A stretch of 58,946 bases of DNA, the filler included, from Dugesia japonica (Eukaryota): assembly GCA_001938525.1 (NCBI GenBank). It is 5 parts of 5 records of this genome, joined end to end, with 100 filler letters (N's around TTAATTAATTAA, not from the genome) between each part and the next. Parts side by side here need not be neighbours in the genome. Positions count along the whole stretch, not along the records: positions 1 to 19,233 come from MQRL01611244.1; 4 more parts are not named here. One strand, written 5' to 3'. Positions within the stretch are counted from its first letter, which is position 1; the number at the start of each line of letters is the position of its first letter. A program made the position numbers and the translations under genes. Under the pieces are notes generated by a model. That model was not told where the DNA came from. It was given only the letters and a program-made list of their open reading frames with translations, and searched no databases. This document shows, in pieces, positions 1-58,946 of the stretch.

Positions 1-530
1 GCAATTTCATTGAACACTGCACACATGATAAAACAAGTTCTTTACCAAACAAGGTAATGAAAAATCGATAAATGCTTTACCAAAAATGATTTATGCATAC
101 AACCATTCTGAGCATAGACGTATTGGAAGATGAGGAAAGAAACCAGTTGATGTTATGGATGATGATGATTATACACAGTATTTCATAAATAAAAACCAAA
201 ATATAAAATTGGACAACATGTACAGATTTCTCGAATTAGTACTACACCATTCGTCAAAAACTTTGATAATAATTGGAGTGATGAAGTCTTTCAAATCTCA
301 GAAATCAACACGAGACAGACCCCAGCCATGTATGTAATACATGATGAAGATGGTATTATTATTCAAGGCAAATGTTATGAGCAGAAATCGCCAAATGTGG
401 CCAAAAAACCAAGTATATATTGAATCAAATCAATTCTCAAAACCAAAGGTCAAGGACAATACAAANNNNNNNTAGTTGAATGGCACGGGTATTCAAAATC
501 TACGTGGATTCAAGCATCTCAAATCCAATA
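1..530 (+). pseudogene. Polinton/Maverick-type integrase C-terminal region with chromo-like tail (degenerate)
   Basis: Frameshifted translation gives YAYNHSEHRRIG..PVDV, then NNWSDEVFQI..PAMYVIHDEDG..IQGKCYEQ and LVEWHGYSKSTWI. This matches the Polinton integrase pattern YNxxxH.SI...P.DV / NWSxE.F.I / G.FYExE / LVKW.GY...WI. Contains stops and frameshifts. Confidence 0.75.
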
Positions 531-607
531 ATGAGTTTCTATATGGTTTTGTTTAGTAATAGTTGTTCTAGAACTCGAACTGATAATAAAGTGAGCAAGT
601 ATTTAGT

Positions 608-860
608 TTCATTTAAAATAAAAGCTTCAATCAAAATTTTTTTAATATTGTTTTTTTAGATTAACTCGATATTTCAATATAAAAAGTAAATTCCTGACGA
701 AGAAAATGTCGAAATATCGAATCAAAAAATTTATTATCTCAAAAAAACAATGTAAAAACTTTTCCTTGAAGCTTTTATTTTAAATGAATTTTAAAAAACC
801 ATCAATGGTTACGTCCAACAATTTTTCTAGCAATAATTGCAATTGATAAAAAGTATTCAG
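608..860. mobile_element. Penelope-like element terminal (pseudo-LTR) fragment in inverted arrangement
   Basis: TTCATTTAAAATAAAAGCTTCAA (608-630) and its reverse complement (766-788) flank a hammerhead motif. The same family recurs at ~3408-3496, 23270-23355, 35789-35880, 38402-38478, 39510-39637 and 56320-56425. Confidence 0.6.
690..722 (+). ncRNA. Minimal type I hammerhead ribozyme (stem II mutated)
   Basis: attc-CTGACGA-a-gaa aat gtc-GAAA-ta-TC-gaat. Stem I attc/gaat pairs, the CUGANGA and GAAA core is present, and helix III is the palindromic AUAU. Confidence 0.6.
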
Positions 861-2279
861 TTGACTATGAGAATTCCATCAACTTAAAAGATTACCAGTG
901 GGAAGTTGCTATGACCAAATTTGTATTCAATTATTGTCCACAGACTATACAAAAAGTTTCGAAAATTGAATTTAAAATAAGAGAGGTGAAGGAAAATGAG
1001 AATCGATTTCAATTAAGTATTGTAGATGTTATGTTGCAACTTAATAATACCGTCCCTCTCAATAAATATAATTTGCATTTATTGTCCGAAGAAAAGAAAG
1101 TAATATTGAAAACATATTGTCAAGTAGAAATGGAGTTTAATTCAATATCCGATGCTAAAACTTTTGGATTTAATTTAATCAATACCAAAAATAAAAGGCC
1201 GTTATTTTCAGATAATATTCTTCAACCGTTTTATTACATGTTTTCCATGACATATTCTATGGGTAGTTTATCAAAATCTGCCCAAACAACTAATGAGTAC
1301 TTATAGCGCAGGCGTCATCATCTGATGTAGGTTGATGGAGATTGTAAATTCGATCCAAAACGAAAAATCTCAACAACCTACAAGCAATTCCTATTGATGC
1401 ATTGTTTTATGTTAATGATGATAAAAAAGGAAAGAAAATCCATACTCTCAACCATTTTTCCTGAGTCTTCGAATTAGTAATTATCCACACCATACATTAC
1501 ATAACATGTAGTATTTTGTCGTAGTTTTCGATCAAATCCATTTATTCAACTAACTTATTTGATTTTTTATTAATATAACCGCTAGATGAATTTGGAATCC
1601 TCATCGGATTATCAATATCAGAACTCGAATTCATAACAAGATTTATTAAAACAAAATCTATACATATAAATTTGTTTTTTCCAAACAAATTTAAAATTTT
1701 ATATTCAAAACAGAAAACATCAAATATCAGTATTTGCAAAACATTTTAAAATTTATCTGTCAAATTTTAAAAATACCTTTTATATATTTTATTTTATTTT
1801 AATTTATCCACAATTTATTAAATTTCAAATTTAAAAATACATTCTATATATTTTATCTTACTTGCTTATTTAAATATTTAACAAACTGATTTCAATAAAT
1901 TCTGCCTCAAAATACAAAAAATTGAATCTGCTTTTAAAATCTTCCTTTCAATAACTATTGTTAACTAATTCCCTGCGCAATACGCTTTGAAATTTCGTGC
2001 TCGTTGGGAACAAAATTTCGATTTTACTGCACTAAATGCGAAATATCACTTCCTTCTGCATAAAAGGTGCTCGTATGCACTATGTATCGAATGTAAAAGG
2101 TTGTGTAGAGCAGGAAAAAATTTAAAAACACATCGTGAATTAACACGCTTAGAGCGCGTATATACGTTTTTAGCAGCGAAAGGAATTTCAGAATGTCAAA
2201 AAAATCCATCAATCAGTATAAAATAAATAATTAAAATAATCAATAATTTTTAATTAAAAGTATCGAAAAAATCGAGATA

Positions 2280-2800
2280 CCAAAACAATCTAAAAGATAT
2301 TTTCAATCATTACTGTATAATCACAATTTTTGGACAAATTTTGTTCCAGAAATTGAACAGATCTCTATTTATTCAGGAAATCGGTTATTTACTTGCCAAA
2401 TTCGTATTTCTCTCGAAAGTTATGTAAAGAATCTATTTTTAAACTTGTAAGAATACATTATTGAAATTTGTTTTCCGACATTTCATATGATGCGTTTGAA
2501 TCAATTTTTGAATTGAAACAATTTTAGATACGATTAAACTATTGCTCTCAAACTTTACAAATGCGTTGTAAACAATTTTATCTCTTATTTTGTCTGTTGC
2601 ATCGTGCTTCAAGTACTTTTCTAAAATAATGTCGTTAGTGTTTCAGTGTTTGTAAAATTTCACGCCATACTTAAGAAGACCATTCAATCTTTAGTGGTAA
2701 TTTTTTCAAATGTTCCTTACATCAATTGTTTTTATCAGACCTATATCAAGTGGTCGCAGTAATACAGTCGCATTTTAGGTTCAACAAACTGACATTTAAA
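2280..2800 (-). mobile_element. pogo/Tigger DDE transposase remnant
   Basis: The minus strand reads TVLLRPLDIGLIKT, similar to the TSxLQPLDxGII motif of DDE_1 transposases. Heavily decayed, so boundaries are approximate. Confidence 0.45.
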
Positions 2801-3461
2801 GTTTATTTGAGTCCTTATTTAAGTCAAGTAAATAATTTTCTCTTAAGCCTACAAAGCACTTGTAAATAAATCTCAGCCATAAATATTTACTGCTGCAATA
2901 TTCAGTTTCAATTATTTTAAATAGAAATTATTAATACATCTCAGATTTTTAGATTTTTCAATAAATAGTAGAAAGTTTTGTCAACAAAACAAAATTGCAA
3001 TTCTTTCCTTTTCTATTTTACGCCTATATAACAAGGGTTAGCAACCTTTTGCTAACAATTTGTCGATACATGGTTCGAAATTATTTGACGTATCAACAAT
3101 ATGCATATTTTTAAACCACTCAAATCAATTTACCTGTTATATCGTTTATATTGCAGAGGTCAACAACCTTCAAACATAATCAAATTATTAATATTTAAAA
3201 TTTAAAACATAGAACTTGTCATTGATAATCGCTTGGCGTGCTGTGAGTTGCCAACCTCTGTTCTGGAGTTATCTTATTCAATAAAACGTTTTCGCGGGAA
3301 TTTTTGTGCTTAAATTCAATTTTTTAGTAAATGTATTTTTCATCTTTTTGCTTATCAATTGTTTATATGTTTGATAAATCTATAGATCTTGCTTCCCGAA
3401 AATAATTCATTTGAAATAAAACCTTCAATCAAAATCTTGTTTTTTTTTGGTATTTGATAAC

Positions 3462-3496
3462 AATTTGATATTTCGACTTTGCCTTCTTTAGGAATT
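3462..3496 (-). ncRNA. Degenerate minimal hammerhead ribozyme
   Basis: Minus strand aattc-CTAAAGA-a-ggc aaa gtc-GAAA-ta-TC-aaatt. The core G is mutated (CTGA>CTAA), so it is probably inactive. Confidence 0.45.
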
Positions 3497-3659
3497 GACT
3501 TTTTTTGCGAGTAAAAAAATAAACTAAATTTAAAATAAATTTAAAATCTAAATTATGTCTGTCTTTAAATCATTCAAACCAACCATTTGAAGCTTTCAAA
3601 TTAAGAAGATTAAGTTTAGAAGCAATCATATAATCAATTGATTTTATGACATGCAATTA

Positions 3660-4198
3660 ATTATAATATTTCTCTAGCGGACCCTTTGGAATAATTCAAA
3701 TATTGTTCTATTCATTTCTCTATGCTATTAAAATTTTATTACAATTTTCCACACTTAGCAATATAAAAACTAAAAATCGTGAACGATTAACAAATGTAGA
3801 AGAAGAAAAGCGTGTGGCTATTTCACACATAAGACCTGAAATTGAAGAAATTTGCAAATCATCAATCTCCATAATCCCATTAAACTCATTAAAGTCATTT
3901 ACGTATATAAATTTAATTTAAAAAACCCTTACTTTTATGTATTATGTAACAACGTGATTTTCAATAAATTCGATAAAAAAAGAAAAGTTAATTGTTCTTT
4001 ATTTCAGAATTTAATTCTAAGTTTCTACATTAAAAGTATTAAAATTGCACTTCAAATGTTATCTTTTTAAAAGCTTTCCGCTGAGAGAAGAGATACACCC
4101 TTCCAAACCATTCACTATAATGCTAAGCATATTGTGTTCCGCCAAAATCTTTGAAACTATAAATTGTTCCAGTTCTACTAAAAGATTAAGAACCACTG
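3660..4198 (+). mobile_element. hAT (Buster/Charlie-type) transposon 3' fragment
   Basis: FSTLSNIKTKNRERLTNVEEEKRVAISHIRPEIEEICK resembles the Buster-type hATC C-terminus. The fragment ends in TTAAGAACCACTG, the reverse complement of a CAGTGGTTCTTAA-type TIR. Confidence 0.7.
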
Positions 4199-5041
4199 CT
4201 ATAGAGTTTGTGATAGTAGAGTATTATTGGTGGAATGAATAAATAATCATGTTGTTGCATTTGTATAAACTGATACAAAATTCAGTTTTTCCATCGAAAA
4301 AATTCTCGAAATGGTGTCTTTGTCTCTGTTCTGTGCCTTTTCTAAGTTTCTTACTGAACACATCTTTATTATAAATTTCCTTTGATATTAAAATTTCTCA
4401 TGTATGCAATTTTATGTATTACATGTATTAAATACGCCGCGATAAGCATGCCGAATAAACACTTAAGTAAACCGAAGAAATCCCATTACCGGGCACCGGT
4501 TAGCAGAACTTCAATTGTTATGCTATGATCAATAAGTGAAGGTATTTCCCAACGCGACCTAACCAACAATCAAGTGAATCAGGTAATTTGAATTAAGAAT
4601 CTGTTAGCTGATTTTGAGATACCCTTTGTCTATTTAATGATGAAAGTTCTTCAAAGGCAGATACTTCTAAGAGAGGTTGAAAGAACCTATACGAATTGCC
4701 TCAAATACGCAAGAACCCAGATGGGAAGTGGAGGACTCTTTCTTCCGCTGTAAATGCATAAGGTTGTCTCTAAACAAACTCAAGCCAGGCGCAGTTGACA
4801 CTACTCACGTAATAAGTACTAACGAGTGCTGCTTAACTTTAAAATGCCACTATAAAGAAATAATTATTATTTTATAATTTTAGGCAATAGAATATGATCA
4901 AATTCCATTTTAAAATGTAATCAGTTCTATTTCAATTATAATTATCTTACTAAGCATGGGTTATAGTAGAGAAATAAATAATTACTAAAAATATTAATTG
5001 TGATTTGGAAAATAAATTACCAATTAAAGATTTATTTAACA

Positions 5042-5054
5042 TGGTGGCAGCGGT
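5042..5054 (+). promoter_or_regulatory. Primer binding site (tRNA-Leu type)
   Basis: TGGTGGCAGCGGT directly follows the LTR-terminal CA and is complementary to the 3' end (ACCGCTGCCA-CCA) of eukaryotic tRNA-Leu(AAG/TAG). Confidence 0.75.
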
Positions 5055-5490
5055 AAATAACGATTCTATTAGAGAGAGGTTATTGCCGAATGTGTTCTGC
5101 AGGGGATATGATATTGAAAAATTCATCAAGCAATGTGAACTTTATTTTGAAGCTAAAAACATCATCCTCTTGTTTGTGATATGAAGAATATGTAGAGTTT
5201 GAAAATAATTGAAGGTTTTCAGGCTCGTTTATGTATGGCATTTGAGAAAAAAAAGATGTTATCAAAGATTTCCAAAATTTGATTAACTACATGCGTGAAA
5301 TTGAAGAAATTCAAGTTTATTTTAAAAATGTAAAAGATTTAGTAAAAAGATTATTTACAAATAAAGACTTTACTGATGAAACATGGTAACAAAGATGATA
5401 GTATATTGTTCAGATAACAAAAAAGTTGAAGAAGAAGTGACTTTGCGGAAACGAGAGAATATAAAGAAATTGAAGAAACAATGACCTTAG

Positions 5491-5895
5491 TATTAGGTTT
5501 TCACATATGAAATATCCGATTTTAGAACTCGTTTTTTAAACTAATATATTTTTATTTAATATTTAACATTTAGAACTTATTTATATATTATTTTGAAGGT
5601 GAAANNNNNNNNNNNNNNNNNNNNNNNNNNNNNNNNNNNNNNNNNNNNNNNNNNNNNNNNNNNNNNNNNNNNNNNNNNNNNNTAAAAAATACGGAAATGC
5701 GAACATTATTTTTATATGAATGGAAATTAAAGCATAACCCAACAGAAGCTGCCCGAATTTGCATTTGGAGAGGGTTCAGCTAATAAAAGAACTCTTCGGA
5801 GATGGTTCGACAACTTTCAAAAGGGTGATTTAACCCGGGTCAATATGGAAAGGGGGCGCCCCAGGGTTGTCATTAGCAACGACAATGTAAAACGT
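5491..5895 (+). mobile_element. mariner 5' fragment nested in Gypsy gag
   Basis: TA+TTAGGTTTTCACATATGAAA TIR-like start, then EMRTLFLYEWKLKHNPTEAARI..FGEGSANKRTLRRWFDNFQKGDF..RGRP (Mos1-type HTH domains and GRP motif). Confidence 0.8.
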
Positions 5896-8800
5896 GAATA
5901 TAATAGATCTAATAAAGAAAAACAGAGATCAAGTTTATGTAGTTAGAAATTACACAAGAGTTACAAGTCGAAATAATCAGAAACCTGTAATTCATACAGT
6001 TAATATACATGTGGATCAAAGAAAAGAAAATCAAAATATCGAATGTAGGTTATGTCGTAAGATCGGTCATACTAAAGCTAATTGTCCGACAAAAAAGTGG
6101 TAGAGTGCAGAAGTTGTCATAAAACAAGACATATAAGTCGAGATTGTCCAAACAAAAAACCAACAAAATGTTTTGGTTGTGAAAAGGTTGGCCATATTAG
6201 AAGGTNNNNNNNNNNNNNNNNNNNNNNNNNNNNNNNNNNNNNNNGACATAGAGCAGAAGAGTGCTACACAAATTTGAAAATGAAAAGAACAAGTGGAAAC
6301 ATTTATGGATATTACGATGGATATGAGGAAATATATGAAAGTAATTCCGAAAGGCAGTATCCAAAAGGCAGGGTTCCACCAGTAGAGTAGTTGGTTGGAG
6401 CCATCCATTGTTGAATCAAGTGAGTCGAAAAGTTGGATGATATCGAAAAAGTTACAGAAAAAGTAAACAGGTTCTTACAGAGCGAAATTTGGGTATGATA
6501 GAAAAGTAAAATGGGTTAAAACAATTGAAGCAGAAAAGAAAATAAATATGTCGTTCTTTAAATTGCAAGGCAGACAAAGTGTTACGATATCAATTCAAAG
6601 AAAAAAAGTTGAATGCTTATTAGATATAGAGGCTAGAATTAACGTTATGAGTTTGAGTTGTTTTAATAAATTACGAGAAGTACATTTAAAAATGAGTGAT
6701 GAAAGATTTCATTGTGCAAATAATAGTACACAAGAAATTGTTGGAAAAGTTAGAATTGGAGGGATAAATGATGAAGTTTGCAAAGAGATTACTTTCTTAA
6801 TTGCTGAAAGAGTGACACCAGATCTGATAGAAGAATAGATATGCAGAGAATTTTTAGATACCAGTTTATGCAGAAGGTTGATAGCAAAACGAATAAAAAA
6901 GTCAAAAATTACATTTGCAATATTGAAACGAAATTTGGGAGACAAATTAAAAAGGAACAGCGATTGACAAGAGCCTTAAACACTTTAAAGATTAAAGACG
7001 ATCAACGGATTTTAAAAAAATTGGAAGTAAAGAAGATGCTTTTATGGCAGATAAATGGGATGTAGNACGCACACATCTAACAAGACACAAAATAATCACA
7101 AGAGGTGAACCAATCAATGTAAAACCGTACAGGCAACTAATGACTTTAGAATCTAAAATTGAAGAAGCTTTCCAAAACCTTTTCGAGAATAATATTATCT
7201 CCAATGTATTTGTTGCGAAGAACTTGTGGAGCCAAATATAGAAGATAGTTTGTAGTTGTGAAATTCGTCAAAAGACTAAAAACCGCTACTAACGAGAAGA
7301 CAAAGAGATTAGAAGCTATAAATTTGTTTGAAGTCATATTCACAGATATATGTGGGCTAATGGAAGAAACAAGTATACAAAAAAATACATTCTTGGAATA
7401 ATCGACCAGTATAGTAAATATTTGTTTCTTTTACCATTGCCTAGACAAGACAAGGAAACAATACGAAAAGCTATTTTTGAAAAGTGGATATTGAGATTTG
7501 GATGTCCAAGAGAGATAAGAGTAGATTGTGAAAAAGCTTTTGAATCCAGAGTTATGGGAGAGTTTACAATGAAGCTAGATATTAAACTTTGCTTTTCGAG
7601 TCATTATCATCATAATGCAAACGGACAAATTGAAAGACAATTCAAGATTTGATTAATGCAACACTTCAGGAAAGAATGACAAAAAATTAGGCAGATCTTT
7701 TACCGGAAATAGAATTTACACTAAACGCAACAAAGTAGAAGGCGGCTGGGAACAGCCTAGCTGAGATCTTATTTGGAAAAAAAATTAGCAGAGAAAAATG
7801 GTATGAATCAGACGTTTCAGATAGAACTAAAGAAAACACTTCGAACGTGATTACTAAAAGAGTATTCAAAGTGGGTGATTTTGTACTCATCAAGATAAAA
7901 ACAAGAAATAAAAGTCAACACAGATTTGAAGGACCTTATAGAATAACTGAGAAGATTCATGAAAGTTGGTTTGCAGTACAAGGAGAAAATGGACAGCGAT
8001 TGGAAAGAAATATGGAAAAACTCAGAAATTAGAGTATTAAAAAAAATAATTAATGTTTAATAATTTTAGCCAATAGAATATGATCAAATTCCATTTTAAA
8101 ATGTAATCAGTTCTATTTCAATTATAATTATCTTACTATGCATTTGTTGTAGTAGAGAAATAAATAAAGTCTAAAAATAATAATTGTGATTTGGAAAAGG
8201 AATTACCAATAGAAGATTTACCTAACAGCCACTATTTAAGTTTCAAATTTTAAACAGTGATAATTTTTAAAAAGGTGTTTTTATGATTTCCATTATAGTA
8301 AAGACTATTAAAATTTTGTTAAATGTTTCTCAAAATGTGAGGTTATAACTTCCACTTCTTTCTATAAATTCTCATTTCTTTGTACAAATTTTATTGAAAC
8401 TTATGTTTTCTGAGTTAATTTTCTTCAGTATATTGTTTGATGTTTATTATTTTAAAGCTCTTATTGCGATAAAATTTTAATTGTTTACCTTAACATCAAA
8501 TAAACATCCGCCTAAACCAAAACTGACCCAATTAAAATTTATACAATTAATTATCAATAAATTTAATACATAAATAAAATAATTTTTTTATAATATTTAA
8601 AATTTTTTTAAAAATTTATAACCAAATTAAGAGAGCAGCACTTTTTATACTAAACATTTACTTTTTATTAGTATTAAAAAGTGAATAACTGATTACAAAT
8701 CAATTTGATAGGTTGTTTCTAGTTCTTAGTTTTTTCAAAGCTTATTTGTTATGTTTTATGATTTCATGTGAATTTTTTTCCAGCAATTAACAATTTAGTA

Positions 8801-9226
8801 TTGACTGTGTATATGTTTCAATTTATTATTTTTTAAAAACTAATTCTCATTATTTTTAATTGTTTATTTTAATTTCAAATTTAACAGTTGTTAACATATG
8901 GTCATGTATATTTTTTTATTTGATGTAAAATTCGCAGAATTGAAAGATTGAATCGAAATTTTTATTTAAACTTGTAAATAATTTTTACAAAAATATTGCA
9001 CCTTTAAAAATATAATTCTTTCATATTTAAATAATTTTTAAATTTCGTTCGAAATGAAAATTAATTATAAAAAACAAATAATTTTGCACAATGCCAAATT
9101 TGTGTAAAATAAAATTACAAAAATATATAAAAATCATGCATTAACATTTCTATCATTTAATTACTTATTTTAATAATACTTTCTTAATTCTAGAAATTGA
9201 TATTAGAATAAGAAAGTAATAATTTA

Positions 9227-9405
9227 TGTTTGGGTTACACCTGAGTTAATTGAAGATAGTCGTGGCTGGGGAAAAACAGCCCTCAGGGGAACCCTTTCAA
9301 GAATTTAACCTGACGCCCCTGGGTCAGGTGTTCAGTATATGGTGGTTGACCTCTCTCTTAATGGGAGGTGCGCGCCCATAGGCCTTTTATTTGGGTTCAC
9401 TATTT
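9227..9405 (+). ncRNA. Conserved multi-stem terminal structure of the cargo element (copy 1)
   Basis: Stems GGGTT..CCTGAG/CTCAGG..AACCC, CCTGAC/GTCAGG, and TATGG/CCATA enclosing ACCTC/GAGGT. Conserved with compensatory changes in copy 2. Strand inferred from G-U pairs only. Confidence 0.5.
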
Positions 9406-9478
9406 TCCGTAAAGTTACACATAAAATTCAAACCAAAGATACTCGAAAACATTTATTAGTATAATATTTATAACTCGT

Positions 9479-9822
9479 CTAGGACGCCAGGGTCATCATC
9501 TCGATCATCAACAGTTCGAGAGGTATTCTTTCCCGGAGAAGTAAAATATCGTTAACCAGTTTATTTTCTCGGTCATGGCTGAACCAGATAATTTCCGCAA
9601 AGGACTCAACCTGTTTCTTCCAGGCTCGCTCCTGCAAGTGAGAGGTTTCGGCTTCCTTTAAAAGCGACACACTTTTTCTTATAACGAATCACCTTACTGT
9701 TGGCGGTGGCCANCTTTGCCTNCCATCGACGTTTTGCCAGTCGATATAGGTCTCAAGTGAGCTCTATGTCCTCACTGGTGTCTCTCAATTTTTTCGTGGG
9801 AGCGAATTCAAAGAGGAATGCA
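9479..9822 (-). pseudogene. Orphan ORF-C, copy 1 (helical/coiled-coil-like, disrupted)
   Basis: APTKKLRDTSE..T*DLYRLAKRRW..KVIRYKKK..EAETSHLQER..HDRENKLVNDI..PLE aligns with copy 2 (17307-17665). One stop and one frameshift. AG acceptor at 9823-9824; AATAAA at 9452-9457. Confidence 0.6.
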
Positions 9823-9992
9823 CTAAACGTTTATAATTATAATCAATAGAATACACTATGCTTAGAAAATACATCCTCATATTAATGTGGAATAGAAGTT
9901 TCCGTCAGACAATGCACATTGAAATGAAGAAAAATAACATAAGAGAGTCACTTATTTATTTTTTAAATACACAAACAACAAAAAAATTTTTA

Positions 9993-10340
9993 TTATGGAT
10001 TCAAAGTAATACCAACATTAGGAGCGGTGTTCTCGACATCGCTAACACAGAACGGCTCTCTCACACCCCAGAGTAAATTGGAGATAAAAGCTTGTACCAC
10101 TGAGGGAGGAGCGGGAGGTTGGTAATTAAATGCCGTAGTATGTGTGCGTACGGGTCCGTTCCATTTTTGGAAACGTACCCTCTCGCCGAAGTTCTGAATG
10201 CGAGCTACCATCGCCTCCACGGGGGGTAAATTAGACCTATCCACTAAAATACCAGCATCTCTATTATGCAGATTATAGTGGCGTCGGAAAATCACCCTGC
10301 GAGTTCTTCTATCTATTACTTGCTCCCAGATAGATTCCAT
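9993..10340 (-). CDS. Orphan ORF-B, copy 1 (115 aa, Arg-rich N-terminus), intact
   Basis: 46/54 N-terminal residues are identical to 17912-18190, with many synonymous differences. Acceptor-like TTAG lies 2 nt before the ATG, and the stop overlaps AATAAA. Confidence 0.8.
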   Translation of the reverse strand: MESIWEQVIDRRTRRVIFRRHYNLHNRDAGILVDRSNLPPVEAMVARIQNFGERVRFQKWNGPVRTHTTAFNYQPPAPPSVVQAFISNLLWGVREPFCVSDVENTAPNVGITLNP

Positions 10341-10496
10341 TTCTAAGTAAAGAGTGATAATAATTAGTACTAACGAAATTCATAGAAATCAGCATTATGA
10401 TATCAAAAAAAAATTTATATAAGTAGTTATTCTAATATAAAAAACGTCGAAAAGGTTTTATATATAATTTATTTTAATGATAGTAATGAACAATGA

Positions 10497-10679
10497 TCAG
10501 CTCTCAACTAAGTCTACTCTTCCCGGTAAGGGGAACATCTCGGTAAAACAACAAAGGTCTGTCTCATCAGGATGCTCGATTCTCCCTTTAGTTAATAGAT
10601 GAGCTATTGGTTGTCTTAATCGGGGAGTTTGGCGTTGTTGTTTTATCCATCGAAGGGTACGACGCAACTCTGCTGGCAT
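10497..10679 (-). CDS. Orphan ORF-A, copy 1 (60 aa), intact
   Basis: Same length as 18357-18539 and 27/60 identical without gaps (RLRQxIxHxL, ExPDETDLxCFxExFPLP). TTAG lies 3 nt before the ATG; AATAAA at 10468-10473. Confidence 0.75.
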   Translation of the reverse strand: MPAELRRTLRWIKQQRQTPRLRQPIAHLLTKGRIEHPDETDLCCFTEMFPLPGRVDLVES

Positions 10680-12945
10680 GAACTAAGAAATTAAACCATT
10701 AATCGCAGTTATTAACCCATGATTTAATCCCCTACAAAGAATAGCTGCTACTGTCTGTTATTATTAATATNNNNNNNNNNNNNNNNNNNNNNNNNNNNNN
10801 NNNNNNNNNNNNNNNNNNNNNNNNCATAATAACCTTATTAGGAAAAATAATAATAGTTATCACACCAATAACAATGGTTTTAATAGTAATAATAATATAT
10901 TTGATTATAATAATGATAATCCTAAACCGTACAACGAGTAATTATCAAACTTTTACTAAAATGATGGTGATGATAATCTTCAGACTGATGCTAATATTAG
11001 ACTAAAATTATACTAATAAATGCGGTAATAATACCTTTCACTAATCTGATGAGAAAAGTAGTCCAGTAATGCTAAGGCAATAATAACAGGTACTCCTTTT
11101 ATTAATAACAATCACTATAATGATAGTAGTAATACTAAACTTAATAATTCTAATAATAATAATACTAATAATAATAGTAATAATAACATTAATGATAATA
11201 ACAATAATTATATTGGTATCATCTTTTGCTAAAGTTATCAAAATTGTGAGGGATGATGAATTTTCGTCTTTTCCCTTGTAACAAAAAATCATACTTTTTT
11301 AGTGGAGTAAATTTTAATAAATTAGACAAAATTAATTTTTTAAATGATCGCGGAGTGGAGTTGCCTAGCACCACAAAAAACAATGTAGTGGCTAGTATTA
11401 CACACAAGAATTGAATGATAGTAGGTGTGTATGCAAAAGATGAATTATTTTTCTATCTAATCGATTGATTTCAATCGGATTGCTATGGCGAAATTATCCA
11501 CTACGGCAACTCAAGTCGCTATAATGAGTGTCTGATTGTTTATATCTATAGGGAATTTGGGGGAATGACTCAGGCTCATAGTCGGATTAAATTTACTAAG
11601 TCCTTCAATTTTGTAGATCCTGCGATCGAGAATATGATACATAAATAAATTGATTTGACTAAAAATTAAAAACCTCATTTCATTGATAATAAAATATTTT
11701 CATATTAAAATAATAATTAGAGTTAAAATTCCATATCATTAAGCTTTAATTTTGTATTAATTCACTATAACATAACAGAACACTTACTATAAAATTTTCG
11801 ATAAGATTTCTGCAACGGTTGCTACCAATAAAAGGNNNAATGAACAATTTTTTGGTAATTGATAACGAAAGTCCCAACTTCTGCTGTTTTATTAAAATTG
11901 AAATCAGCTCAAGATTTAATGAATAGAATTACTTTGATGCGCGATAACTGATCACGTTGATTTCCAATTGTTTTTATCGTAGTAAAATTCTGCCGAGAGT
12001 TTTCCTTTTTGAGAAATAACGAATATGCGGTTTTGACGTTTGGATTGTTTATTAATTTTAAGAGAGATTTAGTAGTGTTTTTTGTGTGTGTTTCTGCTAA
12101 TTTCATGATTCCTTATATATGACTTTTCCTTGCACCCCAACTTCTTTCATATTCGTTGGTTATCTTTAACTAGAATTTTCGACTTCCTATTGGTTCTAGT
12201 GCCAATTTTCTAAAGAATATTTGGAGTTTTAGCGTTCCAATTGGCGGTTATTTTTAAAACCTCATGTGACCGATTGTGCTTTGTCTTATTTTTATTTTCA
12301 GGTTCCTTATTGGCTCAATCTTGAAATCCCTGCAGCAACCTTCTGGATGGTGGTAAGATTTTCTTCTTAACAAATTCTAATGCTTCTTACTATTTTCTTT
12401 CTGGATTTTTTTACCCGAACTCTCTCTGATTTTCCTGAGCAAAGTTATTCGTGTAAAACGGATTTTTGANNNNNNNNNNNNNNNNNNNNNNNNNNNNNNN
12501 NNNNNNNNNNNTGGTAATTAATTATTTTCCCATAATGATTTTCTTGACTTTTTTTATTAATTTAATAATTCTTTTTAATTCTCAATATTGATGTATGCTA
12601 GTTTAATTACGCCCGGTTCTTCGTATCCATCTCCAATTTTATTTTATTCTTTTCTAATGGTTATTTTCATTATATCCTACCCAGATCTTAATTGCTTCTC
12701 CTTTTGCATTTCATTATTGGTAAATATAATGGCCCTACTGTTCTTCTTTGCTGATTTGGGTTTTTGGCCTTATTTTCCTTTTTTAACGGGTGTTTCACCC
12801 CAACATTTATAAAAAAAATAATTCCGCAAGAACACTATTTGAAGAAGTGAGAGCTTTTAAAATATTTTAATTGATCGAAAACTTGATTATTAAAAATTTT
12901 TATAATTATTTGTGAAGTAATTTTAATTAAATATAGTAATAATAT

Positions 12946-14060
12946 TGTTAGATTCCAAAAAGAGATAAAATCTTACTCCCAAGATTTATCTGATTTAACA
13001 ACTTTATCAACATTAACTGTAGTAATAAAAATATATGGAAAAAGAAATAAGCATAAAAAATATATTTAAATCACAAAATGATACTGTAACAAATATATAT
13101 AGCTTTTTTGAAATCAGTTATGCAATCATGTCTGAGCAATAAAATCATGCACACATTCAAACAGCCAACTACGCATTTACCTATTATCACATACATATGT
13201 CAATTTGAAAGGTAAATATGAAAATATTATATTATTCTTAGTCATATCTCACATTCCCCTCTTTTAAAGTGTTTTAACCATTCAATATTTCTTATTATTT
13301 TACCATTAATATGTTTAATTTAAAACTCCTATCACGTATTTTCTCTATAATTATTGCTGGTCCTTCATATCTGTTTTCATTTTTATGTAGACTTTCTATT
13401 TTAGTTAAAAATTCGTCACCAATATTAAATTTTTTACGTGTATTATTCTTTTCTAAGTTTTTGAAATTTTCATAGTTATTTAAATTGTTTATTATTTTTT
13501 ACGCTTTAGATTTCTTTCATTTACATTGTTTTTATCATTCCTAACTATCCATTCTTTGTGTATATTTTCCCCAAAAACTAATTCAGATTGAGATACATTC
13601 GTTGTTCTCTGAATTGTGGTGTTCAACATAAATTCTATTTCTGATAAAATAATGGCCCAGTCCTGCTTTTTCTTATCCTGTAAACTAATATGATGTCTTT
13701 ATCTTATTGTCTTTTAATTATTCAACTACTACTATGATGATATGGACTAGAGTATTGGATTTCACAATTAAATTCCTTGGCTAATTGTTGGAACAGATTT
13801 GATTCAAATGATTTTCCATGATCTGTATGTATTATTCTCGGTGCACCATATTTCAAAATCCAACTATTTTTAATATTTTCATCATGATGTGCAACTGCAT
13901 TGAGAGATATAAATCCAATGAATTTATCAATTATAGCTAAAATGTATTGTTTTTCATATAAAGTTTTCTTTAAACTACCACAAAAATCAATATGAATGAT
14001 TTCAAAGATGTCATCAGCTGGATTTATTTGTTTTTATTTAAAAAATCTTCCTAATGATGC
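12946..14060 (-). mobile_element. Ty3/Gypsy 3' fragment: integrase, polypurine tract and 3' LTR
   Basis: Minus strand IHIDFCG..YILAIIDKF..WILKYGAPRIIHTDHGKSFES..SSPYHH..RYEGPAII. PPT AAAAGAGGGGAA (13254-13265) is followed by TGTGAG (LTR start 13253). The LTR probably ends ..TAACA at 12946. Confidence 0.8.
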
Positions 14061-15104
14061 AAGTTGAGTGAATTGTTTACTAATTTTTTAATGATCATAA
14101 AAAGATGAAAATTTTTTATTTGGATCATGAATTAAGAATATGTTGAAATTGGTTGAAATAATTTCAAAATTTGATTGGAAAATGTCAAAATGTGCTGAAA
14201 TAATGTAGAAACACCTGTAATAAGAAAAATAATTTGATTGTAGAGATTACTTGAGCTAGAAAGCTCTTATTCAAGTTAGGAAAGGTAAAAGGTATTATTA
14301 TATTATACTGATGTTTGCTAAGAAACTCTTATTATAGGCCTACGTATTTCAAACCGAGAAAATGGACCAGATTTATATTTTAAAAGACTGAAATTAATAA
14401 TTACTGATAGGCTAAGTAAAACTGTAGTCAGTAAATTTTTTATTAAAATATAAGTTGGCTACAAGTCAAATATCTTTTAGTCACTGCTATTTTACATGGC
14501 AGTTATTTTACATTAATTTCCAAAAAAATACGGCCAGTTTTTATTTAAAAATATTTATTATTCATAAATTAAAATAAAAATAATATGATAACAATTTTAA
14601 ATAATTAACGGGAATTTAAAAAAGTATTATTTTTCCATGATTTTTTGATTGGTTAAATAATAATAAAAACCTTTTAAATTAAGTATTTATTTTTACTTTA
14701 AATTAAATAACATCAAAAATAATACACCCAGTCATTGAATTAAATAAATTAATATTTGAACTTAATAATTATAATAATTAAATTAATTTGATTGTGATAA
14801 AATGACGATCTATTTCATGAGAAATTTAATGCGTTAATGTCAAGTGGAATGAAACTGTGAAATTTACTATTATATTACACAAAATTGTGGATTTTGGACA
14901 AATCGTAAAATGCATTAAAACGGTAATTTCACTATTTTTCTTTAATATTTATATATTAAATTTAAATAAATAATTCAATTACTTTTTTTATTAATTTAAA
15001 AATTCTGTTGTTAGCGGTTTCTCTTGTAATTAAGAATATAATATATATCACAATGATAATAAGAATAGTAATAATGCATGTTAATGTCTTTATTATTCAT
15101 ATTT

Positions 15105-15660
15105 TTAATGGTGTTCCACCTTACCCACAGGTATTTGTCCGGTTGTCATTTAACTGGTTCTCTCGGTAGCGTCAGTGAGTCCTCTTGAAGGAGTGCAGGC
15201 GTCTACTTATTTACTTCGGATTCATTGTACTGACTGGAAGGATATATCAAAAAGCCATTTACCATTACCTGTGTGGCCTGTTTTAGATGAGTTTGTGACA
15301 GATTTTTATACGTACATCAGTAACTGTGAATAGTTAAAGGAATAACCGTGGAATGGTTTTGTCAATAACTTTTCCGTGGTTAGCCATAAATCGAGAATCT
15401 CTGTTGATATTATTTTCCTGGGAATATTTTATTGGAAGAATGCTAATATCTACACCCGAGTTGACCAGGAATTCATACTTGAGTTTCTATGTTAAAACTA
15501 GAATTGCAATTATTGATTTAATGGATTGAGATCCGTTGACTTTTCCTACTTTTCAAACCCTATTAATTTCTTTCCTAAAGCTTCTTTCACGTTTTAACTT
15601 TGATAATCGAATTTTCCATAATTCATTTTATTGAAAATTTCTTGCTTAGCATTTTTTCTA
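15105..15660 (-). mobile_element. Retroelement fragment with degenerate retropepsin
   Basis: Minus strand YEFLVNSGVDISILPIKIF resembles the FLVDSGADISILP active-site motif of Gypsy proteases. Flanks are decayed. Confidence 0.5.
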
Positions 15661-16602
15661 CCAATTCTGAATTTTTTTGTAATCAAATGAACTTAAAAAT
15701 TATTAATTTATTTCTTTCTGAATAATTTATTCATTAAATAATTAAAGTAATATAAAAGATAAAATTAATAAATCGAAAGTAATGAAATAAATTTCAAAAT
15801 ATTAACACGTTAAAATATTTAAAAATTTTAGCAAAAATGAGTTAAATATAAAANAATAAAATTAATGAAGTTAAAATAAGATTTTTAAAAAATTTTTTAT
15901 TTAAAAAATACTTTAAGTTAAAGTTGAGTCTCAAATTGTTTAGCTTATTTTATCTTTCACTATTTAGTAAATATTTCAATGATTTATAAACTTTTCAATT
16001 AAACGGTGAGCGTCATTGACTCACTTAACAGTGTGCATTCATTAAAATCAGTGAATTTAAACAAAATATATTTAAATTTTCAACATATTTTATTTGATGA
16101 TTTTCTGAATGTAATACTACAAAAATAGAATGTCACATTGTTTAAATGTTATTTTTGTTTTTACCAACAAATGTACGCGCTTTAAATTTCCTAAATTATC
16201 AAGTGATTCAATCTAGTTCATTTTAGATTACATTTTTTTTTAATAAATTAAAATATCAATTGTCAGTTATCTGCGATCAAAAAATCAATTATAATTTAAT
16301 TATTATTTTTTAGGGAGTAATATAGTGATTAGTATTAAATTAATTTTTGTATGTTACGTAAACATAAATTACGGTGGTAAATAAAATAAAAATACATACA
16401 AAATAAAGTATGTTATCAAAAATTAAAGTAATATTTTGGCGGTAGATCAGATCGCGATAAATAGGGGTTTCGCTGTACTGTCATTTTAAAAAGTCATTTT
16501 TCAATATTAAAGGAATTTTTAAAAAATAATGTACAAGAAATACATTTTTATAATGGAGATTATCAATTTTTACAAAAGAAACCTCTTTTTAATGTATATT
16601 AT

Positions 16603-16783
16603 TGTTGGGGTTCTATCTGAGTTTGGTCACAAATAACGTGACTGGGGAAAAAACAGCCCTCAGGAGACCCCTTCAAGAATTTAACCTAACGTCCGTAAGT
16701 TAGGCATTCAGTATGTGGTGGTTGACCTCTCGCTTAATGGGAGGTACGCGCCCATATACCTTTAAATTTGGGTTCACTATTTA
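16603..16783 (+). ncRNA. Conserved multi-stem terminal structure of the cargo element (copy 2)
   Basis: GGGG.TCT.TCTGAG/CTCAGG.AGA.CCCC, CCTAAC/GTTAGG (16685-16690/16699-16704), and GTATGTGG/CCATATAC enclosing ACCTC/GAGGT. Confidence 0.5.
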
Positions 16784-16841
16784 CCCTATTGTCATTACTA
16801 TATTAGATACTTTAACACGAAAAACTTTATTTCATATGAAA

Positions 16842-17224
16842 CTAGAGAAGACCTAATACACCAGGGTCTAGCCACTGGCCTGGATTCGTCTTTAAAAAGT
16901 TAAAAGAATCTATGTCATCCTCATCATTCCATTGTATCCACGTGGGATTACCCATCTGGCGGGAAAGGTCGGATATATACTGTTTAAGAAACTCAATCTT
17001 CCTCTGAAGCAATAATTTATTCTCATCTTCCAAAGTCTTGGTCTGTACCGCCAGGTCGTGCTGTTTTTTCACGATCTGATCGAGTTTCTTAATCAGACGA
17101 TCTCGCTGGTCCAGAAGCTTAATTAGTGCTCTATCGGTTTTCCGTTTTAACTGACGCTCTAAAAGCAGATGGCGCATTATGCGATGGCACCTTCGCAAGC
17201 TGCTCGGAAAATTAATGCGGGGTA
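16842..17224 (-). CDS. Orphan ORF-D (coiled-coil protein, ~110-127 aa), copy 2 only
   Basis: Open frame from an AG acceptor at 17225-17226 to the stop at 16842. Heptad-like Leu/Ile spacing (LIKLLDQRDRLIKKLDQIVKKQHDLAVQTKTLEDENKLLLQRKIEFLKQYISDL). AATAAA at 16826-16831. Confidence 0.6.
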
Positions 17225-17306
17225 CTAAAAGAAATACCTNNNNNNNNNNNNNNNNNNNNNNNNNNNNNNNNAAAAAAATTTAGTTATGGCCAAACATTTA
17301 TTGGTA

Positions 17307-17665
17307 TCAGGAACGTGGGGTCTGGCTACTATTGTCAACTATTAGTGGTTCAAGAGGCATGGCAGCCTTTAGGTTGTGAATGTCTTGTACCAATTTATTT
17401 TCACAGTCATGGTAGGACCGGATCATCTCTGTTAACGATTCGAGTTGAGCCTTACAGACTCTTTCTTGCTTATGGGACGCCTCGGCTTCTGACTTGAAGG
17501 TCATTTACTTCCACTTATAACGCCTAACCTTGGCATAAGCGTTTGCAACCTCAGCTTCCCAGCTTAACTTCGCTAACTTATACAGGTCCCAAGTTTCTAG
17601 GTTTCGTCACTGGAAGCTCTCACTTTCTTGGTTGGGGCCTGAACTCGGTTTAAAGATGATTGCAC
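17307..17665 (-). pseudogene. Orphan ORF-C, copy 2 (disrupted)
   Basis: APTKKVRASSD..ETWDLYKLAKLSWEAEVANAYAKVRRYKWK*MTFKSEAEASHKQER..HDCENKLVQDI..PLE. One frameshift, one stop, and the acceptor AG appears mutated to TG. Confidence 0.6.
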
Positions 17666-17843
17666 AAAAAGAAGTGAAAATTAATCAAATACTATGAGCT
17701 AAAATATCGATTTCTCACGACCGATGCTGTCGGGATACATTTACAAATCATCCCTAATAAAAAATGATTTTTACACAAAAAAAATATGATGTAATCAATC
17801 TGGAGACAACGAGATATTTTATTACAACTAAACAGATAAGTCC

Positions 17844-18190
17844 CTAATGTGAAGTCGATAAATCAGTCATGGGTGCGGCATTCTCCGAATCCTCGCTACC
17901 CGAGGGTTCTCTTACTCTCCAAAGCAGATTATTGATAAATGCCTGTATGGCGGGGGCTGGGCTGAAGGTTTATATTGAAATGTCGTAGCAAGGGCTCGAT
18001 CGGGACCCGTCCAACTTTGATGATTACGACGCTCCCCAAAATCCTGTATCCGGGCTACGATGGCTTCCACTGGGGGTAGATTTGACCTATCGGCCAAGAT
18101 GCCTGCGTCACGATTGTGGGGATGAAGATGACGTCTGAAGATCACTCGACGAGTTCGTCTGTCGATTACCCGCTTCCATATAGACTCCAT
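17844..18190 (-). CDS. Orphan ORF-B, copy 2 (one frameshift near 17950)
   Basis: Track ORF 17912-18190. Changing frame near the G run at ~17952-17956 restores IQAFINNLLWRVREPSGSEDSENAAP..SH*, matching copy 1 VQAFISNLLWGVREPFCVSDVENTAP. Confidence 0.75.
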
Positions 18191-18356
18191 TCTGCAATAG
18201 AAATTGATTTAAAAGCGCAAAGTATAGATAGATATTTATAAAATTTTAAATAAAGGANNNNNNNNNNNNNNNNNNNNNNNNNNNNNNNNNNNNNNNNNNN
18301 NNNNNNNAACAAGGCTATATTTTATTTCAATTATCAATGTTTTATCAAAGCACATG

Positions 18357-18539
18357 TTACTTCCGTTCGGTATGAGTTTTTTCTGGCAAGGGGAACAGCT
18401 CGACGAAACATTGTAGATCGGTTTCGTCGGGGTTCTCCACTAACTCCGGAAATAAGGAGTGGCCGATAAGCTGTCGGAGTCGCGTGCGTTTCCGCGGCTT
18501 CAAAATGATACTCAGGGCCTTCGTTAAATCACTTGGCAT
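18357..18539 (-). CDS. Orphan ORF-A, copy 2 (60 aa), intact
   Basis: Homologue of 10497-10679. TTAG lies 3 nt before the ATG; AATAAA at 18321-18326. Confidence 0.75.
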   Translation of the reverse strand: MPSDLTKALSIILKPRKRTRLRQLIGHSLFPELVENPDETDLQCFVELFPLPEKTHTERK

Positions 18540-19233
18540 ATTCTAAATAATAAGAAATTAACTCTAGGTCGACTCAACATAATTATGGGCCTATCGATTT
18601 AAAGCTAAGTTTAGTGAGGTAATTCAACGGACGGGTCACAATTTCTGAGAGGTAACCTCATTTAATACAAAAATTTAGCCCAGCGCAGGATTCAATGCCT
18701 GGCCTAGCAAAGTTGTGGACAGTGATAATCCCGTTATTAATTATCAATGACCTGTAGGGGTAGTGGTGCTAATCGTAATTCTCTCAACAGTAATGTCCCT
18801 TGATGAGAATTCACAAAGTTAACAATAACACCTAAATTAATCGGAACAATGATAAAGTTAGTAATAACATTAAATGTGAGTAGGATAGGGTTATTGATGA
18901 CTAATAAGTATAATAGTAATTATAATAATAAAAGTCGTCATAATAAGATAAGGTGATACTAATGAACCAAATCATTAACTTTAATGTGGAAATTGATAAT
19001 CCCCTGGGTCATATTTAGTAGAAATTGAGTCAGTATCGATGGCTTGGCCAACGTGGGGTGATAATCCTACTAAGTTAACCGAATATAAGGACCCCAATGT
19101 CCAGGATGCCTATGTGGTTGATAACTATTAATCGTGATGACAGACTTAGGATTCTTCCTTGTTTGTTAAGCCATAATAGAATTTCAAAGTTCGACATAAG
19201 GACATCACATTTTTATAGCAACACCCTAAAAAA

Positions 19234-19333
19234 NNNNNNNNNNNNNNNNNNNNNNNNNNNNNNNNNNNNNNNNNNNNTTAATTAATTAANNNNNNNNNNN
19301 NNNNNNNNNNNNNNNNNNNNNNNNNNNNNNNNN
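19234..19333. other. Artificial contig-joining spacer
   Basis: 44 N + TTAATTAATTAA + 44 N = 100 bp. The motif has stops in all six frames and is identical at four places. Confidence 0.95.
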
Positions 19334-20499
19334 TATAATCTTAAGTTAAATTGTTTTCAAATTTTTAAAAAAATATTCAAAGCTGAAATCTCGAAAAATT
19401 TGCCTATGTAAGTAATTTGTCTTACAGTACTATTATTAGTAAAATCTTTTTTTAACTTTAGAAAAAAAGAAGAATTTGACTTGATTTGACAAATTCTTGA
19501 CCTTGTGTTTCGTTTCTTGTCACTACTTAGTTGTCTTAAGATTTAAGAAAATTGAGCTTTCTAGATGAACAATATATCAAGACTTTTTTAAAACTTATTA
19601 GACATTACAACAAAACAATATTTTACGTTTTCATCGACTTTAGCTAAACGTTTTTCATCAAAAAAATCATTATTTCATTGGAGAAATTAGTTCCTTTTCC
19701 ATGTTCCTTTTTGGCAATATACCATTTTTTATGAGTCTGATTTTAATGAACTCTTTGATATGATATGGATTTTCAATGAATTGCAATTTTAAAAGTAAGA
19801 ATTGAAATTTGTTTGATTATCATGTCATTAGATGCACTTAGATTTTTCAATTAATACTTTCAATNNNNNNNNNNNNNNNNNNNNNNNNNNNNNNNNNNNN
19901 NNNNNNNNNNNNNNACTTATTAGACATTACAACAAAACAATATTTTACGTTTTCATCGACTTTAGCTAAACGTTTTTCATCAAAAAAACTATTATTTCAT
20001 TGGAGAAATTAGTTCCTTTTCCATGTTACTTTTTGGCAATATACCATTTTTTATGAGTCTGATTTTAATGAACTTTTTGATATGATATGGATTTTCAATG
20101 AATTGCAATTTCAAAAGTAAGAATTGAAATTTGTTTGATTATCATGTCATTAGATGCACTTAGATTTTTCAATTANNNNNNNNNNNNNNNNNNNNNNNTT
20201 TATACCTTAGCTTTGGAGGTTCTCTGATTTCTTTTGTTTGATTGTTTAGTTCAGAAAATATTTAACGTTGATTTTAATTCTACTTACAAATAATTCCAAT
20301 AAAAGATTATTTATGTTTTCGTTTGGAAATTTATTTATTTTATATTAGTTTTCTTTTTTGCATTTTTCATTGTTTATATTATTTTTACTATGGTATCATT
20401 ATTATTTCATTTTACTTTTCATATTAATAGGCTGGAAATAACATAAGATTATTTTTATATTTTATTTTCTTGTTTTCATATTTTGCTTTTACTTTTCTG

Positions 20500-21494
20500 A
20501 CTTTTTTGGCTTTTAATTTGAAAAATTATTTACTTTTAAGTAATAGTAATTTTCAAAAATTCCCAACAATGAAAACACATAAATTAACTGTAAATCGTTT
20601 TTTCTCATGCTCTGTAGTTTTAATTCGAACTTCGGTGGCCCCTTTAGTTTCAACAGTATACCCTAATAGCATATCAAATTGAATAGATACTTCATCAAAA
20701 TTTCCGATTTGATTATCGGATAAATCCTTCTTCAACTCAGTGATGGTGCTTCTAAACTTGACTACCAGAGATTCCCAATTTTTAAATAATTGTTACTTGG
20801 TGGTGGGCCGTCGAACACCAATATTCATGCGATTCATTAAATTGTCAGCCCATTGAGAGCTCGCTGCAAATTTTTCAATCCTCATCTCTGTGACATTTAT
20901 TTGTGCCTGTAATTGAATTTTTAAAACTGATACTTAAAGTTCTCGTTCACGTTGCATTGACGTCCCTTTCGTGTAATCGTGTTCCCAATTTCAGATATCT
21001 AGCATTACCACCACGCAAAGCTCTACGGTTTGGATGCATTGCTTTGATTACAAGCTCTTTTGCGATCCACCGTCGAATCACAGTTTCGTTAATATCATAT
21101 CGACGCGCAACTTCATGAATGTTTCCTAATTGACGAACTAGATCAATAATTTCTTTTATCTTTGCTAAACTGAAGGATCTTCTCTGTTTCTTTTGTAATA
21201 ATTTATTATCGTTGACCATCTTTAATCAAGGATTAAAAAATCACACAAATTATTGCAGAGAATATAAACAACAGAATAAAAATTATTATTATGAATATTT
21301 CAATTGGTTTTTAATGAAAGGTTAATGATTGTAAAATAATAATAAATTTTTTAAATCTTTTTGTAACATTTCTCTACAGTGAAAATTGATAAAAATGAGT
21401 TTTTGCTAATTTTATTCCGACCAAATACAGTGCATCTCATATGGAAATCGTGCAGCTAATACGTGCTGCAGATTATACTCGGGATTTTACTGTA
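20500..21494 (-). mobile_element. pogo-family DNA transposon (Brinker-type DBD + CENP-B HTH + start of DDE), 3'-truncated
   Basis: TA-CAGTAAAATCCCGAGTATAA TIR at 21494. RRSFSLAKIKEII..HEVARRYDINETVIRRW; FAASSQW...MNR...VRRPTT; IGNFDEVSIQFDM..TVETKGATEVRIKTTEHEKKRFTVNL. Confidence 0.85.
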
Positions 21495-21524
21495 GTTTAT
21501 AATTGTGAGGTTGTTTTAAAAACC

Positions 21525-21995
21525 AGTGTAAGATAGGTTTTAAAAGCAGATTTAAAATTTTTGTATTTTGAAACGGAATTTATTAAATCAGATTTGTTAA
21601 ATATTTAAATTAAATCATTGAAATAATTTATTTTTGCACAGAAAGCGAACGAGAAATTTATAATTTGTGTTAAATATAAAATTTATAATTTGTGTTAAAT
21701 TTAAATTTTTAATTTACAATGTATATTAAAAAATTTATAATTTCTGATTTTTAACAAAATATATTTTTTATTGTATTTTTAAATTTTAAGTTATTAAAAT
21801 TTAAAATAAACTTACTAAATGGAATATTTTACAAAACGCTGATATTTGATATTTTTCGTTTCGAAATTGAAATTTTTAAATTTCTTTAAAAAAACAAATT
21901 TATATTCATAGTTTTGTTTTGTGAATAAATCTTTTATGGAAACGAGTTGTGAAATTAATTATCCGATGAGTACTTCAAACTCATCTAACAACCAG
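21525..21995 (+). repeat. Dispersed AT-rich repeat (also 39691-40151 on +, ~38860-39100 on -)
   Basis: Shared blocks AGTGTAAGATAG.TTTTAAAAGCA.ATTT, CTGATATTTGATATTTT and TAGTTTTGTTTTGTGAATAAATCTTTTATGGAAA. Confidence 0.7.
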
Positions 21996-22626
21996 ATTCA
22001 ATTTTTTGTCGTCTCAGTTGAAAGTTCATCTTATAATATTTTTCTTAATTACAATTAAATTGAAAATAATTGAAATTCAGTGGTTAAAAAATATAAATAA
22101 TGAATATTAACTTTTTAATTGGAATTTTGAAATCTATTTGGCTAATTTACAATTGTTAATTATTGTAAAATGATAAAATAATTTGCAAAAATGTGTCAAT
22201 TTAAATTTTATATTAAATTTATTTAATTTAAATGAATTAGTTTTTTTAATTTAATATTTAAAATGAACAATTTTATAATTTATATATTAGTTGAGTTCAA
22301 ATTAAATAATTTTATATGGAATATAAATATTTGATATATTTAGTGAATTATATTTTAAAATTTTACGGTAATAAATTTTAACAATAATAATTAATTAAAT
22401 TTGTTAGTGAAAACGCTCTTTGGTGTTTGAATATATAAATCATAATCATAAAGTTTTTTCAAATAGAAAATATAAATAAATTAAAACTATTATTTTCACA
22501 AATTAAACTTTTTTTTAATTTTTTATTTAAAATTTTTCATTTTCAATTTTTTGTTGATTATTTGTAGAGAAAAAACTTTAACAAATTATCTACTCTCCTA
22601 ATAAAATTAACTTTATTATTTTCTAG

Positions 22627-25600
22627 ATTTCGAAGTTTGTGCTCCATATTTTTCCGAGATGCGATGGGTTTTATTTTAATGTTTGATTTGACAAATGAAG
22701 ACAGCTTACTTAATATTCGTGAGTGGATGAACATTCTCAAGGCCAACGCTTATTGTGATCAACCTGACATAATTTTAGTTGGTAATAAGGCTGATTTACC
22801 ACGATCAGTTACAGAGGAAGCTGCAAGAAAAGTAGCTGAAGAGTTTAAGTAAAATACTTTATCCTTTTAATTATAATAATGATAATAATAATAATACTAA
22901 TATTAATAAAATTTATATTAATAATAATAAGTTTGGGGTCTATTCTAAGTTAACTCAGTTTATTTTGGTCTCTAGGGTGTTGTTCACTGTTAATTCGGTA
23001 AAACTCAAAATAAAGTAGGTGTGGTGTCCCAATCCAGACTTTCGGAAAGAAACCAGTGAGACACTCCATAGAAAGTGCTTTCTTGGATTTCTTTCATTCC
23101 TATTTTGAATTATTATTAATTTGTCGTTTTTTGAGTTGAGTTGATTAAAAATAAAAATTAAAAATCATTAAAATTAAAAGTAAAAAAAATTAGCCAATAA
23201 AATTTCGATAAAATTTAAAGAATTGAATAACAAAGATCTATTGTATTGAATACCTCAAGAAGCCAACATGTTCCTGAAGAAGACTATTGTCGAAAATTTG
23301 AACCTTTTTACAAATAAATTTTTTTTTAATCGAAGCTTTTTCTTTTTTAATGAAAAGAAAACTTAATTAAAATATTTCTTAGATAAATTATCAAAGATTA
23401 AAAATAAACAATTCAATAAAAATGAATTTTATTTTTACAAAATTCTCAAGCTCCACAATATTAATTAAGCATTATGTATTTATATTCTTTTCCATAAAAT
23501 AATCTTTCAAGAAGCATAATGCATCTATAGAATTGTCCCCTAGCTTATTTCTTAATTTAGAGCCAAATATATTAGCAATAGAAAATGCTCGCTCTCAATC
23601 TAAACTCGTAGGTTTGATATTTAAAATTATTTCCTTAACCTGCTTGAGATATTTACCCATAACGCCTCCTCTGAAAATGTGGTGCACTTCATCTTTTTAG
23701 TATTAGAGAGGATTGAATTTTGCTTTAAGGCATTTTCTAATCTTTTATTATATAAATAAAGCAAACTATCTTCTTCATGCAAATTATCATATTGGTTGCT
23801 GTTCTCATCGAGATCATTACTGAAAAGAAACGTAAAATGATCTAAAATAGCCTTTTCCATTTTGTGCATCGTCATATTAAAAATAATTCCATACTTTTGA
23901 GGAGTATCCATTTTTTACATTAAGATAAAGTAGTATTTCACCTAACATTTATTCTAATTAATAACTGATTTTTTATAATTGAAGCAAAGTTAGAATTTAA
24001 ACTTGTCAGCTCATCTAACAAAAACATAAAAACAAGATCTGCTCTGTAAAGATCAGTGTCTCTGCGGCAGAGAACTTCGTCGGTTGATTTTACTTACAAC
24101 AGGGTTTTAAATATTTCAGTTGTGAATGCGACTTCGCGATCACTAAATGTAATATCTTTCTTTAAATCAATTAAAGCTTTTTTTCGGATCAACGAATGAC
24201 AGAAATGATCCTTGAATATCACATAGACAATTATTCATAAAGTCTACACTTTTTATATCTAACTAAAACATAAATCTTTTTTAATAATTTTGTTTTTCTA
24301 AAACATTTTTTTGGCTGAATAAAATTTGTAAGTAAAATAATTATGCGGTAATCTGTAATACCGTTTACCGAAAATGGAAACCCTAGCCGCGATTTAATTC
24401 AAACTTGACATGCTACACTCAACATATGACTTCCATATTGAAATTTATTAATTATTTATTTTTATGTAATTAAATTATGTAAATTGCTCCTCTAATGAAT
24501 GTTATCGATGTTTTTTGTACGATTCTTTTATAGACAAATGTATATATATCAGTTAATTATAGTCGAATCTTGATATCACGACATCTAAGGGGACTCGGTC
24601 CGTGTGTGATTACATCAAGAGTGTTGTTATATCTTGATTTTACCATATTGAATTTGAAGTCTTATAGTTTGGTCTTCAAACTTAAAACAAGAAGCACATA
24701 GATATATTGAACAGAAAGATAGAAAATGATTGGTTAGCATATTAAACAGATAAATGGGGTTATTAAATGATTTGGTAATTTTAAGGAGTTAAAAATATAA
24801 AAGATTTGGTTTTAAATAAACAATGAGGTTGGAAAAGTCTTAAAGCAACAAATATGTTTGTGATAAAGACATAATAATATGCTCATAGAACCACATAACA
24901 GTTTGAAATAAATTCTAAATTATTAAAATGTAAAAATCGATATACGTTATCTAAAGAATGAACAAAATAATCATCTTTAAAAAACATTATTCTATTCGTT
25001 TTGCTGGTAATTAAATAAACTTCTTTGTTTTAATGCTTTAAACCGAATATTCTCCAATTATAGTTCAAATCAAATTTATAGTACGTTTTCAATATTGCAG
25101 AATCATTCTCATTACAATCTAAATAGTGATACGCAATATTCTAAGCTTGGTAAGCTTTTTGACTCTATACTTGTGTTGGTTTGAATTCTTTGACTGCTTC
25201 AGTACTCTCAAAGATATGATCATGCTTATCGTAGGTTACCGATATTACAACCTCTTTTAATGACATGACACCATTAGTAACTAATTTCTGTTCTACAGTG
25301 ATATATTCCTCCAAGTTGAAATTGTTATTTAAATGAACTTTTTATTCCAAAGCAAATTAAGTTCATCATCATCAATATTCATTTTAACCTCTTCTAGAAA
25401 TTCTTCAGAATTAATGATTTTGATTTTCTCAAGGTATGTTTAGATAAAATCTACTATCCTAGTGTTCCATATTTGTCGAATTATGTGTAGCGTAGCATAA
25501 AGATTAAACATAGATTATGTCTTGACATATATCGCTTCAATTTCTTTACGTAATAATCATTCACATTTTCAATATCATTGGCTTTGTCTTAGTCGATGTG

Positions 25601-28600
25601 TTAGGTAAGAAGAATTTTAATTTGATGTAATACAAATGAATATTTGGTGGATAGGCTGAGCAGTTATCAATAAATAGCAGACCTTTTATAATATTACCCT
25701 CCAAATGTTTATTTTCATTTGTTAGATGAGTTTGGAGAACTCATCTGATCATTAATATCAAAACTCGATTCCATAACAAAATTTATTCTCAAAAAAAACT
25801 ATAAACATAAATTTGCTTTTTTCAAACAAATTTAAAAATTTATATTTAAAAGCAAAAATAATAAATATAAAATAGTGTTTGAGTTTCTAGGTGATATGAA
25901 CATTTCTGCAAAATTTTATAGATATTATATGATTGCTTCTTATAGAGAAGTCACTAAATTTAACTCTGTAAAAAAACACTTAAATTCAAGTTTGATAGGG
26001 CCATCATATGATGGTTTGGTTGAGAGTGAAAACGCTCCAATTGCAGTTGAAAGCTTCCCGTCTTTAATAAGGCATTGTATTTATTTGTGTGAACCTATTC
26101 TAGAAGAGTATGAAGTTTTTTGGCCATGGCTTTTCCGTCCTTGAAGGAGATCAAGTGATTTCTACCAGAGATTCAAACGATGACTTGTAAAAAAATTCAT
26201 GCTCATTGCGCGTAAATTTCACATAAATATTTAGAATGTGATAGAGGTATATGATTGCACCATGAATCTAAGACCGCCAACACTTTGAAGGGGGATTTGG
26301 GGGTATTGAGGAGAGCCAATCTAGTGCTTCGTCAATTGAGCAAAGTTTTAAACTATTCATGGGCTTAGTGGCGGCATAAATTAAGTCATGGCTAGCTACA
26401 TCTCGTACACTCTCATATGGACAAACATTCATCTGGAGTACTTGTACGAGAAATTGTACAGAGTATTCCTCCATCATTAGTATAGGACCGACCCCACTTA
26501 GTTTATTGGAACTATAGATCTAGTTTGAAAGGGCGGTTGCAGAAACGAAAAAAGGTTTTTCTAAATTAGATACGTATGCAATTGTCTATTCACTGGGTCC
26601 TCTTTGAATGACTGCTGCAGTCAAATTTGCTGAGAGTAATGCGGAGAGAAATGTTGAAATTCCTAAAGGCAAATGTGAATTGCGAATGTAAAAATGTTTT
26701 ATATTCGTTAATCTTATTCCAGGGATATAGAACCGAGCTAGTAATTTTATTAAGATTTCTGACAGATTTTTCAAACATTTCCGAAAATGTTCCTGTTTAA
26801 AATCGATCCCCAATTAGCGGTAAGAATCCATATTCTTAAGCTTGGGTATAGTTTTATTCTTAATAAAAATTTGAGCAAGTTCGATATTTATTAGACAAGG
26901 TAAATAGCGCATTTGCTGAGCCAAAAATCAAGGGCAGATCAGTTGGAAAATTTTACAGTGATATGACCATATCCTGCAGGCTAAGCTTGGAGGAAGTTAC
27001 AAATGCCAAGTCATATGCTAAGCAATATATTGAATATAACGCACATCTAACACTGGCCCCATGAGTTTTGGAAATTTCATTAATGCCGATGATAAACAAC
27101 ATAGACAGTCCTGTTCAACCCCCATTATGTAAGCAATAGAATTGGTAGAAGTTATATTGCAAATGTAATAGCTGGAGGACTCGTAATACAGCGCTCTGAT
27201 TAAACGGGTAGCTTTTTTGATCACCCTTATTCTTGTGAGCAGACNAAGAATGTGTTTGATTGTGATGCTCCAGAATGCGTCAGCTTTATCTAGGAAAGCT
27301 ATATGAAAGTTTAACTGCGGAAAAATATTTGACAGAATTTTGCTTTGGTTGTAGGTACACCAATTGAAATTTTAGAGACTAAAATATTTGAAAAGTTAAA
27401 TGGAAGTTAATAATGTATTTAGTATATATCTATAATAAAATATAAATAAAAATAAGATAACTAGTTTTTGGTTTACTGCTTTTTTATTGAGGCTCTTGCA
27501 AATAATCATAATTATCAGATTGGCTACTAAGCAGGTTTTCGATTTTCAGGTCTGTTTTATATAATAGAAATAACTTTTGTTTTTTAAATTTGTTATAGTG
27601 CTTGTTTACATTTTGGAGCATTGAAAAAAATATATTTGTGTAGTTCTTTTAATAATAATNATGATGTATTCTCGAGCAGACAACTCGATTGTCACATTAG
27701 ATATCCCGATTAATGGATTTAATTCTATTAAACTTAAGAAATATTTAATGATTGTTAATAATATATTTTAGAAAAATCTTTATTTTATTAAAATAAAAAT
27801 ATATTTCATTAATCAGGACATCTTCGTATTGCAAATAAGGTAAGAAAAATAAATAAACTTCCCTAAATTTAAACATTTTATTTAGGTATTTACTTATTTA
27901 ATTTTTTAAGAAGGTAAAAATTAAATTTGCTAATGTAAATTAAATGGTTTACAATCAAGATTTTAAAAGATTGTTAAAATTTTATTGTTAGTATTTTAAA
28001 CAACATAAAATTTGTAATATATTTAAAGATTTGGAATAAAATATTATTATTTTTTAACCGTAAACTTTTTTATAAATTAATCGATTAATTAATGACAAAC
28101 AAAGAAAGCTACGTATACTAAAGGTTCCCTTAAACTTTATTTTTTTCTTGAAAACAGGCAGAATGTCGATATTTTATAATAGTTGTTTTAAAATTATTAC
28201 TTCTTTGAAATTGATTACTAGTTTCAATTTTCTTTTAAAATTGTTGCTGTTTTCATTGAAATTTAGTTCGAAACTTTGTTATTAGTTTGCTTAAATTGTT
28301 GCAAATTACAACATTTATTATTCTTGGACTTAGACAACATATGTGATCCTACGAAAAGGTTCAGAGGATTTAGATCTGGTGAATGTGGGGATATTCTTCC
28401 TTCGGAAAAAAGTCAACCAAATTTTCTTGACATCAAGCTTGAGTAAGATTTGCTGTGTGAAAAGAGACTCCGTATTGCTGAAAGCAGTAGTAATTATCTT
28501 GAAACATTTTTACTGCATTGGCTTTACATTTCAAAACTTCCTCTTATTAGGAATTTGCATTACTTTTCACTGCCTTTTTCGAAGAAAATAAGCGATAGTT

Positions 28601-31481
28601 TGCTTCTAGAGTTGATAGTGGCTCAAACCATGATTTACCCAGCATTGTAAAATCTAGCTGCATATATTTTATCTTTTGATATGTCATCAGTTCTGACAAA
28701 CCAGACTTTATCATTCTAAAAGTTGTGAAATTGCTCCAGAACGAATAGCTTTTCAAGAGAATAGACTATTTCATCATCAGCACGCCAAACTAAAATACTT
28801 ACATTTTTCAAGGTGTTTTTGTTTTAAGAGTATTGAAACTCGGTGAACTTTTCATTTTTCTAATGGTTTTAGTTTCAGGTCATTTCTAAATATTTATCTG
28901 ACACTTTTGCGGTTAATTTTAAGGTCTCTTACTGTTTCTCTAGTAGATTGAAAGCAATTTTGTCAGACGTGTTTTCTGATTTCTTTAATGGCTTTTGGAA
29001 TCGTTGTGGTGTGCGGATATCGTTTTTTGGATGGTTTTATGGTTGTACTTCCCTTTTAGTAAGAGATTGATTGTTCGATTTTCCATAACTCTTGCCACAC
29101 CAACGTCTTTTACCAAGACAACCAACACGTACGTCATTAAATTTGGATATCTATCAACAAAGAATTACGATTTTTCTTTAATAGAATCGTAAAGCACTTA
29201 GACATTTTTAAATTATTCTACCGGGCAAACAAGTTACAACTGATATGTACTATTATCAAATGACTCGTTTATCAGCCGGTTTAAGTGATAAATATCTGAT
29301 TTTGCCCAATAGAAAATGTGTTCTTATTCACGATGAGTATGCTTAACCACCTACTGCAATCAAAACCCTCCATATTTTCTGACATTGCTCCTTCGGAATA
29401 TTTCCTATTTAAATCTTTGCAAAATTATTTAGTCCAAAAATAATTTGGTGATTCCAGTTTTGTTAAATAGTATCTTGTGATTTTATTTGACTCTAAACAC
29501 GTAAACATTTTTTCTAAAGATGTAGATCGTTTCCTAGGACGATGCAGGCAAATTACAGAATGTAACTGAAATTTTAATTTAAAATAATTTCAGAATTTTT
29601 AATTTTTTTACAATTTAAAAGAGTTCTAAGATGATTTTAATTAATAAATTTTACATGATTTAATGAAACATTTAATTAATTTGAATTAAATAATTAATTA
29701 AATTTGTAGATGATAAACTAATTTAATTTTAAAATTCGGTCGAAAGTAAGATTTACTTAAAATTTAAAATAAATAAAAAGCAATAAATAAAAATAATAAA
29801 TAAAATAAATTTAAAAAATTATTCTAATTTAGATATTAGTTTTGAAGAATGATAACTTGTTTAAATAATGGAAATTTTTAGAATCAAATTATAATGGAAT
29901 TTGATAATGCTGTTATTGAAACTACATAGTCTGCGGACGTTTGTCTACCACAAAAATACAAGAATAAGAAATATAGCTCGTAAAATATGACGATAAAATA
30001 TGATATAATCTATTAAAATAAATGAAAATTTTAAATTATTAAAAATGTAAAAATAAATTATCAAATTTATATCTATAAAAGGTATATTGCTTGCGATTAA
30101 AAATTAAATGTTCACGAGTTCATCAAATTACGAAATCTCTGTTGATATATCTTTATATACCTTTCTTGTATCAATCGGAATGATACATTCAATAAAATGA
30201 TCCATCTTTAGTTCATTAAAATGTTCTTAATTAATTACTTGATGAATTTACATTTTAAAGAATGATTTGCACTTGAAAAGTCTGAATCCATCAATATATC
30301 TTAGCATTTTTAAAATTTTATGCTGACTCAATAAAAATATCTGACACAAAATCTTCAAACAATTAGAAACGTTTTCTTCAAAATGAAAGACAAAATGTAT
30401 TTTGTATGTTTTTATATTTAGGGTGTCAATAAATGTTAATTAATTTTACGATAAAAATGATGTTTAATAAAGAAGTTATTGTTGTAAACAGTGCTTCTTT
30501 TAATAGGAGTCACGTGCAATTTTGGTAGATTTTCAGCCCCCTCCGCTATATCGTCATATTTCGTCACATAAATTCAGATCCCATTCGAATCTGACATCAC
30601 AAAGTTCTGACCTCCTAAAAAAAGAAACAAATCACCATTACTTTTCTTATCATTGTACTGTACAGATGTGCAATATTATATAGTACATTTCTATATTTTA
30701 AAGTTTTCAAGTTGTGAATCATTTTGATTTACAATGTGATGTCGCATTTCTAAATTTTCCCGTCACAAATATCTGTACCCCACTCCTAGTTGCGTGACGT
30801 AATTTAAGGACGGCCCTAGAGTAAAGTAAATCTTTTGTTAAACAAAATCTTTTAAACAAAACTTTTATCTTAATACACATTTTAAATTTTTACTAATTAG
30901 ATTGGTATTATAGGGGAGAATTCAAAACTTTGAGCACTTCAATATTTCACTGATAACTATTCTGATTGTGATTTCTGCAACTTAGAACAATCTCTAGATT
31001 TTGAATTCTGATGCACATTAAATTTTTGGAAAATTTATTCAATAATTTTAAATAAATTTTTCAATAAATAAATGTAGACATGCTACCAAGAAATAAAGAA
31101 TTAATAGTTGAAACCACTGGTGAAAGATATAATTAGTACTTGCAAATTAACAAATTAATTATAATAATTTAATTGATATCGATTTTATTTAGTTTTATTT
31201 TTTAATTTATTTCTTTAATTTAATATTTTATTTTATTTTAATTTTATATACTAAAATGAAATAATATTAAATTATTTTTATAATTTAGTTTGCCTTATAT
31301 GGAAACAAGTGCACTAAATGGAACTAGGGTTGAAGAAACAATGGATAAGCTTGTAAATATGGTAATGACAAGAATCGAAAACTCCATCAACAGTTATAAA
31401 ATTTCTCATCCATCTGAAGTTATTGTTTTAAAGAAAGATAAAAATAAACCAAAAAATGATAGTTTTTGTCCATTATGTTGA
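22627..31481 (+). CDS. Rab27: Rab27-like small GTPase, last two coding exons (22627-22848, 31289-31481)
   Basis: [41 protein letters not shown] is diagnostic of Rab27. Exon 2 has LPYMETSA (G5) and C-terminal Cys residues. AG/GT sites join in phase 2 (AA|T = Asn). The N-terminal exons were not found in this contig. Confidence 0.9.
23270..23303 (+). ncRNA. Minimal type I hammerhead ribozyme (best-preserved copy)
   Basis: gttc-CTGAAGA-a-gac tatt gtc-GAAA-at-TT-gaac. Stem I gttc/gaac, stem II gac/gtc, and a palindromic AAUU helix III. Followed by the Penelope-type ATCGAAGCTTTT..TTTTAATGAAA tail. Confidence 0.7.
23480..24385 (-). mobile_element. hAT transposon remnant
   Basis: [42 protein letters not shown] (hATC dimerisation motif), with a TAGGGTTTCC TIR-like start at ~24384. 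Confidence 0.7.
24560..25750 (-). mobile_element. Tigger-type DDE transposase remnant
   Basis: Minus strand [30 protein letters not shown], similar to LDNCSAHP...FLPPNTTS.LQP.D. TIR-like TAGTCGAATCTTGATATCACGA at ~24560. Confidence 0.7.
25950..27350 (-). mobile_element. Non-LTR (LINE) retrotransposon reverse transcriptase remnant
   Basis: [34 protein letters not shown] (LD..KAFD and GV.QG motifs), [15 protein letters not shown] (decayed YADD) and YR*LGIDF (Y.YLG). Contains stops and frameshifts. Confidence 0.8.
28330..29140 (-). mobile_element. Tc1/mariner (DD37D/maT-like) transposase remnant
   Basis: [23 protein letters not shown] and [11 protein letters not shown] motifs on the minus strand. 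Confidence 0.7.
29318..29570 (+). mobile_element. mariner transposase C-terminal fragment
   Basis: [21 protein letters not shown] resembles HPPYSPDLAPSDYHLFRSLQN. Confidence 0.75.
30505..30817. mobile_element. Non-autonomous DNA transposon (MITE-like) fragment
   Basis: Repeated GTCACA/GTGACG motifs, ending in GCGTGACGTAATTTAAGGACGGCCCT, a common MITE terminus type. Confidence 0.45.
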
Positions 31482-31672
31482 ATACTTAAACTTTATTCAG
31501 AAAATTATAATCTCCTTGATTTTTTCTTAAATATATTATAAAATATTTTTAACTATGTTTCATACAAAATATTACACTTAAGTGTGACTTAAAGACTTTC
31601 AATTTAATTATGAATTTCAAATTTTTCTGACCTCAATGAATCTTAATACACAACGTTTTAAAACTTTTGCTT

Positions 31673-31772
31673 NNNNNNNNNNNNNNNNNNNNNNNNNNNN
31701 NNNNNNNNNNNNNNNNTTAATTAATTAANNNNNNNNNNNNNNNNNNNNNNNNNNNNNNNNNNNNNNNNNNNN
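31673..31772. other. Artificial contig-joining spacer
   Basis: 44 N + TTAATTAATTAA + 44 N. Confidence 0.95.
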
Positions 31773-33659
31773 TATTATTATTATTATTATTTTATCATTG
31801 TTTAAACGTTTATAATTAATTTTTTACTGTAATTAAAAATAATTCGTTTTAATATATTTTTCTAACCGGAGATGGAAAAATAATCACAATAATTATTTTG
31901 ATAATAATTGTGAAATGTTTGCTGAATTTTACCATCTATTATTGCGTGTTTATAAACACTTTTAACAGTGATAATTATTTATTTATCTGCCAAATGATTT
32001 TTAATTGATGGCTTTTACATCTGAAATTTTATTACACTTCAGAATTGGAAGTTCTCTGAATTATTTTTCAAATTAAAACAGATCAGGTATTTTTGTTTCT
32101 CAATTGTATCTTCATTAGAAATCAAGCATTTTTGAACCAATAATTTTAATATTAATTGTAAGTCTTTACTATATAATATACATAAAAGTTTATTAGCTAT
32201 CAGCAACGGTTTAATGAAATGTTTCCCAACCTGGGCGATATTGCTCAAAAATGGTCGATCAAAAGTGAATGAGAAGATAGTGGGTAATGGTTAGCAATAA
32301 AAAGTTAGTTTATATAACTTGTATGACTCTTGAAAGTAGGACATCTGAGCATTAATATAACATCAACATAAAACTTCTACCTTTATTTTTTCACAAAATT
32401 TCAGTCAAAATTGCAAACTTTTGTTTTTATGCAGGAACCTCACTCCACCTTACAAGTAGTTGAATGCTTCGCTGCAACAGTGGTTGCAAAAGCACGATGC
32501 ACTCCTTATATGGTATTATTACTTAGTTATTTATTAGTGTAATTATTCATTAGTAACATTACATTTCAATGTAGTATTTAAATGGGTAGCAGAAATTAAG
32601 ACTAATGTTCAATAATTAGTTTTAAATTCAAACGAAATTCTGAAATTTTAATGTCATTAAACATTCAAAATTTCGATTTTTGCATTTAAATTTTTACATA
32701 TTATAAGTTCTAGATTTTGATTCAGTGTTCAAAACAATAAATCTTGTATGTCCTTTTGTCTTTCTTTAATAAATTCCCAATCGTACAAACACGATATTAA
32801 AAAACTAAAACTAGTAAAACATACTCCTTATGACGTCAGCTAACAATTAATTTTTCAAGCATGGTTGAGGTTGAGAAGCTAATTCATACAAACGCAAAAG
32901 AGAGTCCACAAATATACGGGATGTAACAAAGGGCGGAGTATAAAATATGACTTTAATGCGTACGTAATATATGAATAACACCTTGACCGAAAAAATTATG
33001 ACTTTTAGATAAGTGAAAAAATACAATAAAAACATGTAAAATTATTTAAATCCACTTGGAAAATTATTTATTATTAGTTATTTTAATTAAGTCTTTAATA
33101 AAACTCAAATTTTATATATAATATCTGAATAAACTAAATTATTAAAAATAGAATTGTAAATTAAAAATTACTATAAACAGAGAAATAAATAATATTAGAA
33201 GAACCAATAACTAGTGTGTTACTTTTCCCGACATTTTTTGACTCGCGGGATTCGGGATTGGAAAAAGTTGCTTCCCGGGANNNNNNNNNNTCCCGGGATT
33301 TCTCTGTTATTATGTTCTACAATAAAAAATTTTGATTTTTGTTTGTTTAAAATGAGAACACAAATCATATATATATGTTTATTTAAATTTTATTAAGCAG
33401 AATTTAACAAAAATATGAATAATATTTTAAATTTCAATTCCATTCAATCACATCAAATCACTTAAGTTTGATTTAAATCAAGAAAATTAATAACAAAAGA
33501 AACTATAAAAAAATAAATGAATTTAATTCATTTAAATTTAAGTTATTTAAGGAAAAAAATTAAAAATTTCGGAACACAACAAAATATATGCTATCTATTA
33601 ACTTATTATCGTATATTTGTTTATATTTTTTTGTTTTAGTTTTACCCAAATTGTTTTTT

Positions 33660-35760
33660 AAAAGAGCTTTGTGCGAAAGTAGTAGTTAGTAGTGCCAATT
33701 ATTATTTTTTTGCTTAGAGGACTACCCAAATGGACAGGCTCCGGTAGAAGAGGATATAGTTGGAGCCATCATCTAAGTACCATTAGCATTGTACCCCAAG
33801 GGAACGAGAAAAGTTAATTGAAGCACGGAGTGGCAGATAAAGTATATTTTTAAAGAGAGAAAAGACAAAAGAAGAAAGAGAAGATGCAATAGAAGTAATA
33901 AGAGATGTTTCAGAGACGATAATAAACTACGATAAAATGCAAGGTAGACCCAGTATCACAGTTGGACATATTTTTGAGTACTTTTAGATACAGTAGCTCG
34001 AATAAACGTGATAAGCTGGAAAACAGCAAAGATGTTGAAAGACATAGAGATCGCAAATTGCGAGGAAAACTGAGATGCGCTAATGATAATAGACTGGAGA
34101 CTATAGACAGAGTGACAATGGAAGTAAAAATTGAAGACATGTTAGGAAGGTTCAATTTATTATAGTCAGATTAGTGACCCCAGATATTATCAAGAGATTG
34201 AATTACAAAGGTAGTTAAGATTTGTGTTACGAAGGAACGGCCGATAAGATATAACAAGAGAAGAATATGGGAGCAAGAAAGAGCTTATATGCATTTTAGA
34301 AGCAAAATTTGGGTTACGTGTTAGCGATAGGTAGCGTTGGAAGCTTTGAAGATAGATGCAGACTCAGCGTTAGGTAACATCATACAAGCGTATAATGAAG
34401 CATTTATGGCTGATCACTAGGATATCCGTCGAACACACCTGACAAAACATGTGATCAGAACGACAGGCAAACCATTCCATATCCGACCATTCAGACAGCA
34501 TATGAACAGGGAAGAGAAGATTAAAGAGACCATCATAAATCTATATGAATTATCATAAAATGTCAATCCCCATAGAATATGACATTAATCTGCATCTAGA
34601 AAAGGGACAGATAGGAGGTAAGACTATGTTTGGAATTCAGACAAATCGTTGTGATGACCGCGAGATCGGCATTCCTGATGCCAAGTGTGGACGAACTTTT
34701 AAAACAACTTGGAGAGAAAAGATTCTTTAGCACAATCGACCTGGGTAATGCCTATTAAGAAAAAGAATCCCAGAATAAGATGGTATTCTCAACAAAAAAT
34801 AGTAAATTTCGTTTTGGATAGCGGGAGCGCCGGGTAGTTTCCAAAAGATCATGGACCAGGTAGTTGGTGATAGCTAGAATATATTATGGTTTTCCCCGAT
34901 AACGAGAAAATCATTATTATAGACTAAGACAGGAACTGAGTTGAATTAGAGAAGAATGGCTGAGGATCAATCCAAAAATTGCAAATTTTTTAGATAACAG
35001 GTAATATTTTTGGGTCACATTATCAGCAAAAAAGGAATATACACGGATCCAGGGAAAATGGATGCATCAGAAATTATAATAAACCAAAATGCATTAAAAC
35101 TTTAAGAAGCTTTTTAGGGATATGCAGTAATTACCGCAAATTCATAACGGGAAAAAGCAGAAATTCTAGACAGATGTCTGGAAGGAATAGTAAAAACTAG
35201 ACTGGAATAAAACGGCAGGGGAAACATTCGAGAATTTAAAGAATTTGCTTATTAAAAACCCAGTATTAACATTCCCTGACCTTACAAAAGATTTTATCTT
35301 CAACACAGTGGCCAGTTCCGACGCAATAGGCGTGGTGTTGGCACAGAAAGATGTCAACAATCATGAAAGAGGCTATTGCGAAACAAGGAAGGAACTTCTA
35401 GCGATATTTTACTTTTGTAAACATGTTTATTATTATTTATACTGTAGAAAGTTTCGACTACGCACAGACCACAAGGCACTATTATTTATGTTATCAACGA
35501 AGAAACCGATCACAGCGCGGTTTCAAAATTGATTGAATTTCCTTAGTAGCCTGGACATGAGTATTGAATATCGATAGGGGACCACATAGTAATGCGGATA
35601 TGGTGTCAAGGCTAGAATGTGAGACTTGCATACAATGCCAAAACCCAACACGAAGAAGCATAACTAGAGAAAACTTGGATACGGAGGCTGAATAAAGCAC
35701 CCGGACAGCCAGATATAAGGAATGTCAGATATCAAATAAAGATGTGCGTAGATATATGTG
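33660..35760 (+). mobile_element. Ty3/Gypsy pol remnant (gag end, protease, RT, RNase H)
   Basis: YPNGQAPVEEDIVGAI (same gag end as 6360-6405); LRCANDNRLET; RTHLTKHVIRTTGKPFHIRPFRQ; FSTIDLGNAY; GAPGSFQKIMDQV; FLGHIISKKGI.TDP; ASSDAIGVVLAQ..TRKELLAI..FRLRTDHKAL. Confidence 0.9.
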
Positions 35761-35939
35761 AACATATGCGGTACAAAAAACTAAAATTTTGATTGAAGCT
35801 TTAAATTTTAATGATTTCTAAAAAACGATCAATGGTTACCTCCAACAATTATTCTCGCAATAATTCTTGTAATTGTATAATAAATTGTTGATAAATTTAG
35901 TTCAGATTTTGATTAAGTTAACAATGATAATTGTTTTGC

Positions 35940-36980
35940 AAATAATTAACAAAATAAAATGTTAAATGAGAGTTACAGAGATTTATAAATTCATTAATAT
36001 TTTGATGTAAATGAAATTATAGATGATAATATCGATGAGAAAATTTTGACGATGGGTTGAAGGTCATCAACCAATAATAACCTAAAATAAAAGATGGACG
36101 AAATATAATCATAAGTATCTAGGATCGTGAGATGAAATGCCTTTTAGACATAGGTGTCCAAGTTAACGTATTCTCATAAACAATACTATATAAATTAGAA
36201 AACGCAGAAATAGTTAAAACAGATGAATTATTAAGATGTGCGAATGATAATAAATTAGAAACAATGTACAAAATTCATAATACTGTAAAATTAGAAAATG
36301 TAGAAAGTAATATTTGAAAGTGGTAAAAATTATTATTCCGGATATTATTTGAAGTATTGAATTTTCAAAATCAGTTCAGTACATAACTGGCATGGTAAAA
36401 CAAACGAAAGATAGTACAGAATATTTTATATGATATAGAAGCAAAGCATGGCAGGATAAAAGATTACAACTTGCAATAGAAATTTTGAAAGTGAGCAAAA
36501 ATAATAGATTAATGGAAATCGAAAATAATTAAAAATGTCTTCATGGCAGAAATGTTTGACTTCCATTGATAACAGAATCAAAACGAATAGAGGATCAATA
36601 AATATAAACCCAAGACGACCTGTAAATTAAGAAAAAATAAATGAGGCTGGGAAGAATTTAGAAGACAATGACATAATACCTTATAATACACATGTGTACG
36701 TAAGAAGGATCATATTTTGTCAAGATTTTAAACAATTTTGAAGAGATTTGATAAAGATTGTATAGTGCAAAATACTTTAACTCTATTGATACTGGCAGCG
36801 CTTGATAAGGAATCTCAATTAAAAACCGCTCCTGGAACATAACTAGAATTGATGAATAAGACATTAAGAGATATGGGCAGATGGAGTAATGGCATACTTA
36901 AACGACATTTGAATTTTTACAAATTCTATAGAAACACTATAATATATAAGAGAAAGTTTAAAGACAATAAAGAATAATAT
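35940..36980 (+). mobile_element. Second Gypsy protease/RT remnant
   Basis: CLLDIGVQVNVFS, LRCANDNKLET, YFNSIDTGSA and MAYLNDI (decayed YLDD). Confidence 0.7.
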
Positions 36981-50208: not shown

Positions 50209-53200
50209 AATATTATTGATGTATATTTATTAAGGTCACCCAGGGTGACATTTAAAATTTGAAAGATCTCAGTCATTTCAAATTCAAACGACACGGAGGC
50301 TGCACAAGATAAATAAAATGCACTGAGATGTATTAATAAATTGTGTTTTCAGTTCAATGATTTTAGTGGGTGCTCGCAGTGAGCAACGAAGCCCACTAGA
50401 ATTCAAAAAAACCTATAAAAGTAAACGTAACAAATGAAAAAAACTAACTAACAAACAAACTAACTAACTCTAAAAAAATAGAAAACGCAAACGCAAGCTC
50501 ACTATTTTTGTGCTAATTTGTGCAATCAATTTTCAACTTAATCAGAAGGAAACGTTTCAGAATTTGCTTGAAAAGATTATTAATCAGCTACAAAAATTAT
50601 CTTCAAAAAGTCAAACATTAGCAAAATTCATCAAGTAAATAGTGAAAAAGAAAAATTTATCATGTTTGCTCATCCGAGGTCTTCCACCCATCACGGCATT
50701 AATGATAAAAGAAAATAAATAGCTTCCTAATTAGTNNNNNNNNNNNNNNNNNNNNNNNNNNNNNNNNNNNNNNNNNNNNNNNNNNTAGCTAAATATTAAA
50801 ATTGTAAACACGAAGTAATGATGTAATCAAACGAAGCAATGATCTGTAATCGAAAAATAAATATATGAAGTTCAATTATGAGTATGAGAGGTAAAAATGA
50901 ATGAATTGAAATTTGTATCCCATTATGCATTTGATGGTGATGGTCTGGAGCGCTGCGGAAGGGGGTAAGCTTATCATTTTTTATTATGTATTAATTGTGA
51001 TGTTTATCTTTATCACACTAATTATATTTTAGTTAAGTTTTAATTTATTTTATAATTATTTTTATTATTATGATTATAATAGTGATTATTTTAATTTATT
51101 ACAAATAATTATTAAATCTTGATATTAAAAAAGTCAAGAAAAGGAATGATTCTAGTTTTTCTTTGATTTAATTATTCTAATAAATAATGATAACGTAGTT
51201 GTTGGTTGATAAAAATCCATAGCTTTCTTAGACGTGTAAATCGTTATTAATAATTTCATTTTTATTAGTAAGCCTAGTTGTAGATAATATTCTCATTACC
51301 TTATACTTTTATAAAATATTAGGAATGTTTTAATAATATTTGGATGAGATTTTTTCAATAAAGGCGTATTAAAGACATCAACGTTATTTCACNANATGAT
51401 AATCATAATATTAATTGTTCCTAAGACGAAAGAGTATTTCCTATCAAAAAGGAATTTTTGGANATGAGATANTTTGTTNAACTGAACAAAGAAACGGAAG
51501 AAGGTAGTTCTTAAAATTAGGAAGCTTAGATTTGTCTAGGATTGCTATCGAATAAGACATAATCATTATTAATATTAAAATTTTTTTATTGATTTTTCTT
51601 TACGATTGATAATGTTATTTAATTATGATTTTTATTATTAGTTCATTATAATTAGTTTATTGAAAAATTGATTTGGTAATAATATTTTNNTAACATTGAT
51701 TTTTAATTATTGATGATTTTTATCTAATTAGGATTTTACTATTATTTCATAATCTTTAGTTTACTGAGTAATTAATATAAAATGTTTAATTTGAAGTTAA
51801 TGGTTTTAAAGAATTCATCAAATAATGGTTTTGTTCACAATGGTTTGATGCTCACTTTTTAAGAATAAATGTTTTAATAGAGACTTTAAATAAATATTTA
51901 AAATGAATTACGCGACTTAAAATCAGTCCTAATAACTATCCACACGCATCCCAAAGGAGGAAGTAGAATACCCTGAGGACAATAAGGTATTAAGTCCTCA
52001 CAGCGGAATTTTAACTCCTGTTTCGCTGAAATAACAATAGTTATCGGAGAGATCGAGTGTAGAGTAAAGGAATTAACGATTTCATTCGTAAATTCATATT
52101 GAGTTCAGAGTTGTNNNNNNNNNNNNNNNNNNNNNNNNNNNNNNNNNNNNNNNNNNNNNNNNNNTTCTGTGAAGACGAGATACCGCGTAGTCTCGCTGAA
52201 CTTGGTAATGGGGGATCGTGATGTAGGAGAAGACATCACAAATGTCTGTGGTTACTAGGTGTCATCCCCCAGATAATCTTTTCTTTTAAAATACAACATA
52301 GCATCAAAAATTTAGATACGCAGGAGTGAATATAGCTAACATCAAAAGCCTAGTAACCCAACAAAATGATGATGAAGAAAATTGCTTATGTCATGAAATT
52401 GTTGGAAATNNNNNNNATGATGGTTTTAAAAGAAACAAAGATGAGAATGAATAATAAGGTCATCAAGTAAGAAAGTCATTTAATAAATGAGGAAACAATG
52501 AGGTGGAATCGAAGTTTAGAAAAATTAAGTAATAATATTTGAGTAATCAATGAAATTGAAAAGAGATGAAATGATACTGATGAAACAAACTTGAAGAGAT
52601 TAAATTGATAGTTAAGCATGAGAACGACCCTCCCCTTACTCGCCGGAAAAAAACTGGGCTGAACTTTGACCTGATTCTGAAATTTGTACGTTGTAAAAAT
52701 CCAACGTATCGTTTAAGATAAATAACATCCAGTCACTGAACGTATAATGAATGTTATTATTTTATAACATCACCCATTTAAAATTATAAGTCCTCATATG
52801 ATTATTGATTTTAAAATTTTCAGTTTTTCAGATTAATTAATGAATTTATTTCTGTCTAGGGTCATAACTAAACTCCTGGAGTATTTGTAACACATTTGTG
52901 CGATGCCCTTCTTTTTTTCGATTAAGTGCGACATTTCAGTATCGCATTTATTGCTCTGTACATGTTCACAAACAGTCAATTATTAGTATATTTTGTATAA
53001 CCTAATTTGAGAGAAAGATTATATATCACTGTCCAAACTTAGCTGAAAATTAAAGAGCCACGTTTTACACCGAAATTCATTAGCCACACTTCAAAACATC
53101 CAAATCTACCAAATCTATCTTTTCGTTTTCCATCTCTTCTTTCTCTCGTTTATAAGTTTTCCAGAGCGTGCAGAGGGTAGCAAAGTTCGTGGCCTTTCTC

Positions 53201-53710
53201 TCAGCATACCTTTTGATAAGATCAACCATTAACTAGTTAGCTCGCTGCAGAGCTATTTCACGATCTTTATGCAGGAGACATTGTATTTCTTATTTGGAAT
53301 TCAGCTGTTTAAGCATAGTGACTTTCGATTTTAACTCTAGTCTTTCTTCTTTCCATTTTTTTGTATTAATAAAGCTTTCTTCTTAGGGATCTGAACTTCA
53401 CTTTCGTTAGTCATTTAATTATTACAGTTAGACATTATCATGCTATCATCACTTTACTGGTTCAACCTTGTTTGTCATAAATTATTTGTTATCATAAATT
53501 CTTTTTGTCATAAATATATTTTGTTATAATAATATTTATTGAAATTTGGTTAAGTTATTTTTTTCTTTATTATTTTAAATAGAATTTTTAATTTTTAAAG
53601 TATTTTTTTATATTTAAAAGATTTTAATCCTTAATGCAAAAATAAATTAATGAACTATATAATTTCATTAGAATTTTGAATCCCATTCAATTTGAAAATA
53701 TCATCTGGAT

Positions 53711-54850
53711 AATGACAAAGTTCAACACAAGACTTCCTTTTGTAAATGAATATAAGTTTGAAAAAGCACCAACGTAGAAGGAATTCATTTATTGGAGATG
53801 CATTATTCCAGAATGCAACTTAAAATTGAAAACAAGCTATGATGCTCTGATCTTCATAAAGGGAGTTCACATTCATATTGCAAAAGAACATCAACAGGCA
53901 GAGAGCAATTTAAACTGTGAAATAAAATAATTGCTACTCACCATTTCTATTCTGCAAATAAATATACGACGTGACAATGATAAAAATGAATACATTGCTG
54001 CGTGAAAACGCAGATAAAGCAGGGATATTGAATAACATACAATCATTTGACAGTGCGAAATCGTCAATTTATTCTCAAAAACACAAAATGTTTCCAGTGT
54101 TTATCCAGTGATAAACAACAATAGATTTTTTGAGCTTGATCTAAACCTTTGTAAAACACTAGAAGGAAACAATTTTTTTATGGATTATTTATCAGATAAA
54201 AGGGAGCTGATTTTTGCTGATATTTTATTTCTTTCAAAGCTAAATCTCAAAAATGCAGTATTCCATATAGATGGAACATTTAAAGNNNNNNNNNNNNNNN
54301 NNNNNNNNNNNNNNNNNNNNNNNNNNNNNNNNNNAGGCCAATATTTTTCTGCTTTATATTGTTTCTTAAATGATAAAGCAGAACGAACTGATGAACAAAT
54401 ATTCATAAAGCTTGTGTTGACGTTAAGGAACAATAATATATTAATCAATCCTAGCAACCTAATCATGGATTTTAAGTATGCTTCATTCAATGCGATTAGA
54501 AAGTTTTGGCCTGAAACTCTCATTAAAGGCTGTTATTTTCATTTTGGGTAAGCTTTATGGAAGAAATTAAACTCAAAAGGTCTCAGACAATTATAAGCCA
54601 GCTCTACCGAGTTTAGATCGGTAGTGAAATTATGTATATATTTGCCTTTAGTATCAATTAATAGACTAGAAAAGGTTTGATCTATTATTTTGTCAAAATC
54701 ATAGAGCATAATATATCTGATTTTTTTAGAATATATTACTAACAATTGAACTTCTAGCTCTAAGCCGATGTTCAATAAAGAGATATGGAATAATTTTGAT
54801 AACATATGCTCGGGTATTAATAATATAGCTGAAGGCCTTCGTTGTTCTAA
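53711..54850 (+). mobile_element. Mutator-like (MULE) transposase remnant with FLYWCH-type zinc finger
   Basis: FIYWRCIIPECNLKLKT..HIH (FLYWCH), FHIDGTFK, IMDFKYASFNAIRKFWPETLIKGCYFHFG*ALWKK and NNIAEG. Confidence 0.9.
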
Positions 54851-56326
54851 GCCCATTGACTGACAGTGTACCTGTAACTCTTTATTCCGTTCATCAATCT
54901 CTAATTTGTAGTTTAACTACACTCCGTTCATCAACCATCACACAGTATCTCAATGTTATTTCTCTCGCCATTCATTAATCATGGATTCAATTTTGACTTT
55001 TTATTGCTTCGCTTCTTGTGTTGCCTTGTCGTTTCATAATTTGTTTTGTATCTTTCCTTAATATCAAACACTAATTTTCCTTCGTGGTTGTGCCTTTTGG
55101 TTCTGAATATTTTTATTATATATCATATACTCAAATTCTCCACTTTGTTTCAACATTAATCCTAATTTATTATTATTTGTCACACATTTGGATTTTCCAT
55201 TTTCATTTCAACATCGAATCAGGGAGCACGATCATCAGACGAATACAGTTAGAATTATTGTTGAAACATTATTACAACCAAAAGTAAAAATTACTTTTCA
55301 AATTAAATATTTTTCTCCAGTAATAATAGATAAAATGTGTTAGTCTTTAAANTTTTATCGTAATATATCGTGTAAAACATTCTCTGTAAAAATAATAAAA
55401 ACGTTTTTTTGCTATTGATAGAAAACTCCATCTCTTTAAATATTAAGTTGACTGGCAATTGATTTGTCTTATCTCTACATCACAATCCGATTTCAGTCAA
55501 CTAATACACATCATTGTAAGCTAGTTCTTATGCGATGCAAAATTGGTAGGTTGATACTCACCAATTCTTTTTAGTGTATGATGACGTCTTTTCAGGTTTC
55601 ACGTCAACACAAGTACTTAAACTTTTATAACCAACAATTTGTTTTTCAGGTTTGTACGAGCAGTTGACTGACAAAAAATTTGGAATTCCAAATTTGCACA
55701 ACTTGCTTGGTAAGTATTCTAATTTTTCCACACTACCGATAATTCTTATTTTCAATTTTAAGTTTGGAAAAGTCATGATGACGAGTACCTGGATCAATGG
55801 CCGAGACACAATATTGATATTTAATTACAATAATGATTAAGCTACTTTTAAATAATTAAAATGAAAATTTATACTTTATTATAATCAAATTGATCCTTTT
55901 TTATGTATATTACACTAATAAAATATTACTTTTAATATACAGCCATATCTACACACTACAGGCATTCACAAATATTAAAATAAATTCAATTTAGTATTTT
56001 CATTTATGGGTTATCAATGCGGAATTTTTTGTTTCAAACATACCATCACAATAAGATAGTATGGCATTCGATTTTCCTTTATCATTTTTATTCATTATTG
56101 TCATTTTCTTTTTCTAACACAGATATAGTTNAATATAATCGGTCCGGCATTCGTTNATCGCGTAACACTCTCGGTGATTCCCTTAGCTTTCTCTTTGTTT
56201 CGTGCTCATCCAATTCTGCTCCTCCTATTCAATTTTATACGGGCTTTCATATTCTAGCTCATATATATATTATAATTACAATTATTGTGAGAATAATTTT
56301 TGGACTTAACTATTGATTGGATTTGA

Positions 56327-56425
56327 GATTTCATTAAAATAAGATAAGGCTTCGATCAAAACAAAATTTATTTTTTTTACAAATAAATTTGTTTTGATCG
56401 AAGCCTTATCTCATTTTAATGAAAT
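56327..56425. repeat. Palindrome built from two inverted Penelope-type end fragments
   Basis: ~42-bp arms ATTTCATTAAAATAAGATAAGGCTTCGATCAAAACAAA / TTTGTTTTGATCGAAGCCTTATCTCATTTTAATGAAAT. Same family as 608-788 and 39575-39637. Confidence 0.75.
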
Positions 56426-58612
56426 ATATATAATTATTAATTGGTTATACTGTCTGTAAGAAAAATCTCAAAAATATGAGAATACTGTTTTGTAAAATAG
56501 TTTCAAACATTAAAAAATGGAAAAGTATTAAAAACTTGTGAAGAGTACATCAAGAATATTTAGCTCTGGTGGATCAACATCAGTAATTTCAAAGAACTTT
56601 TTAACGAAACAAAATATTGATTAAAAATAAAAAAAGGATAAAATTATTGTCAACATACCAATGTTCACAAGATTGCACCTTAAGGGAAGGTGCAAATACG
56701 CGCTCTATAGAAGAATCTCCATCTTTCTAGTGTATTAACGAGCAAAGAAGTTTATTCACACATCTCCTTTCTCTAAACGAGTTAAAATGGTTATTTCCTG
56801 ACCAACTGTAAACAATAAAAAAACAAATTCCAGGTTTTTTAAACTTCAATTTGACTTAAATGCTAAGTCTGTTCAAGAAATATGCAATCGTCATTTGTTA
56901 CCTGAACCACCAATATGTTAGATCTTGTGGGTAGAGAAAACAATTAACTATTTAATCTGACTCCAAATTTTTTAATAAGAAAAGTATATGCGCGTAAGGT
57001 TATAAATATAAATTAGAATAATAATAAATAACTAAGATAACAATTATGTTTTATAAAAACTTTATTCAAATAAATAAATTATATAAAACTAATTAAATTA
57101 CAAATAATAACAATGAGATTGATTTTACGGATTTAGCAAGAACCACTCTATATAAATTTTAATTGAAGTATAAATACCGGCATTACACTACCGTCCTGAT
57201 AAGTTATGAATGGTGGGCCTAAATTTCTTCACCACACGTGTTAACTCAAGATGTGAATTTTTATGAGTGATTTTATAACAGAACACAGATAATATATCAG
57301 TGTTTGAACCACTGTAATATTATCTAANAAAAATTTAATTGATTTAAAGCGAAACAAATAATAATCTAAACAGATTGATATTTGTTCTACANATCAAAAA
57401 TATTACNTTTTACTGCTAGTAATTAGCTCTTTTAAATTTTATTACTGCTTATTAGCCGAACTGCTAATTTAGCTAAAATTTATGCAGGAAAACTACTGAT
57501 TTTCAATCTGTATTTATACTAAATTTAATGTGCATGTGTGTTAATACGCATAAGAAAAAATTAAGAAAAATATTCATTATTAATAAATATAGTAATAATT
57601 TATTTCTCGATTAAGAAATACAAGTAAACAAAAATATTGATTAATTTCTTCTTATTTTGAGTTACTAAATTTAGTAATTTATAAAATTCTTTTAATTAAA
57701 TTGAATTACCTTGAACAAATTAATAGATTGATAAGTTTAAACAAACTGAAGTTTTTTAATAAATTAAATAAAAATGTTATGAATAAATAATTAAATTAGA
57801 TAAATTAGTGTAAGCTTAGCTTACAACCCTAACAAATATTTGAAATAAGATTGCGTAAATCCACCAGCTATAATGAGTGATATCGCCAAATAAATATCTT
57901 ATAGATCAGAATATTTAATATGTGATATTCTTGATATTAAGAATCAAAACAGAAAGATCAAAACAAATATGTCTAATGACATCAGTATTAGGATAGACTC
58001 ATTTAAAAGTGTCAGAACTAGATTTAGGAAAGAATGGTGATAAAAATAAGTGGTTGGAACAGATTTAAACTTGAAGTTTACCTCAATATCAGACTGTAAA
58101 GGGAAACAGAAAAATCTTTTACTTCACATTTCATTCAAGATTTAATTTTCTGGAAGATCTATTTATCAATTAAAAGAAAAATTTAATTCCAAAAAAATAC
58201 CCTACTTTTTAAAAATAAATGGGCAGAAATTAGCACACATATTTGTACTTAGGTCAAATATGTTTGTCAATCAATTTTTCTGTAATTATTAATGTTTTCC
58301 AAATTTAAATTAAAATTTAAATTAAAATTAATTCAATATCAATATTAACGACTGAATAAAATTAATTAATTATAAAACTTTACTTCTTTTTATTCAATAG
58401 GTTTTCTAAATTCTGTAAAATCTTTTAATTTACATTATTATTAATATTTAATTTATCAGGAAGAGCTATTTAAAAGTTTGTGTTATATGATAAAATCAAT
58501 TTTTCTCGATATAAAAACTCTATTGACTTTGTTTAAATATTACACTTTCAACAGATTATTAATTTTTTCAAAATATATTTTATTCAAAACTCATTTTTTT
58601 AAAATTTATTTC

Positions 58613-58894
58613 ATGTGTCGATTTATAAGAAGTCATCCAGTCAGGGCCATTTTTTTCATTTTACTTACTATTTCATCTTTGCATGTAACTTATAAATTAT
58701 TAATTAATTATTCTAATTATGATATACGTGAGAATTTATTACTTAAATATAGCGAGTCAATGACTCGTAATGATTCAGATTCATCAATATCGATTAAAAT
58801 AAATCACGATAATACGGTAAAACTTTAATTTATCGATTTTATGTAATTTTTTTATAGACTAAAGAAATCTGTCATTTGAATTTTAAAAACTTGA
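58613..58894 (+). CDS. 5' exons of a probable type II membrane protein (Golgi enzyme-like topology)
   Basis: MCRFIRSHPVR-AIFFILLTISSLHVTY (short basic N-terminus plus TM). Exon 58613-58816, 41-bp GT-AG intron, in-frame exon 58858-58894, then GTAAGT. Runs off the window. Confidence 0.55.
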
Positions 58895-58946
58895 GTAAGT
58901 AAATAATATATATTTATATGAAATAAAATCCGATTATTTTTTATTG

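What the first reader, a model, noticed from the sequence alone, without database searches (positions are those of the whole stretch)
9227..19233. Gene-carrying LTR-like element family: integrase-type ends, no gag/pol, an array of orphan small proteins (two diverged copies)
Seen: copy 1 runs from TGTTTGGGT (9227) to ACCCCAACA (12805) with TTTA on both flanks. Copy 2 starts TGTTGGGGT (16603) and is cut by the contig end. Both carry minus-strand ORFs A, B and C in the same order, separated by AT-rich spacers that do not align, and I recognise no gag, RT, integrase or transposase in either. Established: TG..CA inverted ends with a 4-bp TSD are the footprint of Ty3/Gypsy-type integrases and of solo LTRs; LTR-encoded accessory genes are known in complex retroviruses (MMTV sag, HIV nef); giant Gypsy elements with multi-kb LTRs are known in planarians. 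Inference: this is a ~3.6-kb solo LTR, or a non-autonomous integrase-mobilised element, that carries its own set of accessory genes.
Basis: partly seen in the sequence, partly recalled or inferred. Interest (0 to 1): 0.9.

Follow-up and report, generated by a model that had tools for sequence, protein, structure and literature searches.

The report
Giant LTR carrying small gene array
A 3.6-kb repeat present in many copies in an AT-rich animal genome has retrotransposon-type ends and carries three to four small, unnamed protein genes kept by selection; it is likely the left-behind terminal repeat (solo LTR) of a giant retrotransposon whose accessory genes sit inside the repeat itself, an arrangement I did not find described for this group.

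Summary
Copy 1 (9227-12805, 3,579 bp) has 9-bp inverted TG..CA ends and TTTA on both flanks. Copy 2 starts at 16603 and stops at an assembly gap. Both carry minus-strand ORFs A, B, C in the same order; D is in copy 2 only. Between the copies synonymous sites are saturated (pS 0.79-0.92) while pN is 0.17-0.35, so the ORFs were selected as proteins; B and C are broken in single copies, as expected after insertion. Public contigs show roughly tens to hundreds of copies, and one other copy ends at the same base. All 7 ORF stops have AATAAA within 30 nt, and 4 of 4 A/B start codons have a YAG 1-3 nt upstream. The proteins match no family; ORF B has one remote relative. Best reading: solo LTRs of a giant Ty3/Gypsy element, with a spliced, separately polyadenylated gene array inside the LTR. 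Not shown: a parent element with gag-pol, the LTR's orientation, splicing or expression (two RNA runs almost blank), the host species, and absence from Repbase.

The parts
9223..9226 (+). Left target-site duplication TTTA
9227..12805 (-). Copy 1, complete element (3,579 bp incl. 101 N); strand given is that of the ORFs, LTR orientation inferred
   Evidence: junction at the right end present in an X1 contig 12782-13101 with 0 differences
12806..12809 (+). Right target-site duplication TTTA
9227..9411 (.). Conserved non-coding terminal module of copy 1 (putative U5 end), with hairpins
   Evidence: 82% identical to 16603-16788; one compensatory pair in a 6-bp stem
9340..9351 (+). PBS-like motif TGGTGGTTGACC 113 nt inside the end; same at 16716-16727; meaning unknown
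9479..9825 (-). ORF C, copy 1, broken (in-frame stop at 9755, frame switch near 9690-9655); start not identified
9993..10340 (-). ORF B, copy 1, 115 aa, intact, pI 10.2; TAG 2 nt before ATG; AATAAA overlapping the stop
10497..10679 (-). ORF A, copy 1, 60 aa, intact, basic N-terminal half; AATAAA 23 nt after stop
10680..12090 (.). Variable, AAT-rich region; low family depth over 10995-11948; candidate GTAATT and GTAAGT donors near 11930 and 11786
12090..12805 (-). High-copy terminal module with TATA-like box at 12119 (putative U3 and promoter); 9-bp inverted end at 12797-12805
16603..19233 (-). Copy 2, a diverged subfamily, cut by an assembly gap at 19234
16603..16788 (.). Conserved terminal module of copy 2
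   Evidence: summed contig depth 17,712 at 16692 in X1
16842..17177 (-). ORF D, copy 2 only, 111 aa from ATG (frame open from an acceptor-like site at 17225); predicted single 83-residue helix; AATAAA 10 nt after stop
17307..17660 (-). ORF C, copy 2, broken (in-frame stops at 17609 and 17507)
   Evidence: an X1 contig over 16962-17563 has 0 differences from the window
17844..18190 (-). ORF B, copy 2, frame switch near 17954-17963
18357..18539 (-). ORF A, copy 2, 60 aa, intact, colinear with copy 1 (45% identity)

Best explanation
The two copies are members of one abundant interspersed repeat family with TG..CA ends, a 4-bp target duplication (copy 1) and three to four small genes kept by purifying selection; they are likely solo LTRs of two old subfamilies of a giant Ty3/Gypsy retrotransposon, whose accessory genes are predicted to be expressed from the LTR's own promoter as alternative last exons. 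Inferred mechanism: the parent integrates with its integrase (short inverted ends, 4-bp duplication); recombination between its two LTRs leaves one LTR between the duplications. Read on the minus strand, the first ~700 bp would be U3 with a TATA box at 12119, a leader would splice to an acceptor just before each ORF, each ORF would end at its own AATAAA, and the conserved 185-bp module would be the U5 end. Selection on the proteins acted while the subfamilies replicated; single inserted copies then decay. A and B are small and basic and would most plausibly be nucleic-acid-binding regulators of the element's own RNA; D, and probably C, are helical oligomerisation proteins. These functions are guesses from composition and predicted structure.
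For: Ends and TSD. No long repeat, direct or inverted, shared by the two ends: best hit 18 nt, E 0.36. Multi-copy: single-copy contigs in run X1 have depth 10.8-12.7, element positions 209-17,712, about 18-180 times single copy on ORFs, 62-325 times at the right module and 1,500 times at the left module (rough upper bounds, the tool warns this is no copy number). One X1 contig of depth 13.8 leaves the element at exactly 12805 into another flank (table 5c). Purifying selection: pS 0.79-0.92 versus pN 0.17-0.35 in 5 of 5 blocks; third-position excess p = 3e-8, 0.002, 2e-4, 5e-4, 3e-5. ORF A is 60 aa and gap-free in both copies. AATAAA within -2 to +30 nt of 7 of 7 stops versus 16% of AT-rich 40-mers, p about 7e-4 if counted as four genes. 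YAG 1-3 nt before 4 of 4 A/B start codons. Giant Gypsy elements whose sizes leave room for LTRs of several kb are described in planarians (PMC6431247, section 7).
Against: No parent element, PBS or PPT junction was seen: none beside either copy in either orientation (expected for solo LTRs, so not discriminating) and none among the 24 loose-end rows shown of 2,879. Only 2 of 4 acceptors pass my strict pyrimidine cut-off (10/12; the others 8/12; background 24 of 1,818 ATGs), and ORF C has no conserved ATG. RNA runs X19 and X22 (about a quarter of each read) give summed depth of at most 2.2 and 0.6 on ORF bins, against 12-34 on the neighbouring Gypsy remnant in X19; none of the 15 joints shown of 125 has an RNA read. 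The terminal module folds better on the + strand (alifold -44 versus -25 kcal/mol; z -3.1 and -1.3 versus -1.0 and -0.9) and has a PBS-like motif there, which does not favour the minus orientation. Several polyA signals inside an LTR must be read through for a genomic RNA to be made. The dN/dS blocks were taken from tblastx hits, which favours amino-acid conservation. The host is not identified by any search.
Confidence: 0.58

Rival explanations
1. A non-autonomous element with no LTR-retrotransposon parent, moved as DNA by a Gypsy-like integrase or a Ginger1-type transposase supplied in trans, and carrying its own small genes.
For: Ginger1 elements also have TG..CA ends and 4-bp duplications (PMC6839031, passages). 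No gag-pol link seen. Per-gene polyA signals need no read-through in such an element.
Against: The inverted ends are only 9 bp, with weak likeness out to about 25 bp, far below the 100-150 bp of GingerRoot and the 40 bp or more recalled for Ginger1. The two ends are different conserved modules, as in an LTR.
Confidence: 0.2
2. A solo LTR as above but with another layout: the LTR reads on the + strand and the genes are antisense (like HTLV HBZ or plant Retand antisense ORFs), or the genes lie in a long U3 (like MMTV sag) with R-U5 confined to the last 200 bp.
For: Better folding and a PBS-like motif on the + strand of the terminal module. Antisense accessory ORFs are common in Retand elements (PMC11963269, passages). 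ORFs in U3 have retroviral precedent (recalled).
Against: The only TATA-like match of my pattern on the minus strand of 10700-12805 is at 12119, upstream of and in sense with the ORFs; I see no TATA conserved in front of the terminal module (by eye). At 16692, 10 of 10 X19 first mates lie on + (4 starts), which would be minus-strand RNA if the library is stranded; this is weak because strandedness is unclear.
Confidence: 0.14
3. Copies 1 and 2 are the two LTRs of one very old element, and the protease-like and integrase fragments between them are its internal region.
For: Same orientation; a protease-like fragment (15334-15486, no Pfam hit) and an rve fragment (13722-14033) lie between them on the same strand and in Gypsy order.
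Against: Copy 1 has its own duplication on both flanks; the copies differ by selected, not neutral, change and in gene content; the integrase remnant has its own purine tract and 169-bp LTR (13253-13085); no PBS after copy 2 and no PPT before copy 1; 15129-15446 is at single-copy depth.
Confidence: 0.03
4. The ORFs are exons of a duplicated host gene and the ends are chance.
For: Acceptor-like sites and purifying selection are also properties of host exons.
Against: Tens to hundreds of copies, a sharp shared end, independent stops and frame switches in both copies, near-zero RNA depth in two oligo-dT runs.
Confidence: 0.03

Closest known systems
Burro / GYPSM1 giant Gypsy elements of planarians (PMC6431247 section 7, read whole; Grohme 2018 and Lee 2026 not held)
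   Same: Gypsy-type ends; internal region up to 25 kb and total over 30 kb imply LTRs of a few kb; thousands of copies; accessory ORFs are mentioned.
   Different: The review places the extra functions in the polyprotein or in an upstream accessory ORF and mentions no genes inside the LTR. I could not compare sequences, and the host of this window is inferred, not shown.
S. mediterranea repeats named GLT and GLT2 (PMC8532177 Table S1; first 400 letters of each probe seen)
   Same: By eye: GC-rich short reading frames separated by an AT-rich spacer (in GLT2 ending in a pyrimidine-AG site); GLT2 is silent in normal animals and de-silenced by smedwi-2 RNAi (passages).
   Different: No computed homology; the one GLT2 primer tested has no match in the window at 3 mismatches; one short by-eye likeness to ORF A is not significant by a hand estimate. 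What the name GLT stands for is not given in what I read.
Complex retroviruses with LTR-borne or spliced accessory genes: MMTV sag, HIV nef, foamy bel, HTLV tax/rex/HBZ (recalled)
   Same: Small accessory proteins made from spliced RNAs, some encoded in the LTR.
   Different: One ORF per LTR, in U3, sharing the single polyA site in R. Here three to four ORFs in tandem, each with its own AATAAA, wholly inside the repeat.
Plant Ogre and Retand (Tat lineage) elements (PMC6431247; PMC11963269, passages)
   Same: LTRs of 1.9-6.5 kb (Ogre); extra ORFs of unknown function, some coiled-coil.
   Different: The extra ORFs lie in the internal region (for Retand, antisense between pol and the 3' LTR), not in the LTR.
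Ginger1 / GingerRoot integrase-type DNA transposons (PMC6839031, passages)
   Same: TG..CA ends; 4-bp duplication (Ginger1); can carry gene fragments (GingerRoot).
   Different: Long terminal inverted repeats and a transposase; both absent here.

Membership tests
Ty3/Gypsy solo LTR | Short inverted TG..CA ends | tested here: met
   8 of 9 bases within copy 1; 9 of 9 between copy 2 left and copy 1 right
Ty3/Gypsy solo LTR | 4-6 bp target-site duplication | tested here: met
   TTTA on both flanks of copy 1, chance 1.7-2.8%; 1 of 1 complete copy; copy 2 cut by a gap
Ty3/Gypsy solo LTR | Interspersed multi-copy family with a shared end | tested here: met
   Depth 18-1,500 times single copy; one other contig leaves at 12805
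Ty3/Gypsy solo LTR | No gag/pol and no PBS/PPT at the flanks | tested here: met
   the neighbouring short-LTR Gypsy shows its PBS at 5042 as a positive control
Ty3/Gypsy solo LTR | The same sequence occurs elsewhere as paired LTRs around PBS-gag-pol-PPT | not testable with these tools
   No genome held; only 24 of 2,879 loose ends shown
Ty3/Gypsy solo LTR | U3-R-U5 layout with start and polyA site | tested here: inconclusive
   TATA-like box at 12119; folding favours the other strand; no RNA starts or ends listed (table 6)
Burro / GYPSM1 | Sequence identity to a Burro LTR | not testable with these tools
   Papers with the descriptions not held; one BURRO1 primer has no match at 3 mismatches, which says little
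Burro / GYPSM1 | Host is a triclad planarian | tested here: inconclusive
   About 27% GC and AAT microsatellites; organism names coded; host Ig-domain exon found no relative
Ginger1-type non-autonomous DNA transposon | Long terminal inverted repeats | tested here: not met
   9 bp only
TRIM / LARD non-autonomous LTR element | Two LTRs as direct repeats at the ends | tested here: not met
   Best match between the two 500-bp ends 18 nt, E 0.36
LTR-borne spliced gene array (this report's mechanism) | Splicing into the acceptors and 3' ends at each AATAAA | tested here: inconclusive
   Signals present in DNA; RNA depth too low in 2 of 2 runs

The most novel reading that the evidence does not exclude
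A retrotransposon LTR that is itself a multi-gene transcription unit: one promoter, a variable leader and a gain-and-loss array of spliced, separately polyadenylated small genes, so that hundreds of solo LTRs are self-contained gene cassettes scattered through an animal genome, or, at the extreme, a parentless element that moves by a borrowed integrase and exists only to carry these genes.
Probability: 0.4. Interest if true: 0.82.

Novelty: new variant of a known kind. Interest (0 to 1): 0.64.

Why it matters
LTRs are treated as non-coding control regions; the known exceptions carry one ORF (recalled). An LTR with a modular array of three to four selected genes would be a retroviral-style regulatory programme in an invertebrate Gypsy element, and solo LTRs would keep these genes without gag-pol. 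If the host is a planarian, giant Gypsy elements are reported to be PIWI-silenced in a tissue-specific way (PMC8532177) and one is reported to support stem-cell survival (Lee 2026, seen only as cited in PMC13465017), so LTR-borne proteins are directly testable candidates in existing PIWI-knockdown RNA data. The repeat may already sit, unannotated, in a repeat library; the gene array and its selection signal are the new part.

Tried and rejected
No genome held. ORF B: no candidate in the 5.8-billion set at 63-202 aa; phmmer on 1.84 billion representatives gave 3 hits, of which P0001 and P0003 are repeat-driven and were dropped, and P0002 (94 aa, 37%, E 3.6e-8, one 512-bp ENA contig) was kept; the three-sequence profile found only P0002 among 63 candidates. 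No relative in metagenome or viral contigs (0 of 157 and 0 of 44 pattern hits confirmed); terminal motif absent from metagenome, viral and prokaryote contigs. ESM Atlas blank for B and D. PHROGs no hit below E 0.049 (7 proteins); PDB sequence search no convincing hit (best E 0.017 for B, none for D); Rfam nothing in the element; no tRNA in the window. ORF B model is low confidence (pLDDT 51) and its Foldseek search has no hit below E 0.1; ORF D is one long helix and was not fold-searched. No RNA holder listed for copy 2 (no evidence either way). Run X12 (organism B) holds the family, but I could not tell a related species from a mixed sample, so I make no cross-species claim. Structure covariation on two sequences is not significant (244 of 500 shuffles). 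Four look-ups in earlier findings returned nothing. Ten literature searches returned no paper that, in the listings and passages I saw, describes ORFs inside Gypsy LTRs of flatworms; the two key Burro papers, Repbase and one large PDF supplement were not readable.
Full report
Setting. The window is about 27% GC with many N gaps, AAT microsatellites, transposon fragments and a host gene with Ig domains. This fits an animal draft assembly; a planarian is my inference from composition and from the literature, and no call names the organism. No genome was held, so family-level evidence comes from one laying of public contigs and reads.

Observation. Copy 1 is 9227-12805 with TGTTTGGGT and ACCCCAACA ends and TTTA on both flanks; copy 2 begins TGTTGGGGT at 16603 and stops at a gap. 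A matching 4-mer has 1.7-2.8% chance here. The copies share a 185-bp left module at 82% and ORF B at 69% by blastn, and A, B, C by tblastn in the same order. The two ends of copy 1 share no long direct or inverted repeat, which excludes TRIM/LARD structure and a Ginger-length TIR.

The ORFs are real genes. In five ungapped blocks pS is 0.79-0.92 and pN 0.17-0.35; third positions differ more than first and second in all five (p 3e-8 to 0.002). The blocks came from tblastx hits, which biases toward this result, but ORF A is 60 aa from ATG to stop without a gap in both copies, and in the A and B blocks the minus frame used is the only minus frame without stops in both copies. B is intact in copy 1 and has a frame switch in copy 2; C is broken in both, at different places; D (111 aa, one predicted long helix) is only in copy 2. 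Selected divergence between copies plus private breaks is the usual pattern of genes that serve a mobile element and decay after insertion (established knowledge). The non-coding left module is far better kept than synonymous sites, so it is a constrained cis element.

Gene anatomy. All 7 ORF stops have AATAAA between -2 and +30 nt, against 16% of AT-rich 40-mers. All 4 A/B start codons have TAG or CAG 1-3 nt upstream; 2 of 4 pass a strict pyrimidine cut-off met by 24 of 1,818 ATGs in the window. A TATA-like box lies at 12119 on the ORF strand, with candidate donors downstream. I read this as one promoter and several alternative last exons. It is not shown: X19 and X22 have almost no reads on the ORFs, none of the 15 joints shown of 125 has RNA support, and no RNA start or end is listed. 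Silence in ordinary samples would be expected for a PIWI-silenced element (PMC8532177, passages), but it is no support. Trans-splicing to a spliced leader would use the same acceptors and is not excluded.

Family. 17 of 24 listed runs hold part of copy 2, 6 of them half or more of its words, from 7 studies; some may be the window's own source. In X1, six single-copy contigs have depth 10.8-12.7, while summed depth is 209-2,117 on copy 1 ORFs, 642-911 on copy 2 ORFs, 736-3,833 in the right module and 17,712 in the left module, that is about 18-180, 54-77, 62-325 and 1,500 times single copy. These are rough upper bounds. The middle of copy 1 (10995-11948) has low depth, so it is subfamily-specific. 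One contig leaves the element at exactly 12805 into a different flank, an independent sign of the right end; the copy 1 junction itself is present without differences.

What the proteins are. No Pfam, PHROGs, PDB, Atlas or fold match. ORF B has one remote full-length relative, P0002 (37%, E 3.6e-8), with no name or context. A and B have 7 Lys/Arg in their first 30 residues and B has pI 10.2, which suggests nucleic-acid binding; this is a guess.

Surroundings. The DNA between the copies is not their internal region: the integrase remnant has its own purine tract and 169-bp LTR (13253-13085), and there is no PBS or PPT beside either copy. A second short-LTR Gypsy at 4854-8227 shows a PBS directly after its LTR, so such signals are recognisable in this genome.

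Open point on orientation. The left module folds better on the + strand and carries a PBS-like motif 113 nt inside. The TATA box and the ORFs point the other way. Only full elements can settle it.

Literature seen. PMC6431247: passages and section 7 whole. PMC8532177: passages and Table S1 (cells cut at 400 letters; the PDF supplement could not be read). PMC11410931: passages and a supplement search with no hit (one scanned file not searched). PMC6839031, PMC11963269, PMC13465017, PMC13238120, PMC10954484, bioRxiv 10.1101/2025.09.12.675808: passages only. Grohme 2018, Lee 2026 and Repbase were not available and may describe these LTRs; retroviral precedents and Ginger1 TIR lengths are recalled. 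The GLT and GLT2 probes look alike in anatomy by eye only.

Verdict. A real, abundant mobile element family with a selected array of orphan genes. Most likely giant solo LTRs (0.58; 0.72 with other LTR layouts), otherwise a parentless integrase-moved element (0.2). New variant of a known kind; interest 0.64, held down by the missing parent, the missing RNA evidence and the chance that the repeat is already catalogued.

Noticed in passing
window 4854-8227 (+): Decayed short-LTR Gypsy element: 188-bp LTRs 90% alike, PBS-like TGGTGGCAGCGG at 5042, protease-like and rve fragments (rve E 1.3e-11); the stretch where RT should lie looks deleted by eye.
   Followed up: partly
window 13085-14250 (-): 3' end of another short-LTR Gypsy: rve fragment, purine tract, 169-bp LTR; very high contig depth, and RNA reads at depth 12-34 in X19.
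   Followed up: partly
window 8958-9134: A 177-bp imperfect palindrome (69%), MITE-like, about 90 bp left of copy 1.
   Followed up: no
window 9340-9351 and 16716-16727 (+): PBS-like motif inside the conserved terminal module, within a hairpin predicted in both copies; could not be matched to a host tRNA.
   Followed up: partly
window 11909-12112 (-): A 66-codon AT-rich frame starting 16 nt after the TATA-like box; no homologue tested beyond Pfam (no hit below E 0.02).
   Followed up: partly
window 18627-18944: Very high contig depth in X1 and X12 inside copy 2's variable region; probably low-complexity AAT matches, possibly a further repeat.
   Followed up: no
window 42354-48432 (-): Host gene exons with Ig domains (Pfam Ig_3) and an LDL-receptor-like cysteine motif by eye; no relative found for one exon.
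   Followed up: partly
window 20947-21219 (-) and 54180-54551 (+): DNA transposon fragments: HTH of a transposase (E 5e-6) and a MULE domain (E 1e-5).
   Followed up: no
window 13200-13272 (+): Rfam mir-310 match below its gathering score (31.5 of 48 bits), on the neighbouring Gypsy LTR edge; probably chance.
   Followed up: no

What the first reader, a model, noticed from the sequence alone, without database searches (positions are those of the whole stretch)
9227..9405. Terminal ~180-nt multi-stem structure with compensatory substitutions
Seen: this is the best-conserved non-coding block between the copies (9227-9405 vs 16603-16783). Stem CCTGAC/GTCAGG (9309-9314/9323-9328) becomes CCTAAC/GTTAGG, a double compensatory change, while its loop diverges. 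The terminal stem GGGTT..CCTGAG/CTCAGG..AACCC becomes GGGG.TCT.TCTGAG/CTCAGG.AGA.CCCC. TATGG/CCATA enclosing ACCTC/GAGGT is retained. Most non-Watson-Crick positions read as G-U on the + strand (one exception), which would make the ORFs antisense to the structured RNA. Inference: a cis-acting RNA such as a packaging, export, strand-transfer or ribozyme-like element.
Basis: partly seen in the sequence, partly recalled or inferred. Interest (0 to 1): 0.7.

Follow-up and report, generated by a model that had tools for sequence, protein, structure and literature searches.

The report
Folded RNA at giant LTR end
A 180-base stretch at one end of a 3.6-kb high-copy repeat in an AT-rich animal genome (likely the solo long terminal repeat of a giant retrotransposon) keeps its predicted hairpins while their letters change, so it likely acts as a folded RNA signal that the element needs in order to replicate.

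Summary
The structured block is real and more than chance, but it is a transposable-element terminus, not a host RNA. Copy 1 is the first 180 nt of a bounded element, 9227-12805, with TG...CA ends, short inverted repeats and a 4-bp TTTA duplication: likely a giant solo LTR. It carries small, purifying-selected ORFs on the minus strand, each followed by AATAAA. The block is 82% identical between copies while synonymous sites in those ORFs are saturated. In a whole-genome run the core is a high-copy repeat, and four base pairs show compatible changes on both sides across the family, against 0.7 expected (marginal frequencies, no linkage). No Rfam family, ribozyme core or Pol III B box matched. 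The + strand is modestly favoured as the folded strand. Best reading: a cis-acting RNA at the start of U3, likely a protein-bound export or packaging signal like betaretroviral response elements. Orientation (PPT or PBS side), host species and function are not shown. I found no description of this RNA in the papers searched.

The parts
9223..9226 (.). left target-site duplication TTTA of copy 1
9227..12805 (+). copy 1: bounded element, likely a giant solo LTR (3579 bases including 101 N in gaps); starts TGTTTGGG, ends CCCCAACA
   Evidence: 1 such end+TSD site seen, 0.023 expected by chance
12806..12809 (.). right target-site duplication TTTA
9227..9406 (+). structured block, copy 1, ending in a T run (9403-9406)
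9228..9298 (+). H1, long irregular terminal helix (9228-9245 with 9282-9298), enclosing a variable segment and H2
   Evidence: two-copy evidence mainly, 5' arm thinly covered
9264..9281 (+). H2, 5-bp hairpin with a GGG(A)n loop; part of the most conserved core 9262-9308
9308..9329 (+). H3, 6-7-bp hairpin with a C-rich loop; two pairs change on both sides across the family
9335..9383 (+). H4, long hairpin with two 2x2 internal loops (UG opposite GC); two outer pairs change on both sides across the family
9490..9800 (-). ORF-C remnant of copy 1 (broken by stops, frameshifts and N), followed by AATAAA at 9452-9457
9993..10340 (-). ORF-B, 115 aa, no known family; one outside homologue (P0121)
10497..10679 (-). 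ORF-A, 60 aa, basic N-terminus and conserved hydrophobic C-terminus; no known family
11788..11832 (+). candidate TATA (11788) and AATAAA (11827) ahead of a T-rich ~900-nt right end; possible U3/R/U5 border if + is sense (inferred)
16603..16783 (+). structured block, copy 2; element starts TGTTGGGG at 16603
16842..17239 (-). ORF-E, coiled-coil-like, copy 2 only apart from its last codons; 5' end in a gap; AATAAA at 16826-16831
17307..17650 (-). ORF-C of copy 2 (in-frame stop), AATAAA at 17297-17302
17870..18190 (-). ORF-B of copy 2 (frameshifted near 17955)
18357..18539 (-). ORF-A of copy 2; the element then runs into assembly gaps at 19234 and its far end is not seen

Best explanation
The block is the first 180 bases of a 3.6-kb high-copy repeat, likely a giant retrotransposon LTR, and it likely folds on the + strand into a four-helix RNA that would sit at the start of U3, just after the polypurine tract of the genomic RNA, where it likely acts as a protein-bound signal for export or packaging. 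Shown: bounded ends with TSD, high copy number of the core, selection on the block, pair-compatible variation in H3 and H4, real antisense ORFs. Inferred: that the repeat is an LTR of a Gypsy-type element (no gag/pol or internal flank was seen); that + is the sense strand; that the structure works as RNA. Speculative: that the ligand is one of the small basic proteins encoded antisense in the same LTR (ORF-A is the best candidate), as Rec/Rem-type proteins bind response elements at the start of U3.
For: Ends TGTT..AACA fit the LTR consensus TGTTRNR..YNYAACA (PMC3601003, passages; copy 2 start and copy 1 end match fully, copy 1 start has one mismatch), with a 4-bp TSD. Depth rises at the TG start: 5-25 in the flank, over 1,000 at 16588-16619 and 59,000-72,000 in the core; peak 855,000 on copy 1. 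The block is 82% identical while ORF-B and ORF-A synonymous sites differ at 0.80 and 0.86. Family variation in run X7: both partners change compatibly at 9312/9325 (91%, 74%), 9313/9324 (A>C 38%, T>G 25%), 9336/9382 (45%, 33%) and 9337/9381 (A>T 59%, G>A 50%): 4 of 33 pairs against 0.69 expected, p 0.002; 11 of 15 stem rows are compatible against 4.3, p 0.0008. One single contig of run X8 has H3 arms ATCCAA/TTGGAT around the same C-rich loop. For + as sense: G.U states at 9346/9372 and 9354/9364 in both copies; better z-scores on +; 5 of 5 ORFs with a clear stop have a minus-strand AATAAA within 33 nt (background 12%), and the ORF regions hold 11 minus against 2 plus AATAAA, signals that a minus-strand genomic RNA would have to read through. 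[quoted passage not shown]
Against: No PPT or PBS was seen at the terminus in either lay, so orientation is open; R and U5 are usually better conserved than U3 (PMC3601003), which fits the opposite orientation. The + strand also has AATAAA at 11015, 11316, 11644 and 11688. The pair-compatibility count does not tell the strands apart. 4 of 15 stem rows are incompatible (9308 A>C 50%, 9330 to C or T, 9338 T>C 19%), so the base of H3 is doubtful. Frequencies are marginal, from collapsed contigs, and subfamilies are not independent. The few RNA reads (41 of 13.6 M, 3 of 10.5 M, 15 of 11.6 M) have first mates mostly on + in X13 and X16 (12 + to 3 - in X16), which in the usual stranded protocol means minus-strand RNA. 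The arginine run of ORF-B is not kept in its homologue P0121. No protein-RNA binding was tested.
Confidence: 0.42

Rival explanations
1. Same LTR, opposite orientation: the minus strand is sense, the ORFs are U3 accessory genes, the last AATAAA (9452 / 16826) is the LTR polyA signal, and the block is a ~200-nt U5 whose helices act in the 5' leader next to the primer-binding site or in minus strong-stop DNA during strand transfer.
For: [quoted passage not shown] The last AATAAA is followed by a GT-rich stretch on minus in both copies. The minus-strand fold of copy 1 also resists the substitutions (p 0.01). The few polyA reads lean to minus-strand RNA if the libraries are stranded.
Against: Each ORF has its own minus-strand AATAAA, which would cut a genomic RNA short. 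No TATA shared by both copies before the last AATAAA. Minus-strand folds are weaker (z -0.9, -1.0), and the shared G.U pairs become mismatches.
Confidence: 0.24
2. The block is transcribed on its own by RNA polymerase III from + as a ~120-180-nt RNA that ends at the T run, like the Pol III small RNAs in foamy virus LTRs (or adenoviral VA RNA, recalled), and acts in trans, for example against host RNA silencing.
For: Conservation stops just after a T run that is T4 in copy 1 and in 92-96% of family depth (16783 A>T). GAACCC (9289-9294) can pair with the tail GGGTTC (9393-9398) to close a two-hairpin RNA. Foamy virus LTRs carry Pol III miRNA genes with A/B boxes and terminators (PMC3993851, passages).
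Against: No B box within one mismatch in either copy, and no A box at a shared place. The hairpins are too short for pre-miRNAs. No pile-up of starts or ends in four RNA runs, though three are oligo-dT libraries that would miss such an RNA.
Confidence: 0.14
3. The 3.6-kb unit is not an LTR but a whole non-autonomous DNA element or small integrated DNA virus with TG..CA ends (Ginger-like or Polinton-derived), and the helices form in single-stranded terminal DNA as a replication or packaging signal.
For: A row of separately polyadenylated small genes looks like a DNA-virus cassette. No gag/pol is linked to either copy in the window. Ginger termini follow TGTNR like Gypsy LTRs (PMC2836005, passages).
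Against: The inverted repeat is only about 8-15 bp, against 40-270 bp in Ginger1. The TSD is TTTA, not CCGG/CCGT (Ginger1) or the RTATAY target of Ginger2. No relative in viral contigs. Frequent G.U states suit RNA better than DNA.
Confidence: 0.1
4. The conservation is at DNA level (integrase end, enhancer or protein sites) or from gene conversion among copies, and the helices are incidental.
For: Stems and loops differ equally between the two copies (p 0.54). Copy 1 z is only -1.34, and two other windows of the element reach z -2.9 and -3.4.
Against: Transversion-with-transversion partner changes at 9313/9324 and a transversion restoring 9337/9381 across the family; p 0.002. Integrase needs only the terminal 8-15 bp (PMC3601003).
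Confidence: 0.07
5. It is a self-cleaving ribozyme that processes the element's RNA.
For: H2 stacked directly on the 3' arm of H1, with possible long-range partners, recalls a nested pseudoknot (by eye).
Against: No Rfam ribozyme match on either copy up to E 10. No hammerhead, twister, pistol or HDV core motif on either strand (motifs recalled).
Confidence: 0.03

Closest known systems
Burro/GYPSM1 giant Gypsy-like LTR retrotransposons of planarians (PMC6431247, section 7 read in full)
   Same: Multi-kb LTRs implied (25 kb internal, over 30 kb in all), thousands of copies, accessory ORFs; S. mediterranea is over 70% AT (PMC11410931, passages).
   Different: No Burro sequence could be compared and the host is not established. 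The section mentions no antisense ORFs or RNA structure inside the LTR.
Rev-like response elements of beta- and deltaretroviruses (PMC5568270, passages; names RcRE, RmRE, RxRE recalled)
   Same: Structured RNA near the start of U3; small basic proteins encoded by the same element.
   Different: Their proteins are sense-strand products with an arginine-rich motif and an export signal; here the ORFs are antisense inside the LTR, have no detectable homology, and binding is untested.
Pol III small RNAs in foamy virus LTRs (PMC3993851, passages)
   Same: Multi-hairpin RNA in a long LTR ending in a T run.
   Different: No A/B boxes found, hairpins too short for miRNA processing, no transcript seen.
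Plant Retand/Grande elements with antisense accessory ORFs (PMC11963269, abstract and passages)
   Same: Gypsy elements with conserved antisense ORFs of unknown function.
   Different: There the ORFs lie between pol and the 3' LTR and mostly encode TRP28; here several tiny ORFs lie inside the terminal repeat.
Stem-loops at LTR borders: Sire/HIV PPT hairpin and U5-IR (PMC3601003, passages)
   Same: Structure involving the first or last bases of an LTR.
   Different: Those are single hairpins that pair with sequence outside the LTR; this is a 180-nt self-contained four-helix unit.

Membership tests
LTR (Gypsy/retroviral type) | TG...CA ends with a short inverted repeat, consensus TGTTRNR...YNYAACA | tested here: met
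   one mismatch at the copy 1 start
LTR (Gypsy/retroviral type) | short target-site duplication | tested here: met
   TTTA on both sides of 9227-12805; 0.023 expected
LTR (Gypsy/retroviral type) | occurs as direct repeats around gag-pol with PBS and PPT | tested here: inconclusive
   copy 1 is solo, copy 2 ends in gaps, no terminal flank row; no whole genome held
LTR (Gypsy/retroviral type) | promoter and polyA signal with a downstream GT/T-rich stretch | tested here: inconclusive
   candidates in both orientations
Burro/GYPSM1 | sequence identity to Burro LTRs, or linkage to the giant polyprotein | not testable with these tools
   no repeat library or genome held; the primary paper is not held
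Burro/GYPSM1 | planarian host | tested here: inconclusive
   Rab27 exon: flatworm and fish hits score alike (101 vs 99 bits, 58-71% identity); GC 18-38%
Rev-like response element | location near the start of U3 | tested here: inconclusive
   true only if + is sense
Rev-like response element | binding by an element-encoded protein and export of unspliced RNA | not testable with these tools
   needs binding and reporter assays
Pol III small RNA gene (type 2) | internal A and B boxes | tested here: not met
   no B box within one mismatch in either copy (consensus recalled)
Pol III small RNA gene (type 2) | T4 terminator at the 3' end | tested here: met
   9403-9406; 92-96% T at 16783
Pol III small RNA gene (type 2) | discrete short transcript | tested here: inconclusive
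   59 partial reads in four RNA runs, no start/end pile-up; mostly oligo-dT libraries
Known self-cleaving ribozymes | catalytic core motif or Rfam match | tested here: not met
Ginger DNA transposons | 40-270-bp TIR with CCGG/CCGT TSD (Ginger1) or RTATAY target (Ginger2) | tested here: not met

The most novel reading that the evidence does not exclude
A giant invertebrate retrotransposon LTR is a self-contained regulatory module: its first 180 nt form a Rev-response-like RNA, and the same LTR encodes, antisense and as separately polyadenylated mini-genes, the small proteins that read it. That would be an independently evolved Rev/RRE-type system outside vertebrate retroviruses, copied thousands of times through the host genome.
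Probability: 0.17. Interest if true: 0.82.

Novelty: new variant of a known kind. Interest (0 to 1): 0.55.

Why it matters
How very long retroelement RNAs leave the nucleus and are packaged is largely unknown outside vertebrate retroviruses. A compact RNA with thousands of natural variants is an unusually good substrate for covariation analysis and reporter tests. An LTR that carries its own cassette of orphan antisense genes is itself unusual. If the host is a planarian, this would be a handle on Burro-type elements, reported as among the most active in stem cells (PMC6884822, passages). If it proves to be an ordinary U5 structure, the interest falls to about 0.35.

Tried and rejected
Rfam: no match at gathering score in the window. 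At E up to 5-10 only weak hits, among them the Na+ riboswitch on 9264-9329 (13.5 bits against a 40.5 cut-off, E 2.2, copy 1 only), treated as chance. No tRNA. DNA patterns found nothing in viral, metagenome or prokaryote contigs; ORF-B patterns found no confirmed locus, so no deeper alignment of full sequences could be built and no covariance model was made. Word-index protein searches found nothing for ORF-B or ORF-E. Pfam gave nothing under E 0.001 for the six element ORFs scanned; PDB sequence search best E 0.017; the ESM Atlas gave no usable hit. The AlphaFold model of ORF-B was unusable (pLDDT 37), so no fold search was run. No RNA holder was listed in the run index. nhmmer found no third copy in the window. 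Considered and dropped: that the two copies are the LTR pair of one element around the integrase remnant at 13722-14033 (copy 1 has its own TSD, synonymous sites are saturated, and that remnant has its own polypurine tract near 13260); ORF-B as the Rev-like protein (arginine run not kept in P0121); a long-range helix 9301-9308/9391-9398, since family variants at 9308 and 9392 break it. A loop-loop pairing of the H2 GGG with the H3 CCC fits all variants seen, but no compensatory change tests it. Earlier scan findings: none in five look-ups. Literature: eight full-text searches listed no paper on an RNA structure or antisense ORFs in planarian giant LTRs; I saw listings only for most hits. The primary Burro paper with its supplements, and repeat-database entries, could not be seen and may describe the LTR ORFs.

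Full report
Observation. The two copies exist where stated. 9227-9411 against 16603-16788 is the only blastn hit between them at word size 9, and 150 of 182 columns are identical. I set 46 pairs by eye in four helices from base-pair probabilities. Ten differ between the copies: 2 double compensatory, 4 single changes kept as G.U or Watson-Crick on +, 4 broken. There are two A.C exceptions, not one, and stems are not significantly more conserved than the rest (p 0.54). Folding z-scores are -1.34 and -3.12 on +, -0.89 and -0.98 on minus. Pairs predicted from copy 1 alone survive the substitutions of copy 2 far better than random placement (2 broken of 46 against 9.5; 0 of 5000 shuffles). The reverse test is not significant (p 0.21), and the minus strand of copy 1 also passes (p 0.01).

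Context. The window is AT-rich animal DNA (GC 18-38%) with Ig/LDLa-type exons, a Rab27 exon and small Gypsy remnants. The host is not established. A planarian is plausible from composition and from contig totals of 0.68-0.93 Gb in X1 and X7, but Rab27 does not separate flatworms from fish. Copy 1 is bounded: TTTA, TGTTTGGG at 9227, CCCCAACA ending at 12805, TTTA again; 0.023 such sites are expected by chance. The ends fit the LTR consensus (PMC3601003, passages) and not the Ginger rules (PMC2836005, passages). I read it as a solo LTR of at least 3.6 kb; this is inferred, since no gag-pol flank was seen. Copy 2 starts TGTTGGGG at 16603 and is lost in gaps at 19234.

Genes inside. Beyond the block the copies stay about 62% alike through small minus-strand ORFs. 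ORF-B has pN 0.17 and pS 0.80 over 76 codons; ORF-A has pN 0.35 and pS 0.86 over 54 codons. The proteins are therefore under purifying selection, neutral sites are saturated, and the 82% identity of the block itself means selection. Five of five ORFs with a clear stop have AATAAA within 33 nt on minus (background 12%), and the ORF regions hold 11 minus against 2 plus AATAAA. ORF-B has one homologue among 1.84 billion representatives: P0121 (E 3e-10, 37% identity, on a 512-base ENA contig). No family or usable fold was found.

Family-wide evidence. Laid on copy 2, two whole-genome contig sets show summed depth of 5-25 in the flank (16492-16587), 1,200-1,900 across the TG start, 59,000-72,000 in the core and about 100-3,300 in the ORF region. 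On copy 1, run X7 gives 3,312 contigs and a peak of 855,000. The tool warns that this is no copy number; a rough correction for overlapping contigs gives about 2,000-5,500. Of 26 variant rows at 10% or more in X7, 15 fall in the 33 pairs of H2-H4 and 11 are compatible with pairing (4.3 expected, p 0.0008). Four pairs change compatibly on both sides (0.69 expected, p 0.002), including A>C at 9313 with T>G at 9324 and A>T at 9337 with G>A at 9381. Four rows are incompatible (9308, 9330 twice, 9338). One single contig of X8 has H3 arms ATCCAA/TTGGAT. In X16, 9 of 15 reads change 9278 and 15 of 15 change 9280, in the 3' arm of H2, and by eye the loose letters before them would restore the pairs. 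The A.C exception at 16705 is a minority state (77-85% T). These are marginal frequencies from related subfamilies: strong support, but no substitute for R-scape.

Strand and orientation. The compatibility count is the same for both strands. For +: G.U pairs shared by both copies (9346/9372, 9354/9364), better z-scores for H3-H4 (-2.8 and -3.3 against -1.3 and -1.7), the minus-strand polyA signals that a minus genomic RNA would have to pass, and a TATA/AATAAA pair at 11788/11827 ahead of a T-rich right end. For minus: U5 is normally the conserved end, the last AATAAA has a GT-rich tail, + also has upstream AATAAA hexamers, H1-H2 of copy 1 scores better on minus (-2.8 against -1.9), and the few RNA reads lean to minus if the libraries are stranded. 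I put + at about 60-65%. Expression is very low in the runs laid: 41, 3 and 15 reads among 10-14 million each, almost all partial, with no start or end pile-up. X13 and X16 are oligo-dT libraries, and polyA selection under-reports LTR elements (PMC6884822, passages).

Mechanism. If + is sense, the block follows the polypurine tract at the start of U3 and is present once in the genomic RNA, where beta- and deltaretroviruses place their Rev-like response elements (PMC5568270, passages). H4, with two purine-containing 2x2 internal loops, and the near-invariant core 9262-9308 look like protein-binding or tertiary surfaces (inference). I therefore favour a protein-bound export or packaging signal (0.42), with ORF-A as a speculative ligand. 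Rivals: a U5 or strong-stop structure (0.24), a Pol III RNA (0.14; T4 kept but no B box; precedent PMC3993851), a DNA-type element (0.10), incidental structure (0.07), a ribozyme (0.03). Taken together, 'structured cis element at an LTR terminus' stands at about 0.7.

Comparison and novelty. The nearest known elements are the planarian Burro/GYPSM1 giants (PMC6431247, section 7 read), but membership could not be tested. Antisense accessory ORFs are known in plant Retand elements, outside the LTR (PMC11963269). Rfam has no match. Eight literature searches listed no description of this RNA or of an antisense cassette within such an LTR; the primary Burro paper and repeat-database entries were not available. 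Verdict: a real feature, a new variant of a known kind (structured LTR cis RNA), interest 0.55.

Noticed in passing
window 9410-10700 and 16800-18560: A cassette of three to four orphan mini-genes inside the presumed LTR, each with its own AATAAA and under purifying selection. ORF-B starts with a W-x4-D motif that recalls a WW-type hairpin (recalled, untested). This may be as interesting as the RNA.
   Followed up: partly
window 9480-9496 and 16851-16867: Both copies end their last ORF with DPGVL codons; copy 1 lacks the rest of ORF-E, which suggests a deletion in copy 1 or a duplication in copy 2.
   Followed up: partly
window 12783-12800: The far end of copy 1 has a small GGGTG/CACCC hairpin overlapping the terminal inverted repeat.
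   Followed up: no
window 10825-11230 and 18760-19050: AAT-rich low-complexity segment at the same place in both copies, which could be a decayed N-rich or hydrophobic ORF or a tandem-repeat region.
   Followed up: no
window 4846-8235: Small Gypsy remnant on + with 188-bp direct repeats (4854-5041, 8040-8227; 90% alike), a PBS-like TGG motif after the first, a zinc knuckle, protease-like and integrase pieces, and an 8-bp GCCACTAT on both sides.
   Followed up: partly
window 13100-14050: Minus-strand integrase remnant with a polypurine tract and TG near 13260; the weak Rfam mir-310 hit at 13200-13272 (31.5 bits, cut-off 48) falls on this LTR start and is likely spurious.
   Followed up: partly
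window 16300-16460: A separate moderate-copy repeat just upstream of copy 2, with a few RNA reads mostly in one direction.
   Followed up: no
window 41885-47136: Minus-strand multi-exon gene with Ig and LDL-receptor-A-like repeats (perlecan-like layout, recalled); Rab27 exon at 22568-22852; MULE transposase remnant at 54051-54551.
   Followed up: no

What the first reader, a model, noticed from the sequence alone, without database searches (positions are those of the whole stretch)
9452..10684. Repeated acceptor - short ORF - stop - AATAAA cassette grammar: operon-like or alternative-last-exon expression
Seen: on the minus strand, ORFs A and B in both copies have a T-rich tract ending in AG only 1-3 nt before the ATG (ttag|ttcATG, ttag|aaATG, ttag|aatATG, gcag|aATG). 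ORF-C copy 1 and ORF-D also begin at an AG. All seven ORFs have AATAAA within 0-31 nt of the stop (10468, 9989, 9452, 18321, 17818, 17297, 16826). The AG-to-ATG offset of ORF-B differs between copies (2 vs 1 nt), which argues against fusion to an upstream coding exon. Inference: each ORF becomes a separate mRNA, either by spliced-leader trans-splicing (used by flatworms, cnidarians and nematodes) or by virus-like alternative splicing from a shared non-coding leader. Caveat: AATAAA and TTAG are frequent in AT-rich DNA.
Basis: partly seen in the sequence, partly recalled or inferred. Interest (0 to 1): 0.75.

Follow-up and report, generated by a model that had tools for sequence, protein, structure and literature searches.

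The report
Orphan gene cassettes inside giant LTR
A 3.6-kb repeated mobile element, likely the lone end-repeat (solo LTR) of an animal retrotransposon, carries three to four short conserved genes of no known family, each between a splice-acceptor-like motif and a poly(A) signal, which would let one promoter make a separate mRNA per gene by alternative splicing; no such RNA was seen in the two libraries tested.

Summary
The motifs are real and well above background. AG with a pyrimidine tract sits 1-3 nt before the ATG at 4 of 4 starts (background 2-3%), and AATAAA follows 6 of 7 stops, 7 of 7 once a frameshift is allowed for (background 17.5%). ORFs A-C are under strong purifying selection between two copies whose synonymous sites are saturated. 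New here: copy 1 lies inside a 3,579-bp element (9227-12805) with TGTT..AACA ends and a 4-bp target duplication. Upstream it has a CCAAT cluster, a TATA box, an AATAAA and an ATG-free leader with donor-like sites, which reads as U3-R-long U5 of a solo LTR. DNA reads show a high-copy family. Most likely each ORF is an alternative last exon spliced in cis to the LTR leader; an AUG-ending flatworm spliced leader fits worse, since it gives ORF-C no start. Expression was not shown: two poly(A) libraries gave at most about 5 reads per ORF bin and no displayed junction. The proteins have one unnamed metagenomic relative. No genome was available, so the parent element was not seen.

The parts
9227..12805 (-). 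Copy 1: 3,579-bp element with TGTT..AACA ends and a 9-bp imperfect terminal inverted repeat; likely a solo LTR
   Evidence: a DNA contig leaves the window sequence exactly at 12805 (table 5c)
9223..9226 (+). Left copy of the 4-bp target-site duplication (TTTA)
12806..12809 (+). Right copy of the 4-bp target-site duplication (TTTA)
   Evidence: chance of a 4-bp match 0.8-1.9%
12112..12313 (-). U3-like promoter: CCAAT at 12313, 12244, 12193 (two more on the + strand) and TATATAAG at 12119
   Evidence: 5 CCAAT in 200 nt against 0.39 expected, the densest place in the window; function inferred
11933..12090 (-). Predicted non-coding leader exon (no ATG), containing an R-like AATAAA at 12053; donor-like sites at 11932 and 11787, both after an A
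   Evidence: high copy depth falls off near 11930 (317-nt bins); not shown by RNA
10468..10683 (-). Cassette A, copy 1: acceptor G 10683, ORF 10679-10497 (60 aa), AATAAA 10473
9989..10343 (-). Cassette B, copy 1: acceptor G 10343 with a CTAAT branch-like motif, ORF 10340-9993 (115 aa), AATAAA 9994
9452..9823 (-). Cassette C, copy 1: AG 9823, coding similarity starts 2 nt later with no ATG; broken by a frameshift near its 5' end, a stop at 9755 and a second frameshift near 9660; AATAAA 9457
9227..9411 (-). Conserved 185-bp terminal block (82% identical to copy 2), predicted U5 end
   Evidence: structure not significant
16603..19233 (-). Copy 2: diverged, 5'-incomplete in this window (no U3-like part, no second end found)
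18321..18543 (-). Cassette A, copy 2: acceptor G 18543, ORF 18539-18357 (60 aa), AATAAA 18326
17818..18192 (-). Cassette B, copy 2: acceptor G 18192, ORF from 18190, frameshifted near 17947, AATAAA 17823
17297..17665 (-). Cassette C, copy 2: T-rich tract without AG, broken ORF, AATAAA 17302
16826..17225 (-). Cassette D (copy 2 only): acceptor G 17225, first ATG 17177, 111-aa coiled-coil-like ORF to 16842, AATAAA 16831
16603..16788 (-). Terminal block of copy 2, very high copy
   Evidence: summed DNA depth about 17,700 at 16692 against 11-12 for single loci, 94-113 contigs
18627..18944 (.). Second very-high-copy block upstream of cassette A in copy 2; role unexplained
   Evidence: summed DNA depth 16,092

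Best explanation
Copy 1 is a 3.6-kb high-copy element with TGTT..AACA ends and a 4-bp target duplication, likely a solo LTR of a Ty3/Gypsy-type retroelement, whose likely U3 promoter would transcribe a short non-coding leader that is predicted to splice in cis to one of three or four acceptors, each opening a small ORF that ends at its own poly(A) signal. Shown: boundaries, repeat nature, motifs, purifying selection on ORFs A-C. Inferred: LTR identity and orientation, start near 12090, donor at 11932 or 11787, and the choice among alternative last exons. Both donor candidates follow an A and the ORF-C frame begins with TG right after its AG, so splicing would create its start codon. Unspliced genomic RNA would have to read through these hexamers, presumably because they are used only when the acceptor before them is used (inferred). 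The proteins are likely accessory regulators of the element or of the host cell; the two copies here are decayed and appear silent.
For: Ends, duplication and rarity of the end motif (4 sites in both strands of 59 kb, 3 at these ends). A contig breaks off at 12805. High copy: 43-113 contigs at sampled positions, summed depth 2,100-17,700 against 11-12 (a rough guide, not a copy number). CCAAT cluster p=5.5e-5 (about 0.02 after allowing for some 290 windows), then TATA, then AATAAA 66 nt on. pS 0.79-0.96 against pN 0.17-0.39 in 5 of 5 segments, Fisher p 2e-5 to 9e-17. At the start of ORF-C, 4 of 4 differences in 5 codons lie at third positions in the frame that needs one upstream base. Host introns read by eye use similar T-rich TAG acceptors and degenerate donors (3 examined). 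Extra ORFs of LTR elements are typically made from spliced messages (PMC5408684, passages).
Against: No RNA support: in X14 and X17 (about 1.9 and 1.7 Gb read, a quarter of each run) the 9 ORF bins held 0-4.8 read equivalents, the leader bin 0.15x or less, none of 15 displayed joint rows (of 121) had raw RNA reads, and none of 24 displayed loose ends (of 2,587) lay at an acceptor. No gag-pol, PBS, PPT or partner LTR was seen. Copy 2 has no U3-like part or second end, so promoter and donor conservation could not be tested. The duplication rests on one locus; a neighbouring Gypsy appears to have a 5-bp one. The TATA reads as a TATA on both strands. Donor-like words are common. Several sense poly(A) signals in U5 are a burden for a genomic RNA. 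A 2.8-kb U5 is unusual (own knowledge).
Confidence: 0.45

Rival explanations
1. Same cis-spliced cassette array, but the unit is a complete non-autonomous element (Ginger-like DNA transposon or virus-derived cargo element) and not an LTR.
For: Ginger ends follow the same TGTNR pattern with 4-bp duplications, and the target here matches 5 of 6 letters of the Ginger2 preference RTATAY (PMC2836005, passages). No internal retroelement domains are linked to it.
Against: The inverted repeat is 9 bp against 40-270 bp for Ginger; no transposase; the CCAAT-TATA-AATAAA order is LTR-like.
Confidence: 0.17
2. A spliced-leader-resolved operon: one primary transcript is cleaved at each AATAAA and the downstream piece receives a spliced leader at each AG.
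For: Stop-to-acceptor spacers of 82-179 nt match flatworm operons (<=300 nt, median 99 nt in S. mansoni; PMC12582326 passages; peak near 100 nt in PMC8629364 passages). It needs no donor. ORF-A would be in frame with an AUG-ending leader in both copies. The host looks planarian-like (inferred).
Against: Flatworm leaders end in AUG (PMC12582326): only 2 of 6 acceptors would be in frame, and ORF-C would lack a start (first ATG 97 nt on, out of frame). Donor-like sites exist upstream. No leader-like loose ends displayed (low power).
Confidence: 0.18
3. Each ORF is a separate mini-gene with its own promoter in the AT-rich spacer, as in large DNA viruses or Polintons; the AG is incidental or part of an initiator.
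For: TATA-like words lie 50-130 nt before ORF-B in both copies; own poly(A) signals are expected in this model; ORF-C begins GTG in both copies.
Against: No such words before A or C in both copies; TATA-like words occur about once per kb here (114 in both strands); acceptors carry tract and branch-like motifs.
Confidence: 0.12
4. The ORFs are real but the AG and AATAAA pattern is chance in AT-rich DNA.
For: Only two copies, which share ancestry; C has a weak tract in copy 1 and no AG in copy 2; spacer identity (44-51%) is not far below ORF identity (51-65%); no RNA evidence.
Against: Background rates of 2-3% and 17.5%; motifs persist although synonymous sites are saturated.
Confidence: 0.08

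Closest known systems
Ty3/Gypsy LTR retrotransposons with additional ORFs (plant aORFs, PMC7264820; bdelloid ORF3, PMC5408684)
   Same: Family-specific extra ORFs of unknown origin, conserved like coding sequence, often made from spliced messages.
   Different: Those lie in the internal region, mostly one ORF between pol and the 3' LTR. Here three or four ORFs stand in tandem inside a duplication-bounded LTR-like unit, each with its own acceptor and AATAAA.
Burro giant Gypsy elements of planarians (PMC6431247, section 7)
   Same: Very large, high-copy LTR elements with accessory ORFs in a similar AT-rich host type; decayed copies are reported in Dugesia japonica.
Complex retroviruses with accessory genes (MMTV sag, foamy bel/tas, walleye dermal sarcoma virus orfA/B; recalled, no call)
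   Same: A leader donor is spliced to alternative acceptors in front of small ORFs, some reaching into the LTR.
   Different: They share the poly(A) site of the 3' LTR and lie in or before U3; here each ORF has its own hexamer downstream of the promoter.
Flatworm spliced-leader operons (PMC12582326, PMC8629364)
   Same: Short spacers, poly(A) signal followed by an acceptor close to the next start.
   Different: Known ones hold conserved host genes; the AUG-ending leader fits the frames here poorly.
Ginger DNA transposons (PMC2836005)
   Same: TGTNR ends, 4-bp duplication.
   Different: No long inverted repeats and no integrase-like transposase.

Membership tests
Ty3/Gypsy LTR (solo) | TG...CA ends with a short inverted repeat | tested here: met
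   TGTT..AACA, 8 of 9 matched in copy 1 and 9 of 9 with the copy 2 end
Ty3/Gypsy LTR (solo) | 4-6-bp target-site duplication | tested here: met
   TTTA on both sides of copy 1; not found for copy 2, whose far end is missing
Ty3/Gypsy LTR (solo) | U3 promoter followed by a poly(A) signal | tested here: inconclusive
   Motifs present in order; no RNA ends
Ty3/Gypsy LTR (solo) | Occurs as a direct-repeat pair around gag-pol with PBS and PPT | not testable with these tools
   No genome held; neither PBS nor PPT flanks copy 1, as expected for a solo LTR
Ginger DNA transposon | Terminal inverted repeats of 40-270 bp | tested here: not met
   9 bp
Ginger DNA transposon | Gypsy-like integrase transposase | tested here: not met
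   No Pfam hit in the cassette ORFs; a non-autonomous copy would lack it anyway
Spliced-leader operon | Same-strand genes <=300 nt apart with acceptors before the starts | tested here: met
   82-179 nt
Spliced-leader operon | Leader-bearing reads at downstream acceptors | tested here: inconclusive
   None displayed, coverage near zero
Burro | Giant polyprotein element with matching LTR sequence | not testable with these tools
   Reference paper not held; no repeat library available

The most novel reading that the evidence does not exclude
An animal LTR that is itself a multi-gene expression unit: promoter, leader exon and an array of alternative last exons encoding three or four orphan proteins, one with a start codon made by splicing. 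Every solo LTR left by recombination would keep a complete accessory-gene cassette, spread in hundreds of copies.
Probability: 0.35. Interest if true: 0.75.

Novelty: new variant of a known kind. Interest (0 to 1): 0.55.

Why it matters
Solo LTRs are treated as non-coding promoters. An LTR carrying several selected genes, each with its own acceptor and poly(A) site, would make solo LTRs protein-coding units and would pose a testable question: how does a genomic RNA pass several sense poly(A) signals at its 5' end? It also adds three or four new small-protein families under strong selection, one with a distant relative in a metagenome.

Tried and rejected
Genome: none held. Run search: 24 runs listed, 12 holding part of the stretch in 5 studies; no RNA holder listed (no evidence either way). 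Run X8 (RNA by guess) follows the DNA depth profile (Spearman 0.81 over 30 bins) and is not counted as expression. The A-run loose end in X17 at 9986 has the wrong polarity for a minus-strand tail and sits on an A tract. Homologue searches: ORF-B none, ORF-D none, ORF-A none in viral contigs; the ORF-B profile found only P0007, nothing in metagenome or viral contigs or the Atlas. ORF-A, C and D were not run against the 1.84-billion set (cap). Pfam only weak coiled-coil hits, PHROGs 0 of 7, PDB none below E 0.04. ORF-B model pLDDT 53, pTM 0.20, so no fold search; no model of ORF-A was obtained. End-block pattern: 0 in metagenome and viral contigs; 120 prokaryotic loci are chance, 0 of 120 extend by blastn. 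No tRNA, Rfam family or significant fold in the end block or upstream block (z -1.3), so SINE and ribozyme ideas were dropped. An antisense-LTR reading was dropped because the CCAAT cluster lies upstream of the TATA only on the minus strand. Earlier findings: none.

Full report
Setting. The window is about 27% GC animal DNA with Gypsy and pogo remnants, a Ras-family exon and a multi-exon Ig gene. Three introns read by eye are 48-55 nt with T-rich TAG acceptors and degenerate donors. A planarian-like host is my inference only. No genome is held.

Observation. The minus strand carries two copies of a cassette array. Four of four A and B starts have YAG 1-3 nt upstream with 8-10 pyrimidines in 12 nt; the background is 17 of 919 and 26 of 924 ATGs. 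AATAAA follows 6 of 7 stops within 31 nt, and the seventh if the frameshift in ORF-B copy 2 is allowed for; the background is 17.5% of stop triplets. Counting homologous sites once, p is about 8e-4 and 9e-4. ORF-C has no ATG at its start and is broken in both copies; its AG is weak in copy 1 and absent in copy 2.

The ORFs are genes. Between the copies, pS is 0.79-0.96 and pN 0.17-0.39 in five of five segments of A, B and C (240 codons; Fisher p 2e-5 to 9e-17). One opposite-strand frame of B shows a weaker shadow of this and contains stops. ORF-D occurs in copy 2 only and could not be tested. The motifs have therefore outlasted synonymous saturation, although gapped spacer identity (44-51%) is not far below ORF identity (51-65%). 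The only outside relative is P0007, an unnamed 94-aa protein on a 512-nt ENA metagenome contig, 37% identical to ORF-B over 89 aa (E 3.5e-10 among 1.84 billion).

The container. The word TGTT[GT]GGG occurs four times in both strands of the window: at the 3' ends of both copies, at 12805, and once elsewhere. Positions 9227 and 12805 are flanked by the same four bases, TTTA (chance 0.8-1.9%), and one DNA contig departs from the window exactly at 12805. In DNA run X1, single loci lie at 11-12x, while summed depth is about 2,100 in ORF-B, 4,400 in ORF-D, 1,700-5,200 over 11949-12902 and 17,700 in the end block, with 43-113 contigs at sampled positions. The tool warns that this is no copy number, but the family is clearly large. 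From 12805 the minus strand reads: purine-rich segment, the densest CCAAT cluster in the window (5 in 200 nt, 0.39 expected), TATATAAG at 12119, AATAAA at 12053, an ATG-free stretch, donor-like sites at 11932 and 11787, a low-copy stretch, cassettes A-C and the conserved end block. This is the order U3-R-U5 with a very long U5. No PPT precedes it and no PBS follows, as for a solo LTR. Copy 2 has the same 3' end but no U3-like part and no second end in the window.

Mechanism. I favour cis alternative splicing from the LTR leader to alternative last exons (0.45). At ORF-C, coding conservation starts two bases after the AG, with 4 of 4 differences at third positions, and no in-frame ATG follows (first ATG 97 nt on, out of frame); both donor candidates follow an A, which would complete an ATG. 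A flatworm spliced leader ends in AUG (PMC12582326) and would be in frame at only 2 of 6 acceptors. Spacers of 82-179 nt do fit flatworm operons, so that rival keeps 0.18. A non-LTR container (0.17), separate promoters (0.12) and chance (0.08) follow.

RNA test. Reads were laid on 9723-19233 only, at 80% likeness, so the end of ORF-C copy 1 was not covered. Two poly(A) runs from two studies (1,888 and 1,749 million letters read) gave 0-4.8 read equivalents in each of 9 ORF bins, none 99% alike, no molecule-end pile-ups, no raw-read support in the 15 displayed joints of 121, and no displayed loose end (24 of 2,587) at an acceptor. The neighbouring integrase remnant drew up to about 33x in X14, so the lay works, but no host gene served as a control. 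These copies and their near relatives look silent in these samples, which neither confirms nor refutes the splicing model. Planarian LTR elements are held down by PIWI (PMC8532177), which would explain silence if the host is one.

Comparison with the known. Extra ORFs of LTR elements are known, mostly single and internal (PMC7264820; PMC5408684). Giant planarian Burro elements carry accessory ORFs (PMC6431247), but their LTR could not be compared. Ginger fails on repeat length (PMC2836005). Ten full-text searches listed no description of tandem acceptor-ORF-poly(A) cassettes within an LTR; the library lacks most subscription papers and repeat databases, where the family may already be entered. 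Seen: PMC6431247 section 7 and passages; PMC7264820 part 1 of 3; passages of PMC5408684, PMC12582326, PMC8629364, PMC2836005, PMC9587614, PMC11410931, PMC8532177; no supplements. The retroviral accessory-gene examples are recalled.

Verdict. A real, selected cassette grammar in a high-copy LTR-like element; mechanism inferred, expression unproven. New variant of a known kind, interest 0.55.

Noticed in passing
window 4851-8227 (+): Decayed Gypsy element with 188-bp LTR pair (90% identical), a PBS-like site after the 5' LTR, protease and integrase remnants, and an apparent 5-bp duplication.
   Followed up: partly
window 12900-14174 (-): Second Gypsy remnant: integrase core, purine tract and LTR start at 13253; relatives are transcribed at up to about 33x in X14.
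   Followed up: partly
window 18627-18944: Very-high-copy block upstream of ORF-A copy 2 with repeated ATTATCA words (GATA-like on the other strand); copy 1 has AT-rich repeats at the same place. Unexplained.
   Followed up: partly
window 11340-11620 (-): A further acceptor-like AG at 11620 opens a GC-richer stretch with short broken frames; possibly a decayed extra cassette.
   Followed up: no
window 9565 and 17399 (-): An extra AATAAA is conserved inside ORF-C of both copies, within conserved codons.
   Followed up: no
window 19228-19352, 31667-31791, 40146-40270, 50101-50210: A partly masked palindromic simple-repeat element occurs four times; one abuts the 5' side of copy 2.
   Followed up: no
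window 20580-21219 (-): Transposase remnant with an N-terminal HTH, pogo-like by eye.
   Followed up: partly
window 22568-22852 (+): Exon of a Ras-family (Rab-like) GTPase gene.
   Followed up: partly
window 41900-47100 (-): Multi-exon gene with Ig domains and LDLa-like cysteine repeats by eye, with 48-55-nt introns.
   Followed up: partly
window 13200-13272 (+): Rfam mir-310 match below the gathering score (31.5 of 48 bits), overlapping an LTR start; probably chance.
   Followed up: no
window 1583-1950, 21525-21991, 25719-25868, 39692-40151: Dispersed AT-rich repeat family in both orientations, MITE-like.
   Followed up: no

What the first reader, a model, noticed from the sequence alone, without database searches (positions are those of the whole stretch)
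9993..10340. ORF-B shows purifying selection between the two element copies
Seen: codons 8-21 (VIDRRTRRVIFRRH) are identical in protein, yet 9 of the 14 codons differ synonymously (e.g. ATA/ATC, GAT/GAC, AGA/CGA, AGG/CGA, CGA/AGA). 46 of the first 54 residues are identical, while the flanking DNA does not align. Inference: a real translated orphan protein. The Arg cluster suggests nucleic-acid binding or nuclear import, as in viral Rev/Tat-type proteins (analogy only).
Basis: partly seen in the sequence, partly recalled or inferred. Interest (0 to 1): 0.75.

Follow-up and report, generated by a model that had tools for sequence, protein, structure and literature searches.

The report
Four-gene orphan cassette in mobile element
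This small gene is real, because its two copies differ mostly at silent positions, and it is one of four unknown genes packed at the end of a many-copy repeat in an animal genome; they are likely helper genes of a jumping element, each predicted to be spliced out as its own message.

Summary
46 of 54 residues are identical, 9 of 14 codons differ silently, and pN/pS is 0.10 (95% 0.04-0.17). The five other frames contain stops, and one 37%-identical outside homologue starts at the same Met.

ORF-B is not a lone orphan. It is the second of four same-strand orphan genes (A-D) in a 2-2.6 kb cassette that ends in a conserved, structured TG..CA block. A and B have a splice-acceptor-like AG just before the ATG (4 of 4). 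All seven ORF ends are followed by AATAAA (7 of 7). Dozens of variant contigs cover each ORF in one DNA run, so this is a dispersed multi-copy family.

The window copies look dead. Copy 2 of ORF-B is frame-broken, 14 of 18 differences between copy 1 and the family are non-synonymous, and no RNA reads cover ORF-B in three runs. Selection therefore likely acted on the replicating element.

The Rev/Tat analogy is weak. The homologue keeps 2 of the 6 arginines, and the conserved core lies next door.

Best reading: accessory genes of a retroelement-like family, expressed as separately spliced mRNAs. The element class is unproven, since no pol, second LTR or target-site duplication was found.

The parts
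9993..10340 (-). ORF-B, copy 1 (115 aa, open frame)
   Evidence: homologue P0003
17844..18190 (-). ORF-B, copy 2; frame break near codon 79-80
10343..10345 (-). acceptor-like YAG ending 2 nt before the ORF-B ATG (copy 2: 18192-18194, 1 nt before)
   Evidence: predicted, no junction reads
9955..9960 (-). AATAAA after the ORF-B stop (copy 2: 17818-17823)
10497..10679 (-). ORF-A, copy 1 (60 aa); YAG 3 nt before ATG, AATAAA after stop
   Evidence: 28 identical residues, pN/pS 0.46
18357..18539 (-). ORF-A, copy 2 (60 aa)
9479..9823 (-). ORF-C, copy 1; broken by a stop and frame breaks; the conserved frame opens at an acceptor-like AG and has no ATG there
   Evidence: 3' block pN/pS 0.32
17307..17665 (-). 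ORF-C, copy 2; broken; the acceptor AG is absent here
16842..17177 (-). ORF-D (111 aa from the first ATG; coiled-coil-like; copy 2 only); acceptor-like site about 50 nt upstream
   Evidence: (only sub-threshold coiled-coil hits)
9227..9399 (.). conserved TG..CA end block, copy 1; the element boundary; folds better on the + strand
   Evidence: (82% identity)
16603..16776 (.). conserved TG..CA end block, copy 2
9400..9411 (-). purine-rich 12-nt run next to the end block (10 of 12 identical with 16777-16788); possible polypurine tract
   Evidence: inference
10825..11230 (.). AAT-rich upstream region (also about 18700-19230 in copy 2); a decayed Asn-rich + strand frame or a decayed microsatellite
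   Evidence: unresolved

Best explanation
ORF-B is a protein-coding gene shaped by purifying selection, the second of four same-strand orphan genes at one end of a dispersed multi-copy element, and it is likely an accessory gene of a retroelement-like family whose genes would each be expressed as a separately spliced, polyadenylated mRNA. Shown: codon-level constraint on ORFs A, B and C; the order A-B-C-(D)-end block in two copies; acceptor-like AGs and AATAAA signals around the genes; many variant contigs in a DNA run. Inferred step 1: an upstream leader is spliced to one of four acceptors and the transcript is cut at that gene's own poly(A) signal, giving one mRNA per gene; ORF-C would get its start from the junction or use a GTG codon. 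Inferred step 2: the TG..CA block with its purine run is the conserved end of a terminal repeat, with the cassette in the env/ORF3 or U3 position. Inferred step 3: selection acted on actively copying masters, and the two window copies are decaying after insertion. Inferred step 4 (about 30%): the ORF-B protein is a small basic regulatory adaptor that binds RNA or a host protein through its N-terminal 40-residue module (hairpin plus NRDAGI..D.SN.P), not through a Rev/Tat-type arginine motif. Odds: accessory gene of a multi-copy mobile element about 85%; LTR-type retroelement in particular about 50%.
For: Codon statistics. A homologue that aligns without gaps from the same Met. YAG within 1-3 nt of the ATG in 4 of 4 A/B starts, against 160 of 1818 window ATGs, with the phase differing between the two ORF-B copies, so these are starts and not one spliced frame. 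AATAAA within 4-32 nt of the stop in 7 of 7 ORF ends, against 298 of 2730 background 40-nt windows. DNA run X1: 1178 contigs laid, up to 38 contigs at one ORF-B site, summed depth peaking on the ORFs and dropping in spacers. Similarity ends sharply at TG in both copies, with unrelated flanks. ORF GC3 is 0.35-0.60, against 0.13-0.31 in six host exons. Decay: 14 of 18 classified copy-1 differences are non-synonymous, and ORF-C is broken in both copies. Precedent: LTR-element ORF3s are separate units from spliced messages (PMC5408684, passages); accessory ORFs of Gypsy elements show dN/dS below 1 (PMC13486581, passages).
Against: No gag or pol is linked to the cassette: the two neighbouring gypsy remnants have their own AT-rich LTR or polypurine tract. 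No second terminal repeat, primer-binding site or target-site duplication was found. No splice junction was seen in RNA, and ORF-C of copy 2 lacks the acceptor AG. Poly(A) signals after every gene would be expected to cut a sense genomic RNA short. The end block folds better on the strand opposite the ORFs (z -1.3 and -3.1, against -0.9 and -1.0), which fits an antisense cassette or another element class. The neutral-decay test is weak: within codons 1-54 the split is 3 synonymous to 2 non-synonymous, and the Fisher test gives p 0.027 or 0.21 depending on the region compared.
Confidence: 0.5

Rival explanations
1. The cassette is an operon resolved by spliced-leader (SL) trans-splicing: one precursor is cut into four mRNAs by adding a leader at each acceptor, and the end block may itself be an SL-RNA gene on the opposite strand.
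For: Unpaired acceptors just before starts and spacers of 100-200 nt fit flatworm operons (PMC8629364, passages). In copy 1 the end block has AUG|GU at 9339-9343 and a UVUUUGG Sm-like word at 9388, the two conserved flatworm SL-RNA features (PMC12582326, passages); 7 of 3000 shuffles gave this layout (the pattern was chosen after seeing it).
Against: Copy 2 has neither the AUG nor the full Sm-like word. The donor pairs downstream, not with the leader. A leader ending in AUG would put ORF-C out of its conserved frame (VHSSLN / VQSSLN). That the host is a flatworm is inferred, not shown.
Confidence: 0.15
2. The cassette is the accessory-gene end of an endogenous DNA virus or a virus-like DNA transposon (Polinton-like, Ginger-like or a new kind), and the end block is a terminal inverted repeat or origin.
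For: Short GC-rich genes with AT-rich spacers and their own poly(A) signals, composition unlike the host, a structured terminus, and a homologue on an environmental contig.
Against: No viral hallmark gene in or beside either copy. Five scans of viral contigs found nothing, nor did a phage search. No inverted partner of the end block lies in the window.
Confidence: 0.2
3. The cassette is the 3' end of a Penelope/Terminon-like retroelement with co-oriented accessory ORFs, including a coiled-coil one.
For: Co-oriented ORFs, a coiled-coil ORF-D, a shared 3' end with different upstream extent, and a C-rich last stretch match the Terminon outline (PMC6431247, section 8).
Against: No hammerhead match in Rfam at E up to 5. 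No run of telomeric repeats at the end, and no reverse transcriptase of this class nearby.
Confidence: 0.08
4. These are members of a host multigene cluster (or domesticated genes) still under host selection.
For: ORF-A and ORF-B of copy 1 are open. Signals for splicing and polyadenylation are host-like.
Against: Dozens of variant contigs per site, frame breaks in ORF-B2, C1 and C2, a neutral-looking spectrum of copy-1 differences, foreign GC3, a sharp TG boundary, and no ORF-B reads in three RNA runs.
Confidence: 0.07

Closest known systems
Non-env ORF3 / accessory ORFs of Ty3/Gypsy LTR retrotransposons (bdelloid Vesta, Juno; PMC5408684, passages seen)
   Same: Small extra genes near the end of an element, separate units from spliced messages, some coiled-coil, some of no known family.
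   Different: Four genes in a row, each with its own acceptor-like site and AATAAA. No GDSL, DEDDy or env match. No pol found in cis.
sORF2 of Drosophila mdg1-clade Gypsy elements (PMC13486581, passages seen)
   Same: A small accessory ORF kept under purifying selection in the element lineage.
   Different: sORF2 is a membrane fusogen. ORF-B shows no long hydrophobic stretch and is one of four genes.
Burro giant Gypsy elements of planarians (PMC6431247, passages seen)
   Same: High-copy elements in an AT-rich flatworm genome that carry accessory ORFs.
   Different: Burro accessory domains (BIR, MATH, BCL2, ankyrin) were not found here.
Terminons (Athena retroelements; PMC6431247 section 8 read)
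   Same: Several co-oriented ORFs, a coiled-coil ORF and a structured 3' end.
   Different: No hammerhead or telomeric-repeat run here.
Retroviral Rev/Tat arginine-rich-motif proteins (recalled)
   Same: Small, basic accessory proteins from multiply spliced mRNAs.
   Different: The Arg cluster is not kept in the distant homologue, and there is no sequence or fold match.

Membership tests
LTR retrotransposon (Ty3/Gypsy or Bel/Pao) | Terminal repeat bounded by TG..CA | tested here: inconclusive
   One TG..CA block per copy, at the element boundary; a 2-nt signature is weak.
LTR retrotransposon (Ty3/Gypsy or Bel/Pao) | Two direct LTRs flanking an internal region, with target-site duplication | tested here: not met
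   No partner repeat or matching flank duplication. The two copies are not sister LTRs, because they diverged under selection. Upstream ends are gapped or truncated.
LTR retrotransposon (Ty3/Gypsy or Bel/Pao) | gag-pol (RT, RNase H, integrase) in cis | tested here: not met
   Nearby pol remnants have their own LTR or PPT. Full-length copies were not available, so I do not file it as a member.
LTR retrotransposon (Ty3/Gypsy or Bel/Pao) | Polypurine tract before the 3' LTR; primer-binding site after the 5' LTR | tested here: inconclusive
   A purine-rich 12-nt run, 10 of 12 conserved but with interruptions. No TGG site beside the block.
Rev/Tat-type ARM proteins (features recalled) | Arginine-rich motif conserved among homologues | tested here: not met
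   6 Arg in ORF-B codons 8-21, 2 in P0003; one homologue only.
Rev/Tat-type ARM proteins (features recalled) | Binds a structured RNA element of its own genome | not testable with these tools
   Needs a binding assay.
Flatworm SL RNA (end block) | Leader ending AUG followed by a GU donor | tested here: inconclusive
   Present in copy 1, absent in copy 2 (feature from PMC12582326).
Flatworm SL RNA (end block) | Sm-like UVUUUGG downstream | tested here: inconclusive
   Copy 1 yes (9388), copy 2 one mismatch.
Flatworm SL RNA (end block) | Donor on the first hairpin | tested here: not met
   In both predicted folds the donor lies on the second hairpin, paired downstream.
Flatworm SL RNA (end block) | Leader found on 5' ends of many mRNAs | not tested
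   The end block lay outside the stretch laid.
Terminon / Penelope-like element | 3' hammerhead ribozyme plus C-rich telomeric repeats | tested here: not met
   Rfam scan of 8500-19500 at E up to 5 gave no hit in either end block; no repeat run.
Endogenous DNA virus / Polinton | Hallmark replication or capsid gene; inverted terminal repeats | tested here: not met
   None in 112 window frames scanned against Pfam or 8 proteins against PHROGs; copies may be partial.

The most novel reading that the evidence does not exclude
A mobile element that packs its accessory genes as a four-gene operon cut into mRNAs by spliced-leader trans-splicing, and in the boldest form carries its own SL-RNA-like gene in its terminus (about 5% for that part). 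It would be a selfish element that uses, or supplies, the host's trans-splicing machinery.
Probability: 0.15. Interest if true: 0.88.

Novelty: new variant of a known kind. Interest (0 to 1): 0.5.

Why it matters
Purifying selection on a transposon gene is ordinary. What stands out is the layout: four unrelated orphan genes in a row, each framed by an acceptor-like site and a poly(A) signal, in a family with many copies. If full-length copies prove to be retroelements, this is a complex-retrovirus-like set of accessory genes in an invertebrate element, and four new small protein families to test for anti-silencing or RNA-handling roles. If the genes are trans-spliced, it links mobile elements to operon processing, which I did not find in print. 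Repbase and the original Burro paper were not available, so the family may already be catalogued as an unnamed repeat.

Tried and rejected
No whole genome is held, so copies could not be aligned.

Homology searches that led nowhere for ORF-B: word-index search; profile search, which returned only P0003; Pfam; PHROGs; PDB sequences, best E 0.017 to ribosomal uL4, judged chance; ESM Atlas; viral, metagenome and prokaryote contigs; phages. P0002 and P0004 are long repeat proteins and were rejected as chance. ORF-D had no homologue, nor did ORF-A in viral contigs. Only near-length proteins were searched, so fused forms are untested.

The AlphaFold model is poor (pLDDT 50, pTM 0.20), and fold searches gave nothing at E up to 0.001.

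The run index listed no RNA holder on record, which is no evidence on expression.

Rejected readings: an opposite-strand frame or RNA structure as the cause of conservation; the two copies as LTRs of the gypsy remnant between them; ORFs A-C as exons of one gene (phases before the ORF-B ATG differ between copies, and each ORF has its own stop and AATAAA); a hammerhead or other known RNA in the end block. RNA reads at 10851-10944 and near 9986 were set aside as low-complexity matches. An exact acceptor-plus-ATG pattern was not enriched window-wide (3 seen, 4.7 expected), as expected for a local feature.

Full report
1. Setting. The window is AT-rich animal DNA (GC 0.18-0.35 per 2 kb). It holds host exons (Ig/LDLa perlecan-like, Rab27-like; these names are my reading) and decayed gypsy, mariner-like and MULE pieces. 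The composition, AAT runs and short introns suggest a planarian-type flatworm. That is an inference (about 60%), resting on the >70% A/T figure for Schmidtea in PMC11410931 (passages). No whole genome is held.

2. ORF-B (9993-10340, minus) and its second copy (ATG at 18190) share 46 of the first 54 residues, and 9 of codons 8-21 differ silently. Mismatches fall 10/4/31 on codon positions 1/2/3. pN/pS is 0.097 (95% 0.044-0.171) over 54 codons and 0.219 over 78; synonymous sites are saturated, so these ratios understate the constraint. None of 20,000 column shuffles reached the observed 56 of 78 identities. The five other frames carry stops, the RNA has no strong shared fold, and the spacers on either side do not align. 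Copy 2 has a one-base frame break near codon 79-80.

3. One outside homologue. A search of 1.84 billion representatives gave three hits. One is real: P0003, 94 aa, 37% identical over 89 ungapped residues from the same Met, a singleton from a 512-bp ENA contig. Invariant columns cluster at W5, D10, R15, I17-F18, R20, N26-R-D-A-G-I31, D34, S36-N37, P39 and W60-G62-P63. The Arg cluster is mostly not kept (6 against 2 Arg). AlphaFold on three sequences gives a hairpin at 4-21 (block pLDDT 70-73) and two helices, with poor overall confidence. No family or fold match was found.

4. ORF-B belongs to a cassette. On the minus strand both copies read ORF-A, ORF-B, ORF-C and then a conserved end block; copy 2 has ORF-D before the block. 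ORF-A (pN/pS 0.46) and the 3' block of ORF-C (0.32) are constrained too. All four A and B starts have YAG ending 1-3 nt before the ATG, against 8.8% of 1818 window ATGs. All seven stops are followed by AATAAA within 4-32 nt, against 10.9% of 40-nt windows. The copies are related, so the independent counts are 2 and 4 genes. ORF-C has no ATG: its conserved frame (VHSSLN / VQSSLN) opens at an acceptor-like AG in copy 1, and that AG is absent in copy 2. Coding GC3 is 0.35-0.60, against 0.13-0.31 in six host exons and 0.25-0.39 in two gypsy frames.

5. The end block. Positions 9227-9411 and 16603-16788 are 82% identical. Similarity stops at TG, with unrelated flanks. The block reads TG..CA over about 173 nt, and a 12-nt purine-rich run (minus strand) adjoins it on the cassette side. 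On the plus strand a shared fold of 43 pairs is kept in both copies, 2 pairs by changes on both sides (two sequences only). z-scores are -1.3 and -3.1 on plus, and -0.9 and -1.0 on minus. Rfam has no match there. No partner repeat, primer-binding site or target-site duplication was found. The gypsy remnants on either side have their own AT-rich LTR or polypurine tract, so the cassette is not theirs.

6. A multi-copy family, with decaying copies here. I laid 4 of the 24 listed runs on 9723-11120 at 80% likeness. DNA run X1 laid 1178 contigs (51 at 99% or more, 679 under 90%; some come from the AAT run at 10851-10944). Up to 38 contigs carry one variant in ORF-B, 40 in ORF-A and 68 in ORF-C. Summed depth peaks at 2,200-3,300 in the most conserved ORF bins (ORF-B bins range 390-2,520) and is 170-540 in spacers, while a contig identical to the locus has depth 11. 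The tool warns that this is no copy number, but it shows a large dispersed family. Of the 40 difference rows shown (of 206), I classed the 18 that lie in ORF-A or ORF-B and set aside two (9995 in the stop codon; 10552, minor in DNA). Fourteen of the 18 are non-synonymous (ORF-B 7 of 11, ORF-A 7 of 7), close to the roughly 77% expected without selection. This test is weak: in codons 1-54 alone the split is 2 non-synonymous to 3 synonymous. In three RNA runs (6-25% of each read, 5.2 billion letters) no read covered 10005-10380. A few partial reads under 90% alike fell on ORF-A and ORF-C in X12, mostly with the first mate on +, which suggests low sense transcription of diverged relatives. Relatives as distant as copy 2 (72% in the ORF-B 5' half) would be missed. 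No RNA joint was seen.

7. How it most likely works. Shown: constraint, gene order, flanking signals, many copies. Inferred: an active master element made one mRNA per accessory gene by joining an upstream leader to one of four acceptors and ending at that gene's AATAAA. Its proteins helped the element copy itself, so masters with intact genes left more copies; inserted copies such as these two then decayed. An LTR-type retroelement is the likeliest carrier (TG..CA end, purine run, ORF3-like position), but at only about 50%, and I do not file it as a member. For ORF-B I favour a small basic adaptor acting through its N-terminal module (about 30%). A Rev/Tat-type arginine motif is less likely, given the homologue.

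8. Rivals. SL trans-spliced operon (15%): copy 1's end block has the two conserved flatworm SL-RNA features (PMC12582326, passages), and 7 of 3000 shuffles gave that layout. But the pattern was post hoc, copy 2 fails it, the donor is on the wrong hairpin, and an AUG-ended leader would misframe ORF-C. DNA virus or DNA transposon end (20%): no hallmark genes, and five viral-contig scans were empty. Terminon-like (8%): no hammerhead. Host gene cluster (7%): against it are copy number, frame breaks and composition.

9. Literature. Passages were seen for PMC6431247 (also section 8), PMC11410931, PMC12582326, PMC6880638, PMC4558846, PMC2770079, PMC7346339, PMC8629364, PMC8532177, PMC5408684 and PMC13486581. 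No supplements were opened; repeat libraries in supplements could bear on novelty. The original Burro paper is not held. Nine searches showed no description of a four-gene acceptor/poly(A) cassette in a mobile element. Rev/Tat features are recalled. Earlier scan notes describe single orphan ORFs in Gypsy elements of other genomes; these are unchecked leads, not support.

10. Verdict. The gene is real and the selection is real, but it is most likely element-level and past. ORF-B is one part of an unusual four-gene accessory cassette of an unclassified, high-copy element. New variant of a known kind; interest 0.5.

Noticed in passing
window 41885-47136 (-): Exons of a host gene with Ig and LDLa-like domains, perlecan-like, with short introns full of AAT runs and assembly gaps.
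   Followed up: no
window 22628-22849 (+): Ras-family exon that reads like Rab27. A GC-richer stretch at about 22930-23110 just downstream begins somewhat like the end block but was not matched by nhmmer.
   Followed up: partly
window 4854-8227 (+): Decayed gypsy element with about 190-nt AT-rich LTRs (90% identical), a TGG primer-binding site, zinc knuckle, protease and integrase remnants, and a mariner-like HTH piece near 5731-5943.
   Followed up: partly
window 13000-14033 (-) and 15090-15486 (-): Second gypsy integrase remnant with its own polypurine tract near 13250, and a separate protease-like remnant.
   Followed up: partly
window 13200-13272 (+): Sub-threshold Rfam hit to mir-310 (31.5 bits against 48 gathering) on the gypsy PPT/LTR junction; probably chance.
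   Followed up: no
window 33900-36300 (+), 20950-21225 (-), 54051-54548 (+): Third gypsy remnant (RT/RNase H), an HTH transposase fragment and a MULE transposase fragment.
   Followed up: no
window 19593-19853 / 19915-20175 and 41223-41337 / 42245-42359: Near-identical (98-99%) repeats on both sides of N gaps; likely scaffolding overlaps, not real duplications.
   Followed up: no
window 10825-11230 and 18700-19230 (+): Both element copies have an AAT-rich region upstream of ORF-A that reads as a decayed Asn-rich frame with DNP-like motifs on the opposite strand; it could be a divergent fifth gene or a decayed microsatellite.
   Followed up: partly
window 9412-9478 versus 16789-17306: Copy 1 lacks ORF-D: ORF-C runs almost straight into the end block, so cassette gene content differs between copies.
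   Followed up: partly
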